Shown here: in pieces, positions 1-64,000 of the stretch | Numbering within the stretch: position 1 is the stretch's first letter | Layout of the letters: each line of letters begins with the position of its first letter | Source: an uncultured virus (IMG/VR IMGVR_UViG_3300020213_000028) | Taxonomy: Duplodnaviria > Heunggongvirae > Uroviricota > Caudoviricetes | DNA length: 64,000 nucleotides | Strand: one strand, 5' to 3' | Virus record (IMG/VR): IMGVR_UViG_3300020213_000028 | The notes under the pieces: generated by a model | Database searches by the model: none | Told to the model about the DNA's origin: nothing | The model's input: the letters and a program-made list of their open reading frames with translations, nothing else | Made by a program: the position numbers and the translations under genes

Positions 1-49
1 GTCCACGACCGTCAGAATTGCACCGCCTGTGTAGATTCGCACGGTCATA

Positions 50-274
50 TTAGAGACCTAGCGCAGCGATAGCGTCTAGATCGGTCTGACCTTCAACGGT
101 CGCTGCATCCGTTGTCTTGCGGGTGTTGGCCCGGGCCTTGATTTCGGCGATGGCTGATTCCAACGCCATGATGCGCGCCTGAGCCGTTGCCAGCGCCGCG
201 GACTGATCGACCGGCGGATCCCCATCGATGACGATGGGCGCCGCTTCGGTTGCGGAGTTGTAATAAAGTTTCAT
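50..274 (-). CDS. hypothetical protein (virion operon)
   Basis: ATG at 274 with GGAG RBS; short coiled-coil-like stretch; another minus-strand gene starts at 48 and runs off the window. Confidence 0.6.
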   Translation of the reverse strand: MKLYYNSATEAAPIVIDGDPPVDQSAALATAQARIMALESAIAEIKARANTRKTTDAATVEGQTDLDAIAALGL

Positions 275-384
275 GTTGTGCTCCAATAAAACGCCGAGGG
301 CAGCCCGATATCGTCGGCCTGGTGAGCCGGCCAAGCAAGCGTGATAGCAGTGCTGTCCGCCCGATAAGTGGGAGACGGCACGGC

Positions 385-786
385 TTAGGTCAGCTGGGCT
401 TTGAACGTGAACTGGATCGAGTCGCCGTTCGCCAGGTTGACGACAGCGAACGTGGCCGACAGGAACAAGCTGCCGGCGGTCGAGGCGTCGAACAGCCCAG
501 CCTCGTCGACGACGCGCGCCGCGGAGGCGGTCACAGTGCCGAGGACCTGATAGGTGTCGCCGGTTGTGGTCGTGGTGACGATCGATTCCGTGCCGGACGT
601 ACGCGCCTCCACGGCAGTCGACAGGGCGGTGTCGCCGACGACGGCGGTACGGGCGGCGCCGGTTGCGCCTACGCCCATGCCGATGAACTTCGGCGAGGTC
701 GTGTAGGTGGCTGGCGTGGTGCGGATGCGGTCAGCAAAGATAGCCTTGCCGATGGTGGTGATAACGGTTGCAGTTGCGAATGGCAT
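385..786 (-). CDS. virion structural protein (tail-associated, Thr/Ala-rich)
   Basis: 133 aa, GAGG RBS, ends in NLANGDSIQFTFK typical of small tail proteins; lies in the structural operon. Confidence 0.65.
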   Translation of the reverse strand: MPFATATVITTIGKAIFADRIRTTPATYTTSPKFIGMGVGATGAARTAVVGDTALSTAVEARTSGTESIVTTTTTGDTYQVLGTVTASAARVVDEAGLFDASTAGSLFLSATFAVVNLANGDSIQFTFKAQLT

Positions 787-810
787 GGTGGGCCTCTTTG
801 CGAATGGCGC

Positions 811-1035
811 TTACGCGCTGATTGCTCGACGCGCCCAAAAGGCGAGACGTCGGAGCGGGTTCTGGTGCCAGTACGCGATGACCCCAAGGTCTTCGCTGCC
901 CTGCGGCTGCGGGCATGGTTTGCCGAATTGACCATGCCAGTAGACCTGGGCTTTCTGGTTCGGCGAACATCCGCAGCGAGTAACGATCGCGCTGACCTCC
1001 ACCATCTTTTTGCCTTGCGTTCCGACTACGTTCAC
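811..1035 (-). CDS. hypothetical protein
   Basis: 74 aa, ATGA overlap with the upstream gene. Confidence 0.5.
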   Translation of the reverse strand: MNVVGTQGKKMVEVSAIVTRCGCSPNQKAQVYWHGQFGKPCPQPQGSEDLGVIAYWHQNPLRRLAFWARRAISA

Positions 1036-1640
1036 GGAGTTCCCTTTGTGATTTCTTTCGAGAGCGTTACTGGGCCGTACGTGAGTCTCGTGACTACGCC
1101 GGTGGCGCTCATGAGCTCGAGGTCGTAAACCGCGGCGGTGAAGCTGAGCGCGGCCGTGTCAGTGGCGGTGATGTCCACCTCCACCAGCGCGAAGGCACTT
1201 AGGGTGATGCCCCCGTTTTCCGTAGTCAGCGAGACCAGCGCTGCAGTCGCGCTGTAGCTCGTCTTGACCTTCATGCGCGCGGTGTAGCCCGCCAAGTCAA
1301 CAGGGGGGGTGAGCTTGAGGAAGCCGGCGACGGTCGGGGCCGCCAGCCCAGTGGTGTTCACGTCGAGCGAGAGGGTGTTGGCGTCGATGTAGGTCGCGTA
1401 GCTGCGGTCGGCCGGCAGCTCCGACTCGGAGTTCAAGATGACTGGGGCGCCGGTGACGCCGAGCACCGTGACAGGCGTGTCGCCCGCAGGCAGGCCGTGG
1501 GCAGTGACGGTCAGCAGCGTCGGATACCCGCGCGTGACGGCAGTAATCGTCTTGATCACATCGGCGCCGGCGTACCAGTAGATCGGGACGTGGAAGGTCG
1601 CGCCTTGGAGGATCACGAGTGGTAGCTTCTTAGCCATCAC
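1032..1640 (-). CDS. virion structural protein
   Basis: VDLAGYTARMKVK and AVYDLEL motifs common in phage tail/baseplate-associated proteins. Confidence 0.6.
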   Translation of the reverse strand: MMAKKLPLVILQGATFHVPIYWYAGADVIKTITAVTRGYPTLLTVTAHGLPAGDTPVTVLGVTGAPVILNSESELPADRSYATYIDANTLSLDVNTTGLAAPTVAGFLKLTPPVDLAGYTARMKVKTSYSATAALVSLTTENGGITLSAFALVEVDITATDTAALSFTAAVYDLELMSATGVVTRLTYGPVTLSKEITKGTP

Positions 1641-2302
1641 AGGCCTCCGTAGGAGATCAGACGAGGTTTGTGCTTGCGCTGCGACTTCGCGATCTTCGCG
1701 AGCGCGCAGTACGCTGTGAACTTCGCCATCTCTTCGGCGGCGCTGGTCTTGTCGTAGGTGTCGGCGTTCTGCTTCGAGTAGGCTAGGTGCTTCATCCAGA
1801 GCATGAGGGCGCGCTGGTGCTGCTCCGCCACTTCGAACTCCGCCTCGGTGGTCAGCGCCTCCAAGGGCAGGCGGTCGATGACCAGGTCAATGGTGTCGTC
1901 GGCCTCGGGCACCTGGACGAGTCGGATCAGGCCCTCGTCCATACCGATGACGATCGCCAGCACCGGCCCTGCGGTGTTCATGTACTGCCGCGTGTACTGG
2001 CGGCTGTTGTCGGCATGGCTCAGATCCTCGTAGTTGAGGACCTTGACGTCGCGCTCCGTGCTGCGCAGCGCCGCGCCGCGGATGTTCATGATCTTCTGCG
2101 AGTACGGCGCGGTCTTCTCACCGCTGGTGATGGGCAGCTCGCACAACGTCGACGTCGAGTCCTGCAGCCCGCCGGTGAGCTGGCAGAACATGGACTCGGC
2201 ATCGGTCATGTAAGACCACACCTCGACGTCGCTCCACAGGTACGGCGCCGACGTGTCGACCACGTCAGCGCGGAACAGCCCATAGAGCGCCAGCGGCGTC
2301 AT
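1637..2302 (-). CDS. putative head-tail adaptor protein
   Basis: 221 aa downstream of capsid genes; PYLWSD and LAYSKQNADTYD motifs typical of podovirus adaptor-like proteins. Confidence 0.6.
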   Translation of the reverse strand: MTPLALYGLFRADVVDTSAPYLWSDVEVWSYMTDAESMFCQLTGGLQDSTSTLCELPITSGEKTAPYSQKIMNIRGAALRSTERDVKVLNYEDLSHADNSRQYTRQYMNTAGPVLAIVIGMDEGLIRLVQVPEADDTIDLVIDRLPLEALTTEAEFEVAEQHQRALMLWMKHLAYSKQNADTYDKTSAAEEMAKFTAYCALAKIAKSQRKHKPRLISYGGL

Positions 2303-2303
2303 G

Positions 2304-2693
2304 TCACGCCTTCGCCAGTTCGTTCTTGACCTTGTTCCAGATCGGGTCGAGCTCTTCGTCGCCCACGCTCAGCTTCGTTTCCTTGGCCAGCGTGTTCTTG
2401 TTCGGCTTGCCGCCGGCGGTGAAATCGCCCGGCTGGTTGCGCAGGGCCATCTTGCGCACGGCGTCTTCGATGGCCGGGCCGCGGTCGTTCTCATCGATCG
2501 CCTTCTGCTTGATGTCTTCCAGCACGACGCGCACGGCGGCGTCACTCTCGTCGACTACCTTGCCTCCAACCGCGATCACCGCGGCGACGAGCTTGCTCGG
2601 CACCTCGACGGCGACGCCGGGGGCAAAGCGGAACGAGAGGCCGATCTTCGAGACAAATACGAACTCGTCCGTGCGGTTCATCAACATCTTCAT
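2304..2693 (-). CDS. hypothetical protein (head operon)
   Basis: 129 aa with GGAG RBS; DFTAGGKP motif seen in post-capsid phage proteins. Confidence 0.65.
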   Translation of the reverse strand: MKMLMNRTDEFVFVSKIGLSFRFAPGVAVEVPSKLVAAVIAVGGKVVDESDAAVRVVLEDIKQKAIDENDRGPAIEDAVRKMALRNQPGDFTAGGKPNKNTLAKETKLSVGDEELDPIWNKVKNELAKA

Positions 2694-2705
2694 TTGCTGT
2701 GGCTC

Positions 2706-3053
2706 CTAGACTGCCTGAGCGGCCGCTTGTAAATCCCTCGAAAGAGTTCGAGTCCGGCGCCCGTTAAGAAAATCGCCCGGCAGCTCCAAAAACTTCTCTT
2801 GGACCTTCAACCAGACGAGGTAGAAATCAGGTGGTGCGACTACCCTTCGGGCGGAGCCCCCAGCGCGCGAGATCCGAGGGCTGGACGCTCGAGGGTGGTT
2901 GAGCCCCGCGACCTTCACATTCACGCTATGAAACACGGCGTCTCGCTCAATGACAAAATCGTAAGAAGCGTTGTGCACCAGAGAAACGAGAATTCGATAC
3001 CCCCGCTTCGCGTAGTACGCGTGACCCAGCAACTCCGCGGCATCCCAGTTCAA
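2706..3053 (-). CDS. PD-(D/E)xK endonuclease, putative free-standing homing endonuclease (PDDEXK_5-like)
   Basis: AELLGHAYYAKRGYRILV..YDFVIE..FHSVNVK resembles the E..G..YD..QVK pattern; more AT-rich than neighbours; TTG start. Confidence 0.55.
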   Translation of the reverse strand: MNWDAAELLGHAYYAKRGYRILVSLVHNASYDFVIERDAVFHSVNVKVAGLNHPRASSPRISRAGGSARRVVAPPDFYLVWLKVQEKFLELPGDFLNGRRTRTLSRDLQAAAQAV

Positions 3054-3060
3054 GATAGAT

Positions 3061-3085
3061 GGGGAGAGGCTTGTGGCCCCTCCCC
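3061..3085 (-). terminator. hairpin after capsid-associated gene
   Basis: GGGGAGGGG-ccacaag-CCTCTCCCC stem-loop just after the stop at 3092; weak U-tract. Confidence 0.45.
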
Positions 3086-3091
3086 GCCCTC

Positions 3092-3532
3092 TTAGGTCGG
3101 GTACGCCTCGTTGGCACGACCGTCGACGATGAAGTCGACAACCAACAGGCCGACGCCCGTGGTGCAGACGTCCGCGTTGGTGATCTGCACCCGGATCGGC
3201 AGGCCGCCGACGTTCTTGTAGCCGGGAGCCAGAAGTGCGCTGACACCGACCGCCTTCACGTCTGCGGTTGCGAAGTACCGATCAGCGTCGACGCTGTCGC
3301 CGACGATCACGGCGAACGACGCCGTATCGAAGGCCGTCGTCCGGACGATCGACCCGCCGGTGACAATCGAGCCCACCGGCATATTGATGATGTCGAATGA
3401 CGTCGCGGCGATGTTCGTCAGACCGAAGTCCTTCGACGCCGCCGTGATGTCCAGCATCGTGTCGCTGAAGGTGAATGCGAAGCTGGCCGTCAGTTTGAAC
3501 TGAGCCGAGCGCGCTGCTTTGAGGATAGCCAT
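3092..3532 (-). CDS. putative capsid decoration/minor capsid protein
   Basis: 146 aa beta-rich ORF immediately after the major capsid gene. Confidence 0.55.
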   Translation of the reverse strand: MAILKAARSAQFKLTASFAFTFSDTMLDITAASKDFGLTNIAATSFDIINMPVGSIVTGGSIVRTTAFDTASFAVIVGDSVDADRYFATADVKAVGVSALLAPGYKNVGGLPIRVQITNADVCTTGVGLLVVDFIVDGRANEAYPT

Positions 3533-3544
3533 GGTCAGTTCCTT

Positions 3545-4660
3545 TTAGACGGCGGTGTAGCAAACGATGACGCCGAAGTCCTGCACGGTGTTACCCGAGT
3601 ACATCGAGTTGAACTTGGGCTTCAACATGCCCGTCACCTTGCCGACTTCGATGCCTTGCTGGTTGTCGTAGTCGAAGCCCTTCTCGTTCCACTCAGCGGT
3701 GCCGATGTCGGCAAAGCCCAGCGCCTGAGCGCCGCAGAACAGGAGGTATTGGCCCTCAACGTCGAGGCCCACGCCGAACTTGCCGACGCCCGACGTCGCG
3801 CCCGAAGTGTTCGGGACGTGGCGGAACTCGTGCAGGTACAGGCCGTCCATCTTCACGACGTCGCCGGTGAACAGCCCGTTGTCCTCGCCGCGCTTTTGGG
3901 CGTAGCGGAGATTCGCGATGTAGTCCGGATCCAGCTTCAAGGCCGCCATGCCATCCGGCGTCATGAAGACGTGGTAGGACTCTTCGCCGCCTTCGCTGCG
4001 CACGCCGCGCATGTATTGATTCTTGGCGTAGGCTTTCAGGCGCACCAGCATCTTGTAGGACGGGGTGTCAGCTGCGACGACGTCAGTCGTGGCGGCGGAG
4101 GTGACCACCGCCAACGTGCCGAAGTCCCAGCGCACGCGCCGGGCGGAGGTGGCCCCCGACACGTCTGCGGCGTACTCGAGCTGCGGGAGGTCCGAGATCA
4201 CGCGCGTCGAGCCGTCGGGCTTGGTCGTGTAAGCCAAGCCGGCGAGCGTCAGGAACGCGAGCTGGTCGGTGCGGTCGGCGAGCCAGTACGACAGCTGGTC
4301 TTTCGCGGCTTCGCGGAAGTTGATGATCGACTTTTGGTCGGCCATCTTGCCTTCGTGGCGCGCGGCGTTGCGCAGCTGGTCAACGCGGATGACCTGGTCG
4401 TAGGACTTCAGGCCCTCTTCGTTGCCTTCCAACTGGCGGTCGCCGGCAACGCCGTCGCCTTCCATGTCGGCCAGCAGCGTGATGACAGCGCGGGCGCCCT
4501 TCTTCGACTGGGTCAGCTCGGTGATGTGGTGCACCATCGAGTTCGCACTCTTGCCCAGGAACTTGTTGATGAACGACATGTTCCGTGCGGCTTTCCACGT
4601 GTCCATCGACCAGACGGTCTTCTGCTCCGTGGTGAGCAGGCTGAAATTGGTCATCGTCAT
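3545..4660 (-). CDS. major capsid protein (N4-gp56/DUF4043-like)
   Basis: 371 aa; DGVAGDRQLEGNEE, IRVDQLRNA, LFCGAQALGFADIG, FDYDNQQG motifs; follows portal and scaffold. Confidence 0.9.
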   Translation of the reverse strand: MTMTNFSLLTTEQKTVWSMDTWKAARNMSFINKFLGKSANSMVHHITELTQSKKGARAVITLLADMEGDGVAGDRQLEGNEEGLKSYDQVIRVDQLRNAARHEGKMADQKSIINFREAAKDQLSYWLADRTDQLAFLTLAGLAYTTKPDGSTRVISDLPQLEYAADVSGATSARRVRWDFGTLAVVTSAATTDVVAADTPSYKMLVRLKAYAKNQYMRGVRSEGGEESYHVFMTPDGMAALKLDPDYIANLRYAQKRGEDNGLFTGDVVKMDGLYLHEFRHVPNTSGATSGVGKFGVGLDVEGQYLLFCGAQALGFADIGTAEWNEKGFDYDNQQGIEVGKVTGMLKPKFNSMYSGNTVQDFGVIVCYTAV

Positions 4661-4692
4661 GATGCGCCTCTCTTCAGAATTGAAGATTTGTA

Positions 4693-4795
4693 CTTAGACG
4701 AGTGGCCTTTAACGCCGGCCAATCTAAGGAGGCGGATGCACGCTCTGACGCGGCGCGGGGCGGCCCCACTGTCGCAGGGGCGCTCGATAAGCGCA
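4693..4795 (-). promoter_or_regulatory. structured leader of the capsid gene (three hairpins with related 9-nt loops)
   Basis: minus-strand stems close loops UGCGACAGU, CGCGUCAGA and GGCGUUAAA. Confidence 0.55.
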
Positions 4796-4800
4796 TGATA

Positions 4801-5787
4801 CTACGTAACAATGTCGCCGCGCAACTTCGATTTCTCGTCTGCAGTGAGTTTGCTGAAGGCGTCGTAAGACATGCTGGAAGGTTTGGCCGTTGTTAGACCC
4901 GACTTGTCAGAGTCGAGCCCGGTCTTCAGCTCGGGCGCCTGGCGATTCGCCGCGTCCGTGGCAGCCTTGACCGCGCCGGCCTTGCGCTCGGCCTCGATCT
5001 TCCCTTTGGCGGCCGGCGCCGCGGCCGGTTCAGAATCGAGACCAAACTTGGCCACAGCCAGCTCGACTGCCTCCCGCAAGGCCTCAGCCGGCGACGAGCC
5101 GGTGCGCTCGAAGCGGTCCTGCAGACCCGCCACAAAGTCGACCTGTTCCTGGCTGTAGTCGGCGTGAGCATCGTCGAAGACTGGGTAGTTGGCCTTGTAG
5201 AGGTCCACCAGCTCGGTGATCGTCTGGACGTTGTTGGCCTCGCGCCCGTGAGCGTTGGCCAGCTCGGCAGACTCGATCGCGCTGATCCGGCGGTTGGCCG
5301 CCAGGATCTCCTTCATTACGTCCCGGGCCTTGTCCAGCTCGCCGTCGGCGAGGAACTTCCCGTACTCATCGGTCTTCGTCTCAATCTCAGTCGCCAGAGC
5401 CGCGCTGTCCGCTGTGGCGTCCTTGGAGAGGCGCCCTTCCAAATCTTTGATCTGCCCCTCGAGCGCCGCGATGCGCGTGCGGGCCTTCGTGTTCACCTCG
5501 TCGAAGCGGGCCTTCGGAATGGTGAGGGTCGCCTTGACTGGGGCCTCCGGCAGAAACTTGCCGTCCGGGCCTCGCGGGCGCTCTTCGTCCTTCTTCTCGT
5601 CGACTTTCGCCTCGGGATCCTTGAGGGGGTCCGGCGGAATGACGGGGGGCTCGACGACTACCTCCGGCTCGGTCGTGACTGCGACCTCGGGCGGCAGGGC
5701 GAAGCTGTCTCCACGGTCAGCCTTGGGCTCTACAACAGGGGCCTCAACAACCGGGGCGACGACTTCGACGATGGCTTCTTGGGTCAT
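4801..5787 (-). CDS. capsid scaffolding protein
   Basis: acidic Pro/Glu-rich N-terminus, RGPDGKF and IPKARFDEVN motifs, coiled coil, ends KLRGDIV; between portal and capsid. Confidence 0.8.
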   Translation of the reverse strand: MTQEAIVEVVAPVVEAPVVEPKADRGDSFALPPEVAVTTEPEVVVEPPVIPPDPLKDPEAKVDEKKDEERPRGPDGKFLPEAPVKATLTIPKARFDEVNTKARTRIAALEGQIKDLEGRLSKDATADSAALATEIETKTDEYGKFLADGELDKARDVMKEILAANRRISAIESAELANAHGREANNVQTITELVDLYKANYPVFDDAHADYSQEQVDFVAGLQDRFERTGSSPAEALREAVELAVAKFGLDSEPAAAPAAKGKIEAERKAGAVKAATDAANRQAPELKTGLDSDKSGLTTAKPSSMSYDAFSKLTADEKSKLRGDIVT

Positions 5788-8012
5788 TTTGCTGCCTTTT
5801 TAGTGGGGGTCTTCGGTTTCGCCTTGGCGACCTTGATGGCGCTGTCGGCCTTCTCTTTGTTCTGCTTCGAGGAATGTTTCGCCTTCTGCTCGTTCTGCGC
5901 AGTGCTGTGGGCCTGCGCCTTGTCAGCCTGGTGGTCCGATACCGCGGCGTCGCCGACTTTGGTGGTGATCTCGTGCTGCTGATCGCGGGCCTGCATGCCC
6001 GCCTGGTGGTCCATCTCCTCGCGCTTCAGCATGTGGTCGGCCGCCTGCTTGGAGCGCTCGGCCCGGTTCTTGAGGATCTGCGTGGCCATCCCCTCGCCGC
6101 CGTCCTTGCCGGCCGGGCCGGGCGCCGCCGTGGCAATCTCCGCCGACTTGGCCTGGGCGTTCGCCGTGCGCAACAGCGCGTCGGCGGTGGTGGCCTTGGC
6201 CTCGGCTTCGATCTTGTCAACCTGGCCGACCTGCGCGCGCAGCGCCAGCTGCTTCTGCTCCTGCGCCTCGGGGCCGGAGCTGGCCTCGGTGAGCTCGCGC
6301 ACCAGCGCGCGCTTCTCGCGGAGGAGCGAATGGCTGATGATGACGTGGTCGGGAATCTGGATCCCCAGCTGCTTCATGGCCACGGCCTGGTCAAACTCGC
6401 TCTCTTCCTGCGTGTCCTTCGGCGGCATCGTGGTGATGACGATGTCATACTCGCCCAGCGTCAGGTCGTTGGTGATGCGCCCAACAGCGTCGTCGAACTG
6501 GTTGAGCTTGATGAACTGCTCGTCATCATTCTCCATCGAAGCCGCGGTGACCGGGTTGTCGAAAGTGACGCGGTAGATCCGCGGCTCCGTGTAGAACCGC
6601 TGGAAGCACGCCAGCACCCGCTTCGCGAGCAAGTACCGCGTGCGGTTCAGGTTGTCCTGCAGCCGCAGCTGGCTCACGCCCTGGCGCGCGCCCTTGGCCT
6701 TGATCGCCTTCGCCGCGACGTCTTCGCGGTCGTTGCCGAGCGAGGTGTCGGTAACGTTGGAGATCGTCTTGATGTGCTCCTCCGCCTTGAAGCTGATGCG
6801 CTCCAGGCCGGTGGGGATGGTGTTCGGCAGGATCTTCTCAGCGTCCTTGGGGTCGTCGAGCTCGAGCACGATGCCGGTCATGGCGCCGCGGGCCTCCAGC
6901 TCCTCGGTCGACATCCCTTTGAGCGAGCCCGTCTTGAGCTTCCATCCGGAGTTCGCCGTGGTGTTGACGACGTGCAGCTCCTGCGAGCTGACCTTATTCA
7001 ACAGCTCTTGCGGGTCGAGCAAGTTCTCCACCACGCCGATCGTCTTGCCGTGGCGGAACATGGGGAAGTACGGCACGATCGTGTTCGAGTCATAGGGCGA
7101 CCACTCGTCGTGCAAGAGCACGCCGCCGGCGGTCGTTGTCCAGCGCCAGCGCTCGGTGAGCTTGTCGATGACCCCCAGGCCGTAAGTGTCCATGACCAGC
7201 TTGATCTTCTCGCGGTCCCAGCTTTCGGGCACAGGGCGCATGTCGCCGGTCAGGAGGTCCACGAAGAACTTCGCCTTTGTGAGTTTCTTGTGCTGGCGGT
7301 CGAGCACGCGCAGGTTGCGCTGGATCTCGGGCGCGGCGCCGGCGCTGCCGTAGTAGTTCATGTTCCCGCCGAAGCGCTCGTTGGAGCGCTGCATGGCGTC
7401 CATGTCGGTGGCCAGTGCGCCGCCGGCGCCGGCTTCCAAGGCGTCGGCGAACTTCTTGCCGTACTGGACCTCGATGTCGTTCGGCGCGAGCCACTTCGTG
7501 TGGATCACGTCTTTCCAAGTGTCCGGGTCGTAGTCTTCCGCGTCCGGGTCGATGACGATGTTGCGGGGGTTCGGCACCGTGATGGCCACCTCGCCCTGCA
7601 TCGAGTCCTTGAAGCCCAGGCGCACGTCGTAGAACCCGCGCGAGGTGATCGCGCCGTCCTCGAACACGTCGGTCTCGAGCCACTGCAGCATGTTGTTCTG
7701 CGCCGTCTGCTTGAACAGCAGCTCTAGCACCGTCGACAGATTTTCGCCGTTGGCGTGCAGCGGCTTGAAGGTGGTCTCCGCGCGCGTGTTGATCTGGTCG
7801 CCAGTGAGGCTATTCACCGTCGAGAGGACCTTATTGATCGTCAGCGCCGGCCGCCGGACCGAGGCGAGCAGGGCCTTGTCAACGGGGTCCCATTGATCGC
7901 CGCGGTAGAAGCGGTCGCACTTGTTGGCTTTGTCGATGAACTCGAGGTGGCCGTTGTCGCGCATGTAGATGTAGCGGACCCATTGGTCGTAGGCGATGGC
8001 GTCATGGCTCAT
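5784..8012 (-). CDS. portal protein (P22-like, long C-terminal helical extension)
   Basis: FYRGDQW, RPALTINK, IDPDA..YD and GEYDIVI motifs; ATG 8012 with GAGG RBS; follows terminase. Confidence 0.88.
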   Translation of the reverse strand: MSHDAIAYDQWVRYIYMRDNGHLEFIDKANKCDRFYRGDQWDPVDKALLASVRRPALTINKVLSTVNSLTGDQINTRAETTFKPLHANGENLSTVLELLFKQTAQNNMLQWLETDVFEDGAITSRGFYDVRLGFKDSMQGEVAITVPNPRNIVIDPDAEDYDPDTWKDVIHTKWLAPNDIEVQYGKKFADALEAGAGGALATDMDAMQRSNERFGGNMNYYGSAGAAPEIQRNLRVLDRQHKKLTKAKFFVDLLTGDMRPVPESWDREKIKLVMDTYGLGVIDKLTERWRWTTTAGGVLLHDEWSPYDSNTIVPYFPMFRHGKTIGVVENLLDPQELLNKVSSQELHVVNTTANSGWKLKTGSLKGMSTEELEARGAMTGIVLELDDPKDAEKILPNTIPTGLERISFKAEEHIKTISNVTDTSLGNDREDVAAKAIKAKGARQGVSQLRLQDNLNRTRYLLAKRVLACFQRFYTEPRIYRVTFDNPVTAASMENDDEQFIKLNQFDDAVGRITNDLTLGEYDIVITTMPPKDTQEESEFDQAVAMKQLGIQIPDHVIISHSLLREKRALVRELTEASSGPEAQEQKQLALRAQVGQVDKIEAEAKATTADALLRTANAQAKSAEIATAAPGPAGKDGGEGMATQILKNRAERSKQAADHMLKREEMDHQAGMQARDQQHEITTKVGDAAVSDHQADKAQAHSTAQNEQKAKHSSKQNKEKADSAIKVAKAKPKTPTKKAAK

Positions 8013-8026
8013 GGAATTCCCCTCAG

Positions 8027-9634
8027 TTAGGCAGCCATCGCCGACGGCTGGCCGAGGCCGCGCAGGTTCCGGAGCTTGTCTTTCCAGGACTTGACGACCT
8101 TGCTTTTGGGCACCGGTGGCGGCGCGCGGCCGACACACATCTGCGCAGCCCAGGCAAGGGCGTCGACCTGGTCATCGTGATTGCCACCGGCCTGGAACCG
8201 GAGCATTTCCCGCTCGAGCGCCGGGTACCACGGCGCCCCTTTGTTGAAGTAGACCTTCTTGTGCTGCATGCGGCCCTGCAACGGCGTCGCGCGCACGGCT
8301 TTGTCGGTGATCGGCTTCAGGAGCTCGATCGACGGGTAGAGCTGCCGCTCCTGGCAGCGTTTCTTCCAGATCGCGCTGATCGAGCGCCAGATCTGCCCAT
8401 CCTCCACGCCGATGCGCAGCGGGAGGTGCTTCTCATACGCGTCGAGCATGCGGTCGACGATCAAAAACCCATCCTCGGACTTGAAGCGGTCCATGTCGCG
8501 CACTTCGAGGCAGTCGTCGCTGTCCTGCACGACCGTGACGCCGGCGGTGCTGTCGGCCTTCTGCTTCTCAGTGATCGCGAAGTCCCAGGCTTGGTAGCAG
8601 TACCCCTTCGGGCGGTCGAGACCAGGGATCTGCACCACACTCAGGAACTGGTCCTTGGCGAAGAACACCCCGTCGTCGGGCACTGGGTTCTGCTGGTAGA
8701 GCGCCGACCAGTGGCGCTTGGTCAAGGTCTTCTCAATCCGCTTCAGCATCGGCAACGTGTAGCGATCCTCGTGCAGCGATTCGCCGACCTTGCGCACGAG
8801 GAGCGCGCCGGCGGGGATCTCATCGGTCGACGGCCGGTACAGGTTGTAGTCGGCGTCGAGGTACTCATCCTCTTCAGCAATCGCCGGGAACCGAATGATT
8901 TCGAACTGGTCGGCCTCAGGGTCCTCGGCCATCTGCAGCTGGATCCGGCCGGCGCCGTCGTCCTCGTTCCACCACGTTTGAATCCACAGCACGCCGCCGC
9001 CGGGAGAGAGCCGGGTGTAGGCCGTGGAGCCATACCAGTCCCACAGCTGGTCGCGGATCAGCAAGGAGTCCGCCTCGATCGCGTTCTTGATCGGGTCGTC
9101 GATCGCCAGGACGTGCGCGCCCTTCCCGGTGATGCCGCCTCCGACGCCGGCGGCAATGTAGCCGCCGCCCTCGGTCGTCAGCCACGCCTCGGTGGCCTGG
9201 CTATCCGGGTCTAACTTGCTGTTTTCAAAGGTTTTTTCGTACATCGGGTCGCGCAGCAGCGCGCGCACCTTGCGGGAGAACCCGGTCGGCAGGGAGATGT
9301 TGTAGGACGCCGCGATCAGCTCGTGGTGTGGGTACCGGCCGAGGTGCCAAGCCGGGAACATCTCGCTGGCCAGCGTGGACTTCCCGTGCCGCGGCGGCAT
9401 CAGAATCAGCAGCCTGGGCGACTGCTCCAGCTCGACGGCCTTGCTGAAGACCTCGAGCTTCCGACAGATCGCCTTGTGCACCCAGCCGGCCTTGTACCGC
9501 GGGCGGTGCTGCTCCACGAACGGGAGCAGGCGCCGGCGCTGCAGCTCGCGCTTCGCGACGGCCGCGCGCGCGGCCAGGGCGCGGTCAGCGATCCGATCGT
9601 TCTGGAATTTCGCGAAGTTAGGCGGGTATGCCAT
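8027..9634 (-). CDS. terL: terminase large subunit
   Basis: Walker A MPPRHGKS, GITGKGAHVLAIDDPIK, WSALYQQNP, AWDFA and HDDQVDA nuclease motifs. Confidence 0.95.
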   Translation of the reverse strand: MAYPPNFAKFQNDRIADRALAARAAVAKRELQRRRLLPFVEQHRPRYKAGWVHKAICRKLEVFSKAVELEQSPRLLILMPPRHGKSTLASEMFPAWHLGRYPHHELIAASYNISLPTGFSRKVRALLRDPMYEKTFENSKLDPDSQATEAWLTTEGGGYIAAGVGGGITGKGAHVLAIDDPIKNAIEADSLLIRDQLWDWYGSTAYTRLSPGGGVLWIQTWWNEDDGAGRIQLQMAEDPEADQFEIIRFPAIAEEDEYLDADYNLYRPSTDEIPAGALLVRKVGESLHEDRYTLPMLKRIEKTLTKRHWSALYQQNPVPDDGVFFAKDQFLSVVQIPGLDRPKGYCYQAWDFAITEKQKADSTAGVTVVQDSDDCLEVRDMDRFKSEDGFLIVDRMLDAYEKHLPLRIGVEDGQIWRSISAIWKKRCQERQLYPSIELLKPITDKAVRATPLQGRMQHKKVYFNKGAPWYPALEREMLRFQAGGNHDDQVDALAWAAQMCVGRAPPPVPKSKVVKSWKDKLRNLRGLGQPSAMAA

Positions 9635-10148
9635 CAGGCGGGTCGGTCTCTGGGGCGGGCAGCAACACCATCGCTGCGTCCTCCGAGCCGCCCTCGCCGT
9701 CTTCATCATCGGGGACCCTCACGGACTCCCCTTCAATGATCAGCTTGACCAGCTCTTCATCAGACAATTCTTCGATCTGGGCCACGGTGGTCGCGGCGCT
9801 CACTGAAACCTGCAGCTGCTTGACCTCCGGGGCGTAGTACCCACAAATTTTAGCCACCTCACGCAGCGCGGCGACCATCCCAATGGCCTCCGCCTGCAGT
9901 TTCGCCGCGTCGAAGGCCTCCATCAGCTTGTCTATGACGTCTTTTCTCGAAACGTCACTGACCTTTTCGACCCGAGCGCGCTCTTTTTCGATCGCTTCGA
10001 GGACGCGCGGGGTCTTCAGCAGCCGACAGGCCTCGACTTTCGGAAAGGCGTAGCCTGCCGCCTTGGCCGCCTGGCCCTGCAGCATTCCATGGCGGGCGTA
10101 GTTGATAACGAACGCCTTTTGCTGCGGCATTAGATCGGGGCTGCCCAT
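9618..10148 (-). CDS. terS: terminase small subunit
   Basis: QKAFVINY..QAAKAAGY..RLLKTPRV HTH motif directly upstream of terL. Confidence 0.85.
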   Translation of the reverse strand: MGSPDLMPQQKAFVINYARHGMLQGQAAKAAGYAFPKVEACRLLKTPRVLEAIEKERARVEKVSDVSRKDVIDKLMEAFDAAKLQAEAIGMVAALREVAKICGYYAPEVKQLQVSVSAATTVAQIEELSDEELVKLIIEGESVRVPDDEDGEGGSEDAAMVLLPAPETDPPDGIPA

Positions 10149-10196
10149 ATAAGCGCCTGATTATACGTGAGTCTGACCCCCAGTCTAACAAATGGT

Positions 10197-10225
10197 TTTA
10201 CGTGAAACGAACTTTAGACTAGAAT
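10197..10225 (+). promoter_or_regulatory. sigma70-like promoter
   Basis: TTTACG-17 bp-TAGAAT at the divergence point between the late (minus) and plus-strand genes. Confidence 0.6.
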
Positions 10226-10369
10226 GCAGGTCCTAGCTGTACCCCCTTCAGCAAAAGGCACCGCATGGCGCTGATCGAAATCCACCAGTCCCACTATCAT
10301 GGCGGTGGGGCCCGCCTGACCCAAATCGAGCGCAGTCTTGTTGTTCTACTTCTCCAAGGAAAACTCATC

Positions 10370-10600
10370 ATGAACGACCTTTCCGAACTGCAAGCCAAGA
10401 TGTCCGAGCTGGCCGCCACGGCCGCCGAGAGCAACGCTACGCTGGCCGGCCTCGCCCAAGCCATCCTCGACCTGAAGACCTCCAGCGACGTCCAAGCCGG
10501 CATCGACGAGCTCGTGGCTGAAGCGCAAGCCATCCTCGTCGGCATCGCCGCCGCGGAAGACGCAGCCGACGACCAGCTGCCGACCCCCCCGGTCGTATAA
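10370..10600 (+). CDS. small acidic coiled-coil protein
   Basis: AAGGA RBS before ATG 10370 (the ORF could extend to 10265). Confidence 0.6.
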   Translation: MNDLSELQAKMSELAATAAESNATLAGLAQAILDLKTSSDVQAGIDELVAEAQAILVGIAAAEDAADDQLPTPPVV

Positions 10601-10621
10601 ACCCGCAGTCTAGATCGAACT

Positions 10622-10649
10622 TTAGACCGCTCCGGCGGTCTAATTTTTT
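10622..10649 (+). terminator. Rho-independent terminator
   Basis: TTAGACCGC-tccg-GCGGTCTAA followed by T6. Confidence 0.7.
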
Positions 10650-10671
10650 GTCACCCACCCAGAGAGGAACC

Positions 10672-10986
10672 ATGAAAGTCACGAGACCCCAACTCGAAGC
10701 CCTGATCGAGCGCGCGGACTACGTCTGCTGGCCCAACAGCACCGTCGTCAGCTGCAAGATCACCCTGTACAACGGTTTCAGCGTCCTGGGCGAGGCCGCC
10801 TGCGTCGACCCGGCCGAGTTCGACCTCGCCATGGGCGAGAAGCTCGCCCACGCCGACGCCTTCCGCAAGCTATGGGTGCTCGAAGGGTACCTGCTGAATT
10901 TCGAGCGCTACATCACCCTATGTGAGCCGAGCATCCCCCCCTCCATGACCGCGTTCTACACCGCGCGGGCGAGAGGAGCCAAGTGA
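10672..10986 (+). CDS. N4 Gp49/Sf6 gp66 family protein
   Basis: signature CxITLYNGFSVLGEAACVDPAEFDxxxGEKLA..AFRKLWVLEGYLL. Confidence 0.85.
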   Translation: MKVTRPQLEALIERADYVCWPNSTVVSCKITLYNGFSVLGEAACVDPAEFDLAMGEKLAHADAFRKLWVLEGYLLNFERYITLCEPSIPPSMTAFYTARARGAK

Positions 10987-11928
10987 AAAAGAACATCCTG
11001 TTCCTGCTCGGCAGCGAGTGGCACAACGCCAACCTCGACCCCAACTACAAGTGGCTGGTCGTCGCCACCTACGCGGTGCTGACCGGCTCGGTCTTCGGCA
11101 TCTGGTGGGGGCTCACATGAGCGCCCTCGATCTGTTCGGCTACGCCGTCGGGCTCGCCCTCGGCGGGGCGGTCAGCTTCTTCTACTGGCGGGGCCGCTTC
11201 GAGAAACGAGCTGGGGCGATCCTCGACCTGCTGCGCTTCACCGACGCCACGATCGCCGGCAGCATGCGCCGGACCAAAGCACTTCGTACCCGGTACCAAG
11301 TACTGCGTGCTGCGATATGGAAGTGAAAATGCTGAAGAGTGATTTTTGGTGGTGCCCAGAGCTGGGGGAGCAAGTCGAGGCGGATCGGTTGAAAGTCCTC
11401 CAGGCCCGCCTCGACGACATCATCGGGGCCGCTGCGCGCCTCACCCCTAAGGAAACCGAATGTTAGCTATCGGTTTTTTCCTGCTCGCCTTCGGCATCGT
11501 GACGGCTCTCGTCTCTGATTACGCGAACCCCTACGCCACCAAGCTGGCCTGGTGGGACTGGCTCGCCGGGAACGCGGTCGTCGGCGGGGGCATCCTCGTC
11601 GTCGCCGGCATCGTCACTCTGCTGTGGCGGGTGGCGCCGTGAGCGCCTACCAGTGGAAGGTCGTCCAGGCCGTGGTCTGGTCGTTCGTGCTCGCCGGGCT
11701 TCTCCTCTTCGCGGGGGCGCTGCTGTGAGCGCCGGACGCTGCGCGAGGTGCGAGGCGCTCGAGGCGGGGCCTGCGTACATCGTACGAGGTACCTGGACCT
11801 TAGAAGAGGTGCGGGCGTTCATGGACTCGAGGCCCGACGAACTGAGAGTGAAGTACTCGGTACCGGGTACTTCGTTCGCCGTGGGTCGGCGGGACAGCGA
11901 CCGGCAGGGGAGCCTCGACTTCGAGTGA
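10983..11928 (+). CDS. cluster of small, mostly hydrophobic ORFs (10983-11120, 11117-11326, 11460-11642, 11725-11928)
   Basis: overlapping start/stop codons; hydrophobic stretches in three of them. Confidence 0.5.
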
Positions 11929-12162
11929 TGGCGCCCTAAAGGCGCATATATAGGACAGTAAGGGGGGTAAGGCCTCCTGTAAGGAGCCGCCGGTAGACGA
12001 GTTAGCGACAGGCGGTCGAGACACTACCCGGAATTTCGCAAATATTTTTTTTTGTGAAAAAGGCGTTGAGCAGCCCAGACAGCGGTCCCCCTGCCTCCGT
12101 AGGAGGCTCGGGGCCCGGGTCACTTCGGATTCGGCTTCGCCGAACCCAGAAGGGACCCGTCC

Positions 12163-12541
12163 ACACCCAGTACCCAGCACCCCGTACCCAGTACGAGGTT
12201 CTTCGTACTTGGTGCGGCGCTGGCGCGCTGCGCGCGCAGCAAGCGGTGTTCAGTGTAGTTGATGGAATCCTCCATCAGCACACACCGGAGCAACATCATG
12301 CGCAAAGCAACCAAGAAGCCCACGCCTTCCATGTTCGCACGCGTCGTACGCAGTACCAAGGACGCCGCGCTCAGTGCTACGCACGCAGTGCGTACACACG
12401 TGAGCATCAAGACGGTGGGCACCATCGTCGCTACCGCAGCAGCCACCGCGTTGGCGCTGCGCATCTAGTACTTCGTACCATGTTCCGAATACTCGGCACT
12501 TAGTACGAAGTACCGCGTACTTGGAACTTCGTACTTCGCGC
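12163..12541. repeat. 7-bp-period GTAC-core tandem arrays (largest copies 12170-12215 and 12468-12534)
   Basis: gtacTTCgtacCATgttcCGAatacTCGgcacTTAgtacGAAgtacCGCgtacTTGgaacTTCgtac. Confidence 0.85.
12298..12468 (+). CDS. hypothetical early protein
   Basis: GGAG RBS; basic N-terminus and hydrophobic C-terminus. Confidence 0.55.
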   Translation: MRKATKKPTPSMFARVVRSTKDAALSATHAVRTHVSIKTVGTIVATAAATALALRI

Positions 12542-12624
12542 GCGAGCGCAGTACGCCGTGCGGCTGGGGCCTTCGGGCCCTTTCCGCATGCAGCCGACTT
12601 GGCTGCCTACGCCCGGAGAACACC

Positions 12625-12831
12625 ATGACCAAGCCCCAACTCGAAGCAGCCTTGGCTGCAGCATCCATCGCCCAAATCCGCGCTGAACAACAGCTCGCCG
12701 AAGCACAAGTGCGCATCGACAACGCCATCACAACGTTCAAACGCATGCGCACCGAGAACACCGAGCTCAGCATCAAGCTGTGCGGACAGATCAAGCGCGG
12801 CAACTTGTTGCGCGCGCGGATCGCTGCGTGA
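12625..12831 (+). CDS. hypothetical coiled-coil early protein
   Basis: GGAG RBS after a repeat element. Confidence 0.65.
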   Translation: MTKPQLEAALAAASIAQIRAEQQLAEAQVRIDNAITTFKRMRTENTELSIKLCGQIKRGNLLRARIAA

Positions 12832-12913
12832 CCATCAAGGCTTGTTCCGCGCTGCGCGCGGAGCAAGCCATTTTTGGTGTAGCCGGCTTGGCTACTTCAC
12901 TCTGGAGATTGCA

Positions 12914-13165
12914 ATGCTACTCACCGCCGACGAAGTTCGCCTCGCGAATTGGATCTCCGAAATTGGCGAAGATCCCGCATATTACGAGTGGCAATGGGTT
13001 CGCCTTACCGGCGAACACCTCACCCGCGCACAATTCCACGGCATCGAAACCGTTGTCGACCTCTGGGACAACATGCTCCGCGCCCACTGTGACGGGTACC
13101 CCGCCGCCGCACGCGCCATGCACGACACCTACAAGCTATGGGCTGAGGACGGCCTGCCAGCGTAA
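12914..13165 (+). CDS. hypothetical early protein
   Basis: GGAG RBS after a repeat element. Confidence 0.65.
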   Translation: MLLTADEVRLANWISEIGEDPAYYEWQWVRLTGEHLTRAQFHGIETVVDLWDNMLRAHCDGYPAAARAMHDTYKLWAEDGLPA

Positions 13166-13229
13166 CCATTAGGGCCTCACGGCCCTTTTGGCATGCAGCC
13201 GACTTAGCTGCATTCACTGGAAGAACAAC

Positions 13230-13511
13230 ATGCAAACCAAGGTCGTGCACTGCAAGAAAGAAGCATTCGACGTCTATATCGGGCGCCCAGGAAAATGGGG
13301 CAACCCCTTCAACATCGGCCGCGATGGCGATCGCGCAAGCGTGATCGCAAAGCACAAAGCCTGGATCGTGGAGCAGCCGGAACTCATGGATAGCCTGCAC
13401 GAAATCCAAGGCAAGCGCATCGCATGCTGGTGCGCTCCGCTCGCCTGCCACGGGAACACGTTGGCCGAACTCGCAGATGAGTACGCACCGGCAGCTCGGG
13501 GCGCACCCTAA
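13230..13511 (+). CDS. DUF4326 domain protein
   Basis: VVHCKK..DVYIGRPGKWGNPF..GKRIACWCAPLACHG signature. Confidence 0.85.
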   Translation: MQTKVVHCKKEAFDVYIGRPGKWGNPFNIGRDGDRASVIAKHKAWIVEQPELMDSLHEIQGKRIACWCAPLACHGNTLAELADEYAPAARGAP

Positions 13512-13593
13512 CAACCAAAGGCTTGTTCCGCGCTGCGCGCGGGGCAAGCCATTTTTGGTGTAGCCGGCTTGGCTACATCCACTGGGAGACGCC

Positions 13594-14186
13594 ATGCGTC
13601 GCACCACTGCTTACACGCTTTACTCCTTCGCCGCGGTCCTATGGACCATCGGCCTCACCCTCGCCTTCGACCAGATCCTGGTCGCCATCCTTCACTAATT
13701 GGAGATCATCATGCGCCTCTCTTTCTTCATCGGCTTCACCCTCCTGGCCTTGATCGGCATGGCCGTATCCGGCGCCACGCTCTGGGCCACCGTCGCATAC
13801 TTCGGCCTCTTGCCGACCATCGCGATGTACACCCTCGCCGCCGTTGCAACCGGCATCCAGGTCTACTTCACCACCACCCGGATGAAGTAATGCTGGCCTG
13901 GGGGCTGGTCGTATTCATCGGCCTCGTCATGATCTTCTGGGATCTGAACCCAGTGACCAAGGCGAGACTCATGGGCAGCCCGCTCATCATTCACATCGTT
14001 GTGATTGGCAGCGGCCTCATGATCCACGGCGGATCCGCCGACGGAGCCATGGCAGCCATCTCAAGCGGCGTATTCAGCGCGCTGTACGTGCGCTATCAGC
14101 GCCGCATGAATGGCTACATCAAAGGCGGCGCTTGGTATCCCGGAGCTATGAAAACCCGCGATCCGCGCACCGCAGCAACTGCATGA
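13594..14186 (+). CDS. three small membrane proteins (13594-13698, 13711-13890, 13890-14186)
   Basis: RBS-preceded or coupled hydrophobic ORFs. Confidence 0.55.
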
Positions 14187-14248
14187 GCATCGGGCCCTCG
14201 GGCCCTTTGCGCATGCAGCCAACCGGTTGCACCACCAGGAGCAACGCC

Positions 14249-14578
14249 ATGTCCATCACATTCACGCCCGCCAAAGGCACTGTCGTCACGTACGTCTACT
14301 ACGATGACGCAGCCACCGCGCCAGACCACAACAACGGCGTGATCCGCTTCGAACACACCGAGCCCTCGTGCAACACACACAGCAGCAACGGCATCGACAT
14401 CATCAAGGCCTTAGGCCTTAGAGCCGACTACTGCGGCCACATCCCCGTCGTCAAGCTAACGGAATGCATGCGCCGCCTGCGGCACGAATGGCCGGTCGAA
14501 CTGATCCGCTACCAAGACTCACTCATGCAAGTCATGAGCTGCGCCATATATCACGCCTGCGAAGTGCATTGGGCATGA
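14249..14578 (+). CDS. hypothetical early protein
   Basis: AGGAG RBS within a repeat element. Confidence 0.65.
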   Translation: MSITFTPAKGTVVTYVYYDDAATAPDHNNGVIRFEHTEPSCNTHSSNGIDIIKALGLRADYCGHIPVVKLTECMRRLRHEWPVELIRYQDSLMQVMSCAIYHACEVHWA

Positions 14579-14640
14579 GCATCGGGCCTTCGGGCCCTTT
14601 GCGCATGCAGCCGACCGGTTGCACCACCAGGAGCAACGTC

Positions 14641-15099
14641 ATGTACACAGTCAAAGCGCAAAACTGGATCGACAGCGGCAACGATGACGGCCGTGTGAAA
14701 CGCGAAACTAAGATCGAAGAAACCTTCACCACCCTCGACGACGCCATAACTCTATACATCAAATTACAAAACAAGTGCCAGCCCAACGAACCCGACGAAG
14801 ACTCAGAATACCGAGACCTCGAAAACCTATATCACACGGTGTCCATTTACCAAAATCTCGAAGACCTGTATCACATGGTATTCATCACCTACAAAGGCTT
14901 CGAATTCTGCAGCACCTACTACGGCCTCGGTTTCAGTCCCGACGACGAAGAAATCACCCTGCGGCAAGCGTACATCGAAAACGAAGTCACTCTAACCCTC
15001 AACCGGTTCTGTGCCCTCACAGAACAGAACCCAAACTGCGAACGCTTCCGCGGTGCAGCAAGAAAACTCCTCGAGGCCTTCGCGCACAGCCTTCTGTAA
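14641..15099 (+). CDS. hypothetical acidic early protein
   Basis: AGGAG RBS; short internal duplication DLENLYHTV/NLEDLYHMV. Confidence 0.65.
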   Translation: MYTVKAQNWIDSGNDDGRVKRETKIEETFTTLDDAITLYIKLQNKCQPNEPDEDSEYRDLENLYHTVSIYQNLEDLYHMVFITYKGFEFCSTYYGLGFSPDDEEITLRQAYIENEVTLTLNRFCALTEQNPNCERFRGAARKLLEAFAHSLL

Positions 15100-15182
15100 A
15101 AAACTCAAAGGCTTGTTGCGCTCTGCGAGCGCGGCAAGCCTTGCTTTTTGTAGCCGACTTGGCTACCCAACTGGAGTGAACG

Positions 15183-15335
15183 ATGGACAACGACTCGTGG
15201 ATCGACCGCATGCTCAACGCTTGCACCGATGCATTATGGTGCGATCCACTCCCCGACCCCTTTGATCTGGTTGCCCAGAAAGAAGAACAGCAGATCAAGG
15301 ACATCGGCGAAAACTTCGCCGGACATAAGGTCTAA
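15183..15335 (+). CDS. hypothetical 50-aa protein
   Basis: GGAG RBS after a repeat element. Confidence 0.5.
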   Translation: MDNDSWIDRMLNACTDALWCDPLPDPFDLVAQKEEQQIKDIGENFAGHKV

Positions 15336-15403
15336 CCCACGGGCGCTTCGGCGCCCTTTTTGGCTGTAGCCAATTCCGCGCTACTCACTGGAGAACTTGT
15401 ATC

Positions 15404-16159
15404 ATGACCAACCCTATGAAGTTCGCTTCCGCCCTCCTCCTGGCCCTCGAATCCATGTCGGCCGCCTCCCGCTCGCTCGTCCTGCGCACCTGGGCGAACA
15501 CGAGCACCTTCCAGCTCATCGGCAAGGTCAACAGCGCCGTCACCACCGAACAGGCCATCATCAAGGCCGGCGGCATCGACGCCTACAACGAACTCCGCGG
15601 CCAAGACACGGATCGAGACCCGCCCGCGGGGCTCGAAGCGCGCATCACGATGGCCCAACTCGCGGAGTTCAACGCTGCGGCTATCGGGGCCGCCGACACG
15701 GTCGCCGAAGGACTCGACCGCGAAGAGCGCCGGTTCGCGTACGCCATGCCTCTGACGGACGCATTCGACTTCATGGCCACGCCCAAGAGCAAGGTCACGA
15801 AGGACCAAATCGAAGCGGTCCGCGAGGAAGAGGACTCAATCACCGACGAACAGGCGATCGCCCTGCTCCAGCAGATGCAGCGCGAAGACGCGGCCAAGCT
15901 GGAAGAGAACCGCGAACTGGTCCTGGAGCACGTGGCCGCTGGCCGCTCCGTCCACTGGGACGGCGAACGGGAGGTCGCCGACATCCTGGCACACCTGCCA
16001 GAGAACTACCGCGAGGCGATCATGGCCAAGAGCATCGGCAAGATCGTGGACGAGCTGGCGCGCTCCCTGCCGTACGCACTGAAAGGCGTGCCGGGCGTCA
16101 GCGCCAAGCGCAAGCTGCTCAAGGCCGACCTGCCAGTCATGGAGGCACTGGCAGCATAA
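15404..16159 (+). CDS. hypothetical alpha-helical protein
   Basis: 251 aa, GGAG RBS, strong GC3 codon bias. Confidence 0.75.
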   Translation: MTNPMKFASALLLALESMSAASRSLVLRTWANTSTFQLIGKVNSAVTTEQAIIKAGGIDAYNELRGQDTDRDPPAGLEARITMAQLAEFNAAAIGAADTVAEGLDREERRFAYAMPLTDAFDFMATPKSKVTKDQIEAVREEEDSITDEQAIALLQQMQREDAAKLEENRELVLEHVAAGRSVHWDGEREVADILAHLPENYREAIMAKSIGKIVDELARSLPYALKGVPGVSAKRKLLKADLPVMEALAA

Positions 16160-16165
16160 TTCAAG

Positions 16166-16195
16166 AGCCAAGGGGTCACACCCTTGGCTTTTTTT
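16166..16195 (+). terminator. Rho-independent terminator
   Basis: AGCCAAGGG-gtcaca-CCCTTGGCT followed by a T-run. Confidence 0.8.
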
Positions 16196-16226
16196 ATGCC
16201 GGCGACTAAAAAGCCAGGATCAGACC

Positions 16227-16545
16227 CGACGTAACGAAACCACGTAACGGTCCTAAACGCACGCAAGCCAATGATTTTAAACAAAACCAGAAGCGCAATG
16301 CGAAAATACACATTGTTTCAGGTTCACCTACCGCTCACACACCCACACTACCCACACCCCTATTTGAGTATTAAGTAAGATCATTTTTAAAAATATAGGT
16401 CAACCTAAAACAATGTGAAGTATCGCATCAGCCTATGGCTTTTGTTGATTCTAAAGACGAATTGACATAACGCTCTGAGTTTCGCCCTTTCAAACTTCGT
16501 TACGTCGTACGAAGCATGTAGTACCTCGTACCTCGTACCGGGTCC
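16227..16545. other. putative replication origin (nested inverted repeats around an AT-rich core)
   Basis: 12-bp IR 16227-16238/16496-16507; 22-bp IR (20/22) 16309-16330/16396-16417; non-coding and AT-rich. Confidence 0.5.
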
Positions 16546-16581
16546 ACAGGAACTTCACTCTAACTTAGAGGTCACACCCCC

Positions 16582-17151
16582 GTGATCCCCGCCTTGCGAC
16601 GCAACGCCTATGAACGCTATCCGTGGGAATACCTCAGCGTCGGCGAGTCCTTCTTTACTGACACCACCGGTGCCAGCATCCGCCAGCTGGCTGACGACAC
16701 CGGCCGGCGCCTGGGCAAAACTTTCACCGCCCAACGCGAGGGTACTGGTTGGCGTGTGCGTCGGACTGAACTAAGCCAAGACTCCCGCCGTCGCGCCTAC
16801 GCCCGCTACCCCTGGGACACGCTGAAACCCGATGAGTCCTTCTTCACCGACACCGCCGGCTCAGGCATCCACATCCTGGCCGCCGCAGCCAGCAACCGCC
16901 TGAAGCGAGTCTTCTATGTCGCTCGCGAAGGTGACGGCTGGCGGGTCTCAAGGCGCGAGCCGACCCAAGCGACCCGCCGCCTGCGCCAGCTGAACCCCAA
17001 GATCTTCGACGTCTACCCTTGGAAAACCATGGCTGTAGGCGACTCCTTCCCCACCACCACCTGTTCCGTCGACACGCTGTGCCCTGAGATCGGCACCCTG
17101 CTCGGCCGGACCTTCGAGTTCATTGATGAGCACGTCTGGAGAACAGCATGA
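16582..17151 (+). CDS. protein with three tandem YPW..(L/M)xxx(E/D)SF domains, putative DNA-binding
   Basis: repeats YPWEYLSVGESFF, YPWDTLKPDESFF, YPWKTMAVGDSF, each ending in W(R/V)xR-like segments. Confidence 0.7.
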   Translation: MIPALRRNAYERYPWEYLSVGESFFTDTTGASIRQLADDTGRRLGKTFTAQREGTGWRVRRTELSQDSRRRAYARYPWDTLKPDESFFTDTAGSGIHILAAAASNRLKRVFYVAREGDGWRVSRREPTQATRRLRQLNPKIFDVYPWKTMAVGDSFPTTTCSVDTLCPEIGTLLGRTFEFIDEHVWRTA

Positions 17152-17327
17152 CCCGTCGCGCCGATAAACAACACCGCCTGCAGGCTCTGATCGCTGTGAA
17201 ATTTAGACACCTGGGCTATACAAACAAACAGATCGCTGAGCAGCTCGCCATAAACGTGAAAACCATCCCGGCCCTCATATCTCTGGGAGCTCGGATGGCG
17301 CCCTTCGAAAACGAGAACTCAGTATGA
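17148..17327 (+). CDS. small HTH protein (LuxR/sigma region 4-like)
   Basis: 59-aa ORF below the track cutoff; LGYTNKQIAEQLAINVKTI. Confidence 0.65.
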   Translation: MTRRADKQHRLQALIAVKFRHLGYTNKQIAEQLAINVKTIPALISLGARMAPFENENSV

Positions 17328-17683
17328 CGTCCCAAGAACTAATCGCCAAGCTTGACGAAATCCCTGGAAACGACCCTGAAGTAGCCCACCTCCGCGCCGA
17401 CACCCTCTTACGCGCCTATCTCGCCGAACACAACCCTGCTGTAGACGCTGCCTATCGCCGCGTAAAAGGCCGCTGCGACTGGTGGGCCTACGCTTGAGCG
17501 GCTGGCTCATCGCCCTCACCGGCCTGATCTACCTGTACGTCTGTGGCGAGCAGGCGTACCTGCGCAACTGGCCCCTGGCCCTGCTGTACTTCGGCTACGC
17601 CTTCGCCAACATCGGCGCCTACTGGCTCGCCGTCAAAGGACCTTAAACAGGAACTCAGTTCTAACATTGGAGTCAGACCTGCC

Positions 17684-18049
17684 ATGAACTTCCTCGACGA
17701 AACCATAGACGCAATTCTCCATAGCGGCCACACCCTCACTGACCTGATGTTCATCGGTAGTGAAGCCGTGGGCGATAGCCCCGGCTATTCGTGCACTTGG
17801 GACGAATTCAGAGCCTTAGCTAACTTCGACTATGACAACGGCTACGGCGGACAAGCGATCGCCACCGACCTGATCATCATGTTCACCGACGGGCAAAAGC
17901 TATGGCGCAATGAGTATGACGGCAATGAGTGGTGGGAATTTAGCCACCCCTTTAGCCCGCCCAACGCCCCAAACCCTATCCAGCGCTTCAAAGACGACAT
18001 GAGCTGGGCGTCCCTACACCAACTGCACGAAAACAACGGAGAATACTAG
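17684..18049 (+). CDS. hypothetical phage protein
   Basis: GGAG RBS; DYDNGYGGQ..LWRNEYDGNEWW. Confidence 0.65.
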   Translation: MNFLDETIDAILHSGHTLTDLMFIGSEAVGDSPGYSCTWDEFRALANFDYDNGYGGQAIATDLIIMFTDGQKLWRNEYDGNEWWEFSHPFSPPNAPNPIQRFKDDMSWASLHQLHENNGEY

Positions 18050-18595
18050 TGAAAAACATCAACTGGCCCTTCCTCACCGCCATGCTCGGCCTCGCATTCT
18101 TTTGGGCGCTCGCCGGTGTGATCATGTGGCGCGCCGTACAGTGAACCTCGTACCTAGAACGGAGTACGCACCATGTCCATCCACATAAAAGATCGCTGGA
18201 TACCTGACCGCGCCTTCCCGATAGCTGAAGCCCGCTCTTTTTATGGGCTCTGCCGAGGAAATTTAATGCCCGACGACCTCGATCTCTTCGCCGGCCTGCC
18301 GCTGCTAGAGTGGGGCCCCACCCTGATAACTCATTACCACCCCGCTCCGTACCGTTCGGCGACCTGCCAGTCCAACGCACCCACCAAACTGCTGCTTCCG
18401 CCCTAAACATTCCTCTTGAGGAACCTCCATGAATGTTTACCTTGTTAAAGACGCTACGAACGCCTCTGGGCGAATCTTGGGCGTATTCCGATACCTAGAT
18501 GATGCGGAACATCTCGCCGACGCCCTCGACGATGCCACCATCATCACTGAACGAACGCTCATCTTCGGTCAGGCCTCAATACGCGGATTCAACCT

Positions 18596-18901
18596 ATGAC
18601 TACCTCCATCGCGTATGCCGTGCTGGCCGAACTGGTGGCGATCAGAGAGTGGGACCCCCGCACCATGTTAGCCGCGTCCGAGTATGACGAGTTCTGCGCC
18701 AGGTGTGACGCCGCATGGGCCGCCGCCCGCGCGTGCGTGGCGCGTGGCGATGTGACGGTGCCACGGGAGCCAACCATTGCAATGGTGCAGGCGGGCATGG
18801 GGGCGCATGTGCTGAACGGCGGCGCTGTTGAGTCCGCTCCGCCGATATTCGCCACATGGCGAGCCATGCACGACGCCGCCACCAAGGAGAACACGAAATG
18901 A
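18596..18901 (+). CDS. modular hypothetical protein (ends AATKENTK)
   Basis: shares modules with 18956, 21593 and 22116; VPREPT..M..A motif. Confidence 0.65.
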   Translation: MTTSIAYAVLAELVAIREWDPRTMLAASEYDEFCARCDAAWAAARACVARGDVTVPREPTIAMVQAGMGAHVLNGGAVESAPPIFATWRAMHDAATKENTK

Positions 18902-19349
18902 GCGGCGACAAGGTACGGCGCGTGGTTTTATGGGCTCTGCCGAGGAAATCTAATAATGAATCCGACCGCGTATGAGGCGCTGGCCGAACTTGTGGTGATT
19001 CGTGATATTAAGCACCGCGAGAACATGACCGCGCCCGAGTATGACGAGTTTTGCGCCAGGTATGACGCCGCCTACGCCGCCGCTCGCGCGGTCGTGGCTG
19101 CGGGGCCGGGGAGCGATGCGTTGCTACGGTTCGCCGGGGAGTGCCTTGGCCCATGGCCCAAATACCTACACGACATGAGGGGCGAGATGCAGGAGCGATT
19201 GCACAAAGCGGGATTGATTGAAGAACGAGTAGCGACGGAAGCGGGTGACGAATACGACGTTGGTGATACCGTCTACTCCCTCACGGAACTCGGACTCGCC
19301 GCCACCAAGGAGAACACGAAATGAGCGGCGACAAGGTACGGCGCGTGGT
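18874..19349 (+). repeat. 53-bp exact direct repeat spanning RBS and ATGA junction (18874-18926 and 19297-19349)
   Basis: cgccgccaccaaggagaacacgaaatgagcggcgacaaggtacggcgcgtggt occurs twice; variants at 19620, 20386, 21854, 22116 and 22365. Confidence 0.9.
18956..19324 (+). CDS. modular hypothetical protein (ends AATKENTK)
   Basis: N-terminus paralogous to the 18596 ORF. Confidence 0.65.
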   Translation: MNPTAYEALAELVVIRDIKHRENMTAPEYDEFCARYDAAYAAARAVVAAGPGSDALLRFAGECLGPWPKYLHDMRGEMQERLHKAGLIEERVATEAGDEYDVGDTVYSLTELGLAATKENTK

Positions 19350-19620
19350 ATGCGCTGCAATCCGCAGCGCAGGCGGCGACCTTTTGCTAGGCATCCGCCA
19401 TTACGGCAAGGACATGTGCGAGCAAATTGACGCGCGCCGCGACGGCACCAGGTTCTGCCATCGCCACGACCCTGATCAAGGCTTTGTCGATCAGTACGGC
19501 GTTTACATGACGCGCGAGAAAGCCTACGAAGTAGCGCACGCTGTGGGCCAAATCATTCACCCCGAAGCGTGCGGCGAAGGTCTTGATGGGCCGCGGCTAT
19601 ACAGCGAAGGACTCTACTGA
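19321..19620 (+). CDS. hypothetical phage protein
   Basis: VVCAAIR..GIRH..QGFVDQYGVYMTREKA..LYSEGLY, a recurrent small phage family. Confidence 0.7.
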   Translation: MSGDKVRRVVCAAIRSAGGDLLLGIRHYGKDMCEQIDARRDGTRFCHRHDPDQGFVDQYGVYMTREKAYEVAHAVGQIIHPEACGEGLDGPRLYSEGLY

Positions 19621-19711
19621 TGAGCAATGACAAGGTACGAGCTGCGGCGCAGGTGGACTCGTCAGTCAAGGCCGTGCGCGCATCAATTGTCACGGGCCCT
19701 CGAGGACAGAA

Positions 19712-20413
19712 ATGACACCAGTGAAGGACCGTGGGGTGAGCCTTTCAGCGGCCGAAAATTTGCTTCTCACGATTCAAGGCCAGCGATTCTCGACGATTTT
19801 GGCCGATCCACCGTGGCAGTTCCAGAACCGGACTGGCAAGATGGCCCCGGAACACAAGCGCCTGAATCGGTATATGACTCTCTCTCTTAACGAAATTAAG
19901 TCGCTGCCAGTTTTGCCGTTGCTTCGCGATACCGCGCATTGCTACCTGTGGGTACCAAACGCCCTGCTGCCAGAGGGTATAGAAACCCTTAGGGCATGGG
20001 GCTTCCACTACAAGAGCAACATCGTTTGGCACAAGGTGCGTAAGGATGGCGGGCCGGACGGCCGAGGCGTCGGATTCTACTTTCGCAACGTCACGGAAAT
20101 TGTGCTATTTGGGGTGCGCGGAATCAACGCACGGACGTTAGCGCCGGGGCGTCGTCAGGTGAACATTATTCGTACGATGAAACGCGAACACAGCCGCAAA
20201 CCCGATGAGCTGTACCCGATCATTGAGGGATGCAGCCCTGGGCCATTTTTGGAGCTATTTGCACGCGGCCAGCGAAAAGGATGGGCAGTATGGGGCAATC
20301 AGGCAGAGGAATATTTTCCCACCTGGAACACCTATTCAAATCATTCTCAAGCCGAACAAAAGCCCAGAAGTTACGCCTCGTCGGTCGCCGCCACCAAGGA
20401 GAACGCGAAATGA
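19712..20413 (+). CDS. MT-A70 family N6-adenine DNA methyltransferase
   Basis: ILADPPW motif IV, HCYLWVPN, IVWHK..GVGFYFRNVTE, REHSRKP, LELFARG..WGNQA. Confidence 0.92.
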   Translation: MTPVKDRGVSLSAAENLLLTIQGQRFSTILADPPWQFQNRTGKMAPEHKRLNRYMTLSLNEIKSLPVLPLLRDTAHCYLWVPNALLPEGIETLRAWGFHYKSNIVWHKVRKDGGPDGRGVGFYFRNVTEIVLFGVRGINARTLAPGRRQVNIIRTMKREHSRKPDELYPIIEGCSPGPFLELFARGQRKGWAVWGNQAEEYFPTWNTYSNHSQAEQKPRSYASSVAATKENAK

Positions 20414-21372
20414 GCAACGACAAGGTACGGGCTGCGTTTGAGTCGTGGTACTCGGGGGTCACCCTGAATACCGTGTGGTTCGAGCGGGACACTAAGAACC
20501 CAGATGAGTATTCATGGCAGGATACACACATCGCATGGCTCGCGTGGAGAGCCGCCCTTGCGCTGCCAGTCGAGCCGAAGGTGGAGCTGGTGGCGTGGCG
20601 TGATGCCATCATTGATGCGCTGGTGATCGCGCATATCTATCGCGCAGAACACGACGATGACCCGCGCAAAGCGTTGCACGATCTGCTGGCGTGGGAAGTA
20701 AGCGTCGCGCTTGACCCGCTGGTGTCTGCCGATGCCAGAGCATTGCGCGATGCCCCGCCCGCGAAGGTGGAGCCGATGGCGGGCAGCCCTGACAGCAATT
20801 GTCCGTGCAAAAGTGAGAACGAAGATTTGCACGGCCAATCCGCCAGCGCGGGGGATGAAGTGGAGAAAGTGCTGGTTGACCTGCGTCTAATTAGCGCAGA
20901 CGCAGATGACTGTGCGACGGATTGGGATAGGTGGACCGCCGCGAGAGCCGCCGCGCTGATCGAACGCCTCGCCGCCCGTCTGCTGGAGAACGAGGAGGCC
21001 TGTCGAGCGTCAGACCAAAAGGAATTTCCAGCCACCTACAGGGCGTGGGAAAAAAAATGGGTCGCGCAAGGTGCCGAACTCGCTGACATGACCAAGGAGC
21101 GAGACAAGGCCGTGCGCATGTTCAAGGCCGCAGTTACGGGGCAGGATAGCCAGGATAGATGGCTGCCCTGCATCGAGCACCGTTTCAAGGTTGACTACCG
21201 CGTGTCCGGCTGCCCGCAATGCCAGATTGAGAAAGCCATCGCACAAGCCGAGGCTAGCGCGAAGGATGCGGCGCGGTGGAAGAGGACCGAAATGGAAGCT
21301 CGCCGGGCAGGCGTTGACATGGACAAGGCTCGCACAGAAATCGACGCCGCCATCGCCAGGGGCGCGGCATGA
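20410..21372 (+). CDS. mosaic hypothetical protein (starts MSNDKVR)
   Basis: ATGA overlap; modules shared with the 22400 ORF. Confidence 0.65.
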   Translation: MSNDKVRAAFESWYSGVTLNTVWFERDTKNPDEYSWQDTHIAWLAWRAALALPVEPKVELVAWRDAIIDALVIAHIYRAEHDDDPRKALHDLLAWEVSVALDPLVSADARALRDAPPAKVEPMAGSPDSNCPCKSENEDLHGQSASAGDEVEKVLVDLRLISADADDCATDWDRWTAARAAALIERLAARLLENEEACRASDQKEFPATYRAWEKKWVAQGAELADMTKERDKAVRMFKAAVTGQDSQDRWLPCIEHRFKVDYRVSGCPQCQIEKAIAQAEASAKDAARWKRTEMEARRAGVDMDKARTEIDAAIARGAA

Positions 21373-22403
21373 GCAATGCCCACGACGATTTTTATCGAGG
21401 CGCGCTGTTCTGCCTGCGCGTGATCTTGGACTGCGACGGCAACGGCAACACCATTTACAAGGAGGTCGTTTTGAACATCGGATTGGACGATCTTTGCCGT
21501 GTAGCCCGGAAAGAAGGCGACCTGAAATGGTCAGGCCTGGATTGGTATATGCGCCAAGAACGCCGCCATCAACGCCGAAATCGGGGCGCGCCATGAGCGG
21601 GCCGGTGCGCGAGGCGTTCGAGGCGTGGTCAGAAATGTTTTGCCTCGCATTGGATCGACGCCCGACTGGCACATACGAGTCAATGCGCACGCACGACACA
21701 TGGTGCGCCTACGTCGCTGGCCGCGATGCGGCGGACGCCGCGAAGGTGGCGGTGCCGAGGGAGCCGACAGGAGCGATGATACGGGCCGCTGAAAGCTACA
21801 TCGCTTTAGCGCATGCCGAACATGGAATATGGACACACGCGAACCATTGGCGAGCCATGCACGACGCCGCCACCAGGGAGTCCAACAAATGAGCAATGAC
21901 AAGGTATGGGGGGGCGGGATGAGAAGGACAGTTGCTCGCGTTGTCGTGTGCCGCGTTGCCGTGTTTGTTTTTGGTGTGTCCGCCCTCGTTGGATTCGTCG
22001 GATTAGCTGCAATCGTGTTCGCGGAGTCTCCGGGGTGGGGGTTTCTAGCGTTGTTTTTTGTTGGCGTCTTTGGCTTGTCATACCCACGACTGTTTGATTA
22101 TGCGGAGGGCGAGAAATGAGCAACGACAAGGTACGGGTTGCGGCGCAGGAGTTGGTAGAGGCACTTGACAACACCCACTGGTCTAGCTGGCAAACAACCG
22201 CAAGATTTTCGATACAACAAGACGCTCTTCGCGACGCGCTGGCCGCCGCCCGCGCGTGCGTTGCGCGGGGCGATGTGGCAACGGTGCCGAGGGAGCCGAC
22301 AGAGGCGATGCTTCTCACCGTCCAACGATTACTGCCGCGATGGGAAGCAAAAGCGATGTGGGGCGCCATGCACGACGCCGCCACCAGGGAGTCCAACAAA
22401 TGA
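21369..22403 (+). CDS. four coupled small modular ORFs (21369-21596, 21593-21892, 21889-22119, 22116-22403)
   Basis: all joined by ATGA overlaps; MSNDKV starts and AATRESNK ends recur. Confidence 0.6.
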
Positions 22404-23302
22404 GCAATGACCAACCGGAGGTTGCTTGCGAATACGGCGCGATGGGTCGCCACACATGGCAGCGAACGGCAGACAACACCAACATTTGCATCAACTGTAA
22501 ACGGTATCGGTCGGTTGTCCCGCCAACCTCTGCGCCGAAGGTGGAGCCGGTGGCGGACAGCCCTGACAGCGCGGGGGATGAAGGGGCGCGGGTGTGGGCT
22601 GATGAGCTTGCAACGCAGATTGCGGCGCAATGCTGGTGCGACCCTACGACGAGCAAGATAGAAATGGACTCGCGGTTAGCTGAAGTGTTTGCCAGCAACT
22701 TGTCCCGGTGGTTGCAGTCCTACGCGCAAGAGAGCCGCAATGTGGCGTATTACCAAGGGTTGATTGATAAGTGCGGCCAGCAGATCGGCATCGCAGCGTA
22801 CACCGCAGACGATGGCGGCGTTCACGATACGGTGCTACGCGCCAAGGTGCCAGCGCTGATCGAACGCCTCGCCGCCGACCTCGCCACCATGACCGCCGAG
22901 CGCAACGATGCATTTGCGCGAGCCTTGGAATTCCGACTCACGGAGTTGGACGCTGTTCGCGCCGAACGCGACGCCGCGCTGGCACGGGCCGAGGCTGCGG
23001 AGCCGGATGCGCTGCGGTGGCGGGAGTGCGTGGGCCATGCTGACGGTACGGGCTGCGGATTCCCTGCCGGTCATCGGGGCGAGTGGCTTGTCGTATCGCG
23101 TCCTGATGGTCAGATCATTACCGGGGCCACACCCAATGAAACTGTAGACGCCGCCATCGCCAAGGGCGCGCCATGAGCGGGCCGGTGCGCGAGGCGCTCG
23201 AGGCGTGGTCAGAAATGTTTTGCCTCGCATTGGATCGACGCCCGACTGGCACATACGAGTCAATGCGCACGCACGACACATGGTGCGCCTACGTCGCTGG
23301 CC
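21584..23302 (+). repeat. 139-bp direct repeat (21584-21722 and 23164-23302), one mismatch
   Basis: identical MSGPVREA..YVAG gene starts. Confidence 0.9.
22400..23176 (+). CDS. mosaic hypothetical protein
   Basis: ATGA overlap; ends DAAIAKGAP like the 20410 ORF (DAAIARGAA). Confidence 0.65.
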   Translation: MSNDQPEVACEYGAMGRHTWQRTADNTNICINCKRYRSVVPPTSAPKVEPVADSPDSAGDEGARVWADELATQIAAQCWCDPTTSKIEMDSRLAEVFASNLSRWLQSYAQESRNVAYYQGLIDKCGQQIGIAAYTADDGGVHDTVLRAKVPALIERLAADLATMTAERNDAFARALEFRLTELDAVRAERDAALARAEAAEPDALRWRECVGHADGTGCGFPAGHRGEWLVVSRPDGQIITGATPNETVDAAIAKGAP

Positions 23303-23391
23303 ACGATGCGGGGATTGAGGAGGCGGCGAAGGTGGCTACCGCAGCAATCGGGGCGACGAGACACGAAATCGCGGGTAGTGGTATAGGTTGA
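23173..23391 (+). CDS. paralog of the 21593 ORF, possibly truncated
   Basis: first ~43 codons duplicated, then runs into AT-rich DNA. Confidence 0.5.
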   Translation: MSGPVREALEAWSEMFCLALDRRPTGTYESMRTHDTWCAYVAGHDAGIEEAAKVATAAIGATRHEIAGSGIG

Positions 23392-23533
23392 TCACAAAAG
23401 CGTTACAAATTAAGTGCTTCCCGGATCGTGCTGGTTGTGAATTTGACAATGCCCCGCATCTGCAGTAGCGACCTGAATTAATGTATAGTCAATATCCAAT
23501 AGAGGTGTTTGTTGTGTACAAAAGGGGCCAAAA

Positions 23534-23887
23534 ATGACACAAGGCAAAAGGATTCGGGTGGTTGAAACAAAGATAGTTGAGAAGCACGGCTGCTTCTACC
23601 TGTCTAGCCCGGACATGCCGGAGCTTCATCTTTGCGCCGATGATCCGCGCAAACTGGCCGCTGACGTTCCAGGAATGATCAAAATGCTTTATCTCCTCAA
23701 CTACAAACTTGATGTTGAAGTAACCATCGAGGCCACCAAGGCCCTGCGCCCTGCTCGCGCCGCGCCACGGGCAGAGACTGCGGAGAGGGCCATATTCGAG
23801 GTTGACTACCATGTTGCTATGGCGGCTAACCGGATCGAAGAGGCCATCAATAGAAAGCGCAACACCATCGCCAAGGCGTCCGCATGA
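23534..23887 (+). CDS. HicB/DUF1902-like protein
   Basis: GCFYLSSPDMPELHLCADDPRKLAADVPGMIKML resembles the HicB-like fold; AT-rich upstream segment. Confidence 0.55.
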   Translation: MTQGKRIRVVETKIVEKHGCFYLSSPDMPELHLCADDPRKLAADVPGMIKMLYLLNYKLDVEVTIEATKALRPARAAPRAETAERAIFEVDYHVAMAANRIEEAINRKRNTIAKASA

Positions 23888-24314
23888 GCGCGCGCGAGTT
23901 GAGCGACGCGGAGTGCGATGCGGTGTTGGGGGATGTGTTTGGCGTGACGACATGGCGGGGCCTCCCGGTCGAGCGGACCATCGCCCGCACCGCCTACGCC
24001 GCTGGCCGCGCTGCGGGGCTGGAATCGGTGGCGAAGGTATGCAAGAGCATGACGAAAGATATTGTCTGCCCTGAAGAATGCGCCGCCGTCATCCGCGCAC
24101 TGACTGAAAGAACCCCCCACTCATGACCACCGCTCTCACCAAACCTGTACGCCGGCTATGCACCCGGATCAAAGACGGCGGCCGCAACATCATCGTCAGC
24201 CTCGAGCCTGGCGACATCCTGACCTTCCGTACAGTCGGCTTCAAAAGCACCTACCGCATCGCTCTAGAGCCTCTTTTTAACCGTGCTGCTGCCGACGCCG
24301 CCCGCAATAAGTGA
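23884..24314 (+). CDS. two small hypothetical proteins (23884-24126, 24123-24314)
   Basis: ATGA-coupled ORFs. Confidence 0.55.
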
Positions 24315-24353
24315 TGTAGAATCGAATGTTCGATCAACGAACCAGGAATACGC

Positions 24354-26756
24354 ATGAACTTGACGTTTCTTGCAGCCTCTGCACCTCTCGCCAAGTCGTA
24401 CGCACTGGCCGCCGACGGAACCCTGACCAAAGAGTCCTATCCCAAGGTCTGGGAATTCACGTCCCACAACGAACAAGTCCTTGATCTCAAAGACTTCTAT
24501 GCCAAACTCATCGAGCACGCTGATCAAGGCCACTGCCTCCTCAAAGGCGAAGTCCAGCGCCCCCTCGCAGCTGAGTCTCGGGCTGGATCCACCGACCCCA
24601 ACAACCTCACCCGCTGGATTTGTCTGGATGTTGACCGCCTGGGAGCAGGCGAAAGCATTAGCGGACTCCTTAGCCAACTTGACCTGGATAACGTCACCCA
24701 TATCATTCAGTTCTCAGCAAGTTACGGCGTGGAGACAGGCCGCGGGGAAACCGGCCACGTATTCATGCAACTGGCCAAGCCAATGCACCCCGCCGCACTC
24801 AAACAATGGCTGATTCACCTCAACCTAACCACCCCGGCACTGGCTACCCTCATCACGCTCACGAAGACCAACAATGCCCTCTCCTGGCCCCTGGACATTT
24901 CTACCTGCCAGTCCGACAAGCTCTTGTATATCGCGCCCCCGCTGCTCGGAGAAGGCGTGGTATCGAACTACACCGGAACCCGAATCACCCTGGTCGACGC
25001 TACCTCGCCCACCCTTAATCTTGTGGAAGCTGACATCCCGACAGCGGAGGCAAATCGCCTCGGAACTAGCAAACGGCTTGATGATCTCCGCGCTGCGAAT
25101 GGACTCCCAAAAAAAATTCTCGCCTTCAAAACCCTCAAAGACGGCGATGAAATCGTCTCCAACCCAGATGTCGCCACCCTTTCCGGAGTCAAGCGCGAGC
25201 GCGGCTTCACCTATTTCAACCTCAACGGCGGCGACAGCTGGGGCTATTACCACAAGGACGAAGAGCCCGCCATCATCCGCAACTTCAAAGGCGAGCCCGA
25301 CTACCTCACCGCCGACCTGCTGCCTGAGTACTGGAGCGAGCTCGAACGCCAACGCAAGAACGCCAAGTTTGACGCCAAGCGCGCTGTTCAAAACCCTACC
25401 GATGATCGCCCTGCAGTCTTGGTCTTCCGCGATTACCGCACGGCGCTCTATTACAACGGCACATGGGATCCCAATACGGACCGCCTTAGCCTGGCACGCG
25501 CATCAAGCGAATTACAAATCCAGCACTACCTGAAAGAGAAAGGGCTCCCCGAGATTGATTACATCCCGGTGTGGAACCTTCGCTACGACCCACAGTCTGA
25601 TATTCGAGTCGACAGTGAAAACCGAACACTGAACACTTACGAGAAGTCCTCGTACATGAAACTGCCCCCAAGGGCAGCGGAGCCCGCAGTGACCGAATTC
25701 CCCACCATCCACCGCTTGATGAAGCACGCCGTCGGCAACGATCCGGCGTTACTCGAGCACTGGCTGAACTGGTGGGCCTGCCTCTATCAGTACCGCTGCC
25801 GCACGATGTGCGCCTGGGTACTACACGGCTCACAAGGCACTGGTAAAGGTCTCCTGATCAACAAGGTACTCATCCCCCTACTGGGTGCGCAAAACGTCGT
25901 TGTTAAACGCATGCAGGAGTTCGAAGAGCAATTCAACGAGCACCTCGAGCGCTCCCAGCTCGTCGTCATCGACGAAGCACAGATCAGCGAAACCAAGCAG
26001 AGCCGGATCCTCATGGCCAATCTGAAGAACATGATCACTGAGCCACAAATCTCAATCCGCCGCATGCGCACGGATTCATACTTGGTTGAAAATTATTGCA
26101 ACTTCATGATCCTCTCCAACCAACCAGACCCCGTCACCCTCGAAGTCGCCGACCGACGTTTCAACGTCGGTGCCTACCAACCCTTGAAACTAGTCATGGA
26201 AGACAACTTCTTGGAGAAGATCGAAGCCGAACTAGAAGCCTTCGCCCAGTACTCTAAACTTCGAACGGCTGATCGAAAAATCGCCATGACCGTCTTCGAA
26301 AGCGCAGATCGCGACGCCATGATCGCGACCTCAACGAACTCCCTCGAAGCCACTGCGCAAGCGGTACTCACCGGCGATCTGGAGTTTTTCTGGGACGCCC
26401 TGCCCGCTGGCGAAATGGGGATGCTTGGCGTAGAAGCACAAATGCTGCACGAGTCTTACACCAAGCTCGTGCACGAGGCCTTGACCTCAACAGACCCTGA
26501 TTACCGCCTGACTCGTGATGAGTTACGCGTGCTGTTCGCCTACAACGTAGGCGATGTACCTCGCACTCCGGCGAAGTTCACTTCAATGCTTCGACATCAC
26601 CGGGTGCACACCGACGTTATCCGGATCCACGGACGCAATGTTCGTGGTGTGAAAGTTAACTGGAAGAAAGATCCCCAATGGCTGCAAGACCGTCTAATCG
26701 AGCTGGAAAAGAAACCGACCGCAAAGGTCGTGAATATAAACTCCGTCGCGCGCTGA
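24354..26756 (+). CDS. DNA primase-helicase (C-terminal SF3/DUF5906 helicase)
   Basis: WICLDVD and FSAS..GHVF primase-like motifs; Walker A HGSQGTGKG, VVIDEA, LSNQ, DRRF. Confidence 0.85.
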   Translation: MNLTFLAASAPLAKSYALAADGTLTKESYPKVWEFTSHNEQVLDLKDFYAKLIEHADQGHCLLKGEVQRPLAAESRAGSTDPNNLTRWICLDVDRLGAGESISGLLSQLDLDNVTHIIQFSASYGVETGRGETGHVFMQLAKPMHPAALKQWLIHLNLTTPALATLITLTKTNNALSWPLDISTCQSDKLLYIAPPLLGEGVVSNYTGTRITLVDATSPTLNLVEADIPTAEANRLGTSKRLDDLRAANGLPKKILAFKTLKDGDEIVSNPDVATLSGVKRERGFTYFNLNGGDSWGYYHKDEEPAIIRNFKGEPDYLTADLLPEYWSELERQRKNAKFDAKRAVQNPTDDRPAVLVFRDYRTALYYNGTWDPNTDRLSLARASSELQIQHYLKEKGLPEIDYIPVWNLRYDPQSDIRVDSENRTLNTYEKSSYMKLPPRAAEPAVTEFPTIHRLMKHAVGNDPALLEHWLNWWACLYQYRCRTMCAWVLHGSQGTGKGLLINKVLIPLLGAQNVVVKRMQEFEEQFNEHLERSQLVVIDEAQISETKQSRILMANLKNMITEPQISIRRMRTDSYLVENYCNFMILSNQPDPVTLEVADRRFNVGAYQPLKLVMEDNFLEKIEAELEAFAQYSKLRTADRKIAMTVFESADRDAMIATSTNSLEATAQAVLTGDLEFFWDALPAGEMGMLGVEAQMLHESYTKLVHEALTSTDPDYRLTRDELRVLFAYNVGDVPRTPAKFTSMLRHHRVHTDVIRIHGRNVRGVKVNWKKDPQWLQDRLIELEKKPTAKVVNINSVAR

Positions 26757-27182
26757 AAGTGCTCGGTTCGCACTATTCGTGCGCACCGGCTAGCACCTAC
26801 ACACCACCACACAGCTTCTTCCTGCGCAGCAACGCCGCGCCGAGGACCCAAGCATGCTGATCCTCACTCCGCAACTGCTCGAAAAACTTCGTACGGAGCA
26901 ACCGTACCCGGAACTGCGCATGGAGCCAGATCGGCCCTGGGCCGACGAAAAACATACCAAATTTTTTGACCGCCTGAAAGCCCAACTTCCTACGAAAGAC
27001 TAAATGAAGCTGTTTCAAATCCGAGAAGTTGCTAGTAATAAAGTGTTGAATCCCACCTATCCCAGCAAACCCAGGGCTAAGAATGCGCGTGATTTACTAG
27101 AAGGCCCTCGCGAAGAACTCAATCCCCGGCGCTTCGTAATCGTACCGGGTCCCGACCACCACAAATACAACGGAACCACCTA

Positions 27183-28559
27183 ATGAAGCTCACCACGCCT
27201 GAACAGCTGGCCGCCTGGGCCGCAGAATATTACGGCTGGGGCCTAGGATCAAAAGCCGAAGTTCTTGACAATCTAAAAAACAAGACTCCTACCTCATTAT
27301 GGCGCTGGCGCGAAGACAACAAGGACGTGATATACAACCGCCCACGCCCCTACTGGGCTCACAACATTGACTCCGACAATAGCTTCTGGGTTTATGTCAC
27401 TGCTGACGATCCAATGAAGATCGGCTATACCCCGACCGACGCCTACGGCATTGCTGATCGCCAGATCGTCACCACTGTTGGGCGATTCTTACGGAAGCAT
27501 TACCCTGAGCTGTCAAAAGAAAGCATTTGCCACTACGTCGACCAACATCGCAGCACCTACGGCCCCGCCGAACTGGCTATCGCCTTCGACGCAGCTGATA
27601 TTCAGCACGCCTATGAAAACGGCCCTAGTTCATGTATGGCAGGCAAAGACTGGTCCTACGAGAATCCCTATCGCATCTACGACGGCCCCGATACCGTCCT
27701 GGCGCTGCTGTACCGCGGCGACCGCATCGTAGCGCGCACGGTGTGCAACATAAACACCGACCCGATGCAATACACCCGGATTTATGGCGACGCCAACGTA
27801 CTAAAAACCAAGCTCCTCGAGCTTGGTTTTGCTGAGGGGAGTCTTAACGACGTCCGACTGCGCCTTCACATAGTGGACGACTCCTGTGCAGTGTGTCCTT
27901 ACATTGACACTGTTGACCGCGCGGACATCGAAGGCGACTTCCTATTCCTCGGTGATGGCGACTTCAGTCCACAGACCACTAACGGGCTCTTGCAGATCTA
28001 CAACAAGGAAGACGATGAGGATATGTTCTTCTGCGAGCACTGTGAAGAGGACTGCAGCGAAGAGGACAACCACGCGTGCGAAGCCCATAACGGTCACGGG
28101 GGCTTGACTATTTGTAGCTCTTGCGCCGAGGGCTCCTACACCATAGCGATCATCAACAGGCGGGCTTACGAAGCTTACGTCCACGACGCCGAGATCATAG
28201 AAGTCAGAAACCAATACTACTTGAACGACGATGATCTTCTATGTGCCTTGGGCTTCATCTATTGCGACCAGGAAGAGCAATGGTTCCATCCTGGCGATAT
28301 ATGCACGCCAAAATACCGCGACGAACACTGCCCCACCGATAAATGCACTTATGGAGAGAGTAATGAATGGATTCACGACGACGATGCTATCAAAACCGAC
28401 AGTGGGCAAACCCACCACGTTGATGACACGGTTGAAATCGAGGGAAAAGTCTATTCCCTCGAAGAAGCAGAAGAACTCAATTTCCCCCTCCCCAGAATCC
28501 ACCGTATCACCGACTCCATCGAGTTCGCCGATCGACAAGGACAGCTCGAAATTACTTGA
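27183..28559 (+). CDS. hypothetical protein with Cys-rich acidic C-terminal half
   Basis: 458 aa; GPSSCM, YTRIYG, PYID motifs and CxxC pairs. Confidence 0.7.
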   Translation: MKLTTPEQLAAWAAEYYGWGLGSKAEVLDNLKNKTPTSLWRWREDNKDVIYNRPRPYWAHNIDSDNSFWVYVTADDPMKIGYTPTDAYGIADRQIVTTVGRFLRKHYPELSKESICHYVDQHRSTYGPAELAIAFDAADIQHAYENGPSSCMAGKDWSYENPYRIYDGPDTVLALLYRGDRIVARTVCNINTDPMQYTRIYGDANVLKTKLLELGFAEGSLNDVRLRLHIVDDSCAVCPYIDTVDRADIEGDFLFLGDGDFSPQTTNGLLQIYNKEDDEDMFFCEHCEEDCSEEDNHACEAHNGHGGLTICSSCAEGSYTIAIINRRAYEAYVHDAEIIEVRNQYYLNDDDLLCALGFIYCDQEEQWFHPGDICTPKYRDEHCPTDKCTYGESNEWIHDDDAIKTDSGQTHHVDDTVEIEGKVYSLEEAEELNFPLPRIHRITDSIEFADRQGQLEIT

Positions 28560-29418
28560 AATGCTCTCTTACATGCGCCCTGCTGGGTCAGAGGCCGACC
28601 AAGAATTCATCAAACGCTACATCGAGCCCACCGGAGCCTACTGCGTCAAAGGCAATAATTGGTATGTGGCAATCCCGGGCGACGACGAAACCTTGTTCTC
28701 TTGCCACACCGACACCGTGCACCGAACGTCCGGCCGCCACCTGGTCGCCTACGACGCGAACATAGAGCTCGCTTACGTCGAAGGTAAAGAGCCCCTCGGC
28801 GCCGACAACACCGCCGGCGTGTGGCTGTTGCTGGAGATGATCGCGGCCAGAGTCCCCGGCCACTACCTCTTCCATTACGGCGAGGAAAAAGGCTGCCTTG
28901 GCAGCCGTGAACTCGCCGTTGAAGAAGAGGCTTGGTTGAAAACCTTCAAGCGAGCAATCGCCTTCGACCGCCGCGGCACTACCTCGGTGATCACCCATCA
29001 ACACGGTGACCGCTGCTGCTCAGCCCTTTTCGGCACCACTCTCGCCGCCGCGCTGGAGCTCGACTACCAGCTGGACGACACCGGGCTCTACACCGACACC
29101 GCCAGCTACATGAAACTGATTCCTGAGTGTACCAACGTATCCGTCGGCTACGACCATGAACATGGCCCAATGGAGACCTTGGATCTCGCGCACTGCAAGC
29201 GCCTGCGCGACCAAGTGCTAAAGGTTAACTGGACCGCGCTGCCCGCCGCGCGCGATCCAACAGCAATCGAACTCTTTGACTCTTTCAGCGATTACGAGCT
29301 GCTGGAAGAAGCTGCAGCCGCTGGTTACGACCGTGCGGATCTCCAAGACCTGCTGTGGCGCGATAAGGAATACGTGCTGGACATCCTGCAGGCTACCTTT
29401 CGTCTTTATAAGGAATGA
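28363..29418 (+). CDS. M20/M28-family zinc peptidase-like protein
   Basis: SCHTDTVH, LGADNTAG, GEEKGCLGS, AFDRRG, SVGYDHEH; start uncertain (GGAG before ATG 28363). Confidence 0.8.
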   Translation: MNGFTTTMLSKPTVGKPTTLMTRLKSREKSIPSKKQKNSISPSPESTVSPTPSSSPIDKDSSKLLEMLSYMRPAGSEADQEFIKRYIEPTGAYCVKGNNWYVAIPGDDETLFSCHTDTVHRTSGRHLVAYDANIELAYVEGKEPLGADNTAGVWLLLEMIAARVPGHYLFHYGEEKGCLGSRELAVEEEAWLKTFKRAIAFDRRGTTSVITHQHGDRCCSALFGTTLAAALELDYQLDDTGLYTDTASYMKLIPECTNVSVGYDHEHGPMETLDLAHCKRLRDQVLKVNWTALPAARDPTAIELFDSFSDYELLEEAAAAGYDRADLQDLLWRDKEYVLDILQATFRLYKE

Positions 29419-29427
29419 AAAACCACC

Positions 29428-29610
29428 ATGCTGCACAATATCAACGGTACCTTCAAAATGTTGAATGCCGCAGGCCGCGTCACGAAATCCCGTTCGGGGT
29501 TCGAGCCGGTCACCACTGAAGTCCTTCAAGAGCGCATCGCGCGTGCTGACAAGCGCATCCGCTCGCTCACCAGCGCCAAGCGCGACATGCTGGCTTTGAT
29601 CAACACCTGA
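29428..29610 (+). CDS. hypothetical protein
   Basis: AAGGA RBS; 60 aa. Confidence 0.5.
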   Translation: MLHNINGTFKMLNAAGRVTKSRSGFEPVTTEVLQERIARADKRIRSLTSAKRDMLALINT

Positions 29611-29691
29611 TCAACGGAGCCCTTGCCTGCTCTCACACCGCACGGCCACCCGGCGGCCGTTAGGAACAGGTTCAAGGCTCCTCCTTTTTCT

Positions 29692-29769
29692 GTCCTTTTC
29701 GTCTAGAGGCTTAGGACGCTGCATCCTACGGGACCAGAGACGTCGGTTCGAATCCGGCTGAGGACTCCA
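29692..29769 (+). tRNA. tRNA-like gene with tRNA-Glu body and aberrant anticodon arm
   Basis: acceptor GTCCTTT/TGAGGAC-T-CCA, D-arm GTC-TAGAGGCTTAG-GAC, T-arm GTCGG-TTCGAAT-CCGGC; anticodon arm is 19 nt capped by TACG. Confidence 0.8.
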
Positions 29770-29785
29770 CTTACAAAAGGACTTC

Positions 29786-30091
29786 ATGGGCTCACGATAT
29801 AACGAGCACCACTGCCCTCTTCATGTATCCGCCCGCGGTACAGCAGCGATCACCGCCCACTTCAAAGCAGTGATTCACCAAGCAGCCTATGACTATGGTC
29901 ACGCCGGCTACTCCGGGAGCTTCGCCGAAGCCGACGGTGTAAACCTCCGGGCAGGCCACATCTTCGATTCAGAAGAAGAAGCCAGTAATTGGCTCAACGA
30001 AAACGCCTGTAAATGGGGGCCGATCATCATCGTGCCTTACCTGGAAATAGGAAACACTCTCTGGCTCGGCGGATGTTGGTGTTCCAGTTGA
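29786..30091 (+). CDS. hypothetical protein
   Basis: AAGGA RBS; YDYGHAGYSGS..KWGP..WLGGCWCSS. Confidence 0.65.
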   Translation: MGSRYNEHHCPLHVSARGTAAITAHFKAVIHQAAYDYGHAGYSGSFAEADGVNLRAGHIFDSEEEASNWLNENACKWGPIIIVPYLEIGNTLWLGGCWCSS

Positions 30092-30122
30092 ACTTTGCTA
30101 TCTAACATCAGTCTGAGGTAAG

Positions 30123-30857
30123 ATGCTCCTCTCTCACGAAGCTCCTACCGAAGACACCATGATCCGAGCCTGGTCGCACTCCCGCCTCAGCAATTTTGAA
30201 TCCTGCCGGCTCCGCGCGAAACTGCTCTACATCGACAAGCTCGAAGAGCCCCGCGGCGAGCTTAAACCCGGCCAAACCGAATACGCCAACGACCGCGGCA
30301 CTCGTATCCACGAGGCCGCCGAGCTTTACGTCCGTGGTGGCGTCGAACTTATCGACGAGCTGAAAGATTTTTCCTCTGAATTCAAGAAGTTGCGTGAGCT
30401 CTTCAAAGAAGGCAAGGTCTCCCTCGAAGGCGACTGGGCGATCGACGACGCCTGGCGCCCGACCGCCTGGAAGTCCGCCGACACGTGGGGGCGTCTAAAG
30501 TTAGACGCCATGGTCACGCTGACGCCGCAACACGCCGTAGTCATTGATTACAAGTCCGGCCGGCGCTCCGGCAACGAGCTGAAGCACGCTGAGCAGACCC
30601 AGCTCTACACCGTGGCTACGCTGCTGCGCTACCCCGACGTCGAGCGGATCTCTACCGAGCTCTGGTACACCGACCAAAACGATCTAGCCCGCGTCGAGTA
30701 CACCCGCGCGCAGGGCATGCGCTTTTTGAAGAAGTGGAACGACCGCGGGCTGGCTCTCACAACGTGCGAGACCTTCCCCCCCAACCCCAATAAATACAGC
30801 TGTCGCTTCTGCCACTTCGGGCCGAAGGGGAGCGGCGTATGCACCGTAGGAGTCTGA
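30123..30857 (+). CDS. PD-(D/E)xK exonuclease (RecB/Cas4-like)
   Basis: WSHSRL..C, RGTRIH, LKLDA, VIDYKSG, QTQLY, C-terminal CRFC..C cluster. Confidence 0.88.
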   Translation: MLLSHEAPTEDTMIRAWSHSRLSNFESCRLRAKLLYIDKLEEPRGELKPGQTEYANDRGTRIHEAAELYVRGGVELIDELKDFSSEFKKLRELFKEGKVSLEGDWAIDDAWRPTAWKSADTWGRLKLDAMVTLTPQHAVVIDYKSGRRSGNELKHAEQTQLYTVATLLRYPDVERISTELWYTDQNDLARVEYTRAQGMRFLKKWNDRGLALTTCETFPPNPNKYSCRFCHFGPKGSGVCTVGV

Positions 30858-30858
30858 C

Positions 30859-31149
30859 ATGTCCAAGCTGATTCTTCCTCAGGCCCTCGCCGAAGAGCTC
30901 GAGCCTCCCGCGATCGTACTGCCCCAGGAAATTCAAGACAGCGTCGACCTTTTGATCCTCGGTATCCAGAACGGCTGTGTCGCCGTAGCTCGGCATAAGA
31001 CTAATGACAGCGACCAAGTCGGCTACGACCTGATCGTCTACACCGCGCGAGGCCCCATCGCTGTGGCTTACGTTCTCCCTCAACTACAAATCGAGCCAAC
31101 GAATGAGCCAAGTCAAGCCGCTGTTCAAGCACCAGCAGCAGTCGATTGA
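30859..31149 (+). CDS. hypothetical protein
   Basis: AGGAG RBS. Confidence 0.55.
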   Translation: MSKLILPQALAEELEPPAIVLPQEIQDSVDLLILGIQNGCVAVARHKTNDSDQVGYDLIVYTARGPIAVAYVLPQLQIEPTNEPSQAAVQAPAAVD

Positions 31150-32464
31150 TTTTGGACGAGGTAAGCCCGCCTTGCTCGACGCCAGCGACCCTGGTACTGG
31201 AAAGACCCGAGTCGCCGTCGAGCTTGCCCGCGGACGCATCCACGCCGACAACCGCGCCGTCCTCGTGCTCTCCCCCAAATCTTCCCTGCGCTCTACTTGG
31301 TTTGAAGACTTCCGCAAGTTTGCCCCTGAACTCTCGGTACAACTGGCCTACGCCACCAATCGTGAAAAGGCGTTCCAGAACACCGCGGACGTCTACGTCA
31401 CGAATCACGATGCAGTGAAATGGCTCGCTCTCAAAGACAAAAAATTCTTCAAGCGCTTCTCAACCTGCATCGTCGATGAATCTGGCGCCTACAAACACTA
31501 CACCAGCGCGCGCTCTAAAGCGGTCAACAAAATCGCCCCCCTTTTCGAATACCGCGAAGCAATGAACGGCACGCTCAATCCAAACACCATCCTCGACGTG
31601 TGGAACCAGGTCTTCTTTCTTGACCGCGGTGAGCGTCTGGGCAAATCGTTCCACCACTTTCGCAATCAGGTTTGTGTACCCACCCAAGTCGGCCCCAGCG
31701 CCAACATGTTGCGCTGGGAAGATCGTATCGGCGCTGAGGAAGCTGTCGCTGGCCTGATTCGCGACATCACCATCCGCCACGCCTTCCAGGACTGCACTGA
31801 CATCCCGCCGAATCACGAGTACTCAATACCATTTGTCTTGAAGCCGCAGCACCGCAATACATACCGAATGATGGCTGCCGCCGGCATCGCCTCCATGGAA
31901 ACCGGCGTCGTCTCCGCGATCAACGCTGCAGCCGTTTCCACCAAGCTCTTGCAGATCGCCTCCGGCGCTGTTTATGAGAACGAGGATACCTACCATCTAG
32001 TCGACACCGATCGCTACGAAGTGATCATGGACCTGTTGGAGCCTAGAAAGCATTCGATCTGTTTCTTTCTGTGGAAACACCAAAAGCAACAGCTGATCGA
32101 CGCCGCCTCCGCCCGCGGCTACACCTACTGCGTGATCGACGGCAGCATCTCCGACCACGAACGCGAGGAAGCTGTGCGTTTGTTCCAGGCCGGCTTCTAC
32201 AAAGTGCTCTTCGGTCACCCGGCCTCTATGGCGCACTCACTGACCCTGGTGAAAGCCAAGACCACAATCTGGGCCTCACCCACCTACAACCTCGAATGGT
32301 TCATGCAGGGCAACAAACGAATCGACCGTATCGGCCAGGATGAAAAGACCGAGACGATCGTCGTTGTTGCTGAAGACACCATCGACGAAAAAGTCTACGC
32401 CGCCTGCGCTACCAAGCGCGTACGCCTGATCACCCTACTCGAAGAACTCAAAGAGGCCGCCTAA
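31103..32464 (+). CDS. SNF2-like DNA helicase
   Basis: DPGTGKT, IVDES, NGT, KLLQIASG, QGNKRIDRIGQ. Confidence 0.9.
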   Translation: MSQVKPLFKHQQQSIDFGRGKPALLDASDPGTGKTRVAVELARGRIHADNRAVLVLSPKSSLRSTWFEDFRKFAPELSVQLAYATNREKAFQNTADVYVTNHDAVKWLALKDKKFFKRFSTCIVDESGAYKHYTSARSKAVNKIAPLFEYREAMNGTLNPNTILDVWNQVFFLDRGERLGKSFHHFRNQVCVPTQVGPSANMLRWEDRIGAEEAVAGLIRDITIRHAFQDCTDIPPNHEYSIPFVLKPQHRNTYRMMAAAGIASMETGVVSAINAAAVSTKLLQIASGAVYENEDTYHLVDTDRYEVIMDLLEPRKHSICFFLWKHQKQQLIDAASARGYTYCVIDGSISDHEREEAVRLFQAGFYKVLFGHPASMAHSLTLVKAKTTIWASPTYNLEWFMQGNKRIDRIGQDEKTETIVVVAEDTIDEKVYAACATKRVRLITLLEELKEAA

Positions 32465-32748
32465 TGAAACACACCCGCAACTACGGCATTCCCAAGGCCA
32501 TGAGCCAAACCAAAGTCACCTCGCCTCGCGGTGTTGGCAAACCCAAACGAGAGTGGCGCGCTGGCGAACCTGCCCTGATCTATTCCGACAAACCAGTGAT
32601 GCGAGCCGCGTCGCTCTACATTGACTACGACGCCAAGACCGCGCTCGCCTGGCTCAAAAGTATCAGCCGCGGCGCGCTCCTACCGCTCGTACTAGCTCGT
32701 ACCCAGTACCTCGAACGGTGTGCGAAGCGCCTCGCCTATGCGGGTTGA
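32464..32748 (+). CDS. hypothetical basic protein
   Basis: coupled between helicase and polymerase. Confidence 0.55.
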   Translation: MKHTRNYGIPKAMSQTKVTSPRGVGKPKREWRAGEPALIYSDKPVMRAASLYIDYDAKTALAWLKSISRGALLPLVLARTQYLERCAKRLAYAG

Positions 32749-34630
32749 TCTAAGCAAGGTTGTAACCTTGGACTTTGAGTCGTACTATGACCCAAAGTAT
32801 TCACTACGCCTAAAGACCTATAACACCTCGAGCTATATCCGAGACCCGCAGTTCAAGGCGCACTGCGTCGCCCTAAAGTTCGGCGATGGTGAGACGGTCA
32901 CCTACCGCGACAAGGACATCAAAGACGCTCTACACGCAGTCGACTGGAAGAGCTCGCACTTACTCTGCCAGAACACTGCCTTCGACGGCCTAATTCTCTC
33001 GCACCATTACGGCATCGTGCCGGCGTTCTACTACGACACTATGTCGATGGCGCGCGGCCTGCATGCCAACATGAGCCGAGCCAGTCTCGCTGTACTCGCG
33101 CCGATGTACGGCGTGGGTAGTAAGAACGTCAAGGCCCTGGCCAATACCAAAGGCCTACGCAACATCCCCGAAGAGCTGTGGCCCGAGTTCCTCGCCTACA
33201 ACGCCGAGGACACTCGTCAGTGCTACGAGATCTTCAAGATCATGAGCGCCTGCTTTCCCGAAGCCGAGCTCGACCTGATCGACCTCACCATCCGCATGTT
33301 CTGCGAGCCTAAGCTCTACGTCGACGTACCGCGTGCGCAGGCCGAAGTCGATCGCGAGATCGCCCGCAAGGCCGAGCTGGTCGCCCTCACCGGCGTCACC
33401 GAAGCGGACCTGCAGAGCTCAGCCAAGCTCGCCGCTCTGCTGCGCGCCGCCGGCGCCGAGGTACCAATGAAGCTCTCTGCACGCACCAAGATGCAGACCT
33501 TCGCCTTCGCCCAGACCGACGAGGAGTTCGTGGCCCTCGCCGCGCATCCGGACGAAAAAGTCCGACACCTGGTCCAGGCTCGCCTGGGGGTGAAGTCCAC
33601 CATTGGTGAGACGCGCGCCGGCCGCTTCGTCACCTCGGGGCAGGACGGCCAGCGGCTGCCGATCATGCTCAACTACTTCGGTGCACACACCGGCCGCTGG
33701 AGTGGCGGCGACAAGATGAACGCGCAGAACCTACCCAAGGAAGAGCGCGACGACAACAACGTACCCATCCCGCTCACCGGGGAGCTGCGCAAGTCAATCA
33801 TCGCCCCGCCGGGCCATCAAATCGTCGTCTGCGACAGCAAGCAGATTGAATGCCGGGTGCTCGCCTGGCTGGCGGGGCAGCAGGACATGCTGGACCTCTT
33901 CGCTACCAACGGCGACCCCTACTGTGCCCTCGCCACCGAAATTTACGGCCGCTCGATTACCAAGGCCGATCCCGACGAACGCGCCGTAGGCAAGTGTGGA
34001 GTGCTCGGTCTCGGGTTCTACATGGGCGCCAAGCGCTTCATGGGCACCCTGGCCGCGGGCATCCTTGGACCAAAGCTCGACATGCCTCTCGAGGAGTGTC
34101 AGGCGATCGTCGACATCTATCGCTCCAAGAACCGCGCCATCAAGAACCTGTGGCGAAAGATGGAGCAGGTGCTCTACCGCATGCTGGTGAAAAAGTCGAG
34201 CGATAGCCCCGACGCAATCACAGTATTCCGCCCCGACGTGATCGAATATGACGCAACCACGGTGTGGCTGCCCAACGGCATGGGGTTGCACTACCCCGAC
34301 CTGCACGCAGAATGGAATGAGCGCTTCGAACGCTACAACGACTACTCCTACCGCGCCAACAAGGAGTTCGTGCACATCCACTCTGGCCTGCTGACGGAGA
34401 ACATCGTCCAGGCCTTGGCCCGAATCATCGTCGGATTGCAGATGCTGGAAATCGCCAAACGCTACTCGGTGGTCATGATGTCCCACGACGAAATTGCCTG
34501 CATCGCTAAGACCGAAGAAGCCCAGACCTGTCTGGACTTCATGGTCGAACAAATGAGCATCCCGCCTCTCTGGGCGTCAGATCTCCCCCTAGGCGCCGAA
34601 GGTGGTTTCGACGTCTGTTACAGCAAGTGA
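32738..34630 (+). CDS. family A DNA polymerase with 3'-5' exonuclease
   Basis: LDFESY, QNTAFD, YNAED exo motifs; HTGRWSG, motif A DSKQIECR, motif B RAVGKCGVLGLGF, motif C SHDE. Confidence 0.93.
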   Translation: MRVDLSKVVTLDFESYYDPKYSLRLKTYNTSSYIRDPQFKAHCVALKFGDGETVTYRDKDIKDALHAVDWKSSHLLCQNTAFDGLILSHHYGIVPAFYYDTMSMARGLHANMSRASLAVLAPMYGVGSKNVKALANTKGLRNIPEELWPEFLAYNAEDTRQCYEIFKIMSACFPEAELDLIDLTIRMFCEPKLYVDVPRAQAEVDREIARKAELVALTGVTEADLQSSAKLAALLRAAGAEVPMKLSARTKMQTFAFAQTDEEFVALAAHPDEKVRHLVQARLGVKSTIGETRAGRFVTSGQDGQRLPIMLNYFGAHTGRWSGGDKMNAQNLPKEERDDNNVPIPLTGELRKSIIAPPGHQIVVCDSKQIECRVLAWLAGQQDMLDLFATNGDPYCALATEIYGRSITKADPDERAVGKCGVLGLGFYMGAKRFMGTLAAGILGPKLDMPLEECQAIVDIYRSKNRAIKNLWRKMEQVLYRMLVKKSSDSPDAITVFRPDVIEYDATTVWLPNGMGLHYPDLHAEWNERFERYNDYSYRANKEFVHIHSGLLTENIVQALARIIVGLQMLEIAKRYSVVMMSHDEIACIAKTEEAQTCLDFMVEQMSIPPLWASDLPLGAEGGFDVCYSK

Positions 34631-34823
34631 ACTAATCTAACCTTAGAGGGTCATATAGAGCTATGAAGAATTCGCCGCTCGGCTTATTTATCTTGGTCGT
34701 CGCGATCGTTGTCGCCGGGAGCCTTTACCTCGGCAGCGCCGCGACCGTAGCGGAGGCCGTCGCGCAAGCCACGCGCCTCGCGCCCTACATCGACGCGCAC
34801 CGCAGCGCAACCGAGGTGCGCCC

Positions 34824-35240
34824 ATGAACGACGCTGCCGTTATAGAAGCCCCGCCCGCCGTCGACTACGGCCCGATCGGGACTCAGATCGACGCCCTGTG
34901 GCAGCTGCGCGAGTCAAAGCGCGAGCATGAGGAAAAGATCAAAGCCCTCAACGCCGTCATCGAGCAGAAGGAATTCGCCCTGTTCGAGACCATGGACGCG
35001 CAGGGCACCACCACCGGCGCCGGCCGGAAAGGCAAAGTCACCTTGGGTGAATCAGTCGTCCCCCAGGTCACCGACTGGGTGGAGTTCTGGAAATTCATTC
35101 GTAAAAACAACGCCTTCGAACTTCTCGAAAAGCGCGCCGCGGTGGCTGCGTTTCGCGAACACGCGTCTCGCCGTCGCGATCATACGGTGCCCGGAGTAGT
35201 GCCGTACACCAAACGCAAGATCACACTAGGAACCCTATGA
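34824..35240 (+). CDS. conserved phage replication-module protein
   Basis: coiled coil plus VTDWVEFWKFI..ELLEKR..VPGV. Confidence 0.7.
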   Translation: MNDAAVIEAPPAVDYGPIGTQIDALWQLRESKREHEEKIKALNAVIEQKEFALFETMDAQGTTTGAGRKGKVTLGESVVPQVTDWVEFWKFIRKNNAFELLEKRAAVAAFREHASRRRDHTVPGVVPYTKRKITLGTL

Positions 35241-35977
35241 GCGAGCAAAAACAAATTGCCATCCCGAAGGCCAAAGTACAGCTGCCAGCCAACTACCAAG
35301 AAGAAATGGCCGCTGAGGCCGCGGAGATCGCCAAGCGCGTCGCCGCGCCTTCGGGCGACACCATCAAGGTCTTAAAGGACAAAACTTTTGAGCTGCCCAA
35401 CGGCGACACACTCGAAGTGCTCACCGGCGTGATCGTCGACTTCGTATCAAACAATCAGTACTACGGAAGAAAGTTCGACGCTACAGACATCAAACCCCCA
35501 ATTTGTTTCGCCTTGGGCACTGACATCGACGACATGAAACCCTCGCCCCAATCCACTGACATTCAGTCGGAGGAGTGTAAGACCTGCTGGGCCAATCAAT
35601 GGGGCACTGACGGCAAAGGCAAAGCGTGCAAGAACCAGCGTCTGGTGGCTATCGTGCCTCCTGAGATGCAGGCCACCGGCCCGCTGCTGCTGCTCAAGGT
35701 CGCGCCCACCGGCGTGCGCTACTTTGATCAGCACATCAGCGGCGCCACGACGCTCGCCGGCGGCATGTTCAAGGTCGTCACTGAGTTCGTCTGCGACCCG
35801 GCACCGGACTACGCCTCGCTGCGCTTCAAGGTGTTGGGCCCGAACGAAGACTTCGCTGAGGCCTATTCGCGCAAGAAAGGAGCCCGCGCGCGGCTGTTGA
35901 CCGAGCCCGACTACGGCACCGCCCCGGCTGAGAAGGCCGCCGCCGCCGCTACCAAGCCGAAGGGCAAAGGTAAATAA
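35237..35977 (+). CDS. putative ssDNA-binding/annealing protein
   Basis: PICFA, CKTCWANQWG, GKACKN motifs in the replication module. Confidence 0.6.
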   Translation: MSEQKQIAIPKAKVQLPANYQEEMAAEAAEIAKRVAAPSGDTIKVLKDKTFELPNGDTLEVLTGVIVDFVSNNQYYGRKFDATDIKPPICFALGTDIDDMKPSPQSTDIQSEECKTCWANQWGTDGKGKACKNQRLVAIVPPEMQATGPLLLLKVAPTGVRYFDQHISGATTLAGGMFKVVTEFVCDPAPDYASLRFKVLGPNEDFAEAYSRKKGARARLLTEPDYGTAPAEKAAAAATKPKGKGK

Positions 35978-36195
35978 TGCCGCGGCCGAGCAGTATTATT
36001 TTCGGCGAACGAGAGCGCCTGCCCGCCCCCTCCGCAGCGGTACAGGTTGTTCCACGCCCGACGAAACCGGTATCTAAAGGAATCAAAATTCGAAAGAAGA
36101 AGAAGCTCTCGCTCTAAGCTCGGCACACATCTTGCGTGAGAAGCGACACCAGACCTCCCCCACACACCCCCTTCTCTTCGAAAGCGCAATTCGAC

Positions 36196-36711
36196 ATGAC
36201 ACAGCTAAGTAGCGAAGGCGTCAAGTACGACAGCGGCAAGGTGCGCCTCAGCCTGATACCGACGTATGGGCTGTGGCAAATCGGCCGCGTCTACACCATG
36301 GGCGCTATTAAATACGAGGATGACAACTGGCGCAAAGGAATGCGCTGGAGCCGCGTATACGACGCTCTCCAACGTCACCTCAATTCGTTTTGGAACGGAA
36401 CAGCACTCGATGTTGAAAGCGGGCTGCCACACCTGGCGCACGCCGGATTCGGGATTCTCACTCTACTGGAATACACGCAGACACACCCGGAACTGGATGA
36501 CCGCTATGAGCACCAAGCCCGAAACGACGTTTTACCGAAGTGTGCACAAGAAGCTCACGCACTACCTGCACCACGAAAAGATGAGCAACCCGTACCTCAG
36601 CGGAACCCCCGACGTGTGGTACTCGGGTCCGGCCAAGGATCTCTGGGTCGAGTACAAATGGCTCTCAAGGATCCCCGTCAAGGCCGCCGTGAAGGACCTG
36701 CTCTCACCTAA
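36196..36711 (+). CDS. dATP/dGTP diphosphohydrolase domain protein (DUF5664)
   Basis: GVKYDSGK..GAIKYEDDNWRKG..YDALQRH..DVESGLPHLAHA. Confidence 0.88.
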   Translation: MTQLSSEGVKYDSGKVRLSLIPTYGLWQIGRVYTMGAIKYEDDNWRKGMRWSRVYDALQRHLNSFWNGTALDVESGLPHLAHAGFGILTLLEYTQTHPELDDRYEHQARNDVLPKCAQEAHALPAPRKDEQPVPQRNPRRVVLGSGQGSLGRVQMALKDPRQGRREGPALT

Positions 36712-36913
36712 GCAGCTAGAATGGATCAACACTCGGTACGACGAGGGTCGTAACCTCGCGGTCATCGCTGGGTGCAAAGACGGCGGCGTCCTCTTCACTG
36801 ATCTCCTCTGGACCCAGCCGATGGCCGCAGACGAGTTTAGAAGTCAACTAAGAACGCGAGAGCAACTTGCGCAATGGATCGAAGGGGTCACATGCTGTGG
36901 ATACAACGTCTAG
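36506..36913 (+). CDS. VRR-NUC-like nuclease/resolvase
   Basis: PETTF, GTPDVWY, LWVEYK, LSPKQLEW. Confidence 0.8.
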   Translation: MSTKPETTFYRSVHKKLTHYLHHEKMSNPYLSGTPDVWYSGPAKDLWVEYKWLSRIPVKAAVKDLLSPKQLEWINTRYDEGRNLAVIAGCKDGGVLFTDLLWTQPMAADEFRSQLRTREQLAQWIEGVTCCGYNV

Positions 36914-37000
36914 GACAAGTGGCGACAGTGACGTCCACCGTCTATCGAATTCTCCTTACTGCTGTACTCATCGGCAGCCTTTACAAAAGAGTAAAACGAC

Positions 37001-37240
37001 GTGGATGAAAGTCATTTTGAGCATGCGGCTCGCCTAGAACAACACCTACGCGATGTTGCCCTGGCTGACATCCGCAAACAAAATGACCTAGCGCGGCGGC
37101 CCCCTTCTGGATTCAACGGCACCTGCACCATGTGCCTCGAAGAGATCACCCCCGCTCGACTCAGATTGGGCTATCATCTATGTTTTGATTGCGCTCAAAT
37201 AAAAGAGCATCGTGCCAAAAGGCACCCACCAACCAGATAA
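37001..37240 (+). CDS. TraR/DksA C4 zinc-finger protein
   Basis: MDE..AARLEQ..CTMCLEEITPARLRLGYHLCFDCA. Confidence 0.8.
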   Translation: MDESHFEHAARLEQHLRDVALADIRKQNDLARRPPSGFNGTCTMCLEEITPARLRLGYHLCFDCAQIKEHRAKRHPPTR

Positions 37241-37337
37241 CTCCCAGTGCGGACAAGCGGGCTATCAAGGTCAGTGAGAATGACGACGGGTCCCTAACTT
37301 TCGAACTGTCTCAATTTCTCATCACAGTCAAATACAA

Positions 37338-37622
37338 ATGAACCCCGACATCACGCACTTCGACATGGACCCTCCTCTCGGAGCAGCCATCCTGCTGGAG
37401 GTTTCCACAGTGCTCGCCCGGCTGGAAGAACTTGGGCTTACCGACCAAAAAGAAAATGCGCCGCTACCTCGCGGGGCTCTATCGTGCGGCGAAGCTGTGC
37501 GCTGCTTGTCAGTCCTCATGATCATGCTGCACACGAAGTTCCCCGAACTACGGGACCCTGAGCTCATGGTGTCTTTGCTGCGCGAGTGCGGAACTTCAGT
37601 CGACGGCCTCACTCTAAACTGA
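37338..37622 (+). CDS. hypothetical protein
   Basis: 94-aa ORF within the operon. Confidence 0.5.
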   Translation: MNPDITHFDMDPPLGAAILLEVSTVLARLEELGLTDQKENAPLPRGALSCGEAVRCLSVLMIMLHTKFPELRDPELMVSLLRECGTSVDGLTLN

Positions 37623-37630
37623 GACTCGCA

Positions 37631-37966
37631 ATGCAAGACTACCTCAACCTGCGCGAGGCCGCCGCCTATCTCGGTGTGTCACCCAACCACTTTCGGCGCA
37701 CGGCACCTCACGTCGGCATCGAACCCCGCAAGGCGATGGGCCGGCTGTGCTACCGGTTCACCGACATTCAAAAGTACATGGAGTCGTTGTGGCCACCCTT
37801 ACCTCCCGAGGAAAGTCTTGGGCGCTCAACTGGACCAACCCGAAGACCGGACAAAGAGAGCGCCGCATCATTGGAGACAAGGCAACTGTTACGCAGAGTG
37901 ACGCGCAACTTGCCCTCCAAGCCCTCGAGTACGAGCTCGCCTCCGGAAACCCCGTCCTCAATCTAG
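37631..37966 (+). CDS. excisionase-like HTH protein
   Basis: YLNLREAAAYLGVS..GRLCYRFTDIQKYM. Confidence 0.75.
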   Translation: MQDYLNLREAAAYLGVSPNHFRRTAPHVGIEPRKAMGRLCYRFTDIQKYMESLWPPLPPEESLGRSTGPTRRPDKESAASLETRQLLRRVTRNLPSKPSSTSSPPETPSSI

Positions 37967-38040
37967 TACCTCGTACCGAGCACTCGGTACGTTTCTCCGA
38001 GCTCGCCGATCGCTACTTAGACTGGCGCCGTGCGCAGTGA
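37789..38040 (+). pseudogene. truncated tyrosine integrase N-terminus (arm-binding region only)
   Basis: GGAG+GTG start overlapping xis; SRGKSWALNW..RERRIIG..A..LEYELASG..RFSELADRYLDW, then stop. Confidence 0.6.
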
Positions 38041-38247
38041 AAGGAATGGACCTGTGAAAACCTACCGCTTCGTCATCGACGCCCACGTCGAGGACGATTT
38101 CGTCATTCCTTCTTTCGCCGAACTGGCCAAGGATCTCAGCGGGTCTGCAGGCAAAGCAGCGACGTTGGTGAGCGTGCAACAGATGCCCGAGTTCACCGAC
38201 CAACCAAAGGCTCAGGTCTTCTACGCCGTCGGCCTGGACGCTCGGCG

Positions 38248-38577
38248 ATGAGCTACACCTACCTCGCCTCCCCATACTCTCATTCCGACCCCCAGGTGCG
38301 TGAGTGGCGGTTCGGGGTCGTTACCCGCGTCGCCGGCGCACTCATGGCCACCGGTGAAGCGGTCTTCTGTCCAATTACCCACAGCCATACCATCGACCAG
38401 GCTTGTGGGCTGCCGTCGACGCACGACTTCTGGATGGAGATGGACATCCCCATCCTGCGCCACGCCGCCAGGGTCAAGGTGCTGATGCTTCCTGGCTGGG
38501 AGAACAGCAAGGGCATAGCCCAAGAAGTCGAGACCGCTGTCGCCAACCTTATTCCTGTGGAGTACATCAAACCGTGA
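38248..38577 (+). CDS. DUF1937 family (nucleoside deoxyribosyltransferase-like)
   Basis: YLASPYSH, FCPITHSH, LPGWENSKG..E. Confidence 0.85.
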   Translation: MSYTYLASPYSHSDPQVREWRFGVVTRVAGALMATGEAVFCPITHSHTIDQACGLPSTHDFWMEMDIPILRHAARVKVLMLPGWENSKGIAQEVETAVANLIPVEYIKP

Positions 38578-41500
38578 AAAGCATTGGTGTGCACAAGTAC
38601 GCGCCAGATAAACCCGGAGTTTATCTACGGCTCTTCCACGGCCGCACCCCTCCCGACGAAGAGCTCCACGACTGGGGCGCCGACGGGCCGCACTTCGGCC
38701 CCCTCCAATGGGCGCACACCACTTATATGAGCGAAATCAAGCTGGCCGCGCTCGGAAGTTATGACACCAACCTGATTCTGCCGATCAAAAGCAACTTGGT
38801 CGTTTACGACGGCATGTACTACGGCGACTGGTCCGTTTACCTGGTGCAAGACCAACAAGGAATACTACCCCTATGAACGCATCCGAAAAGCTGAACCTGA
38901 TGGAACTGCTCAACGTCGCAGGCCTCCTACCCACGGCGATCAACGGCGCGCTGAACCAAGCCGTCGAAGCCAACAACAGCGCCGCCCCGGTGCATAGCAA
39001 GCTGCTCGCCGCGCACACCTTCAACGATCGCCTCGGCAAAGCGCTGCAAAACCTACAAATCGCCATCCAGTCGATCGCTGTTGACGCCGACGCCTACCCG
39101 GAGCCGCCAGAGAACCTCGACGTTCCCGGCACCGGCGAATTCCAGCTTCATCAATACACCAAGGAAGACGCCACCTTCCTCTACTGGTTCAACCAAGCGA
39201 AGTACACCCCTGCCACCGGGCGCCAAGACCTCGTGCGCGATGCCTTCAAGTGCACGCACCTTGAGGCCAGCCAGCTGATCAACGCCGGCTTCCCGGGCGT
39301 CTATATCGACGGCGACTCCGGCGACCAGTACAAAGGCTCGTTCCGCACCATCGCGGAAGCGACCCTTGCGAAGTACCAGCGCTAAGAACCCCGCCCCCTC
39401 GCGGGGGCGTTCTTGGAGATTCTGATGAAGGCTGAACACGCAGCAGCAAGCGAAACCCTGGACGGCCAGATCCGCCGCAAGTATGTGCTGTCCCACCTGC
39501 AGCAGACCACCATGACGATCGTCGAAGTCGCAGCGGAGCTCGGCTTCGACCCCGACACCGTGCAGTACTCTTCAACCGACGGGCGAGGCATCTTTACCGC
39601 GATCGTGCTTGATGGCTAACGAAAGAGAATACAACGGCTGGACCAACTACGAGACGTGGCTGGTCAAACTGTGGATGGACAACGAAGAGGGCGCGCAGAG
39701 GCTCTGGCGGAGCATCGCTGGGGACGCCATTCAGCAGATCACCGAGACTAAGTACGAATGGGAGAGCGTCGATGACGCCCGCGTCTCCGCCTTGGCGGAT
39801 CTCCTGAAAGAGTGGCACGATGGAAACATGCCTGAGGGATCGGGTGTGTACGCCGACCTACTCAGCGCGGCGCTGAACGAAGTAGAGTGGCGCGAAATCG
39901 CACGCTCTCTGCTGGACGACGCGATACAGGAATGACACCAGGCCCTGCGCAACTCGCTGATTGGAAACGATTCGCGCGTGTATTAGCAGGGGAGTGCCTT
40001 CGACCACTCGGCCACGTCTCCGGCTTTGATTTTACACAGAATTCGAACTCTTGACTCGCCCTCCACTCTTAGAAGAGTAGCTTAGAGAGGCTTAGAACGA
40101 CTCTCTGATGACACAAAAATGGCACCGTTCTAAATTCACTGGAGCCCAACGATGGCCAACTGGTACGGAACGTCGCGGTCCAACTACTTCCGCGTCAAGG
40201 ACGTTAACGCCTTCAAAAAAGATGTGGAAGCGCTCGGCCTGCAGGTATTCAACGACGAGCCTTCCGACCTCTACGCCGTCGCCGCCGACGAGCTTGGCGA
40301 CGACGGCTCGTGGCCCAGCTACCACCCTGATGATGAAAACTTCGAAAACGAACTCGACTTTATCAGCTTTCTCGCGGGGCACTTAGCTGACGGCGAAGTT
40401 TGCGTCCTTCTGACCGCCGGCGCCGAGAAGCTGTGCTACATCACCGGGCACGCGCAGGCGTTTACCAACGTACCCGGCCAAACGCCGGTCTACGTCAGCC
40501 TCAGCGACATCTACGCCAAGGCCTTCGAGGCCTTCGGCATCCACCCAACTTTTGCGGAGTACTGATGGAACACTACCAACTGCGTGCCCCGAACGGAAAA
40601 CTGATCAAAGGTACGTTGGAAAAGCTCGTCGGCGTCGCGCAAGTGGTTTACTTCTATGATGAGGATGGTCACCCCGCACCTGAATACGAGGGCAGCACCC
40701 ACATCTGGTGGGACGAGCAGCACACGATCATACGCGACGGCCAATTCGTACTTGTCGACGAGCTTGGCGAGGAGTGGCGCGCTGGCCAGTGCACGCGTGA
40801 AGAGGTCGACGATGACGCCTGAGCTGCTTGCCAAGAAAGCCGTGCTGGACGCCCACGGGATCATCTTCGCCGACTGCACGCAAATCTTCGGCGTCGGTGA
40901 TGGTTACGTCAAAGCCGCCCAAGAACAGTACCAGCGTGACGGCGAGATCGAAGTCGATGACATCGCTGTGGTAAGCGACAGCGAGAACGGCGCCTATGTC
41001 ATGGCCTGGGTCTGGGTGGGCGAGGACGAAAAATGAAGACCTATCGCGTTGAAGTGATGCGTCAGACCGTCGACGTTCAACGGGTATGCATCGACGTCGA
41101 GTGCGGCGACGCAGACGAGGCTCGTCGCTTGGTTGAGTATCGAATCGACAAAGACGACCTCGAGTGGGGCGACGCTAAGTCCGAGCCTGTCAGCTCCGAT
41201 CACCCCTGGATTGAAGATGTGTGGGGGGTCAAATGAGCAACCACTTCGTCGACACAGTGATCAAAGAATGCCCAGAGCTCTACCTGCCTGTGCTCGCCAC
41301 CGAGGCCCTGCGTGAGCTCCCCACGGAGACGTTGTTCGCGGTCCTCGAGGACGTACTTACTCTGGAGGAGCTCATATTTTTCGCAAACAGGTGGCACTCA
41401 TGAAAACCATCTGTGAAGTCAACGTCCCGCTTCTGCCCAACGAGATCCGCGGCGAGCAGCTGCTGCGCATGGCCGCCCTCGTCGAGATGTACGCCCGCGC

Positions 41501-42454
41501 GCTGCGCCGAGACGCCGTACGAGGTACGGAGCACTGCGGAACCGAGTACCAAATGCGAGGGCTCTTTGGATCGAGCCTTGTCGTCACCACCCCAAGGCCC
41601 CTATGAAATTCCCACTGAACATGGTCGATTACAACAACCTGATCGGAGACGCCTCCGGGCACATCCTCTTCAAATCCGAGCTGGCCGAGGTGGTGCGGAT
41701 GGCCAATGCGTACGACGAGATGACAGCAATGCTTCACAAGCTCCAAAACGGCATCTACACTTTCCACACAGATCCGCTGGGAGCTGCGCTCAACGAGGTT
41801 TGTGCCAAGTACCCGGTACGAGGTGCTTCATGAGTCGCCAGATCACCGCTGCTGAGCTCGCTGAGATCGTCAAGCGCCTGCTCACCGGTGACCTCGGCCA
41901 AGAGCTGAGCCCGCTGAAGTATAGCCTTTTGATGACCTACCTCGCGGACACGGTATGTTCGTTCTGCGGTGGCAAAATCCCGCACCTCGCGACCGCCATG
42001 GACGACACCTGGTACGTGGGTATACATCGTAACAAAGACATGCCCGACGACGGCGGAGTCTGGGCCGGATATGACGACGAAGGAGACCTGATTGAAGATC
42101 GAACTCGACCTAGAAATATCTGACGAGTGGTGCGCGGACGTCATGAGCGCCGCGCTCGAGGGCGGTATCGGCTACTGGTGCGCAGCCGACAGCATCCAGA
42201 GAGACGGCCTGGGCTTTCGCAGCTTCATAGCCTATGACGCCGAAGATGAAAACGCCTTCAAGCCCAAAGGATGTGACAGGCGCTCGATCCGCCTCGGCGT
42301 GGAACGAATCCTCAGCGGCGAGGTGAAGGTTAACAAGGTCCTGTGCGGCTGCATTCTCGCCGGCGTCACTTCCTACGACTCTGGGCTGATTGACGCCGAC
42401 GCCGCGGACTGCATTGTTCAAGCAGGGCTGTTCAACGACCTGGTGTTCGGATAA
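38574..42454 (+). CDS. block of ~13 small hypothetical genes (e.g. 38574-38876, 38873-39385, 39612-39935, 40152-40565, 40565-40822, 40812-41036, 41830-42123, 42092-42454)
   Basis: coupled acidic small ORFs; YNGWTNYETW and RSNYFRVKD motifs typical of phage/plasmid accessory genes. Confidence 0.6.
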
Positions 42455-42542
42455 TCTCTAGCCCAGCGGACGGTGGCGATGTAACTTCCGCAGCTGCGGC
42501 CGGTCGGACTCCCAGGCTATTACCTACGATAGGTGACGCAGC

Positions 42543-42573
42543 ACGACCCCGGAACCTCGGGGTCGTTTCTTTT
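42543..42573 (+). terminator. Rho-independent terminator ending the plus-strand block
   Basis: ACGACCCCGG-aacc-TCGGGGTCGT followed by TTCTTTT at the strand convergence. Confidence 0.8.
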
Positions 42574-42664
42574 ATGAGATCATAACCAAACGGAGGGACT
42601 TTACCTCTAGAACGGCTGGGCCGTTCCTTCTACACATTCAAAACTAAACGGGGAAACTTTTCTC

Positions 42665-43123
42665 CTAGTCCTTACTCCTAACGCGCCCTTTTTTTAGCCA
42701 GACTGTATCCACCACCCCGCCTGTGCAGGTGTCCACTTCCTGCGCTACCGCGATGGCTTCCTCCGGCTCGTGCCCCAGGAGCATCGCCGCCAGCGCGGCC
42801 TGCCGCCCGGTGCCGATGGCCCAATAGTCATCCTCCACCACGTCAGGCACGCAGTCGGTGTCATACACCAGCAGCGAGCCCTTCGCGGTGAGCACCAGCG
42901 CCGCCAGCGAGTGCTTCTTGTTGAACTCCGGCGCCTTCACCGTCTTCGACGTGAGCGAGGCCCGATACCACGCCCAGAATTTGACGATCGCTGGGTTGTC
43001 GCCGGCCACACCGACAATCGACCCGTTGATCTCGCGCAGCTTGATGCAGCTGTAGCTGACGTCCCCGTCGGTCACCTTGCGGTCCGCACTCATGCACTGG
43101 CGGTTCGCCGCGATGGTGGTCAT
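42665..43123 (-). CDS. Ntn-hydrolase, HslV/proteasome beta-like peptidase
   Basis: MTTIAA N-terminus, ADRKVT, GVAGD, WAIGTG..ALAAM, D..TGG. Confidence 0.8.
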   Translation of the reverse strand: MTTIAANRQCMSADRKVTDGDVSYSCIKLREINGSIVGVAGDNPAIVKFWAWYRASLTSKTVKAPEFNKKHSLAALVLTAKGSLLVYDTDCVPDVVEDDYWAIGTGRQAALAAMLLGHEPEEAIAVAQEVDTCTGGVVDTVWLKKGRVRSKD

Positions 43124-46100
43124 CGGATCGCCTTCGAGACCACAGAGCCGAGCGGGAGAGACTCGGCGACGAACTCTGCGAACTGCGCGCCGTTGCGGGG
43201 ATTCGCCACAGCCCCGAAGGCGTCCAGCGCCTGGTCCGCCGTCGGGCCGATGAGGCCGCGCAGCAGGAATTGATCTGCGCCGACGACGCCGCGCACTGCG
43301 TCTGCGGTGAAGGCGGTCGGACCCAGCAGGCCGGAGCGGTCTAAGCCCCTCCCCATGTAGTGCAGGAACCCGTTCTTGTCGGGGATCGAGCCGCCGTGGT
43401 AGATCATGTCGCGGAGCATCGTTGACGCCGCCATGATCGGAATGTAGGTCATGGCCATCAGCATCGGCGTTGGGTTGCCGTGCTCGAGCAGCTCGTGCTC
43501 GAACTTCTTGTTGATCACCTTGTTGAAGCTGAACACGTACTGCTTCAGGTGATAGAGCAGAGCGAAGGTCGGGTCCGCGCCCCACTTGGTGCGCTCGCCG
43601 ATGTTCGGGCGCATGGACGACTCGTCGACGAAGCGGTTGAGCGCCGCCGCGACCTTGTCGGTCACCACCAGCTGGCCGTTGCCGTCGGTCTTGACGTCGT
43701 TCGCCTCAATGCCGAGCTCAGCCAGGTGCCGCGTGCCTTCTTCGCCGTTCTTCGAATGTCGTACCAAGAACCGAGTACCGGCCGCCAGGGCGGCGATGCG
43801 CACGCTGCGCATCAACCCATTCATGCCGTTCCAGGTGAAGAGCTTGTCGTTGAGCGTCTTGCCCACGCCCTCGATGTCGACGCCGCCGTAGAGGTTGGTC
43901 AAGCTGTCGGCCACGCCGGAGGACTCGATCGCGCCGATGGTCTCGGCCAGCGCTTCCATCTCAGCGGCCTTGAGCCGGCCCTTCTTGGTGAGCCGGCTGA
44001 TCGCCGTCTTGTAGGCCTGCGTTGCCTCGCGCCACTCACCGCTGCGCACGGCGATGCCCATCGGGTCCACGACGGAGCCGAGCAGCGCCAGGCCCAGCAC
44101 GCGGTAGTTTTGGTAGACCGTCACGCCGGCGATGACTTTGCGCATCGTCGGACTCAGATCGTGGAGCTTCGTACCGAGTGCGTCGTCCTTGTACGACTTC
44201 ATGAGATCCTCGTCCTCGGCCGAGAGCGTGTAGCCGCGGGCGGCCTCCATTTCGGCGTCCCAGATCTCGTTCTTGTCGCCGAAGCGGCGGGCCCACTCGG
44301 CCCGGCGCACCGCTTGCTTGGTGTAGCGCTGCAGGCTGCTGGCCAGGTCGTCACGCACGAACGGGCGCTTCTCAGCGTTGGAGAGGAAGCCGAACACGCG
44401 GTTGAGCACGAAGTCGGCGTTGGGCACGCCGTTCTCGTCGACGGCCTCACCGCTGAACTCCGTGGCGTCCAGCCCGCGCTTGGACATGCGCTCCCAGATA
44501 GATTCGGGTGTAAGCGGGTCAAAATTTGGATTGGTGGCCTTAGCGGCGAGCTCAGCGTTCAATTTATCCAGATCGGCGCTATGTCCGGCGAACATGTCGA
44601 TGAACGCCTTCTTCTGCGCCAGGATCTTGTCGCCGCTCCAGCTCATCGGCAGGTAGTCCTCGATGTAGCCGACGTCGACGCCAGCCTGCCACAGGTAGGT
44701 CTGTAGGGAATCGAGATACGCGCCGATCGCGGCGGCGGCTGGGGACTCGACGCCGGCGGCGCGGTCCTCAAGCCCCTGCTGATAACCGGGGCTCGCGGCC
44801 AGCTTGGCCAGCTTGTTCAAGAAGCGCTTGGCGGCCTCCGGCTCAGCCTGGGCGAAGCCGCGCTGCGTGGTCTTCTCGCCGACCTGCGTGTACATCAGCC
44901 GGGCGAGCTTGCTGGTATGCGGGTTGCCCAGCTCGCGGGCGCGGTCGTCGTAGGTTGAGAGCGCCTTGTCGTAGAGCTTGCCCATGCCCTTGGCCGCGGA
45001 CGCCAGGACCTGCCGCGCGGCGTTACCGGTGCGGCCCTGCTTGGCCAGGGCGATGTCGACCGGCGACGGGGGGCCGTCGGCGAACACACCGTCGCGGATC
45101 TGCTCGAGCAGCTCCTGCGCCGTGGGCTGGTCCTTAACCCAAGCGATGGCCTTCTGCAGCAGGGCGGCGATCTTGCCCATGATCTTGCTGGTGTCCGGGC
45201 CGACCTTGAGCGCGCCGTTGTGCCAGAACTGGAAGCTGTAGGCCATCAGCTCCTCTTCGTCCATCGTCGCCGCTTCCCAGGCGTCCGGACTGTCCTTGAG
45301 CAGTTCCTTGAGCTGGGCCTTGACCGGGCCGCCCTTAAACGCCGCGTAGAGCGATTTGCGCTGGTCGGAGGTCAGGTAGTTCCGGTAGACGACGTGGAAC
45401 GCCTCGTGGAAGGCTGTGGAGCCGCTCAGTGCCGACGTGGCGGCCAGCGTGATGAGCTTCTTGGCCGCGTCGTACTGGCCGGCGTGCGCTTGGTTGGCGT
45501 CGAACTTGACCCCGGTGGTGGCGCCGGCGATCTTGTGGATGGCCGCGACCAGCTCTGCCTGGACGGCAGGGTCGGTTGAATCGACCCGGTCGGCGATGTC
45601 GGGCTGCGAGTTCGGGGCGAACCCCTTCGCGGCCTCTTTGTTCGCGGCCGCGCCGCGTAGAAGCGAGTCGAAGGACGGGGCCTCTGTCGTGCGGAACTCG
45701 CCCCGCTCCACCGCGCCGAACACTTCCGCTAGAAGATCGTCTCCGCGGAGCCTCGCCAGCGTATCCAGCACGAACTGCTTGACGCCGTTGAAGAATCCGC
45801 CCAACTTGCTGGCCGAGTTTAGCTTGAGCTTGCCCGCGCGCCAGAGAGCATACGCCTGCACCAACATCTCTTCGGGGTCGTTGCGGAAATAGTCGCGGCT
45901 GTCCAGCGGCAAATTCTTCAGCACCTGCGAGGCAATGTGCGGGGCTTGCGCGGCTTCGAACAGGTGCTTAGCGGCTTCACCGCCGTATTCAGAAGAGATG
46001 CGATTGAGTACCGCGTGCATCACTTCATGGTGTGCGGTCTCGTAGAGCGCCCCTTCCGGTTGGGCTTGGTCGTAGAGCGCTGTGAGCAGCCCGATGGACT

Positions 46101-49100
46101 CGCCGCCGTCGCGAGAAGCGCCATACACTCCGAGAACCCCAGGGCCTTCGGTCTCCATTATCGGGGCGAGATCGACCTTCACGTACTCGCCGAGAGAGTC
46201 ACTGATTATCTTCTTCGCGGCGACGGCCATCTCGGGCGTGATCGGGACCATCGCGGCTAAGACTTTCTGCGCCGCGCTCAGGGCCTGCGCTTCCCCGTTC
46301 CCTTTGGCGCCCTTCTTGATGGCGACTCGGAGTGCGAGGATCGCGGTGTCTAGTTGGAGCGCGTTTAGCTTATCGGGCTGCGCGGACGTAAGGTCAGCCG
46401 CCACCGTTTTCGCTGCTTCAAGCGCAGTAGTGGCCGCGGGGGACGACTCCGCGTTGAGGCGAGCCTGGGTTTCGGCCACCGCTTGCGCGGCTTCGTTGAC
46501 CAAGGCTTTGAACGCATCGCTCTGGTTATACCGCCCACCCGTGTGCAGGCTCTTCTTCACGCCTTCCGCCGGCGCTGGGGCCGGCTCAGCTTTTTTTGCG
46601 GCTTGGCCCTCCGCGGTACCGCGAATTGCTTTGAGCGCGGGGAAGATTGCTGAGGTGCCCGCCATGGCGCTCTGGATGCGGTCGGTCGCGCTTTCCTTCG
46701 CAGCTGGGATCGTGCTCTGCCTGAGGCTGTTCGCCACCATGCCGGTGAGAGCTTCCGACACGATCCAAGCGTCCTTCCGTGGGTTGCCTTCTCCGTCCAG
46801 AGGACGGGTCACCACGTATGTGTCATCGCCGATGGTGAAGACCCGCCCGCCGACGCCCACGGCCTGGCTGGAAGCGGCTCCAGTGAGGTCAAGACTCACA
46901 AACGTCTTCTTATCCGCGCTCAGGCCCAACTTCGTGCCGTCCTTGGTGTACACGCCGCCGTCGCGCACTTCTGCGTGTTCGGTACTGATTCGAAATGGCT
47001 TTAGCAGCTCCGCGTTATTCGGCTCAGCTTTTTTTGGTGCGACGCCCTCCACCGCCTTCTCAGCCAAGTTGATGACTTTGCGGGCCTCAGTACTCGGTAC
47101 TTCGTTCTTGGCAACGAAGGGAACTTCGTTCGCATCCTTCGTCAACTCCTTGCGCTTCTCCTCGCGGCGCTGGAACGGGCCGTCTACGCCCTTCTCCAGC
47201 TTGCCGGCGGGCTTGACGTCGCCCACGCGCGCGAAATCCTTAACCATCCCGGGTGTGAGATTCGGGGAAGTTAGGATCTCCATCTGCGCGTCGGTCAGGC
47301 GCCGGTCTGAGACCAGCGTGTTCATGGCGTTCTGCAGCAGCGCGCGGCCGGTGTCGGTCGTGACGCGCGCGTAGGCGGCCTTGACGTTCTTCAAGGCGAC
47401 GTCACGGACGTTGGAGGCGCTCTCGCCGGCCCCGGCGTCATTCGACACAACGCCGGGATCCGCTGCGAACGGCTCAAGCGGCAGTACCGGGCCGAGCTCT
47501 CGCTCAGCGGCGCGGTCTTCCTTTTCTGCGTTCTGGGCGATCGTTGCGCGCGCAACTCCCGGCAGATCAGTAGTCGGGGCGACGGCGGTGCTGCTCGGCG
47601 CGATCTTTCGGGCCTTGCCGCCGACCGGCACCTTGTCGTTGGCGAAGCGCGCGTTCGAGGCTTTCGCTGCTCCGGCGTCGTAGCCTCGACCGGCGTTCTC
47701 AGTGCCCTCGTAGTTGATGTGCTGCCCCGACAGGTCCTCGGTCAGGACCCCTTCGTTCTCGCCAGTGAATTCCTCGTTGCTGGCCTTATCGACGTTGTCG
47801 ACACTCGTCTCCTGCTCGCCCATCTGGCCTTTCTGCAGGTCGAGCTCGAGGTCCGACAGGCGCGTCATCAGGCTCGTGCGCGCCGCGGAGAACACGGCAG
47901 GCGACAGATTCGCCAGCGCCGGGTGCACCTTGGCCTTAATCGCCCCGTCTGCGTCGCCGTAGGCCTGCGGGTTCATGATGAACGTGTGGGCCCGGTCGAC
48001 CAGAGTCTGCTGCTCCTCGGGCGTGAAAGGCGTGCCGCGGCGTGAGTCTTTGAGCGAGTCGCGGAGAGTGTTGACCACCTCACGCGCGACCTTGTCGCCC
48101 TGCCGGGCCTTCTCAGCGGCGATGTCCTCAGGCTCGGACTGCTTGGCCACCTTGGCGTGGAAGTCTTCGACAGCGGTGTGCACGTTCGGGGCGCGGTTCT
48201 CTTTGCTTGAATAAGTCAGCCTGTCGTACGTCTGCAGCTTGCCCGCGTTGGCGGAGACCACGGAGTTCGGCCGGAGCCAGCTCTTCATATCGACTTCGTT
48301 GAAGCGCCCCTTGCCGCCGATGCCATCCTCGCGCCGGATCGCCGACACCACGCCGTCCTGGGTGTCCTGCTTGGCGGGGTCGACCGTCACCACGACGTCG
48401 TTGCCGGCGTCGTCGGTCTCCTGCCAGCCGGTGAGCAGGCCAGTCACGCCCTGCTTGAAGTTGTCGTACATCGACTGCTGCACGCCCTTGCGGCTGTTGG
48501 ACAGGGTGTGGTCTTTCCACGAGGTGGCGACGTTGACGAAGTTGATCTGCTTGTTCGTGGTCTTGGTGTCGACCACCTCGCCGGTGGCGGAGTCCTTGGT
48601 CGTGTAGGTGAGCTGCACCCAGGCGTTGCCCTTGTGCGGCTTCCACTTTTTGCCCGTCTTGGGGTTGATCTCGGTGCCCGCCTGGCGCCCGGTGGTGACC
48701 ATCTTCGCGAAGGTCGTCGGATCCAGCGCCGGGTTGTCGACCCCGGTCTCGTTCGCGGAGTCGATCTCCGTGAGCGCGCTGGCGCCGCCGTCCTCTTCGA
48801 GGTTCTTCTCGATCTCGTCGATCGCGTCGAACGAGTCGGCGTTGCCATCGAGGTTGCTCTGGTTCGCGTCGGTGACGAAGTTGGCGTTGTCCTCGACCTT
48901 GGAGCGGCGTGCGCCCCTCTCTTCCTTGATCGCGCCAATCTGCCGCACCACCAGGTCTTTGAACTCACTGGGGCTCATGTCGAACGCAGTGGCGACGTAC
49001 TGCGCGATGCTCGGGCGGTTGATGAACGCATCGAACTCCGCTGGGTTGTTTTTCAGCATCGTGTCGAGGCGCTTGACCATGTGCGTCGCGCCGTTCGAGA

Positions 49101-50982
49101 TGTCCTTCGGGTCAAGCTCGGTCGCGTCGAGGAGTTCGTTGCGCAGCGCGAGCGCCGCTTTCGACAGCGCGCCCGCCTTGCTCTGCTTCACGCCGGGCGT
49201 TTCCGTCGTCGGCATTTCGCTGACGATCCCACCCATCGCGTCTTTAGCTTCTTGTATCGACGCCTTAAACGTGCGCGCCGCGCGCACGCCTTCCTGCGCC
49301 ACACCGGTCGCCGTGTTGATAGCAGCGCCAGCGGCGCTACGCGCGAGCGGCGCGTTCTCCTGCACCACATCCTTGACGGTGTTGATGGCAGCACCAGCGG
49401 CGCTACGCGCGAGCGGCGCGTTCTCCTGCACCACATCCTTGACGGTGTTGATGGCAGCACCAGCGGCGCTACGCGCGAGCGGCGCGTTCTCCCGGATCAC
49501 CCCCTTCGCGGTGTTGAACACCGACGCAGCCTGTTCCTTCATAGCCGGCAGGTTCTCGTTGAAGGTTTGTACGGCCTCAGTCAGCTTCTGGCCTCCGGCG
49601 GCAGAGAGCGAGCGCAGGTTCTCGGTGGTGATCCCGTTCTTGGCCAGCGTGGCCGAGAGCAGCGTCTTGTAGCGCTCGTAGGCCGCCGGGGTGGCGGCAG
49701 CGGCGGCGCCCATCGTCTCCACGAACGAGTCATAGCCCTGCTTGACGATCGGCGCATTGGTCTCGAGGAAGTGCTCGACTTTGCCGTAGCGTTTGTCGGC
49801 CTTGATGGCGTCGATGAAGTCGCCGCCCTTCTCCAGCGCCGCGGCGACGGCCGGGATCTCGCCCAGGGTGCGCAGTCCGTCGGCGACGAAGGACTTCACG
49901 TCATCGAACGTACTGCTCACCGGCGCGGGCGGGAGCGGTGCGCCGTCCGGACCGACCGCCGGGACGCCTTCGTCCCTGGGGCCGAAGACTTTCTTGATGC
50001 CGCCGAAGACTGCATCCTCGCCGGCCTGGAGCCCGTCGCCGACCCGGCGGCGCACGTGGCCGATCGGGGCCAGGGGTGCGGCCATCGACGCGCCCGCGGC
50101 GCCGGCGTTGGCGAGCTGCCAGGCTTCGTCTTGGGTCAGGCCGAACATCTCCGGGTTCTCGAGCGCGTGTTTCTGCGCCGCGATGCTGATGTATTCCTGC
50201 AGCGCTTCGGTACCGCCTTCGGCCAGGACGGAGCGGCCGACGTGGCCCATGAGCGAGGGCGATAGCATTTTCGCCATCGCGCCCTTGGCGATCGGGTTGG
50301 CCTTGAAGATGAAGCCGAACGCACCGGTGTCGAGCACCGCGTTGAGCGCGCCGCCGATCGCAGAGTCGCGCAGCACGCTGCCGCGCAGCTCTTTTTCCTT
50401 CTCCGGCGTGACCTGGCCGGTGCGGACCATTTCATCAATGGATTCATTGCCTTGGCCGTAGATTTCGCCCGTGTTGAGCGCCATGCTGCCGGCTGCCGCG
50501 CCGGCCAGAGCTGGGGCGCCGAAGACCCGCGCCGCACCGGCGCCGGCGGCCATCGTGCCGATCATAGGTGCGCCGCGTAGAGCGTGGCCGGCGGCGAAAT
50601 TGAGCGTGTCGCCGAGGCCGCCGATGTTGCGCAGGTCGCTGACGTGGTCGGGGGAGGCGACCTTCTCTGCGTGACGCTGCGACTCCTGCGCCTGCTGGCG
50701 CATGGCTACGGGGTCCTTGCCGAGCGCCTGTGCCGTTGCGGCCATGGCGGATTCGAGCCCAGACTTGACGTCGTAGACGCCGGCCTCGACCTGACGGCCC
50801 ACGAAGCCGCGGTTCGCCATCGTGGCTTGCTCGTCGGTGATGCCCAGGGGCGCCTGCGTCACCTGGTCCATCATCGGCAGAGGGGCCGGCTCGGTCGACT
50901 GTGTCGGCGCGGCCATAGCGCGCTGCGCCTGGGCGTCCGCCTGCTGGCGTTTGAACATGATGGTATCGAGTAGGCCGGCCAC
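43120..50982 (-). CDS. giant internal virion/ejection polyvalent protein with two zincin-like HExxH domains
   Basis: 2620 aa; HHEVMH..EEM and FHEAFH..EEELMA; no Cys seen; last large gene of the virion operon. Confidence 0.8.
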   Translation of the reverse strand: MAGLLDTIMFKRQQADAQAQRAMAAPTQSTEPAPLPMMDQVTQAPLGITDEQATMANRGFVGRQVEAGVYDVKSGLESAMAATAQALGKDPVAMRQQAQESQRHAEKVASPDHVSDLRNIGGLGDTLNFAAGHALRGAPMIGTMAAGAGAARVFGAPALAGAAAGSMALNTGEIYGQGNESIDEMVRTGQVTPEKEKELRGSVLRDSAIGGALNAVLDTGAFGFIFKANPIAKGAMAKMLSPSLMGHVGRSVLAEGGTEALQEYISIAAQKHALENPEMFGLTQDEAWQLANAGAAGASMAAPLAPIGHVRRRVGDGLQAGEDAVFGGIKKVFGPRDEGVPAVGPDGAPLPPAPVSSTFDDVKSFVADGLRTLGEIPAVAAALEKGGDFIDAIKADKRYGKVEHFLETNAPIVKQGYDSFVETMGAAAAATPAAYERYKTLLSATLAKNGITTENLRSLSAAGGQKLTEAVQTFNENLPAMKEQAASVFNTAKGVIRENAPLARSAAGAAINTVKDVVQENAPLARSAAGAAINTVKDVVQENAPLARSAAGAAINTATGVAQEGVRAARTFKASIQEAKDAMGGIVSEMPTTETPGVKQSKAGALSKAALALRNELLDATELDPKDISNGATHMVKRLDTMLKNNPAEFDAFINRPSIAQYVATAFDMSPSEFKDLVVRQIGAIKEERGARRSKVEDNANFVTDANQSNLDGNADSFDAIDEIEKNLEEDGGASALTEIDSANETGVDNPALDPTTFAKMVTTGRQAGTEINPKTGKKWKPHKGNAWVQLTYTTKDSATGEVVDTKTTNKQINFVNVATSWKDHTLSNSRKGVQQSMYDNFKQGVTGLLTGWQETDDAGNDVVVTVDPAKQDTQDGVVSAIRREDGIGGKGRFNEVDMKSWLRPNSVVSANAGKLQTYDRLTYSSKENRAPNVHTAVEDFHAKVAKQSEPEDIAAEKARQGDKVAREVVNTLRDSLKDSRRGTPFTPEEQQTLVDRAHTFIMNPQAYGDADGAIKAKVHPALANLSPAVFSAARTSLMTRLSDLELDLQKGQMGEQETSVDNVDKASNEEFTGENEGVLTEDLSGQHINYEGTENAGRGYDAGAAKASNARFANDKVPVGGKARKIAPSSTAVAPTTDLPGVARATIAQNAEKEDRAAERELGPVLPLEPFAADPGVVSNDAGAGESASNVRDVALKNVKAAYARVTTDTGRALLQNAMNTLVSDRRLTDAQMEILTSPNLTPGMVKDFARVGDVKPAGKLEKGVDGPFQRREEKRKELTKDANEVPFVAKNEVPSTEARKVINLAEKAVEGVAPKKAEPNNAELLKPFRISTEHAEVRDGGVYTKDGTKLGLSADKKTFVSLDLTGAASSQAVGVGGRVFTIGDDTYVVTRPLDGEGNPRKDAWIVSEALTGMVANSLRQSTIPAAKESATDRIQSAMAGTSAIFPALKAIRGTAEGQAAKKAEPAPAPAEGVKKSLHTGGRYNQSDAFKALVNEAAQAVAETQARLNAESSPAATTALEAAKTVAADLTSAQPDKLNALQLDTAILALRVAIKKGAKGNGEAQALSAAQKVLAAMVPITPEMAVAAKKIISDSLGEYVKVDLAPIMETEGPGVLGVYGASRDGGESIGLLTALYDQAQPEGALYETAHHEVMHAVLNRISSEYGGEAAKHLFEAAQAPHIASQVLKNLPLDSRDYFRNDPEEMLVQAYALWRAGKLKLNSASKLGGFFNGVKQFVLDTLARLRGDDLLAEVFGAVERGEFRTTEAPSFDSLLRGAAANKEAAKGFAPNSQPDIADRVDSTDPAVQAELVAAIHKIAGATTGVKFDANQAHAGQYDAAKKLITLAATSALSGSTAFHEAFHVVYRNYLTSDQRKSLYAAFKGGPVKAQLKELLKDSPDAWEAATMDEEELMAYSFQFWHNGALKVGPDTSKIMGKIAALLQKAIAWVKDQPTAQELLEQIRDGVFADGPPSPVDIALAKQGRTGNAARQVLASAAKGMGKLYDKALSTYDDRARELGNPHTSKLARLMYTQVGEKTTQRGFAQAEPEAAKRFLNKLAKLAASPGYQQGLEDRAAGVESPAAAAIGAYLDSLQTYLWQAGVDVGYIEDYLPMSWSGDKILAQKKAFIDMFAGHSADLDKLNAELAAKATNPNFDPLTPESIWERMSKRGLDATEFSGEAVDENGVPNADFVLNRVFGFLSNAEKRPFVRDDLASSLQRYTKQAVRRAEWARRFGDKNEIWDAEMEAARGYTLSAEDEDLMKSYKDDALGTKLHDLSPTMRKVIAGVTVYQNYRVLGLALLGSVVDPMGIAVRSGEWREATQAYKTAISRLTKKGRLKAAEMEALAETIGAIESSGVADSLTNLYGGVDIEGVGKTLNDKLFTWNGMNGLMRSVRIAALAAGTRFLVRHSKNGEEGTRHLAELGIEANDVKTDGNGQLVVTDKVAAALNRFVDESSMRPNIGERTKWGADPTFALLYHLKQYVFSFNKVINKKFEHELLEHGNPTPMLMAMTYIPIMAASTMLRDMIYHGGSIPDKNGFLHYMGRGLDRSGLLGPTAFTADAVRGVVGADQFLLRGLIGPTADQALDAFGAVANPRNGAQFAEFVAESLPLGSVVSKAIR
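49313..49492 (-). repeat. 66-bp (22-aa) tandem repeat, ~2.7 copies
   Basis: ENAPLARSAAGAAINTVKDVVQ repeated. Confidence 0.9.
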
Positions 50983-51025
50983 GGTGTTTCCTTCAGGTAA
51001 AAGCTAAGGGGTCCTGCGTTTCACT

Positions 51026-53791
51026 TCACTCTGGCAGCTTCCCAAAGGCGACCGGGTTCTTCTTCTTGATATGGGCCAGTTCCTCTTTGCTGTAGATTCG
51101 AGCGGCGGTAATACCACCCTGCTTGCCGTCGCGCACGAGCGGCCGCCCTAGCACCGCGTCAGCGACCGCCGTCGGACGGCCGTTCTCCTGATAGATGTAC
51201 TCGACGCGATCCATCAGGCCTTTAGTGGCCTGCGGATCAGTAACCCCCGAGTCCGACCCGGGGGCGTTCCCCTTCACATTGGCGAACCCCATCTTGGCCG
51301 CCGACGAAATGTCCGCGAGATGGCTCCGCTGGTCGTCGGGGTTGAGGTCCGCGTAGCGGCGCAGCTCGCCCGTCTTCGAGTCTTTGAACTGTTTCGTATT
51401 ACCGATCGTCTTCATCTTGCCCACCAGCACCGCGGTCTGCTGCGGGTTGAGCCCCTGCCCCGCGGCGTAGTCGCCCACCGTCTTGTCGATGCGGGCCTCG
51501 TTGTCTTTCTCGATCCCGCGCGCGGCCTCGGACTGCTTGTCGAGGCGGGCCTGACCCTTCTCAGCCGTGGCGGCGTAGAGCTTCTCCAGCTCCACCCTGG
51601 CGTTCGCCGCGGCCACGTCCGCTGCGCCGCGCTGCGCCGACTTCTGCGCCGACTTCTGCGACGCCCGCGCGTCGGCGTTGTTCACCATCGAGGTGTGCGC
51701 TGCGAGCTCGGCGCCGTAGCGCTGGGTGTCCGCCTGGCCGAACTGCGCCTGCTGCTGGCCCAGGTCCTTCAGCTGAGCGCGCATCTCCTTGCCCTCGGCC
51801 TTGGTGAACACGCCGCCGCGCAGGCGCTGCTGGATCCCAGCGATCGACGCCGCGGTCTGCGCCGTGGCGTCGGACGCCCGCATGGTAGGGGCGGACGGCA
51901 GCATGGCGCGCCGGCCGGACTCGGCCAGCGAGTCCTTGTAGTCCTGCACGTCCTGCGCCGTGGCGCCGCCGTACCCAGTAACAGCACCGGGTGCGTTGGT
52001 GCCCACGCCGGCGAAGTCGTTCATCTTGCCGCCCACGCCCCTGCTGCGGCCGAAGACTGATACGCCCGGCGTACCGAAGTCGCCCAGGTTCTGGTAGTCC
52101 TTGCTGCCCATGGCCATGCGCGCGCGGCGCGCGTCGTCGGTCGCCGGTCCAGCGCCGGCCTGCTGCGCCGGGGTGACACCCATCTTCTCGAACTCGGCCC
52201 GCTTGGCCGCGGAGACCGGGTCGATCGGTGCTGTCTCTACAGGCGGCGCAACTGCGCTCGGAGCACCTGGTGCGGAGTTCCCAGCACCGGGTGCGACGGG
52301 CTTCGAACCGGGTGCGACCGGGGCCGCGCGGGCGAAGCCGTCGACGAAGCTGCCGCCGCCAACAGCCTCGGCGATGCCCCGGCCGGCACGACTGGCGAGA
52401 CCGAATGTCACGGCGTCGCCGGTGTTCTTGAGGAAATTCGTGGCGACCGTCGCGGCGTTCGCTTTGTCTGCCCCCACGCTTTGCGCGAACGCCTGGTGTT
52501 CCTCCGGACTGGCGGTCGCAGTCTCATAGGCACCGATGGCCGGAGCAAGCGCTGCCGAGGCTTTGCCCAGGCCTGCGACACCCTTCAAGGAGATCTTGGG
52601 ATTAAAGACGCGCGCAAGGAGGCCGCGCTTGGGCGCAGCTGCTGAAGCAGCTGCCGGGGCGGCAGCGGCCGGGGCGGCAGCGGCCGGGGCGGCAGCGGCA
52701 GGCGCGGCCGGGGCTGCAGCGGCCCGGGCGGCAGCGACGGCGTCGTTCGCAGCATTGCCCGCAGCGGCTGCCTGCGTCGGCGGCAGCGTGCCGGCCCGGG
52801 TCGCTGCGGCCTGCGCGAGGCGCCCCTGCCCTGCCTGACCTGCCAGCTGCGGGTTGAGGCGCGCGCGGCGCTGCTCGATTGTTTCGCCCGGCACCGGGGT
52901 CTTGCTGTAGTCGATCTCTGGCACTTCGTTGACGATGTAGCCGCCAGCAGCGCGGCCGAACGTCGCCGCGGGCGGGCGACCGTCGTTGGTGGCCTGAACC
53001 ATTGGGTCGAGTACGGCGGGGCCGCCGAGCTTCGCCGCGGTCTTGGCCGGCAGCACGTACTCGCCGTCGGACAGCATGGCGGGGATCTTGTCCTCGCGCG
53101 GGCCGCCCGGGCCGTCGACGGCGCCGCCGCCGGCGCGGCCGAAGATCAGCCGCTTGAGCTGCGTCATCGGCCGGTTGCCGCCAGTCGCATCGGTACGCAC
53201 CGGTGCCGGCGCGGCAACCGGCGCGGCAACCGGCGCGGCAACCGGCGCGGCAACCGGCGCGGGCGTACCGTTGACCGCAGCAGCTTCGGCCTCCTCCAGG
53301 CGACGGGGGCGAGCCTTGATCGCCTCAACTGCCTGGCCGATCATGCCGCCGTCGGCCATCGGGTACCCGGAGGGCGAAAGCTTCTGGCTGTCGACCATCT
53401 GGTTCCAAGCCGCCGGGCTCTGCTGGTCGGTGGCGAGGATCCCGGACTTGTAGCCGCCAGGGGCGGCGGGCTGGCCGAAGGTCGCCGCCTTGGGCAGGTC
53501 GGGCACATACGGCGCCGCCGGGGTCACGGGCTTGGCGAGCGGCGGAGCCGCCGGGGCGACGGGAGCCGCCGGTGCGGCGATTGGGGCCGCAATCGGCGCA
53601 GTAGGTGCGGCGATTGGGGCGGCAGCGAGTGGAGCCACGGGCTTCTTGTACATGTCGGCCCACGGGCTCACCGAGCCGCCGCTGGCAAAGCTCTGCGCAT
53701 GCCCGAAACAGGCCGCGTCGAGCTTGTCAGATGCGGCGGTTTTCTTCTGCCGCATGGCGCGGGCTTGAATGTCTTGTTCGCTCATCGCCAT
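51026..53791 (-). CDS. internal virion/ejection protein, Ala/Pro-rich
   Basis: 921 aa; GGAVDGPGGPREDKIPAMLSDGEYV motif as in tape-measure/ejection proteins. Confidence 0.7.
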   Translation of the reverse strand: MAMSEQDIQARAMRQKKTAASDKLDAACFGHAQSFASGGSVSPWADMYKKPVAPLAAAPIAAPTAPIAAPIAAPAAPVAPAAPPLAKPVTPAAPYVPDLPKAATFGQPAAPGGYKSGILATDQQSPAAWNQMVDSQKLSPSGYPMADGGMIGQAVEAIKARPRRLEEAEAAAVNGTPAPVAAPVAAPVAAPVAAPAPVRTDATGGNRPMTQLKRLIFGRAGGGAVDGPGGPREDKIPAMLSDGEYVLPAKTAAKLGGPAVLDPMVQATNDGRPPAATFGRAAGGYIVNEVPEIDYSKTPVPGETIEQRRARLNPQLAGQAGQGRLAQAAATRAGTLPPTQAAAAGNAANDAVAAARAAAAPAAPAAAAPAAAAPAAAAPAAASAAAPKRGLLARVFNPKISLKGVAGLGKASAALAPAIGAYETATASPEEHQAFAQSVGADKANAATVATNFLKNTGDAVTFGLASRAGRGIAEAVGGGSFVDGFARAAPVAPGSKPVAPGAGNSAPGAPSAVAPPVETAPIDPVSAAKRAEFEKMGVTPAQQAGAGPATDDARRARMAMGSKDYQNLGDFGTPGVSVFGRSRGVGGKMNDFAGVGTNAPGAVTGYGGATAQDVQDYKDSLAESGRRAMLPSAPTMRASDATAQTAASIAGIQQRLRGGVFTKAEGKEMRAQLKDLGQQQAQFGQADTQRYGAELAAHTSMVNNADARASQKSAQKSAQRGAADVAAANARVELEKLYAATAEKGQARLDKQSEAARGIEKDNEARIDKTVGDYAAGQGLNPQQTAVLVGKMKTIGNTKQFKDSKTGELRRYADLNPDDQRSHLADISSAAKMGFANVKGNAPGSDSGVTDPQATKGLMDRVEYIYQENGRPTAVADAVLGRPLVRDGKQGGITAARIYSKEELAHIKKKNPVAFGKLPE
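53206..53262 (-). repeat. 12-bp tandem repeat (PVAA)n
   Basis: ccggcgcggcaa x4.7. Confidence 0.85.
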
Positions 53792-53793
53792 GG

Positions 53794-55776
53794 TTATTCC
53801 TCGTGGTTGTAGTTGTGCTGCACTGAATAGTTGTTGCTGGCAGTATTCGAATCCGACACGGCCGCGGACTTCGTCGCGCTCGCCTGCTTGTTTTCCGACG
53901 CACTGCCGGAGCTGGCGATCTGCGCGCCCACGCTGGTGCCCGCCATCGCGCCGGCGGCGAGGTTGGATGTGATCTGTCCGACCGCCTGCAGGCTCGACGC
54001 GTTGATCCGCGCGATCTCGATGATGTGCTGCACTCGCGCCTGGTAATTCGCCACCGACGCGGTGTAGCGTGCGACGACGTTGCGGGCGGCCTCGATCTGC
54101 GTGGTGATCTCCAAGCGCTTGACTTCGGTCTGGTACGTGCCCTCGGCCGCGGCGCGGCGCGTGGTGGCTTCAAACATCGAGGCGCCGGCCTGCACCGCGT
54201 TGAGCTGCTGGCCCGAGATCGTGCGCAGGCGGTCAAGCTCCTGCACCGCGTACTGGGTACGCAGCTTGTTGTTCTCGATCTGCACTTCCGAGCGCTTGAA
54301 GTAGACCTCGTTGATCTTGCCGATCGCCTCGACGCGGGACTTGAAGACCTGCGCGTTGGCGACTTCGAGGTCGGCCTTTTTGGCTTCACCACCGATGCGG
54401 GCGATGTAGGCGTCGAACTCCGTTTTCTTGCCGCCGACCGTTGCAACATAGCCGTCGATCTGGCCCTTGAACAGGTCGATCTTGCCGCGCTCGACATTGG
54501 CGCGCGCGACGGCCGCCTGCACCAGACCGGTGTAGGCGTCGACCTGGGCCTTGAAGGCGTTGATCTTCGCCACGTAGGCGGCGATCAGCTGGTTGTCGAC
54601 CTCGGCGATCAGGCGCTGCGCGTCGATCTGCGCCTTGAAGGATTCGATCTGCGCAAGCGCGTACTGCAGGCCGACCTTGTACACCTCGATGCGCTGGGCG
54701 AAGATCGTCTGCTCGACGTTGAACGCGGCGACTTGTGCCTGGAAGATCTGGATCTGCGATTCCACCGCGAACTTCGCGAGCTGGAATGAGCGGTCGGTCA
54801 CGGCGATGAAGATGTTGATGAGCAGGCCCTCGTAGGCGATGCCCTTCTCCACCGCGAACTGGCGGTTCTTCTGCTCGAGGTCCGCCTGCGCGATCGCGAT
54901 GTCGCGGCCGAGCGTGCTGACCTTGGCGTTGCTGGCGTCGAGCGTGGCGATCACCGCTGCGCGCAGCTCGCCCGGCGGCAGGGTGTACCCGCGGCTGGCC
55001 CACTCACTGTCGGCCTCGCGCAGCGCCTTCACAGCGAGCACGTCCTCCCGGCCGCGGGCGCGTTCCCAGATGGCGCGCTCGACATCGGCGGTGAGGCCGG
55101 TACCGCCGTCCATCATGGTGGTGAGCGTGTCCGTGACGCGCGTGCCGAACACCGACGTGTAGACAGGCTCAGCCCAGCCCACGAACGGATCAGGCACCTG
55201 GCCGGTGAACTGCGGCGCCGGCTCGTTGAACAGCGCGAGCGTCGGCGGGGTGAACGCCGGGATGGTCACGCCAGTCAGGTCGGGGATGTCGCCGTACGTG
55301 GCGACCGGCGCGTCCGGCGTGTCGAAGTCGAAGCTGACCACAGGCGCCTGCGGCACCGTCGGCAGCACCAGCGGCGGCGGGTCGACGAAGGAGAGGCCAG
55401 TGATCAGAGGGACGTAGGTTGGGATGGTGCCGGTGACGTCAGGGATTACGATGTCGTCGAGGGTCAGATCGGCGCCGGCGCCCTGCGCGATTGTGCCGAA
55501 GTTGGGCGGCGTCACGTATCCCGGGGGCGTGAGCGCGCCGCCGAAGGTCGTGGTAATCGACGGCAGCACCGGCGGCTCCGGCAGGGCACTGGGGAACACG
55601 CCCTCCTGCAGCGCGGTGACCGCGTCGCGCGCGGCCTCTAGGGCTGAGTCCGCCTTGGCGTGCGCGACCTCGAGCATGCTCTGAACGGTTGCTTGCGTCT
55701 CGTCCATGAAACCATGCAGCGAGAATAGATCCTCGCCCTCGCCAGGACGGAAGAAGTCATTGATGTCGATTGCCAT
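53794..55776 (-). CDS. virion protein with long coiled coil
   Basis: 660 aa; Pro-rich N-terminus, helical core. Confidence 0.7.
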   Translation of the reverse strand: MAIDINDFFRPGEGEDLFSLHGFMDETQATVQSMLEVAHAKADSALEAARDAVTALQEGVFPSALPEPPVLPSITTTFGGALTPPGYVTPPNFGTIAQGAGADLTLDDIVIPDVTGTIPTYVPLITGLSFVDPPPLVLPTVPQAPVVSFDFDTPDAPVATYGDIPDLTGVTIPAFTPPTLALFNEPAPQFTGQVPDPFVGWAEPVYTSVFGTRVTDTLTTMMDGGTGLTADVERAIWERARGREDVLAVKALREADSEWASRGYTLPPGELRAAVIATLDASNAKVSTLGRDIAIAQADLEQKNRQFAVEKGIAYEGLLINIFIAVTDRSFQLAKFAVESQIQIFQAQVAAFNVEQTIFAQRIEVYKVGLQYALAQIESFKAQIDAQRLIAEVDNQLIAAYVAKINAFKAQVDAYTGLVQAAVARANVERGKIDLFKGQIDGYVATVGGKKTEFDAYIARIGGEAKKADLEVANAQVFKSRVEAIGKINEVYFKRSEVQIENNKLRTQYAVQELDRLRTISGQQLNAVQAGASMFEATTRRAAAEGTYQTEVKRLEITTQIEAARNVVARYTASVANYQARVQHIIEIARINASSLQAVGQITSNLAAGAMAGTSVGAQIASSGSASENKQASATKSAAVSDSNTASNNYSVQHNYNHEE

Positions 55777-55780
55777 GAGG

Positions 55781-56926
55781 TCACCGCTTCCGGTTCGTCG
55801 TACCGAGTTCTAGGTGCGCGGAACTGATCTTGAAATCGTTCCCGTTCACATTGCTGAACTCGAAGCCGTAATACACAGAGTTGAACCCGCGCCCGAGCTG
55901 CGCGCGGTTGTTCTTCGCCTGCTCGGCGGTGGACAGATGCGTCGGGTAGATGAACTCGCCCTGCGCGCTCTTCACAGTCACGTTGATCTTGCCGTCGCTG
56001 GTGCCGGAGAGGATCATTCCATCCAGCACCTTGTTGTGTGGGTCGCCGAAATCCATGAGGCCGGTCATCACGCGCGCGTCGATGTCTCCGCCGGCGTCGG
56101 TGTCACCGGTGTCGATAATGTAGAGGCCGGCGTCGCCCACGCCGAGCAGGTACTCGCCGTGCTGCGCCAGCGAATTGAACGGGTACGCCGGAAAGCGCGC
56201 GCCGGCGGTCGTCTCGGTATTCATCCACAGCGCCGCGCCGGTGAGGTCCTCGACGAAGAAGTCGAAAGCCACACCGCGCGAAATGAGGTTCTGCGTAGCC
56301 ACGAGGTGCTGCGCGGCTGCGTCTGTGGCGGCGGCGCGCTCAGTCACGTTGAGCGTCGGCGAGAACACGATCGCGACGGTGTCGGTGGCGTCGCCCGAAG
56401 AACTCAGTACTTCGTACGCGGCGAGGCCCGCGACGACGGCGTCGGTCGCCGCGGCGGTGGAACTTAGGTCGTTGGTGAATGAGATCTCGACCGCGTCGGT
56501 CGCAGCGGCGGTGCTGGTAAAAGCCGAGGTGAGCTCGATGCTGAGGGCGTCGGTGGCGTTCGCCGTCTCAGCGAGGGGCGTCTCCGCTGTCCCCACCAAG
56601 GTGTCGGTGGCGGCCGCCGTCTCGGCCACAACGGCTGTAACCTGCTGCGTTACAGCATCCGAGGCCTGAGCGCGCTCTACCAGGTTCTCGGAAGTAATAA
56701 CGTGTGCCGTTACTACTTCGGAGACGACCGCCGCCGCCGAGAGATTATGTAGGTGCTCCCCGACGAGCTCGTCCGTAGCCGCGCCCTCTGACGACAGGGC
56801 GAGAGCGACCGCAACGACAATAGCGCTCAGCGCGTTGGCGGTGTCACTCAGGGGCGAGTCAAGTTGGAACGCCAGGGCGTCGGTCGAAGCTCCACTTGAC
56901 TCGAGTAGCTCACACGGATCCGGCAT
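55781..56926 (-). CDS. virion structural protein
   Basis: repeated AAATD segments; C-terminal YPFNS..TGLMDFG..GRG domain. Confidence 0.65.
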   Translation of the reverse strand: MPDPCELLESSGASTDALAFQLDSPLSDTANALSAIVVAVALALSSEGAATDELVGEHLHNLSAAAVVSEVVTAHVITSENLVERAQASDAVTQQVTAVVAETAAATDTLVGTAETPLAETANATDALSIELTSAFTSTAAATDAVEISFTNDLSSTAAATDAVVAGLAAYEVLSSSGDATDTVAIVFSPTLNVTERAAATDAAAQHLVATQNLISRGVAFDFFVEDLTGAALWMNTETTAGARFPAYPFNSLAQHGEYLLGVGDAGLYIIDTGDTDAGGDIDARVMTGLMDFGDPHNKVLDGMILSGTSDGKINVTVKSAQGEFIYPTHLSTAEQAKNNRAQLGRGFNSVYYGFEFSNVNGNDFKISSAHLELGTTNRKR

Positions 56927-56984
56927 TAGTCCGCTCCTGCTCAGCCGGCGCCGCGGGAGTTACCCCGCGGTTGTGCCGTGATCA

Positions 56985-57590
56985 TTAGGTCGAAGTCAGC
57001 GAGACCGTGTAGCCGATATTGAACAGATCGGCGTCGCTCAGCGAGCGCGCAGTGGCGAAGCGCGTGGCGGAGAACAGGACGCCGGTCGTGCCGCCGCGCA
57101 CCGACGAGGACAGCAGGCCCACGCCGTTGACGGTGAGCGTCGTCGCCGTGACGATCGTGAACACGGCCTTGGAGGCGGTGTTGTTGATCGACGCCGCGGC
57201 AGCCGTGCTGTCTACGAATTCCTGGCGGGTCGCCTCGCTGTGGCCCTCGGTGAGGGACGTGATCTCGGAGGCGTTCGCCGTGAAGTTCGCAGCGGTCCAG
57301 GTGTTCACCGGGGAGATCGCGCCGGCGTACAGGGCGAGATAGAAGTTCGCGTATTTCGCCGTCGCGCCCAGGTACACGGCGAGCAGGCTGGTGAGCCCCT
57401 CGGTCGTCAGCAGGTTCGTGTCGGACTGCGGGTCGAGGCCGTTGACGTCGTGCTCGTACACGCCGCGAGCGACCATCTTGGAGGCCGGGAAGTACAGGCC
57501 GCCGTCGTCAGTCTGCTCGAACTTTAGATTGGAAAGGTCCCGAAGGAACTCGGGGGCGTGGTCGCGCAGGTCCTGAGTCAGGTTCAGCAT
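56985..57590 (-). CDS. virion structural protein
   Basis: NLLTTEGL, GVLFSATRF motifs of small tail proteins. Confidence 0.65.
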   Translation of the reverse strand: MLNLTQDLRDHAPEFLRDLSNLKFEQTDDGGLYFPASKMVARGVYEHDVNGLDPQSDTNLLTTEGLTSLLAVYLGATAKYANFYLALYAGAISPVNTWTAANFTANASEITSLTEGHSEATRQEFVDSTAAAASINNTASKAVFTIVTATTLTVNGVGLLSSSVRGGTTGVLFSATRFATARSLSDADLFNIGYTVSLTST

Positions 57591-57599
57591 GAGGTTCCT

Positions 57600-58847
57600 T
57601 TAGCTTAAGGTCGTGTCGGCCGCGTGCGCGGACCCGCTCAGACCCATTGATTTTACAACAGAAATGACTTGCTTGATACCGCCGCGAGTCGTTACCAGCG
57701 AATTTGCCTCACCGGTGAAAGTCGCCTCTACCCGTTCGGCCTGGGGGGCCAGCGTCTGACCGTTGGGCAGGCCGAGGCAGAATCCAACTTTAGAGAGCCA
57801 CACCGCTACGGCGCCGACGGTCGGGACGAACTTGGCGTTGAACATCGCTCCCGGCGCCTTGGTGCCCGAGCCGCCGACCATCCCTTCGTCTGACGCCTGA
57901 AGAAGCTCGAAGGCGCCCGGGCCCTTCCCGGCCAGGAAGTAGACTTGCTCCTCCTGCCCCACAAAGATTCCGTTGTCCACCGGCACGACGCCGGTGATCT
58001 CCCCGGCGAAGCCGATCGACCCGGTGCGCAGCTGCCGCAGCCCGGGGTTGAACGGGTCGCTGTACTCGAGCCGGTTGCCCACAGCGACGTAGGTGCGGCC
58101 GTTGTAGTGGGTGATGAAGCGCCCGCCGGACAGCGGCCCCAGGAACTGATTGCGGGCCACGATGCTGAAGTCGGCTTGGGTCAAGAAGAAGATGTCCCCG
58201 GCCAGCACCTTGGCGACCAGCCGCAGCTCGGATTCGTTCGGCGGCGTCAGGTACAGGTTCACGTACTCGACGTAGCCGAAGTCCCACTTCACGTCGGCGA
58301 CGATCAGGCCGCCTCCGGTGGAGTCGAGCCAGGTTGTGTCCGATAGTCCGGACTCCTCACCCAGGTCGTTGACCAAAGAATAAGACGCTCCGTAGCGTCC
58401 AGGCGCCAGCGAGCCGTTGGCGAAGGGGGAGACCGCCGGCCGGACCTCGGAGAGGTCGACGATGCCCGGCTTGCGCACCGCCAGCGTCGAGAGCACCTTG
58501 CCCACCAGCCCGGGCTGCGTGAACCAGACCTCGCCGTTCTCCTCGGAGTAGCCCACCGGCACGTCGGGTGTCAGGCCGGCGAACAGCGCCGTGAGGGCGA
58601 AGGCGCCCTCCTCCTCGGCCACCGAGTAGAGCGTCGCGCCCGCGGCGAGCAGCGTGATGCTCCCGCCCCACAGACTGTGCGCGCCGAGCGCGGCGGCCGC
58701 CAGCTCGTAGCCTCCGCGCCGGCGCACGCCGCCGTTGCGGTCGAACAGCACGTCGTCCGCGCGGCGCGCGGCGCCGGCGGGGAGCTCGGTCTCTTCCGAC
58801 AGCACATCGAGGCCGCGCATGAACTTCGGTAGGGGTTGGGTTTTCAT
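57600..58847 (-). CDS. putative tail tubular/nozzle protein
   Basis: GLD..LP..R.ADDV..G..RRRGG start and beta-rich body. Confidence 0.6.
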   Translation of the reverse strand: MKTQPLPKFMRGLDVLSEETELPAGAARRADDVLFDRNGGVRRRGGYELAAAALGAHSLWGGSITLLAAGATLYSVAEEEGAFALTALFAGLTPDVPVGYSEENGEVWFTQPGLVGKVLSTLAVRKPGIVDLSEVRPAVSPFANGSLAPGRYGASYSLVNDLGEESGLSDTTWLDSTGGGLIVADVKWDFGYVEYVNLYLTPPNESELRLVAKVLAGDIFFLTQADFSIVARNQFLGPLSGGRFITHYNGRTYVAVGNRLEYSDPFNPGLRQLRTGSIGFAGEITGVVPVDNGIFVGQEEQVYFLAGKGPGAFELLQASDEGMVGGSGTKAPGAMFNAKFVPTVGAVAVWLSKVGFCLGLPNGQTLAPQAERVEATFTGEANSLVTTRGGIKQVISVVKSMGLSGSAHAADTTLS

Positions 58848-60943
58848 AGGTGTCCGATGTAGGTGTAGTAGATTGAGTCAGCCACTTTATAGGGCAGGGG
58901 TCCGACCTGAGTGACCGTCTGCGGGGCCGTCGCCAGGCTGGTGTAGAGGGAGTTCGTATGGACATACGCCTCAGCGCCGTTGGCGTTGACCACCAGCTCC
59001 ATGTAGTGCTGAAAATCGTCCTCTTTCAGCGGCACGTAGATGATGGAGCCGACCGGCGCGGCGCCCGTCGGCGAGAACAGAGTCTTGGGGTCGGTCAGCT
59101 CGACCCGCCTGCCGTTGAAAAACAGGATGAGCCGGTCGTCGACGACGGAGTAGCCCGTAAGAGCGTCCTCCCAGTTAACCGGGTAGATGATCGGCCCGGC
59201 GTCGCGCGGGAGCCAGTTGTGCTGCTCGCGCCCCTCCCAGTACAGAGCGTAGGCCTCTCGGGTGCCGGGGACGGCTATTGCGTGGGTGCACGCAGCGTTA
59301 TTCCCGTCGGACTGAGTGTATGCCCAGAAGTAGTGAACCTCTTGCCCCGTAATCGCGTTCAAAACATAAGGTCCGTATTTTGCCCAGGAATAGGTAGTCC
59401 AGTTGGCGCGGCGGTCGTTAGAAGTGCCGTAAAACGCGCCGGCGCCCTGAGTGTAGATGGCGGGGGTCGGGCCGATCACATAGTCATATACGAGCCGCCC
59501 ATATACGTCGGTGGTTATGGCCAGGGACCCTTCAGGAACATGCTCCGTGACCACGTCACTGAGATTCTCCCAGTACAGAATCTCTAACCGATCACCGTCA
59601 AAAAACACGTTGAGCGGTACGCTGTACGGCGCCTCGCTCCTTCTGGCGGCGCTGCGGCTGTCCACCGCTAGACCGCCGTTCATGTCTATTAGATACAGCT
59701 GCGAGCCCACACCGGTGGGAAGAAAGTACGGCGCCGCACTTATTGGCCTGAAGGGCTCGTCGGTCGTGTTATTCGAGAGCCGCATGTCGTTGAATAGCTC
59801 GATCAGCACCGCAGAGCCGCTCCCAACAGGCTGCCCGACCGGCGGCGTGCGATCGTGCGCGGTCAAGCTGATACGGATCGCGTAATGCCCCGCCATAGGA
59901 CCATCGCCTGAGACATACCGCTGGCACGTGTTGTGCGCCTCGGTGCCGGTGTCTGAGAACGCCCAGCCAAGGGTGGCGCCGTACGGACCCCACACCGCGT
60001 AGTAGGGATCGAGGTCGTCCTCCGAAATGAGCCGCAGCACGGTGCCCGCCGTGATCGCGTCGAGCAGATCGACGCCAGTGGGGAAGGTCTCGCCCGACGG
60101 CAGGCCCCCGAATTCTTCCAACACGGCTAGGGCGTCGAAATCCCCGGCGGCCTGCGTAACATCGCGGTACGACGCGCCGGTCGTGCCGGCGAGCAGCGGC
60201 AGAGGCATGGCGATCACGCCCTGGTTGATGCTGATCTCCACCAGCCAGTGGTTGCGCTGGCCGGCCTTGACGATTCCATGCGTGCGCACCCACTTGTAGT
60301 CGTACTCAACTTTCACGCCGCGGTCGATCAGCTCGCCGCCGGGCGCGAGATACCGAATGCGGCCGAGCCCCTGGATCGCCTGGATCACGCGCTTCATCGC
60401 GCCTGAGTACATACTGGCCTTGAGATAGGTCAGCTGCGACACCGGCCAGCCGTCGATCGCAGGGCCGCTCAAGTCGCTGTGCACTGAGCCGGGTTCCAGG
60501 CCGAGTTTGAAGGGGTCGTGGTACTGGAACGGGATCTCGTGCGCCTGCGCGCAGTACGGCGTCGGGTGGAACGACGAACACACCGTCTCGCCGTCTACCT
60601 CGCGCTCTTTCAGCACGCCTTCATGCACCACGCCGCTGTACATGATGGGGCGTGCGCCTTCGCCTTTGGGTGGCGACGGCGCTGGTTCTGTCGTGACGGT
60701 GTCGACCGGACCCTTGCCGGTGGAGAGGATGACGATCTTCGCGGTGCCCGCCAGGATCACAGTGACCGTCGCGTTGCTGTTGGGGACCTTGCGCACCAGC
60801 GTAACGTGCGACACGCCCCCGGTGGCTTTCTGCTGCAGCGCCTTGAAGAGAAGATTGCGCCCGAGCCCGGCGAGCAGGCGGGCCTCAGCCAGGTCCCCTT
60901 CGACTCGGACAGATACATCAGTGGGGAAGTAGGTATCACTCAA
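58844..60943 (-). CDS. virion structural protein
   Basis: 699 aa coupled ORF in the tail region. Confidence 0.65.
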   Translation of the reverse strand: MSDTYFPTDVSVRVEGDLAEARLLAGLGRNLLFKALQQKATGGVSHVTLVRKVPNSNATVTVILAGTAKIVILSTGKGPVDTVTTEPAPSPPKGEGARPIMYSGVVHEGVLKEREVDGETVCSSFHPTPYCAQAHEIPFQYHDPFKLGLEPGSVHSDLSGPAIDGWPVSQLTYLKASMYSGAMKRVIQAIQGLGRIRYLAPGGELIDRGVKVEYDYKWVRTHGIVKAGQRNHWLVEISINQGVIAMPLPLLAGTTGASYRDVTQAAGDFDALAVLEEFGGLPSGETFPTGVDLLDAITAGTVLRLISEDDLDPYYAVWGPYGATLGWAFSDTGTEAHNTCQRYVSGDGPMAGHYAIRISLTAHDRTPPVGQPVGSGSAVLIELFNDMRLSNNTTDEPFRPISAAPYFLPTGVGSQLYLIDMNGGLAVDSRSAARRSEAPYSVPLNVFFDGDRLEILYWENLSDVVTEHVPEGSLAITTDVYGRLVYDYVIGPTPAIYTQGAGAFYGTSNDRRANWTTYSWAKYGPYVLNAITGQEVHYFWAYTQSDGNNAACTHAIAVPGTREAYALYWEGREQHNWLPRDAGPIIYPVNWEDALTGYSVVDDRLILFFNGRRVELTDPKTLFSPTGAAPVGSIIYVPLKEDDFQHYMELVVNANGAEAYVHTNSLYTSLATAPQTVTQVGPLPYKVADSIYYTYIGHL

Positions 60944-61941
60944 TTTGTCACCTCGGCTGTGCCGAATTGGCTGGTGTCGCCGATCGTTGGGTAGGCGATC
61001 TGCCAGCGGTTACACGCGTACTCGAGGGAGACGATCGGCTCGCCGAACTCCAGCGGCGCGATGCCGGCCGGGTTGATCGACGGGCTCGCCGACGCGGCGC
61101 CGAGCGCGGCTGAATCCCAGCCGCTGGGTTCCACGCTGCGGATCTTGAACGCGACGAACGCAGTACCAGGTTCGTAGCTGTCAAACCCGGGGGCGTCGAT
61201 GCTTCGTACGAGGTACTCGGTACGAGGTACGCCGAACTCGGCGGTGTCAAAGCCCGTCGCGCTGAGGGGGCGGTCGAGGAACCACACCGTGTGCGAGCCA
61301 AACTCCAGGTGGTCGTAGTCACCCATGCGGAGAGTGAGGGGCGCGTGGGCAACGCCGGGGCGCCCGCCAAACGGGGAGGCCGGCAGGCCGCCTACAAATA
61401 CGCGCGAAGAATCCCAGCCAGTCGGCGTGATCGGCCGGTGAAGATGGCTGATGAACACTCCGCCGAAGCTCAGCCAGTCTGTCCCAGGGGCAACATCGAC
61501 AGCGCCGTAGTGCCGGACTTTGTGTGCCCCGAACGCTACGCCGTCGAGCGCGACCGGGTAAATCGGACGGTTGAACAGCTCGACGGAAGTCGTGCCGAAT
61601 ATGCTCGCCGAGAGACCTACCGGGTAGACCTCTCGGTTCTTCTTCGTTACGGCTGTCGCGCCGAAGAACAGCGCCTGGATGCCGTTCGGGGCGATCCCTT
61701 GCGCAGCATTGGCGACGGTCGTGGCGCCGAACTGCAGTGAGTCAATGCCGGCGATGTCAAGCAAGTGCGCGATCGCGACGGAGCCGAATTGCAGAGAGTC
61801 GATCGCTGTCGGCAAGACATTCTGAGCGGCGGCCGCTACCGCCTCAGGGAACACCCCGACGAGCATCCGGCCGTCGTGCGTGGGGATGGCCGTGACAAAA
61901 TTGAAGGCGGCTAACGCGCCGTTCGGCGGCGTGTAGCTCAC
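60940..61941 (-). CDS. tail protein with repeated P.G.DS..FG motifs
   Basis: ~10 degenerate repeats. Confidence 0.6.
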   Translation of the reverse strand: MSYTPPNGALAAFNFVTAIPTHDGRMLVGVFPEAVAAAAQNVLPTAIDSLQFGSVAIAHLLDIAGIDSLQFGATTVANAAQGIAPNGIQALFFGATAVTKKNREVYPVGLSASIFGTTSVELFNRPIYPVALDGVAFGAHKVRHYGAVDVAPGTDWLSFGGVFISHLHRPITPTGWDSSRVFVGGLPASPFGGRPGVAHAPLTLRMGDYDHLEFGSHTVWFLDRPLSATGFDTAEFGVPRTEYLVRSIDAPGFDSYEPGTAFVAFKIRSVEPSGWDSAALGAASASPSINPAGIAPLEFGEPIVSLEYACNRWQIAYPTIGDTSQFGTAEVTN

Positions 61942-62237
61942 AGGTATCCCACCTCAGGGTCCCCGAACGCCACGGCATCGCTGCCCGACGGGGCGACATC
62001 TCGGGCGAGCGAGGCGACGGCCGTGACCGGGTCCCAGATCACCGCGTTGCCGAGACCGGATGGGTTATGCGCGATGATGGTGTAGGCGTCGTCGGTAATG
62101 AGTGCCGAGAACACAAACAGCCCCGCGGACGTAACGACCTCCTCTTCGAGCGAGCCATCATCCACGCGGTGCGCGCGGACAGTCGCGCCGCCCACCGCAG
62201 CACCTGCGTACGAGAGGTAGCCGGCAATATAGGTCAC
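61938..62237 (-). CDS. small tail protein
   Basis: GTG start overlapping the upstream stop; paralogous to the N-terminus of the 62234 ORF. Confidence 0.6.
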   Translation of the reverse strand: MTYIAGYLSYAGAAVGGATVRAHRVDDGSLEEEVVTSAGLFVFSALITDDAYTIIAHNPSGLGNAVIWDPVTAVASLARDVAPSGSDAVAFGDPEVGYL

Positions 62238-63202
62238 AGCCAGGCCCTTGGCGTGTAGGCAGCCCCCTGATATTTGTCGAGCCCGACCAACAAGCGCGTC
62301 TGCGCTATGGATGTGTCTGGGGACTGAAGCCCGGCAAGCGTGTAGAAGGAGTAAGCGTCCGGCCCGAAGTAGAGCTCGTCGCACTGAAAGTCGGTCGTGT
62401 CTGCGACGCTACCGAGAAGCTCTCCTTCAAGAAAGAGCTGCACCCCTTCGAGGGTCGTCGTGTTGTTACGAGTCATCGCGACCCGGAGTACTGTGTCAAG
62501 GTAGGGCTGGCACAAAAAGGTGTCGACGTACGGCCCTATCGACCGGAAGATAGAAATGGTGGAATTGTCGAAATCTACGTACACTTGAAACCCGTCTGTG
62601 GTTACTGAGTCTGCGAGCGTGAACAGCAGCACCGGGCTCCCCGCAGAGTAGGTGCCGCTCGAGACAGTGAACATAGTTTCAAACGTGAAGTCCCCAGTAC
62701 CGACGATGAGCTCCGTAGCTCCCGTCAGCGAGATAACGGCGTCGGCAGGGAGCTCGGCGACGGGCACCAAGTCGTCGTTCGGAAAGCCCCAGCGATTGCC
62801 GAAAACGGTCGTCGCCCCCACCGGCGTCCCGCCGCCGGCCGAGTTCGTGAAGTCAGTCTCGTAATTGAGGCGCAGTACTTCGTAGGACTCGTGATCCACG
62901 AAGCTGATCTCGTGGGCGCCGAGTCGCTGTGACTCCGCAGGGACTGCGAGCAGCGAGCGATTGAGCGTAGCGACCGCTGCCACCGAGTCGTAGACGATCG
63001 CGTTGTAGTTGGTGCCGCCAGCGAGGTCATGCGCCACCACGGTATACAAATCCCCGGTGGTGAGCGTTGACATAACGAACAAGCCGGTGCTATCCGTCGA
63101 CGCCTCCTCTCCGAGAGTGCCGTCGTCGAGTCGATAGGCCCGCGCGAGAACCCCGAACGTCGGCACCCCAGCCACCTTCACCGATCCGGCGACGTAACCC
63201 AT
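62234..63202 (-). CDS. tail protein with LamG/ConA-like domain
   Basis: VGTGDFTFE, VAMTRN..VQLFLEG motifs. Confidence 0.65.
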   Translation of the reverse strand: MGYVAGSVKVAGVPTFGVLARAYRLDDGTLGEEASTDSTGLFVMSTLTTGDLYTVVAHDLAGGTNYNAIVYDSVAAVATLNRSLLAVPAESQRLGAHEISFVDHESYEVLRLNYETDFTNSAGGGTPVGATTVFGNRWGFPNDDLVPVAELPADAVISLTGATELIVGTGDFTFETMFTVSSGTYSAGSPVLLFTLADSVTTDGFQVYVDFDNSTISIFRSIGPYVDTFLCQPYLDTVLRVAMTRNNTTTLEGVQLFLEGELLGSVADTTDFQCDELYFGPDAYSFYTLAGLQSPDTSIAQTRLLVGLDKYQGAAYTPRAWL

Positions 63203-63205
63203 TGA

Positions 63206-63610
63206 TTACACGCGGAATATTTTATTAGTGCCGTTGTCCCAAGTCACGATGATGTCGCCGGAGTTCGGCGTGATCGCGAGACCTGTGGCCGTGTCGATGT
63301 AGGCGATCAAGCCCGACGTCGCTTCGACCCCGGTGCTCTTCACCAAAAGGACCGCTTCGATCGACACGCCGGTGACCGCGGGGAACGTCACGTTGTCCGC
63401 GTCGCACGCGCCGGCGGTGGCCACGCGAGTGGTCAGCGTGATCGGGCCAGCGATGCGTGAGGCCACCGCGACGTCGTCCAGAAAATCGTGCGCGGCGCTG
63501 TAGGTATATGCGCCAGTGTCGATGAGATATGCGACGACGGTGCCGCCGGTCCAGTCGAGGCCAGTCGTTGCGGCGAGCTGTCGAGCAGCGTCGTAGAGTG
63601 CGTTTGCCAT
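63206..63610 (-). CDS. virion structural protein
   Basis: MANALYD..DADNVTF..LIAYID..ITPNSGDIIVTWDNG..KIF. Confidence 0.7.
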   Translation of the reverse strand: MANALYDAARQLAATTGLDWTGGTVVAYLIDTGAYTYSAAHDFLDDVAVASRIAGPITLTTRVATAGACDADNVTFPAVTGVSIEAVLLVKSTGVEATSGLIAYIDTATGLAITPNSGDIIVTWDNGTNKIFRV

Positions 63611-63630
63611 GGTGGTTCCTCAGTCTAAGA

Positions 63631-64000
63631 TCAGAGAGATAGTGCGAGTTTCGCCCGCGCCAGCAGCGCGCGGCGGTCGACGATGCCATTCAATCCGCCG
63701 TTGATCCTGCGGGTCACGCCCTCGAAGTCGCCCTTGTCAGCGAGCGCGCTCAAGCCCTTCCAGTTCCAAAACTCGACAGCAGACCGCGCTGCGTACTCCG
63801 GCTCGCACAGCCGCTCGGGGTTGTCGAGCAGCGTGCGTTCAGTGCCGAAGATCACCTTCGACATCTTGGCGTGGTTGGCGCGGCCGGTGATCTGGAAGAT
63901 GCCGTGGCCCTTGTACTTCCTGCCGTCGCCCGGCTCGGTGTTGCCGAGGTCCTTGCGCCCTTCGTAGGCCTCGCCGCTGGCGAGCTCCGAGAGCCATTGG
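63631..64000 (-). CDS. glycoside hydrolase family 19 endolysin (5' end outside the window)
   Basis: YEGRKDLGNTEPGDGRKYKGHGIFQITGRAN..TRRINGGLNG. Confidence 0.9.
   Translation of the reverse strand, partial: QWLSELASGEAYEGRKDLGNTEPGDGRKYKGHGIFQITGRANHAKMSKVIFGTERTLLDNPERLCEPEYAARSAVEFWNWKGLSALADKGDFEGVTRRINGGLNGIVDRRALLARAKLALSL

Follow-up and report, generated by a model that had tools for sequence, protein, structure and literature searches.

Nine covarying double-hairpin elements in front of small genes of an uncultured podovirus-like phage

Organisation of the array

The window, that is, the whole 64,000-nucleotide stretch of DNA analysed here, belongs to a podovirus-like phage that is only distantly related to Pseudomonas phage KPP25. 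Between positions 12219 and 15403, nine elements lie on its + strand, and all positions given for them in an earlier note on this sequence were verified in the window. Each element follows the same order, with hairpin 1 succeeded by a pyrimidine-rich spacer, hairpin 2, a GGAG-type ribosome site and an ATG. The eight intergenic gaps (62-156 nt from stop to ATG) hold one element each, with the GGAG-type site placed 5-11 nt before the ATG. The features of the locus are as follows.

12030..12218, + strand: conserved non-coding leader (T-run, conserved blocks and variable small hairpins), outside the repeated unit
12219..12297, + strand: element e1, front type; hairpin 1 at 12219-12240 (GC stem, TGC loop), long stem at 12244-12287 with a 9-bp hairpin 2 core at 12258-12279, then the ribosome site
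12298-12468, + strand: g1, ATG at 12298, after e1
12566..12624, + strand: element e2, short type, TTCG loop; hairpin 1 at 12566-12581, hairpin 2 at 12590-12606 (43.9 bits)
12625-12831, + strand: g2, after e2
12839..12913, + strand: element e3, long type, TGC loop; 14-bp hairpin 1 at 12839-12869, U5, hairpin 2 at 12879-12895, then the ribosome site
12914-13165, + strand: g3, after e3
13171..13229, + strand: element e4, short type, TCAC loop; hairpin 2 at 13195-13211
13230-13511, + strand: g4, DUF4326
13520..13593, + strand: element e5, long type; hairpin 1 at 13520-13550, hairpin 2 at 13560-13576 (49.2 bits); heads g5-g6-g7
13594-13698, + strand: g5, first of the tightly packed g5-g6-g7 block
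13711-13890, + strand: g6, middle of the block
13890-14186, + strand: g7, last of the block, conserved in relatives
14192..14248, + strand: element e6, short type, CTCG loop; hairpin 2 at 14215-14230, including one G.U pair
14249-14578, + strand: g8, after e6
14584..14640, + strand: element e7, short type, TTCG loop; hairpin 2 at 14607-14622
14641-15099, + strand: g9, after e7, with a paralogue in strain L078
15108..15182, + strand: element e8, long type; inner stem changed to GCGCTC/GAGCGC with the TGC loop kept, hairpin 2 at 15150-15166 (z -5.6)
15183-15335, + strand: g10, after e8
15341..15403, + strand: element e9, short type; hairpin 1 at 15341-15356, textbook terminator-like, with U5; degenerate hairpin 2 at 15366-15384
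15404-16159, + strand: g11, after e9, conserved in relatives
16171..16185, + strand: terminator-like hairpin with a long T-run, 3' of g11 (terminator scan), the probable end of the operon

DUF4326, in g4, is the sole family found among the array genes. The genes between the elements are unrelated, as the earlier note had claimed, and the 11 array proteins displayed no mutual similarity by BLASTP at E<=0.01. Relatives of the module adjoin ArdC and RadC in bacterial contigs; from its position and from these neighbours, the array is plausibly an "early" or "host-takeover" one.

Conserved structure and gene exchange at the elements

Hairpin 1 occurs in two types. The long type (GGCTTG..CAAGCC) was matched at 12839, 13520 and 15110 against 0.05 matches expected, a count of three that was reached by 0/100 shuffles, while the short type (a GC stem with a TTCG, TCAC or CTCG loop) is located at 12566, 13171, 14192, 14584 and 15341. 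The hairpin 2 motif gave seven + strand matches in the 64 kb, six of them between 12590 and 15150 and one, at 29314, an outlier that probably arose by chance; a looser pattern adds e4 at 13195. In 100 mononucleotide shuffles, searched on both strands, the mean was 0.46 and the maximum 3. A covariance model of hairpin 2 further identified eight + strand sites in the window at E<0.01, all within 12576-15394, and nothing else convincing. Since this model misses e1 and scores e9 at a weak 18.6 bits, the array comprises seven clear copies, a degenerate one (e9) and one of a different, front-type form (e1); e3, for comparison, reached 48 bits and a fold z-score of -5.2. The nine-copy double-hairpin architecture is therefore present as described earlier, with motif counts that shuffling does not reproduce. 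No element was matched by Rfam, either in the whole window at the gathering threshold, where a tRNA at 29692 was the only match, or in 11800-16400 at E<=1 (0 matches).

Pairing in hairpin 2 is retained in 101/102 cells across 17 copies from 7 sources, seeds that were chosen by a pattern which admitted non-pairs too. Two pairs are changed on both sides (UA:10/CG:7 and CG:16/UA:1), and the six G.U cells are all in the + strand sense. Within the window alone, the two hairpin 2 types could go back to one double change that was then copied. Among relatives, the stem sequence becomes fully different (GTAGCC, GCAGCC, GTAGTC, GATGAGC and CGGG types) with the pairing kept, and loop lengths range between 3 and 7. 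Of the 14 pairs predicted for hairpins 1 and 2, 7 stay paired through two-sided changes across 10 internal copies of the long type. Fold z-scores were more negative on the + strand in 9/9 elements; the minimum free energy (MFE) was lower on the + strand in 5/9 and slightly lower on the - strand in 4/9. The compensatory changes are borne out by these comparisons, and so is the plus-strand bias of the wobble pairs, both of which the earlier note had pointed out.

Gene content varies at the element boundaries. In strain L078, whose flanks are 96-99.8% identical to the window, window positions 13176-13519 are missing, which is exactly e4 plus g4, and an additional cassette composed of e7 and a g9 paralogue is present; the junction falls just 5' of hairpin 1, after ..ACCAT(T/C)A. 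A back-joint from 14936/14940 to 14584 was found in contigs of 4/4 runs (Logan contigs, DNA runs); coverage gaps of run X9 over g3 and g4 were left out of the evidence. A more distant relative (L003, 64% TerL) carries four elements vs nine, with different genes between them and with e9 absent. These gains, losses and duplications exactly at the boundaries agree with the cassette-like recombination handle that the earlier note had proposed. The hairpin-2 17-mer was found in 74 stretches of viral contigs, one of which (L017) lies in a relative; about half of the others were inspected, and each of these proved to be an isolated site in coding-like sequence. The nearest named phage, KPP25, gave only 18.4 and 13.7 bits with the hairpin 2 model, both opposite the primase-gene strand, so that, as far as this model sees, the array appears not to be a Kochitakasuvirus feature.

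Leader, ribosome-site pairing and terminator signals

A single "front" copy of the element heads the early operon in 11-12 relatives, and e1 is homologous by alignment to the fronts of 11 of them. The leader at 12030..12218 has a counterpart upstream of the front element in every relative aligned (alignment A6, 12 sources) and is also found in the MAG loci L099 and L101; its consensus fold contains short helices only, with one short helix upstream of the element. In the fronts, the ribosome site and start codon are paired with the spacer and with the conserved CAAGCC in a stem tipped by hairpin 2, giving composite helices of ~17-20 bp with bulges. MFE folds place CAAGCC and the spacer against the SD..AUG region around hairpin 2 in 10/12 fronts, and in the remaining two (the window's e1 and L079 r1) the ribosome site is paired in part only. 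On A6, 88.0% of 267 cells were paired, as compared with 34-54% when the partners were slid, with eight pairs changed on both sides; helix 2 was 85.5% paired and contained three such pairs. The pairing percentage and the covariation score were each reached by 0/500 shuffles and the number of pairs with a change on both sides by 61/500, for a structure that was derived from the very sequences tested.

When 12 fronts and 8 internal long-type copies were aligned in 20 rows, a GCGC-TGC-GCG core and a CAAGC proved invariant or nearly so. The window's long-type internal elements are homologous copies of the leader end, in which hairpin 1 has been lengthened into a terminator-like stem. The earlier note had foreseen neither hairpin 2 as the tip of a ribosome-site stem nor the copying of the operon's own leader end.

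Pairing of the ribosome site varies among the internal copies. In the window, the probability of a paired SD was 0.88 for e2, 0.85 for e9 and 0.74 for e8, intermediate for e6 (0.57) and e7 (0.46), and weak for e3, e4 and e5 (0.22-0.34). In e2, the UUUCCG spacer pairs with CGGAGA and the ribosome site follows hairpin 2; in the MFE fold of e9, UUUUUGG pairs with CUGGAGA. In the relatives' internal copies, the SD is paired in both the MFE and centroid structures in 5/9, with z of -3.5 to -4.6 for three, and such pairing is absent from the folds of both L091 copies. A ribosome site paired with an upstream strand that covaries with it, as in an SD-sequestering operator, was found in the fronts.

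The terminator role, one of several that the earlier note had suggested, is partly supported. Stem-loops are present in 9/9 elements, and e3, e5, e8 and e9 fit the simple consensus of a GC-rich stem followed by at least five T in eight; the other five (e1, e2, e4, e6 and e7) fail it, with 3-4 U after the stem. In the relatives, the spacer is not U-rich but UUCCUGGU-like and complementary to the ribosome site. The terminator scan gave a total of 13 for the region, which is not above shuffles (9.7 ± 3.2).

Interpretation and comparison with known systems

We infer, with a little more confidence than doubt, that the elements function as RNA-level cistron-boundary modules, each combining an attenuator or decay barrier with a translational gate, and that they also serve as recombination linkers. 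Each element would act in the + strand RNA as the boundary module of one early-operon gene cassette. Hairpin 1, located 5-12 nt past the upstream stop codon, would close the upstream cistron, as a leaky intrinsic terminator where a U-tract is present (e3, e5, e8 and e9) and as a barrier against 3' decay where it is not. The spacer, hairpin 2 and the GGAG site would fold together as a single stem-loop unit that has hairpin 2 at its tip and allows the spacer to pair with the ribosome site; this unit may set or gate translation of the next gene. It was presumably copied from the 3' end of the leader of the same operon. Relatives with a plain operon carry this leader end once, and there it would lock both the ribosome site and the start codon of their first gene. 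Being repeated, the 60-75-nt unit would supply homology and safe junctions for gene exchange, and genes may be inserted, deleted and duplicated as hairpin1-spacer-hairpin2-RBS-gene units. Against this reading, nine efficient terminators in series would starve the distal genes, barring promoters or antitermination.

Each element, or each long-type element, could instead be a terminator-promoter unit, as in the true PeSLs of T4-type phages, and every cassette would then be its own transcription unit. The promoter would be of an unrecognised host type, or hairpin-dependent (N4- or Frpo-like), using the GC stem with its TGC/GCA triloop and CAAGCC as the initiation region. Re-initiation is attractive where stem-loops stand between every gene, and the triloop hairpin and CAAGCC are conserved across the 20 rows in sequence, beyond structure. 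They also head the operon, a position with no preceding gene to be terminated and one for which no upstream sigma-70 promoter was found either: by eye, the leader alignment A6 revealed no consistent -35/-10 boxes, and the operon promoter was not located. N4-type hairpin promoters possess a 5-7 bp stem and a 3-nt loop on the template strand with a purine at the loop centre, and a GNA triloop with a C-G closing pair has unusual stability in DNA. Here, the template-strand loop reads GCA, with C at its centre, and the format of a stem with a 3-nt loop is displayed by e1, e3, e5 and e8 only (4/9), whereas hairpin 1 of the other five copies is of another kind, with a 4-nt loop and lacking CAAGCC. 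The outer-stem U.G pairs become A.C mismatches on the template strand, and CAAGCC is accounted for by its pairing with the start-codon region. A promoter scan of 9500-20000 gave four promoter-like sites and no sigma-70-like site on the + strand of 12219-15403. No RNA polymerase family was detected in scans of 19+33+47 ORFs; the 2620-aa virion protein had no match among PDB sequences at E<=1, and its nearest clusters in a feature search were polyvalent-protein (LPD) types, all below 0.9. We consider a promoter in each cassette distinctly unlikely, and the N4-type single-stranded DNA hairpin promoter offered as an alternative in the earlier note is not supported. More speculative still, and improbable in our judgement, is that the leader and front element form a portable "first-entry" expression module common to lytic phage early operons and chromosomal ArdC/RadC islands. 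The triloop hairpin and CAAGCC would then be a hairpin-dependent start signal (N4-/Frpo-like in principle) for an unknown polymerase, or for the host polymerase on extruded or single-stranded DNA, multiplied so that each anti-defence cassette fires alone right after DNA entry.

RNA processing, by RNase III in the manner of T7 or by RNase E at sites flanked by protective hairpins, is compatible with the boundary-module reading, and we regard it as unlikely only as the main role. Cuts within the composite stem or the spacer would yield stable monocistronic RNAs and free the ribosome site, and a locked ribosome site requires some route of opening. The composite helices of the fronts (~17-20 bp with bulges), the 14-16 bp long-type hairpin 1 and the single-stranded U-rich spacer between the hairpins of e3, e5, e8 and e9 all suit such enzymes, but RNase III requires longer helices than the 6-7 bp of hairpin 2 by itself or the 5-6 bp of hairpin 1 in the short type. 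Sites acting as double-stranded DNA, either palindromic operators for a dimeric regulator (stoperator-like) or recombinase sites (integron attC-like), strike us as hardly credible. Hairpin 2 is indeed a near-perfect palindrome with half-sites strongly conserved in the window, and small unrelated ORFs with structured repeats resemble an integron cassette array; however, among relatives the stem sequence of hairpin 2 changes completely under preserved pairing, its loop varies from 3 to 7, and the G.T positions break the palindrome on one strand only. Moreover, the junction after ..ACCAT(T/C)A contains no GTTRRRY-type core, and the ORFs scanned yielded neither an integrase nor a recombinase family.

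If the elements are indeed RNA-level boundary modules, the PeSL principle, namely portable regulatory linkers that allow small early genes to be shuffled with their expression intact, would have been invented a second time and independently, by uncultured phages of an unrelated lineage. The linkers would here be built from RNA devices (an attenuator and a ribosome-site gate) and not from a promoter. The element is a compact, well-delimited natural part of 60-75 nt and may serve as a metagenome marker for the variable, probably anti-defence, early genes of this lineage. The presence of the leader module before bacterial ArdC/RadC genes hints at a first-minutes-after-entry device common to phages and other mobile elements.

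Several known systems share individual properties with the elements. The RNase III sites of the T7 early genes and of the lambda N leader are structured elements in a host-transcribed early operon, and there, too, a leader stem hides the ribosome site of the first early gene. The predicted 17-20 bp composite helices of the fronts resemble such sites, which are, however, single irregular helices of ~20 bp and not one sequence repeated, unlike the two hairpins in nine copies described here. In the initiation hairpins of the T4 genes e and soc and in fourU/ROSE thermometers, the SD is paired with an upstream pyrimidine- or U-rich strand; these are single-gene devices, whereas the elements are modular, possess a preceding hairpin and are multiplied along the operon. 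Integron attC sites differ by their R''/R' cores (RYYYAAC / GTTRRRY), which the junctions do not contain, and no integrase family accompanies the array among the ORFs scanned. In e1 and the long type, the GC stem of 5-7 bp with its 3-nt loop recalls the N4 format; in contrast to that format, the loop centre on the template strand is a pyrimidine, five of nine copies have no hairpin of this type and no virion RNA polymerase was found. N4 and Frpo promoters likewise place small hairpins before genes first expressed after DNA entry, and the relatives of the module beside ArdC and RadC recall plasmid leading regions. Frpo/ssi is a long imperfect hairpin that rebuilds the -35, -10 and UP elements (Samuel and Burstein 2024, PMC11541004); by that description, the elements and leader differ in possessing neither a -35/-10 pair nor a long duplex-mimicking hairpin.

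The PeSL cassettes of T4-type phages are the closest known kind. PeSLs are described as carrying a strong sigma-70-like promoter with an AT-rich upstream region, and as flanking small genes, of no known function, in a plastic early region where insertions, deletions and replacements occur among close relatives (Arbiol et al. 2010, PMC2839356; Comeau et al. 2014, PMC4122927). Compared with PeSLs as so described, the elements had no sigma-70-like promoter found in them, possess a second, covarying hairpin within a stem that pairs with the ribosome site, appear to derive from the leader and belong to a podovirus-like lineage distant from KPP25. Like the PeSLs of these accounts, they are intergenic units that extend from stop to ATG and end in a Shine-Dalgarno site, and the ORFs they flank are inserted, deleted or replaced at the units (L078, L003 and the back-joint in 4/4 runs).

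The phage genome and its array of two-hairpin elements

The window spans all or most of the genome of a tailed phage. Its minus strand carries P22-like portal, large and small terminase and capsid genes at 1–10.1 kb and a virion block including a 2620-aa protein at 42–64 kb, and its plus strand at 10.3–42 kb encodes an MT-A70 methylase, a DUF5906 primase, a helicase, a family A DNA polymerase and a PD-(D/E)XK nuclease. The nearest named phages are the Pseudomonas phages KPP25 and phiR18, with a primase identity of only 39%, and comparison of the array region with 50,697 phage records revealed no nucleotide-level relative except for a 70-nt stretch within g4. The array and other features of the genome are as follows.

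12030–12218: conserved non-coding leader of ~190 nt, upstream of the front element
12160–12215 and 12469–12545, both orientations: clusters of a short GTAC-containing repeat (GTACTTCGTAC and its complement) flanking g1
12219–15403, plus strand: nine elements, e1 (front-type), e3, e5 and e8 (long) and e2, e4, e6, e7 and e9 (short), each with hairpin 1, a pyrimidine-rich spacer, hairpin 2, a GGAG-type Shine–Dalgarno sequence (SD) and ATG
12298–16159, plus strand: putative early genes g1–g11, served by the elements
16200–16580: AT-richer non-coding gap beyond the terminator-like hairpin of the operon; sigma-70-like hexamers at 16419–16390 on the minus strand; an AT-rich gap at the matching position in the viral relative L003
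18857–22142: ~40–53-nt repeat (ribosome-binding site and first codons M-S-N/G-D-K-V-R) in six copies preceding successive genes; this and a 199-nt repeat at 21584 and 23164 may be paralogous gene starts or another type of cassette linker
29692–29766: tRNA gene, the sole Rfam match in the window
43120–50982, minus strand: the 2620-aa virion protein, alanine-rich, with an HExxH motif, three tandem 66-nt repeats (49292–49517), a C-terminal third matching phrog_30152 and polyvalent-protein (LPD) clusters as feature neighbours (all <0.9); probably an ejected polyvalent protein

All nine elements described in the earlier note are present at the positions given there, each lying between the stop codon of one gene and the ATG of the next. 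The eight internal element-bearing gaps span 62–156 nt, and the tightly packed g5, g6 and g7 (gaps of 12 and −1 nt) have no element between them. The long hairpin-1 pattern was matched three times against 0.05 expected, and the hairpin-2 pattern gave seven plus-strand matches (shuffle mean 0.46), six of them at 12590–15150; a looser version also picked up e4. A covariance search, which the earlier note had proposed, was carried out with a model trained on 17 hairpin-2 segments and recovered eight plus-strand sites at E<0.01, all within 12576–15394, with no comparable match across the other 60 kb of the window. Under this model e9 was weak (18.6 bits), and e1 was missed because its second hairpin differs in sequence. 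The proposed Rfam search returned no element match at gathering thresholds, nor at E≤1 over 11800–16400. BLASTP detected no mutual similarity among the 11 proteins encoded between the elements, in line with the earlier note; a family was found for g4 only (DUF4326).

Pairing, strand and descent of the elements

Across the 17 hairpin-2 segments, 101 of 102 cells hold a standard pair. The second stem pair is U-A in 10 segments and C-G in seven, with no mixed cases, and another is C-G in 16 and U-A in one. Six cells hold wobbles, every one of them G.U in the plus-strand sense and thus A.C if taken from the complementary strand; a single C.A cell runs the opposite way. Between groups the stem is completely replaced (GATGAGC/GCTCATC, GTAGCC/GGCTAC, GCAGCC/GGCTGC, GTAGTC/GACTAC and a CGGG type), which argues for structure and against a protein site on duplex DNA. 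Pairing also survives both-side changes at seven of 14 predicted pairs among 10 internal long-type copies from six sources. When each element was folded on both strands, the fold z-score was more negative on the plus strand in all nine and the fold energy lower in five; the inner GC stems, which pair perfectly on either strand, are uninformative on this point. Taken together, the modelled folds and wobbles give moderate support to a structure in the plus-strand transcript.

Relatives were searched for by terminase in viral contigs, which yielded one informative relative, L003 (TerL identity 64%), and with the conserved membrane protein g7 as query, which yielded 20 metagenome loci and six loci in MAG contigs. 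In L080, L082, L083, L088, L089, L090 and L097, the g7 homologue lies in a tightly packed operon with no internal elements, and a single element heads the operon downstream of the conserved leader. The leader was seen in the window, L079, L080, L082–L084, L086, L088–L090, L095, L097, L099 and L101. It holds a T-run and the conserved blocks CCTCA.., CACAGG, cTTCGGATT and GGGGtCCC, its small hairpins vary in sequence among relatives, and it has neither an Rfam match nor a recognisable sigma-70 promoter. Scanning revealed no sigma-70-like site on the plus strand in or ahead of the array, and none was readable in the aligned leaders. The GTAC repeat clusters, which may be protein-binding sites, recur upstream of the leaders of L003, L082, L083, L099 and L101.

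The internal long-type elements descend from the end of this leader: 12 fronts and eight internal long-type copies align as homologous, and these 20 rows show little or no variation in the GCGC-TGC-GCG core and the CAAGC that comes after it. In the fronts CAAGCC lacks its 5′ partner, and in 10 of the 12 minimum-free-energy (MFE) folds it pairs, together with the pyrimidine-rich spacer, with the SD, the bases 3′ of it and part of the start codon, so that hairpin 2 becomes the tip of a 17–20-bp composite stem. This SD pairing is only partial in e1 and in the L079 element r1. In an alignment of the 12 fronts with their leaders, the front structure was paired in 88.0% of 267 cells versus 34–54% with slid partners, and none of 500 shuffles reached the observed pairing or covariation score; eight pairs carry both-side changes, a count reached by 61 of the 500 shuffles.

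Similar pairing was found in internal copies. In those of L084, L086, L095 and L101 the spacer UUCCUGGU is fully paired with ACCAGGAG around hairpin 2 (fold z −3.5 to −4.6). Among the nine internal copies folded from relatives, the ribosome site was paired in both MFE and centroid structures in five, in the MFE alone in two, and in neither structure in the remaining two, both from L091. For the window's own copies, the pairing probability of the site was 0.88 for e2, 0.85 for e9, 0.74 for e8, 0.57 for e6, 0.46 for e7, 0.34 for e3, 0.26 for e5 and 0.22 for e4. In the window lineage the spacer has turned U-rich; it keeps the GGAG pairing via U.G and U-A pairs while also forming a terminator-like tail for hairpin 1, and e3, e5, e8 and e9 pass a terminator scan. 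Omitting the long hairpin-1 5′ arm is predicted to refold e3 into the front-type long stem, and in L095 and L101 the freed 3′ arm would lengthen the anti-ribosome-site helix to the start codon. The 3′ arm thus has two possible partners in these models and could possibly act as a switch, for example if a ribosome stopping 5–12 nt upstream covered the 5′ arm.

The front module extends beyond the present phage lineage, as it occurs in MAG contigs. Two large contigs of a proteobacterial MAG (L099 and L101) carry this leader and front element together with the first gene(s) and a g7 homologue, followed by ArdC (ArdcN and zincin peptidase), RadC and a YqaJ-like gene (L101 5200–9200; L099 5240–7700). 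In L101 the flanking genes are of host type, encoding a histidine kinase and a solute-binding protein at one end and RecG at the opposite end, and the locus looks like a small island or mobile-element remnant sharing the phage early module. The metagenome contig L085 has an ArdC-like frame after g7, as read by eye from the sequence rather than by family scan. The position of the module ahead of anti-restriction genes supports a putative role early after entry.

Gain, loss and duplication of cassettes

The cassette organisation proposed in the earlier note was borne out at the element boundaries. L003 has four elements versus nine in the window, and these precede its counterparts of g1, g2, the g6-g7 block and g10; it lacks e3-g3, e4-g4, e6-g8, e7-g9 and e9, and a different small gene lies ahead of its last element. 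L078, a strain variant of the window phage (flank identity 96–99.8%), lacks 13176–13519, a segment bounded exactly by the initial base of the e4 hairpin 1 and the base preceding the e5 hairpin 1, and has an extra cassette comprising an e7 copy and a shorter g9 paralogue. A back-joint from 14936/14940 to 14584, matching this duplication, was found in contigs of all four further DNA runs, and in one run another ribosome site and gene follow the e3 hairpin 2 and another gene end precedes hairpin 1; these contigs derive from mixed communities and weigh less than L078. From these differences, the unit of change comprises hairpin 1, spacer, hairpin 2, ribosome-binding site, gene, stop codon and a few bases.

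Other differences were observed in the same loci. L078 carries a 199-nt insertion at window 11729/11731 and, in the 5′ end of g1 at 12303/12305, 76 differing letters; this second difference also appears in a contig of DNA run X9. In L079 (~5503), the g2 homologue r2 has ATA where g2 has ATG in an otherwise conserved start region; this may reflect either an unusual start codon or an error in sequencing.

Proposed role, alternative explanations and known systems

With modest confidence, we read the elements as RNA-level boundary modules, in which hairpin 1 would end or attenuate transcription and protect the upstream message, the spacer–hairpin 2–SD unit would control access to the next ribosome site, and the repeated unit would double as a recombination linker. 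Of this reading, the analysis shows the structures, their covariation, the origin from the leader end and the gain, loss and duplication of whole cassettes; termination, gating and how recombination proceeds are inferred. The cassette and RNA interpretations of the earlier note are retained here, and its N4-type hairpin-promoter alternative is not. A promoter inside each element, making true terminator-promoter cassettes, would fit the triloop hairpin and CAAGCC being conserved in sequence and placed at the operon head, but a polymerase gene was not found in scans of the ORFs or in searches with the 2620-aa virion protein, the triloop hairpin is absent from five of nine copies, CAAGCC is otherwise explained by pairing with the start-codon region, and the outer stems favour the plus strand; we consider such promoters distinctly unlikely. 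Processing by RNase III or E is compatible with boundary modules, and as their main role it seems unlikely. Duplex-DNA operators or attC-like sites are very improbable given the stem turnover with retained pairing, the varying loop lengths and the wobbles confined to one strand; moreover, the scanned ORFs yielded no integrase and the junction is without attC cores.

Known systems for comparison include the T7 early RNase III sites, the lambda N leader, the T4 e and soc initiation hairpins and the N4 promoters. Frpo (PMC11541004) is a further one. Of the described systems the nearest is the PeSL of T4-type phages, a repeated stop-to-start-codon unit with a stem-loop and SD that flanks ORFans in early plastic regions, where close relatives differ by indels (PMC2839356; PMC4122927). 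The present elements evolve like PeSLs, but scanning found in them no promoter of the kind by which PeSLs are defined. They carry in addition a second stem, which covaries and is linked to the ribosome site, and are thus a PeSL variant rather than members of the class.

What the first reader, a model, noticed from the sequence alone, without database searches (positions are those of the whole stretch)
29692..29769. tRNA mimic whose anticodon loop is replaced by a UNCG tetraloop
Seen: the acceptor stem with encoded CCA, the D-arm and the T-arm are intact and closely resemble bacterial tRNA-Glu (GTCC..TTCGTCTAGAGGC..AGGAC). The anticodon arm is CTG-CA-TCC-[TACG]-GGA-C-CAG, a stem capped by c(UACG)g, a member of the extra-stable UNCG family, with no 7-nt anticodon loop. 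A designed-looking cap argues against simple decay. Inference: a non-decoding tRNA-like RNA, possibly a cleavage-resistant decoy for anticodon nucleases or tRNA-targeting toxins, a synthetase/EF-Tu/RelA modulator, or an RNase P processing signal.
Basis: partly seen in the sequence, partly recalled or inferred. Interest (0 to 1): 0.7.

Follow-up and report, generated by a model that had tools for sequence, protein, structure and literature searches.

The report
Phage tRNA-Glu relic lacking anticodon loop
An uncultured phage carries a gene that still has the body of a glutamate tRNA, but a short tight hairpin replaces the part that reads codons, so it probably cannot decode and may be a disabled tRNA kept as an RNA-cutting signal.

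Summary
Window 29692-29769 (+) is a 78-nt tRNA-shaped gene with an acceptor stem, D arm, T arm and encoded CCA. Its 19-nt anticodon arm folds as CUG/CAG, a CA/C internal loop, UCC/GGA and a UACG tetraloop. This form is 6-8 kcal/mol better than any 7-nt-loop reading, including ARAGORN's tRNA-Val(UAC). The sequence is real: it is identical in a 98.9%-identical second contig and in contigs of two further runs.

It lies in the replication operon of a roughly 64-kb lytic phage distantly related to Pseudomonas phage KPP25.

The only neighbouring homologue found (L001) has a 7-nt loop with anticodon UUC. The tetraloop is therefore a derived, lineage-specific state of a tRNA-Glu gene.

The hairpin is not statistically remarkable: 14-23% of random inner sequences fold as well, and a UNCG loop arises in 0.18%.

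No data show selection, expression or a decoy role.

Similar loop-less tRNA-Glu bodies in unrelated phages keep a functional reading open.

Verdict: a non-decoding tRNA derivative, of moderate interest.

The parts
29692..29769 (+). 78-nt tRNA-like gene: a tRNA-Glu-type body with no 7-nt anticodon loop
   Evidence: ARAGORN; Rfam RF00005 at 32.5 bits; fold. Identical in L008 and in contigs of runs X9 and X10.
29692..29698 (+). Acceptor stem, 5' strand (GUCCUUU). It pairs with 29759-29765 (UGAGGAC): 6 standard pairs and one U.U at the inner end.
   Evidence: Sequence; fold.
29701..29717 (+). D arm (GUCU-AGAGGCUUA-GGAC), the tRNA-Glu type
   Evidence: The same arm occurs in phage tRNA-Glu genes.
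29719..29737 (+). 19-nt arm in place of the 17-nt anticodon arm. Outer stem 29719-29721/29735-29737; internal loop 29722-29723 and 29734; inner stem 29724-29726/29731-29733.
   Evidence: Minimum-energy fold; energies and pair probabilities. The Rfam alignment leaves 13 nt instead of 11 inside the outer 3 bp.
29727..29730 (+). UACG tetraloop closed by C-G (cUACGg). ARAGORN reads U-A-C (29727-29729) as the anticodon.
29738..29741 (+). 4-nt variable region (AGAC)
29742..29758 (+). T arm (GUCGG-UUCGAAU-CCGGC), 5 of 5 pairs
29766..29769 (+). Discriminator U and encoded CCA
29616..29691 (+). Upstream leader: a long imperfect hairpin (29616-29681) followed by UCCUUUUUCU, which runs up to the first base of the tRNA-like gene. 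It looks like a terminator or a processing element.
   Evidence: Fold -32.6 kcal/mol, z -2.9, 2 of 200 shuffles as stable. Not listed by the terminator scan (its stated rule allows loops of 3-8 only). The hairpin is absent in L001, where the peptidase ORF ends 13 nt before the tRNA.
29428..29610 (+). Upstream 60-aa ORF. Its homologue lies downstream of the tRNA in L001.
29777..30091 (+). Downstream 101-aa ORF with AAGGA 8 nt after the CCA and an ATG at 29786. It would be co-transcribed with the tRNA-like gene.
   Evidence: Only two other homologues were found. Its Atlas neighbours are clusters of viral hypothetical proteins.

Best explanation
This is a derived, non-decoding descendant of a phage tRNA-Glu gene (a pseudo-tRNA).

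How it would work:
1. It is transcribed as part of the phage's replication-gene operon: primase-like gene, peptidase, orf60, this gene, orf101, exonuclease, helicase, DNA polymerase.
2. The acceptor/T-arm minihelix, D arm and encoded CCA are intact. The host's tRNA-processing enzymes (RNase P at 29692, 3' trimming to the CCA) should still cut it out. That would separate the upstream message, which ends in a long hairpin, from the orf101-exonuclease message, which starts 16 nt after the CCA.
3. The released 78-nt RNA cannot read a codon. The place of the 7-nt anticodon loop is taken by a 3-bp helix capped by cUACGg. U33 and the Glu anticodon are gone.

I think it most likely that decoding was lost in this lineage. 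The gene then persists either because the loss is recent or because the body still serves as a processing site. It need not have been shaped as a decoy.

Shown: the structure, the context, the reality of the sequence, and the derived state. Inferred: transcription, processing, and loss of aminoacylation and decoding.
For: Structure:
- The tetraloop arm is favoured by 6-8 kcal/mol over any 7-nt-loop form. Inner pairs have probability 0.93-0.99.
- Rfam scores only 32.5 bits, against 45.6 for the L001 homologue and 42-66 for tRNAs in related phages.

Derived state:
- The homologue in the closest relative (L001, whose exonuclease is 71% identical) has a 7-nt loop CCUUCAA with anticodon UUC.
- In that register the window reads CCUACGG, sharing CCU-C.

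Lineage-specific:
- By my count from the table, 62 of the 80 related metagenome loci have at least 500 nt upstream of the exonuclease. Only 2 of those 62 have a tRNA there: L008, the window's own strain variant, and L009, which is L001's contig.
- 1 of 7 viral loci has one.
- Rfam at E<=0.5 found no remnant in that position in 18 loci.

tRNA genes come and go in this part of the genome:
- L019 and L026 carry arrays of 14 and 15 tRNAs after the exonuclease.
- The gene order around the tRNA differs between the window and L001.

The cap is not exceptional:
- 14-23% of random inner sequences fold as well.

Operon context:
- There is no sigma-70-like promoter and no terminator on the + strand within 28800-30400.
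- A ribosome-binding site and ATG follow 8-16 nt after the CCA.
- There is no integrase, and this is a lytic-type genome, so an attachment-site fragment is unlikely.

Demand:
- GUA, the codon ARAGORN's reading would serve, is the rarest Val codon: 79 of 13,653 codons.
Against: - Everything outside the anticodon arm is intact. That includes U8, A14, the GG doublet, UUCGAAU and 15 of 16 stem pairs. Long neutral decay would not leave this.
- Against L001, 3 of the 12 acceptor and T-stem pairs changed on both sides and still pair (sequences). Helices in this gene family are therefore kept by selection.
- The arm itself still has 6 Watson-Crick pairs, although it differs from L001 at 13 of 19 positions.
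- Phage genomes usually shed useless DNA.
- Loop-less or short-loop tRNA-Glu bodies with intact acceptor stems occur in unrelated phages: L139, L276, and L326 9763-9839. This hints at a selected class.
- No expression or processing data exist for any step of the proposed mechanism.
Confidence: 0.45

Rival explanations
1. It is a selected, trans-acting tRNA mimic. The phage keeps a tRNA-Glu body that host or defence proteins still bind, such as anticodon nucleases, acceptor-end-modifying toxins or GluRS. The body cannot be cleaved in the anticodon loop and cannot disturb translation, so it acts as a decoy or inhibitor.
For: - The body is fully intact while the arm is remodelled at many positions.
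- The arm is a closed, stable hairpin.
- Unrelated phages carry comparable genes. L139 has a 6-bp stem with an ACCC loop and an encoded CCA. L276 has a 7-bp stem with a 6-nt loop. L326 9763-9839 has the loop CCCUCA.
- 6 of 89 unique tRNA-Glu-type sequences in the spacing-unbiased sample have structurally aberrant arms. All 6 have 6-7 of 7 acceptor pairs.
- Phage G002 keeps two such genes beside a decoding tRNA-Glu(CUC) with the same acceptor stem.
- tRNA-targeting defences, and phage tRNAs that counter them, are established (PMC10264068 abstract; PMC12445682 passages; PMC11464382 and PMC11555353, search listing only).
Against: - No homologue keeps this tetraloop, and there is no covariation.
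- The cap is within chance expectation.
- The survey required an intact D arm and T loop, so the bodies it found are partly intact by selection of the sample.
- No defence system known to me targets tRNA-Glu specifically (from memory).
- Published phage counter-measures are decoding tRNAs, not decoys. In P2 OLD, resistance was reported not to be due to competitive inhibition (PMC12445682, passage seen).
- A sponge would have to compete with the whole cellular tRNA pool.
Confidence: 0.2
2. Its job is purely in cis. The tRNA-shaped fold, together with the hairpin in front of it, is kept as a punctuation mark. Host RNase P and 3' processing enzymes cut the operon transcript there, which sets the stability or translation of the flanking messages. 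The released RNA has no function.
For: - It sits inside a tightly packed operon. A strong hairpin plus U-run ends 1 nt before it. The next ribosome-binding site begins 8 nt after its CCA.
- There is no promoter of its own.
- Only the parts needed for RNase P and 3' processing are conserved.
- L001 shows the same tight embedding: the peptidase stop is 13 nt before the tRNA, and the next ORF starts 21 nt after it.
Against: - Most relatives do without any tRNA at this place.
- An ordinary decoding tRNA would serve equally well, so this does not explain the loss of the loop.
- Nothing was measured.
Confidence: 0.2
3. It is a working tRNA-Val(UAC), as ARAGORN calls it. On this view a tRNA-Glu gene changed its anticodon and reads GUA or GUN codons.
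For: - ARAGORN's call.
- In the register of L001's loop the window reads CCUACGG, one base away from UUC.
- From memory: ValRS relies mainly on A35 and C36.
Against: - That register has only U-A, G-C and U.G among 5 stem positions. It costs about 8 kcal/mol relative to the tetraloop form.
- C replaces U33. G37 and G38 pair back into the loop. The discriminator is U rather than the A of tRNA-Val (the last point from memory).
- The Rfam score is barely above threshold.
- GUA makes up 8.8% of Val codons and 0.6% of all codons counted.
Confidence: 0.08
4. It is an assembly or sequencing artefact, or a chance resemblance.
For: None beyond the low Rfam score.
Against: - The 78 nt are identical in L008, which differs from the window at 60 other positions.
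- They are also identical in contigs of runs X9 and X10.
- Two programs find a full cloverleaf.
Confidence: 0.01

Closest known systems
Phage-encoded tRNA-Glu genes, for example the neighbouring gene in L001 (IMG/VR contig) and the annotated tRNA-Glu of Streptomyces phages KimJongPhill and Zuko
   Same: - Same D arm, T loop, 4-nt variable region, acceptor stem beginning GUC/GAC, and encoded CCA.
- Same genomic neighbourhood as L001.
   Different: - There is no 7-nt loop, no U33 or C33, and no YUC anticodon.
- The arm is 19 nt and is capped by UACG.
- The discriminator is U instead of G.
- It is not a member of the decoding tRNA-Glu class.
Nuclease-resistant phage tRNAs. Examples: T5 tRNAs against PARIS or retron PtuAB; phage tRNA-Thr against P2 OLD; the anticodon-loop mutation hypothesis of van den Berg et al. 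(PMC10264068)
   Same: - It is a phage-borne tRNA gene whose anticodon arm departs from the standard.
- L001 and three other phage tRNA-Glu genes share an unusual C33 loop, CCUUCAA. This fits the idea of loop changes under pressure.
   Different: Those tRNAs still decode and rescue translation (PMC10264068 abstract; PMC12445682 passages). This RNA has no decoding loop, so it cannot replace a cleaved tRNA.
Non-canonical phage tRNA genes with 6- or 8-nt anticodon loops (ARAGORN 'tRNA-???'), for example L326 7997-8074 and 9763-9839, and L327 8062-8136
   Same: They are tRNA-Glu bodies with intact acceptor stems and CCA but anticodon arms that do not fit 5 bp plus 7 nt.
   Different: - The arm sequences and loop sizes differ, and the host phages are unrelated.
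- Two of them keep the letters CUC in the loop. The window keeps no Glu anticodon.
Pseudo-tRNA tRNAOther of Bacillus cereus (PMC3399842, search listing and start of abstract only)
   Same: It is a tRNA-shaped RNA reported not to function in translation, yet with a phenotype when deleted.
   Different: It is chromosomal, has a different body, and sits at the edge of a genomic island. No phenotype is known for the window's gene.
tRNA-like processing signals and viral tRNA-like RNAs: mascRNA at the MALAT1 3' end, vtRNAs of murine gammaherpesvirus 68, and the tRNA-like domain of tmRNA (all from memory, not checked here)
   Same: These are tRNA-like folds cut by tRNA-processing enzymes without serving as adaptors.
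   Different: - They are eukaryotic, or in the case of tmRNA charged with alanine and joined to a coding domain.
- Rfam gave no match to tmRNA or any other tRNA-like family here.

Membership tests
tRNA (Rfam RF00005) | Cloverleaf with a 7-bp acceptor stem, D arm and T arm, scoring above the curated threshold | tested here: met
   32.5 bits against a gathering score of 29, model positions 1-71. ARAGORN also detects it.
tRNA (decoding adaptor) | 5-bp anticodon stem closing a 7-nt loop with U33 and a purine at position 37 | tested here: not met
   The arm is 19 nt. The best 7-nt-loop register has only 3 pairable stem positions out of 5, has C at position 33, and is about 8 kcal/mol worse than the tetraloop fold.
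tRNA-Glu isotype | Glu-type body: D arm GUCU...GGAC, 4-nt variable region, G1-C72 and U2-A71 (the identity set is from memory) | tested here: met
   Sequence. The same D arm carries UUC or CUC in 146 of 162 unique phage sequences. BLAST hits are annotated tRNA-Glu genes.
tRNA-Glu isotype | Anticodon YUC in the loop | tested here: not met
   The loop letters are UACG. No UUC or CUC occurs anywhere in the arm.
tRNA-Val(UAC) (ARAGORN's call) | UAC presented in a 7-nt loop on a paired 5-bp stem | tested here: not met
   The stem reads U-A, G-C, C.C, A.A, U.G. That form is -13.0 kcal/mol against -21.2 for the tetraloop form.
UNCG tetraloop hairpin | Loop U-N-C-G closed by a C-G pair on a helix | tested here: met
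   c(UACG)g sits on UCC/GGA, with pair probabilities 0.93-0.99. The extra stability of UNCG loops is from memory and was not measured here.
UNCG tetraloop hairpin as a selected feature | Conservation of the loop, with covarying stem, in homologues | tested here: not met
   The only homologue (L001) has a 7-nt loop. No other homologue turned up in 7 viral and 80 metagenome loci.
Nuclease-resistant phage tRNA | Still decodes, so it can replace the cleaved host tRNA | tested here: not met
   No decoding loop is predicted. Aminoacylation was not testable.
tRNA-like processing signal | Cleavage by RNase P at the 5' end and 3' maturation in vivo | not testable with these tools
   No RNA run holds the sequence. 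Only the structural prerequisites are present.
Phage attachment site (tRNA 3' fragment) | An integrase gene, and a partial tRNA copy identical to a host tRNA | tested here: not met
   No integrase was found among the ORFs scanned. The gene is full length. Its 5' half matched only 1 record in the collection of 185,579 species genomes, and that record is an insect symbiont.

The most novel reading that the evidence does not exclude
Phages of several unrelated lineages may carry a so far undescribed class of 'headless' tRNA-Glu bodies. In these the acceptor, D and T arms and the CCA are intact, but the anticodon loop is replaced by a closed hairpin. Examples are UACG here, ACCC in L139, and 6-nt loops in L276 and L326.

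Such RNAs would be made to be bound, but not cleaved or used, by host factors that recognise tRNA-Glu or tRNA acceptor ends. They would act as anti-defence decoys or inhibitors that cannot poison the phage's own translation.
Probability: 0.15. Interest if true: 0.8.

Novelty: new variant of a known kind. Interest (0 to 1): 0.4.

Why it matters
Phage tRNA genes are currently explained in two ways: as codon supply, or as nuclease-resistant replacements for host tRNAs that defence systems cut. A phage tRNA body that has given up decoding fits neither.

If it is only a relic, it documents how phage tRNA genes decay, with the anticodon arm going first and the body last. It also warns that ARAGORN can label such genes with a confident isotype, here Val.

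If it is kept by selection, it would be the first phage tRNA mimic acting as a decoy or as a processing mark. The handful of similar genes in unrelated phages would then define a class worth a census.

Tried and rejected
- **Whole-genome search:** no genome is held for this window.
- **DNA search against cultured phages:** there was no near match for 27000-33000. For the tRNA itself, only distant tRNA-Glu hits in Streptomyces phages.
- **Exact search for the arm in IMG/VR:** 0 matches.
- **Population test for selection:** L008 differs from the window at 60 of 5676 positions. 34 of these lie in 27689-28592 and 19 in 32761-33194. Only 7 fall in the 4.1 kb around the gene. Zero changes in 78 nt is therefore expected, and the test has no power.
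- **Runs X9-X12:** these showed only 6 variable positions in 2.5 kb. X11 and X12 do not cover the gene.
- **Expression:** no RNA holder is listed among the 12 runs. This says nothing either way.
- **A template for the remodelled arm:** the only other near match to TCCTACGGGACC is at 57536-57547 (-), inside a coding region and with no wider similarity. 2 of 100 shuffles give two matches. I rejected it as chance.
- **Donor or host tRNA:** the 5' half matched 1 record in the collection of 185,579 species genomes, an insect symbiont, which is uninformative.
- **A link between the tRNA-like gene and orf101:** orf101 has two homologues and none in IMG/VR. Its Atlas neighbours are viral hypothetical proteins. 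No link could be tested.
- **Relatives of L139's loop-less gene:** none found.
- **Relatedness of phages with similar odd tRNA-Glu genes:** 0 of 5 and 0 of 5 records match the exonuclease or the polymerase.
- **Earlier notes of this scan:** none.
- **Literature:** four searches found no description of a phage tRNA-like RNA with a tetraloop in place of the anticodon loop, and none of a non-decoding phage tRNA decoy. This covers open-access text only.
- **Caveat on the pattern scans:** One search did not return L001's contig although L001 fits the pattern. All survey counts are therefore samples, not censuses.

Full report
**What is in the sequence**

Window 29692-29769 (+) reads GTCCTTT-TC-GTCT-AGAGGCTTA-GGAC-G-CTGCATCCTACGGGACCAG-AGAC-GTCGG-TTCGAAT-CCGGC-TGAGGAC-T-CCA. 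ARAGORN reports it as the only tRNA gene in the 64-kb window and calls it tRNA-Val(TAC). Rfam's tRNA model matches end to end at 32.5 bits (gathering score 29, E 1.6e-4). It aligns only the outer three pairs of the anticodon stem and leaves 13 nt between them where the model has 11. tRNAs in related phage loci score 42-66 bits, and the neighbouring homologue scores 45.6.

The acceptor stem has 6 standard pairs plus one U.U. The D stem (4 pairs) and the T stem (5 pairs) are intact. So are U8, A14, the GG doublet, the T loop UUCGAAU between G and C, a 4-nt variable region and the encoded CCA, all read directly. That these positions are the conserved core of tRNA is textbook knowledge recalled from memory.

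**The anticodon arm**

The 19-nt arm (29719-29737) folds as CUG/CAG, a CA/C internal loop, UCC/GGA and a UACG loop closed by C-G. With the rest of the cloverleaf fixed, one search gives these energies:

| Form of the arm | Energy (kcal/mol) |
|---|---|
| Tetraloop | -21.2 |
| 7-nt loop, as ARAGORN must assume (stem U-A, G-C, C.C, A.A, U.G; loop CCUACGG) | -13.0 |
| Open 13-nt loop | -15.2 |

In the isolated arm the inner pairs have probabilities of 0.93-0.99. The RNA is very unlikely to present an anticodon.

**Is the cap 'designed'?**

I kept the outer three pairs and randomised the inner 13 nt. 18% of shuffles and 23% of random sequences gave an arm at least as stable. 14% gave at least 3 bp around a 4-nt loop. 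0.18% gave a UNCG loop.

The last figure is small, but the category was picked after seeing the sequence. The whole-molecule energy is also ordinary (z 0.24). The cap alone does not argue against decay.

**The sequence is real**

Metagenome contig L008 is 98.94% identical to window 27623-33298, with 60 mismatches, and carries the identical 78 nt. Twelve DNA runs labelled microbial mat metagenome hold the region. I laid contigs from four of them. X9 and X10 cover the gene without a difference, and X11 and X12 do not cover it.

These data cannot test selection. The 60 mismatches are clustered, with 34 in 27689-28592 and 19 in 32761-33194. Only 7 lie in the central 4.1 kb, so no change in 78 nt is the expectation.

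**Context**

The window looks like a complete lytic phage. It has small and large terminase subunits, a P22-like portal, a capsid protein, an adaptor, a 2620-aa virion protein, a primase-like protein, a PD-(D/E)XK exonuclease, a helicase and a family-A DNA polymerase. There is no integrase. The nearest cultured phages are Pseudomonas phages KPP25 and phiR18, at 38% polymerase identity. KPP25 has the same replication-gene order and no annotated tRNA.

The gene lies between a 60-aa ORF (stop at 29610) and a 101-aa ORF (AAGGA at 29777-29781, ATG at 29786). No sigma-70-like promoter is nearby. Directly upstream, 29616-29681 folds into a long hairpin (-32.6 kcal/mol, z -2.9; 2 of 200 shuffles as stable). 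UCCUUUUUCU follows and runs into the first base of the gene.

**Homologues**

Seven IMG/VR loci and 80 metagenome loci encode relatives of the exonuclease. A tRNA upstream of the exonuclease is present only in these:
- L001, which is the same contig as L009. Its exonuclease is 71% identical.
- L008, which is the window's own strain variant.

By my count from the table, 62 of the 80 metagenome loci have at least 500 nt upstream. That makes 2 of 62. Rfam at E<=0.5 found no remnant in that position in 18 of the closer loci. Two relatives, L019 and L026, carry arrays of 14 and 15 tRNAs just after the exonuclease. tRNA genes therefore come and go in this part of the genome.

L001's gene is a 79-nt tRNA-Glu with one extra base after position 26 and a stem CAGCC/GGCAG containing one A.A. 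Its 7-nt loop is CCUUCAA, that is anticodon UUC with C instead of U at position 33. In the same register the window reads CCUACGG.

The two genes differ at 13 of the 19 arm positions when the equal-length arms are compared position by position. Across the 12 acceptor and T-stem pairs, three pairs changed on both sides and still pair:
- acceptor pair 4: C-G to G-C
- acceptor pair 5: U-A to C-G
- T-stem pair 3: C-G to U-A

Three more pairs changed on one side (my reading).

The gene order also differs. The window has peptidase, orf60, tRNA, orf101, exonuclease. L001 has peptidase, tRNA, orf60 homologue, exonuclease. The two may not be strict orthologues.

**Similar genes elsewhere**

I sampled IMG/VR for the Glu-type D arm and T loop with free spacing.
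- 82 have a canonical arm.
- One (L153) merely reads CUG.
- Six have structurally aberrant arms: L091 (two genes), L139, L154, L156 and L180.
- All seven deviants have 6-7 of 7 acceptor pairs.

L139, in a 158-kb phage judged complete, has a 6-bp stem with the loop ACCC and an encoded CCA.

A second scan, biased towards long spacing, gave L276. It lies in an 84-kb phage with terminal repeats. That phage has three genes with the same acceptor stem:
- one with a 7-bp stem and a 6-nt loop
- one with the loop CCCUCA
- one decoding tRNA-Glu(CUC) with C33

The loop CCUUCAA recurs in L001, L207, L217 and L319.

None of these phages is related to the window's phage.

Three limits apply to this survey:
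- The patterns demanded an intact D arm and T loop.
- One search missed L001 although L001 fits the pattern.

The counts are therefore samples.

**Interpretation**

Non-decoding is well supported, at roughly 0.9. What keeps the gene is open.

Evidence for a relic:
- The state is derived and lineage-specific.
- The cap is unremarkable.
- tRNA genes turn over in this region.
- There is no conserved tetraloop.

Evidence for retention by selection:
- The body is completely intact beside a thoroughly rewritten arm.
- The arm itself is still well paired.
- Phage genomes are compact.
- Unrelated phages carry similar genes.

I commit to the following as the most likely account (0.45). It is a tRNA-Glu gene that lost decoding. 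Host tRNA-processing enzymes still excise it from the operon transcript, and any remaining use is as that cut site.

The rivals are:
- a purely cis punctuation role as the reason for retention (0.2)
- a trans-acting decoy or inhibitor (0.2)
- a working tRNA-Val (0.08)

The tRNA-Val reading is further weakened by demand. GUA is only 79 of the 13,653 codons counted, and GAA is 298.

**Literature**

What I saw:
- The abstract of van den Berg et al. (PMC10264068) proposes that phage tRNAs carry anticodon-loop changes to escape host tRNases.
- Passages of the P2 OLD paper (PMC12445682) and of the bacterial Schlafen paper (PMC13056530) describe decoding phage tRNAs that resist or suffer cleavage.
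- The PARIS and retron papers (PMC11464382, PMC11555353) and the B. cereus pseudo-tRNA paper (PMC3399842) I saw only as search listings.

Four searches found no phage tRNA-like RNA with a tetraloop in place of the anticodon loop and no non-decoding phage tRNA decoy. Subscription journals are not covered.

**Verdict**

This is a new variant of a known kind, the phage tRNA or pseudo-tRNA gene, and it is of moderate interest. The bold reading, a class of headless tRNA-Glu decoys in phages, is not excluded. I give it 0.15.

Noticed in passing
window 29616-29691 (+): A long imperfect hairpin (-32.6 kcal/mol, z -2.9) is followed by UCCUUUUUCU, which ends at the first base of the tRNA-like gene. It looks like a terminator or a processing element. 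It is absent from L001.
   Followed up: partly
L326 7997-8074, 9763-9839, 11580-11655 (phage record G002, 84 kb, terminal repeats): Three tRNA-Glu-like genes share the same acceptor stem and lie about 1.8 kb apart. ARAGORN calls two of them '???' and both fold with 6-nt loops (CGCUCC, CCCUCA). The third is a tRNA-Glu(CUC) with C at position 33.
   Followed up: partly
L327 8062-8136 (-) = L139 (phage record G003, 158 kb): A tRNA-Glu-like gene with an encoded CCA. Its anticodon arm is a 6-bp stem with the 4-nt loop ACCC. No relatives were found in IMG/VR.
   Followed up: partly
L001 3580-3658; L217/L328 6841-6918 (-); L207; L319; L291: Several phage tRNA-Glu genes have C instead of the near-universal U at position 33, with loops CCUUCAA or UCCUCAG. 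This may be a recurrent phage-specific loop variant.
   Followed up: no
L328 9011-9087 (-): ARAGORN calls a tRNA with anticodon CUA ('tRNA-Pyl'), which would be an amber-suppressor-like tRNA. It sits among 13 tRNA genes on a 15-kb viral fragment.
   Followed up: no
L019 1246-3434; L026 3355-5585: Two relatives of the window's phage carry arrays of 14 and 15 tRNA genes directly downstream of the exonuclease gene. Most relatives have none.
   Followed up: partly
window 27623-33298 compared with L008: Divergence is mosaic. 53 of the 60 mismatches lie in two blocks (27689-28592 and 32761-33194), and the 4.1 kb between them is almost identical. This suggests recombination between strains.
   Followed up: partly
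window 29786-30091 (+): A 101-aa ORF with the conserved motif GH.GYSGSFAEA and a C-terminal CSS. It has only two sequence homologues. The ESM Atlas places it near clusters of viral hypothetical proteins of about 100 aa.
   Followed up: partly
window 43120-50982 (-): A 2620-aa ORF whose C-terminal third matches a PHROG virion structural protein. It has no Pfam domain.
   Followed up: no
window 27183-28559 and 28231-29418 (+): Two long ORFs overlap by 329 nt in different frames. The peptidase match starts only at residue 103 of the second ORF, so its true start is probably further downstream.
   Followed up: no
The DNA search on viral contigs: The pattern scan did not return L001's contig although L001 contains a full match. 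Collection scans with variable gaps can miss true matches.
   Followed up: partly
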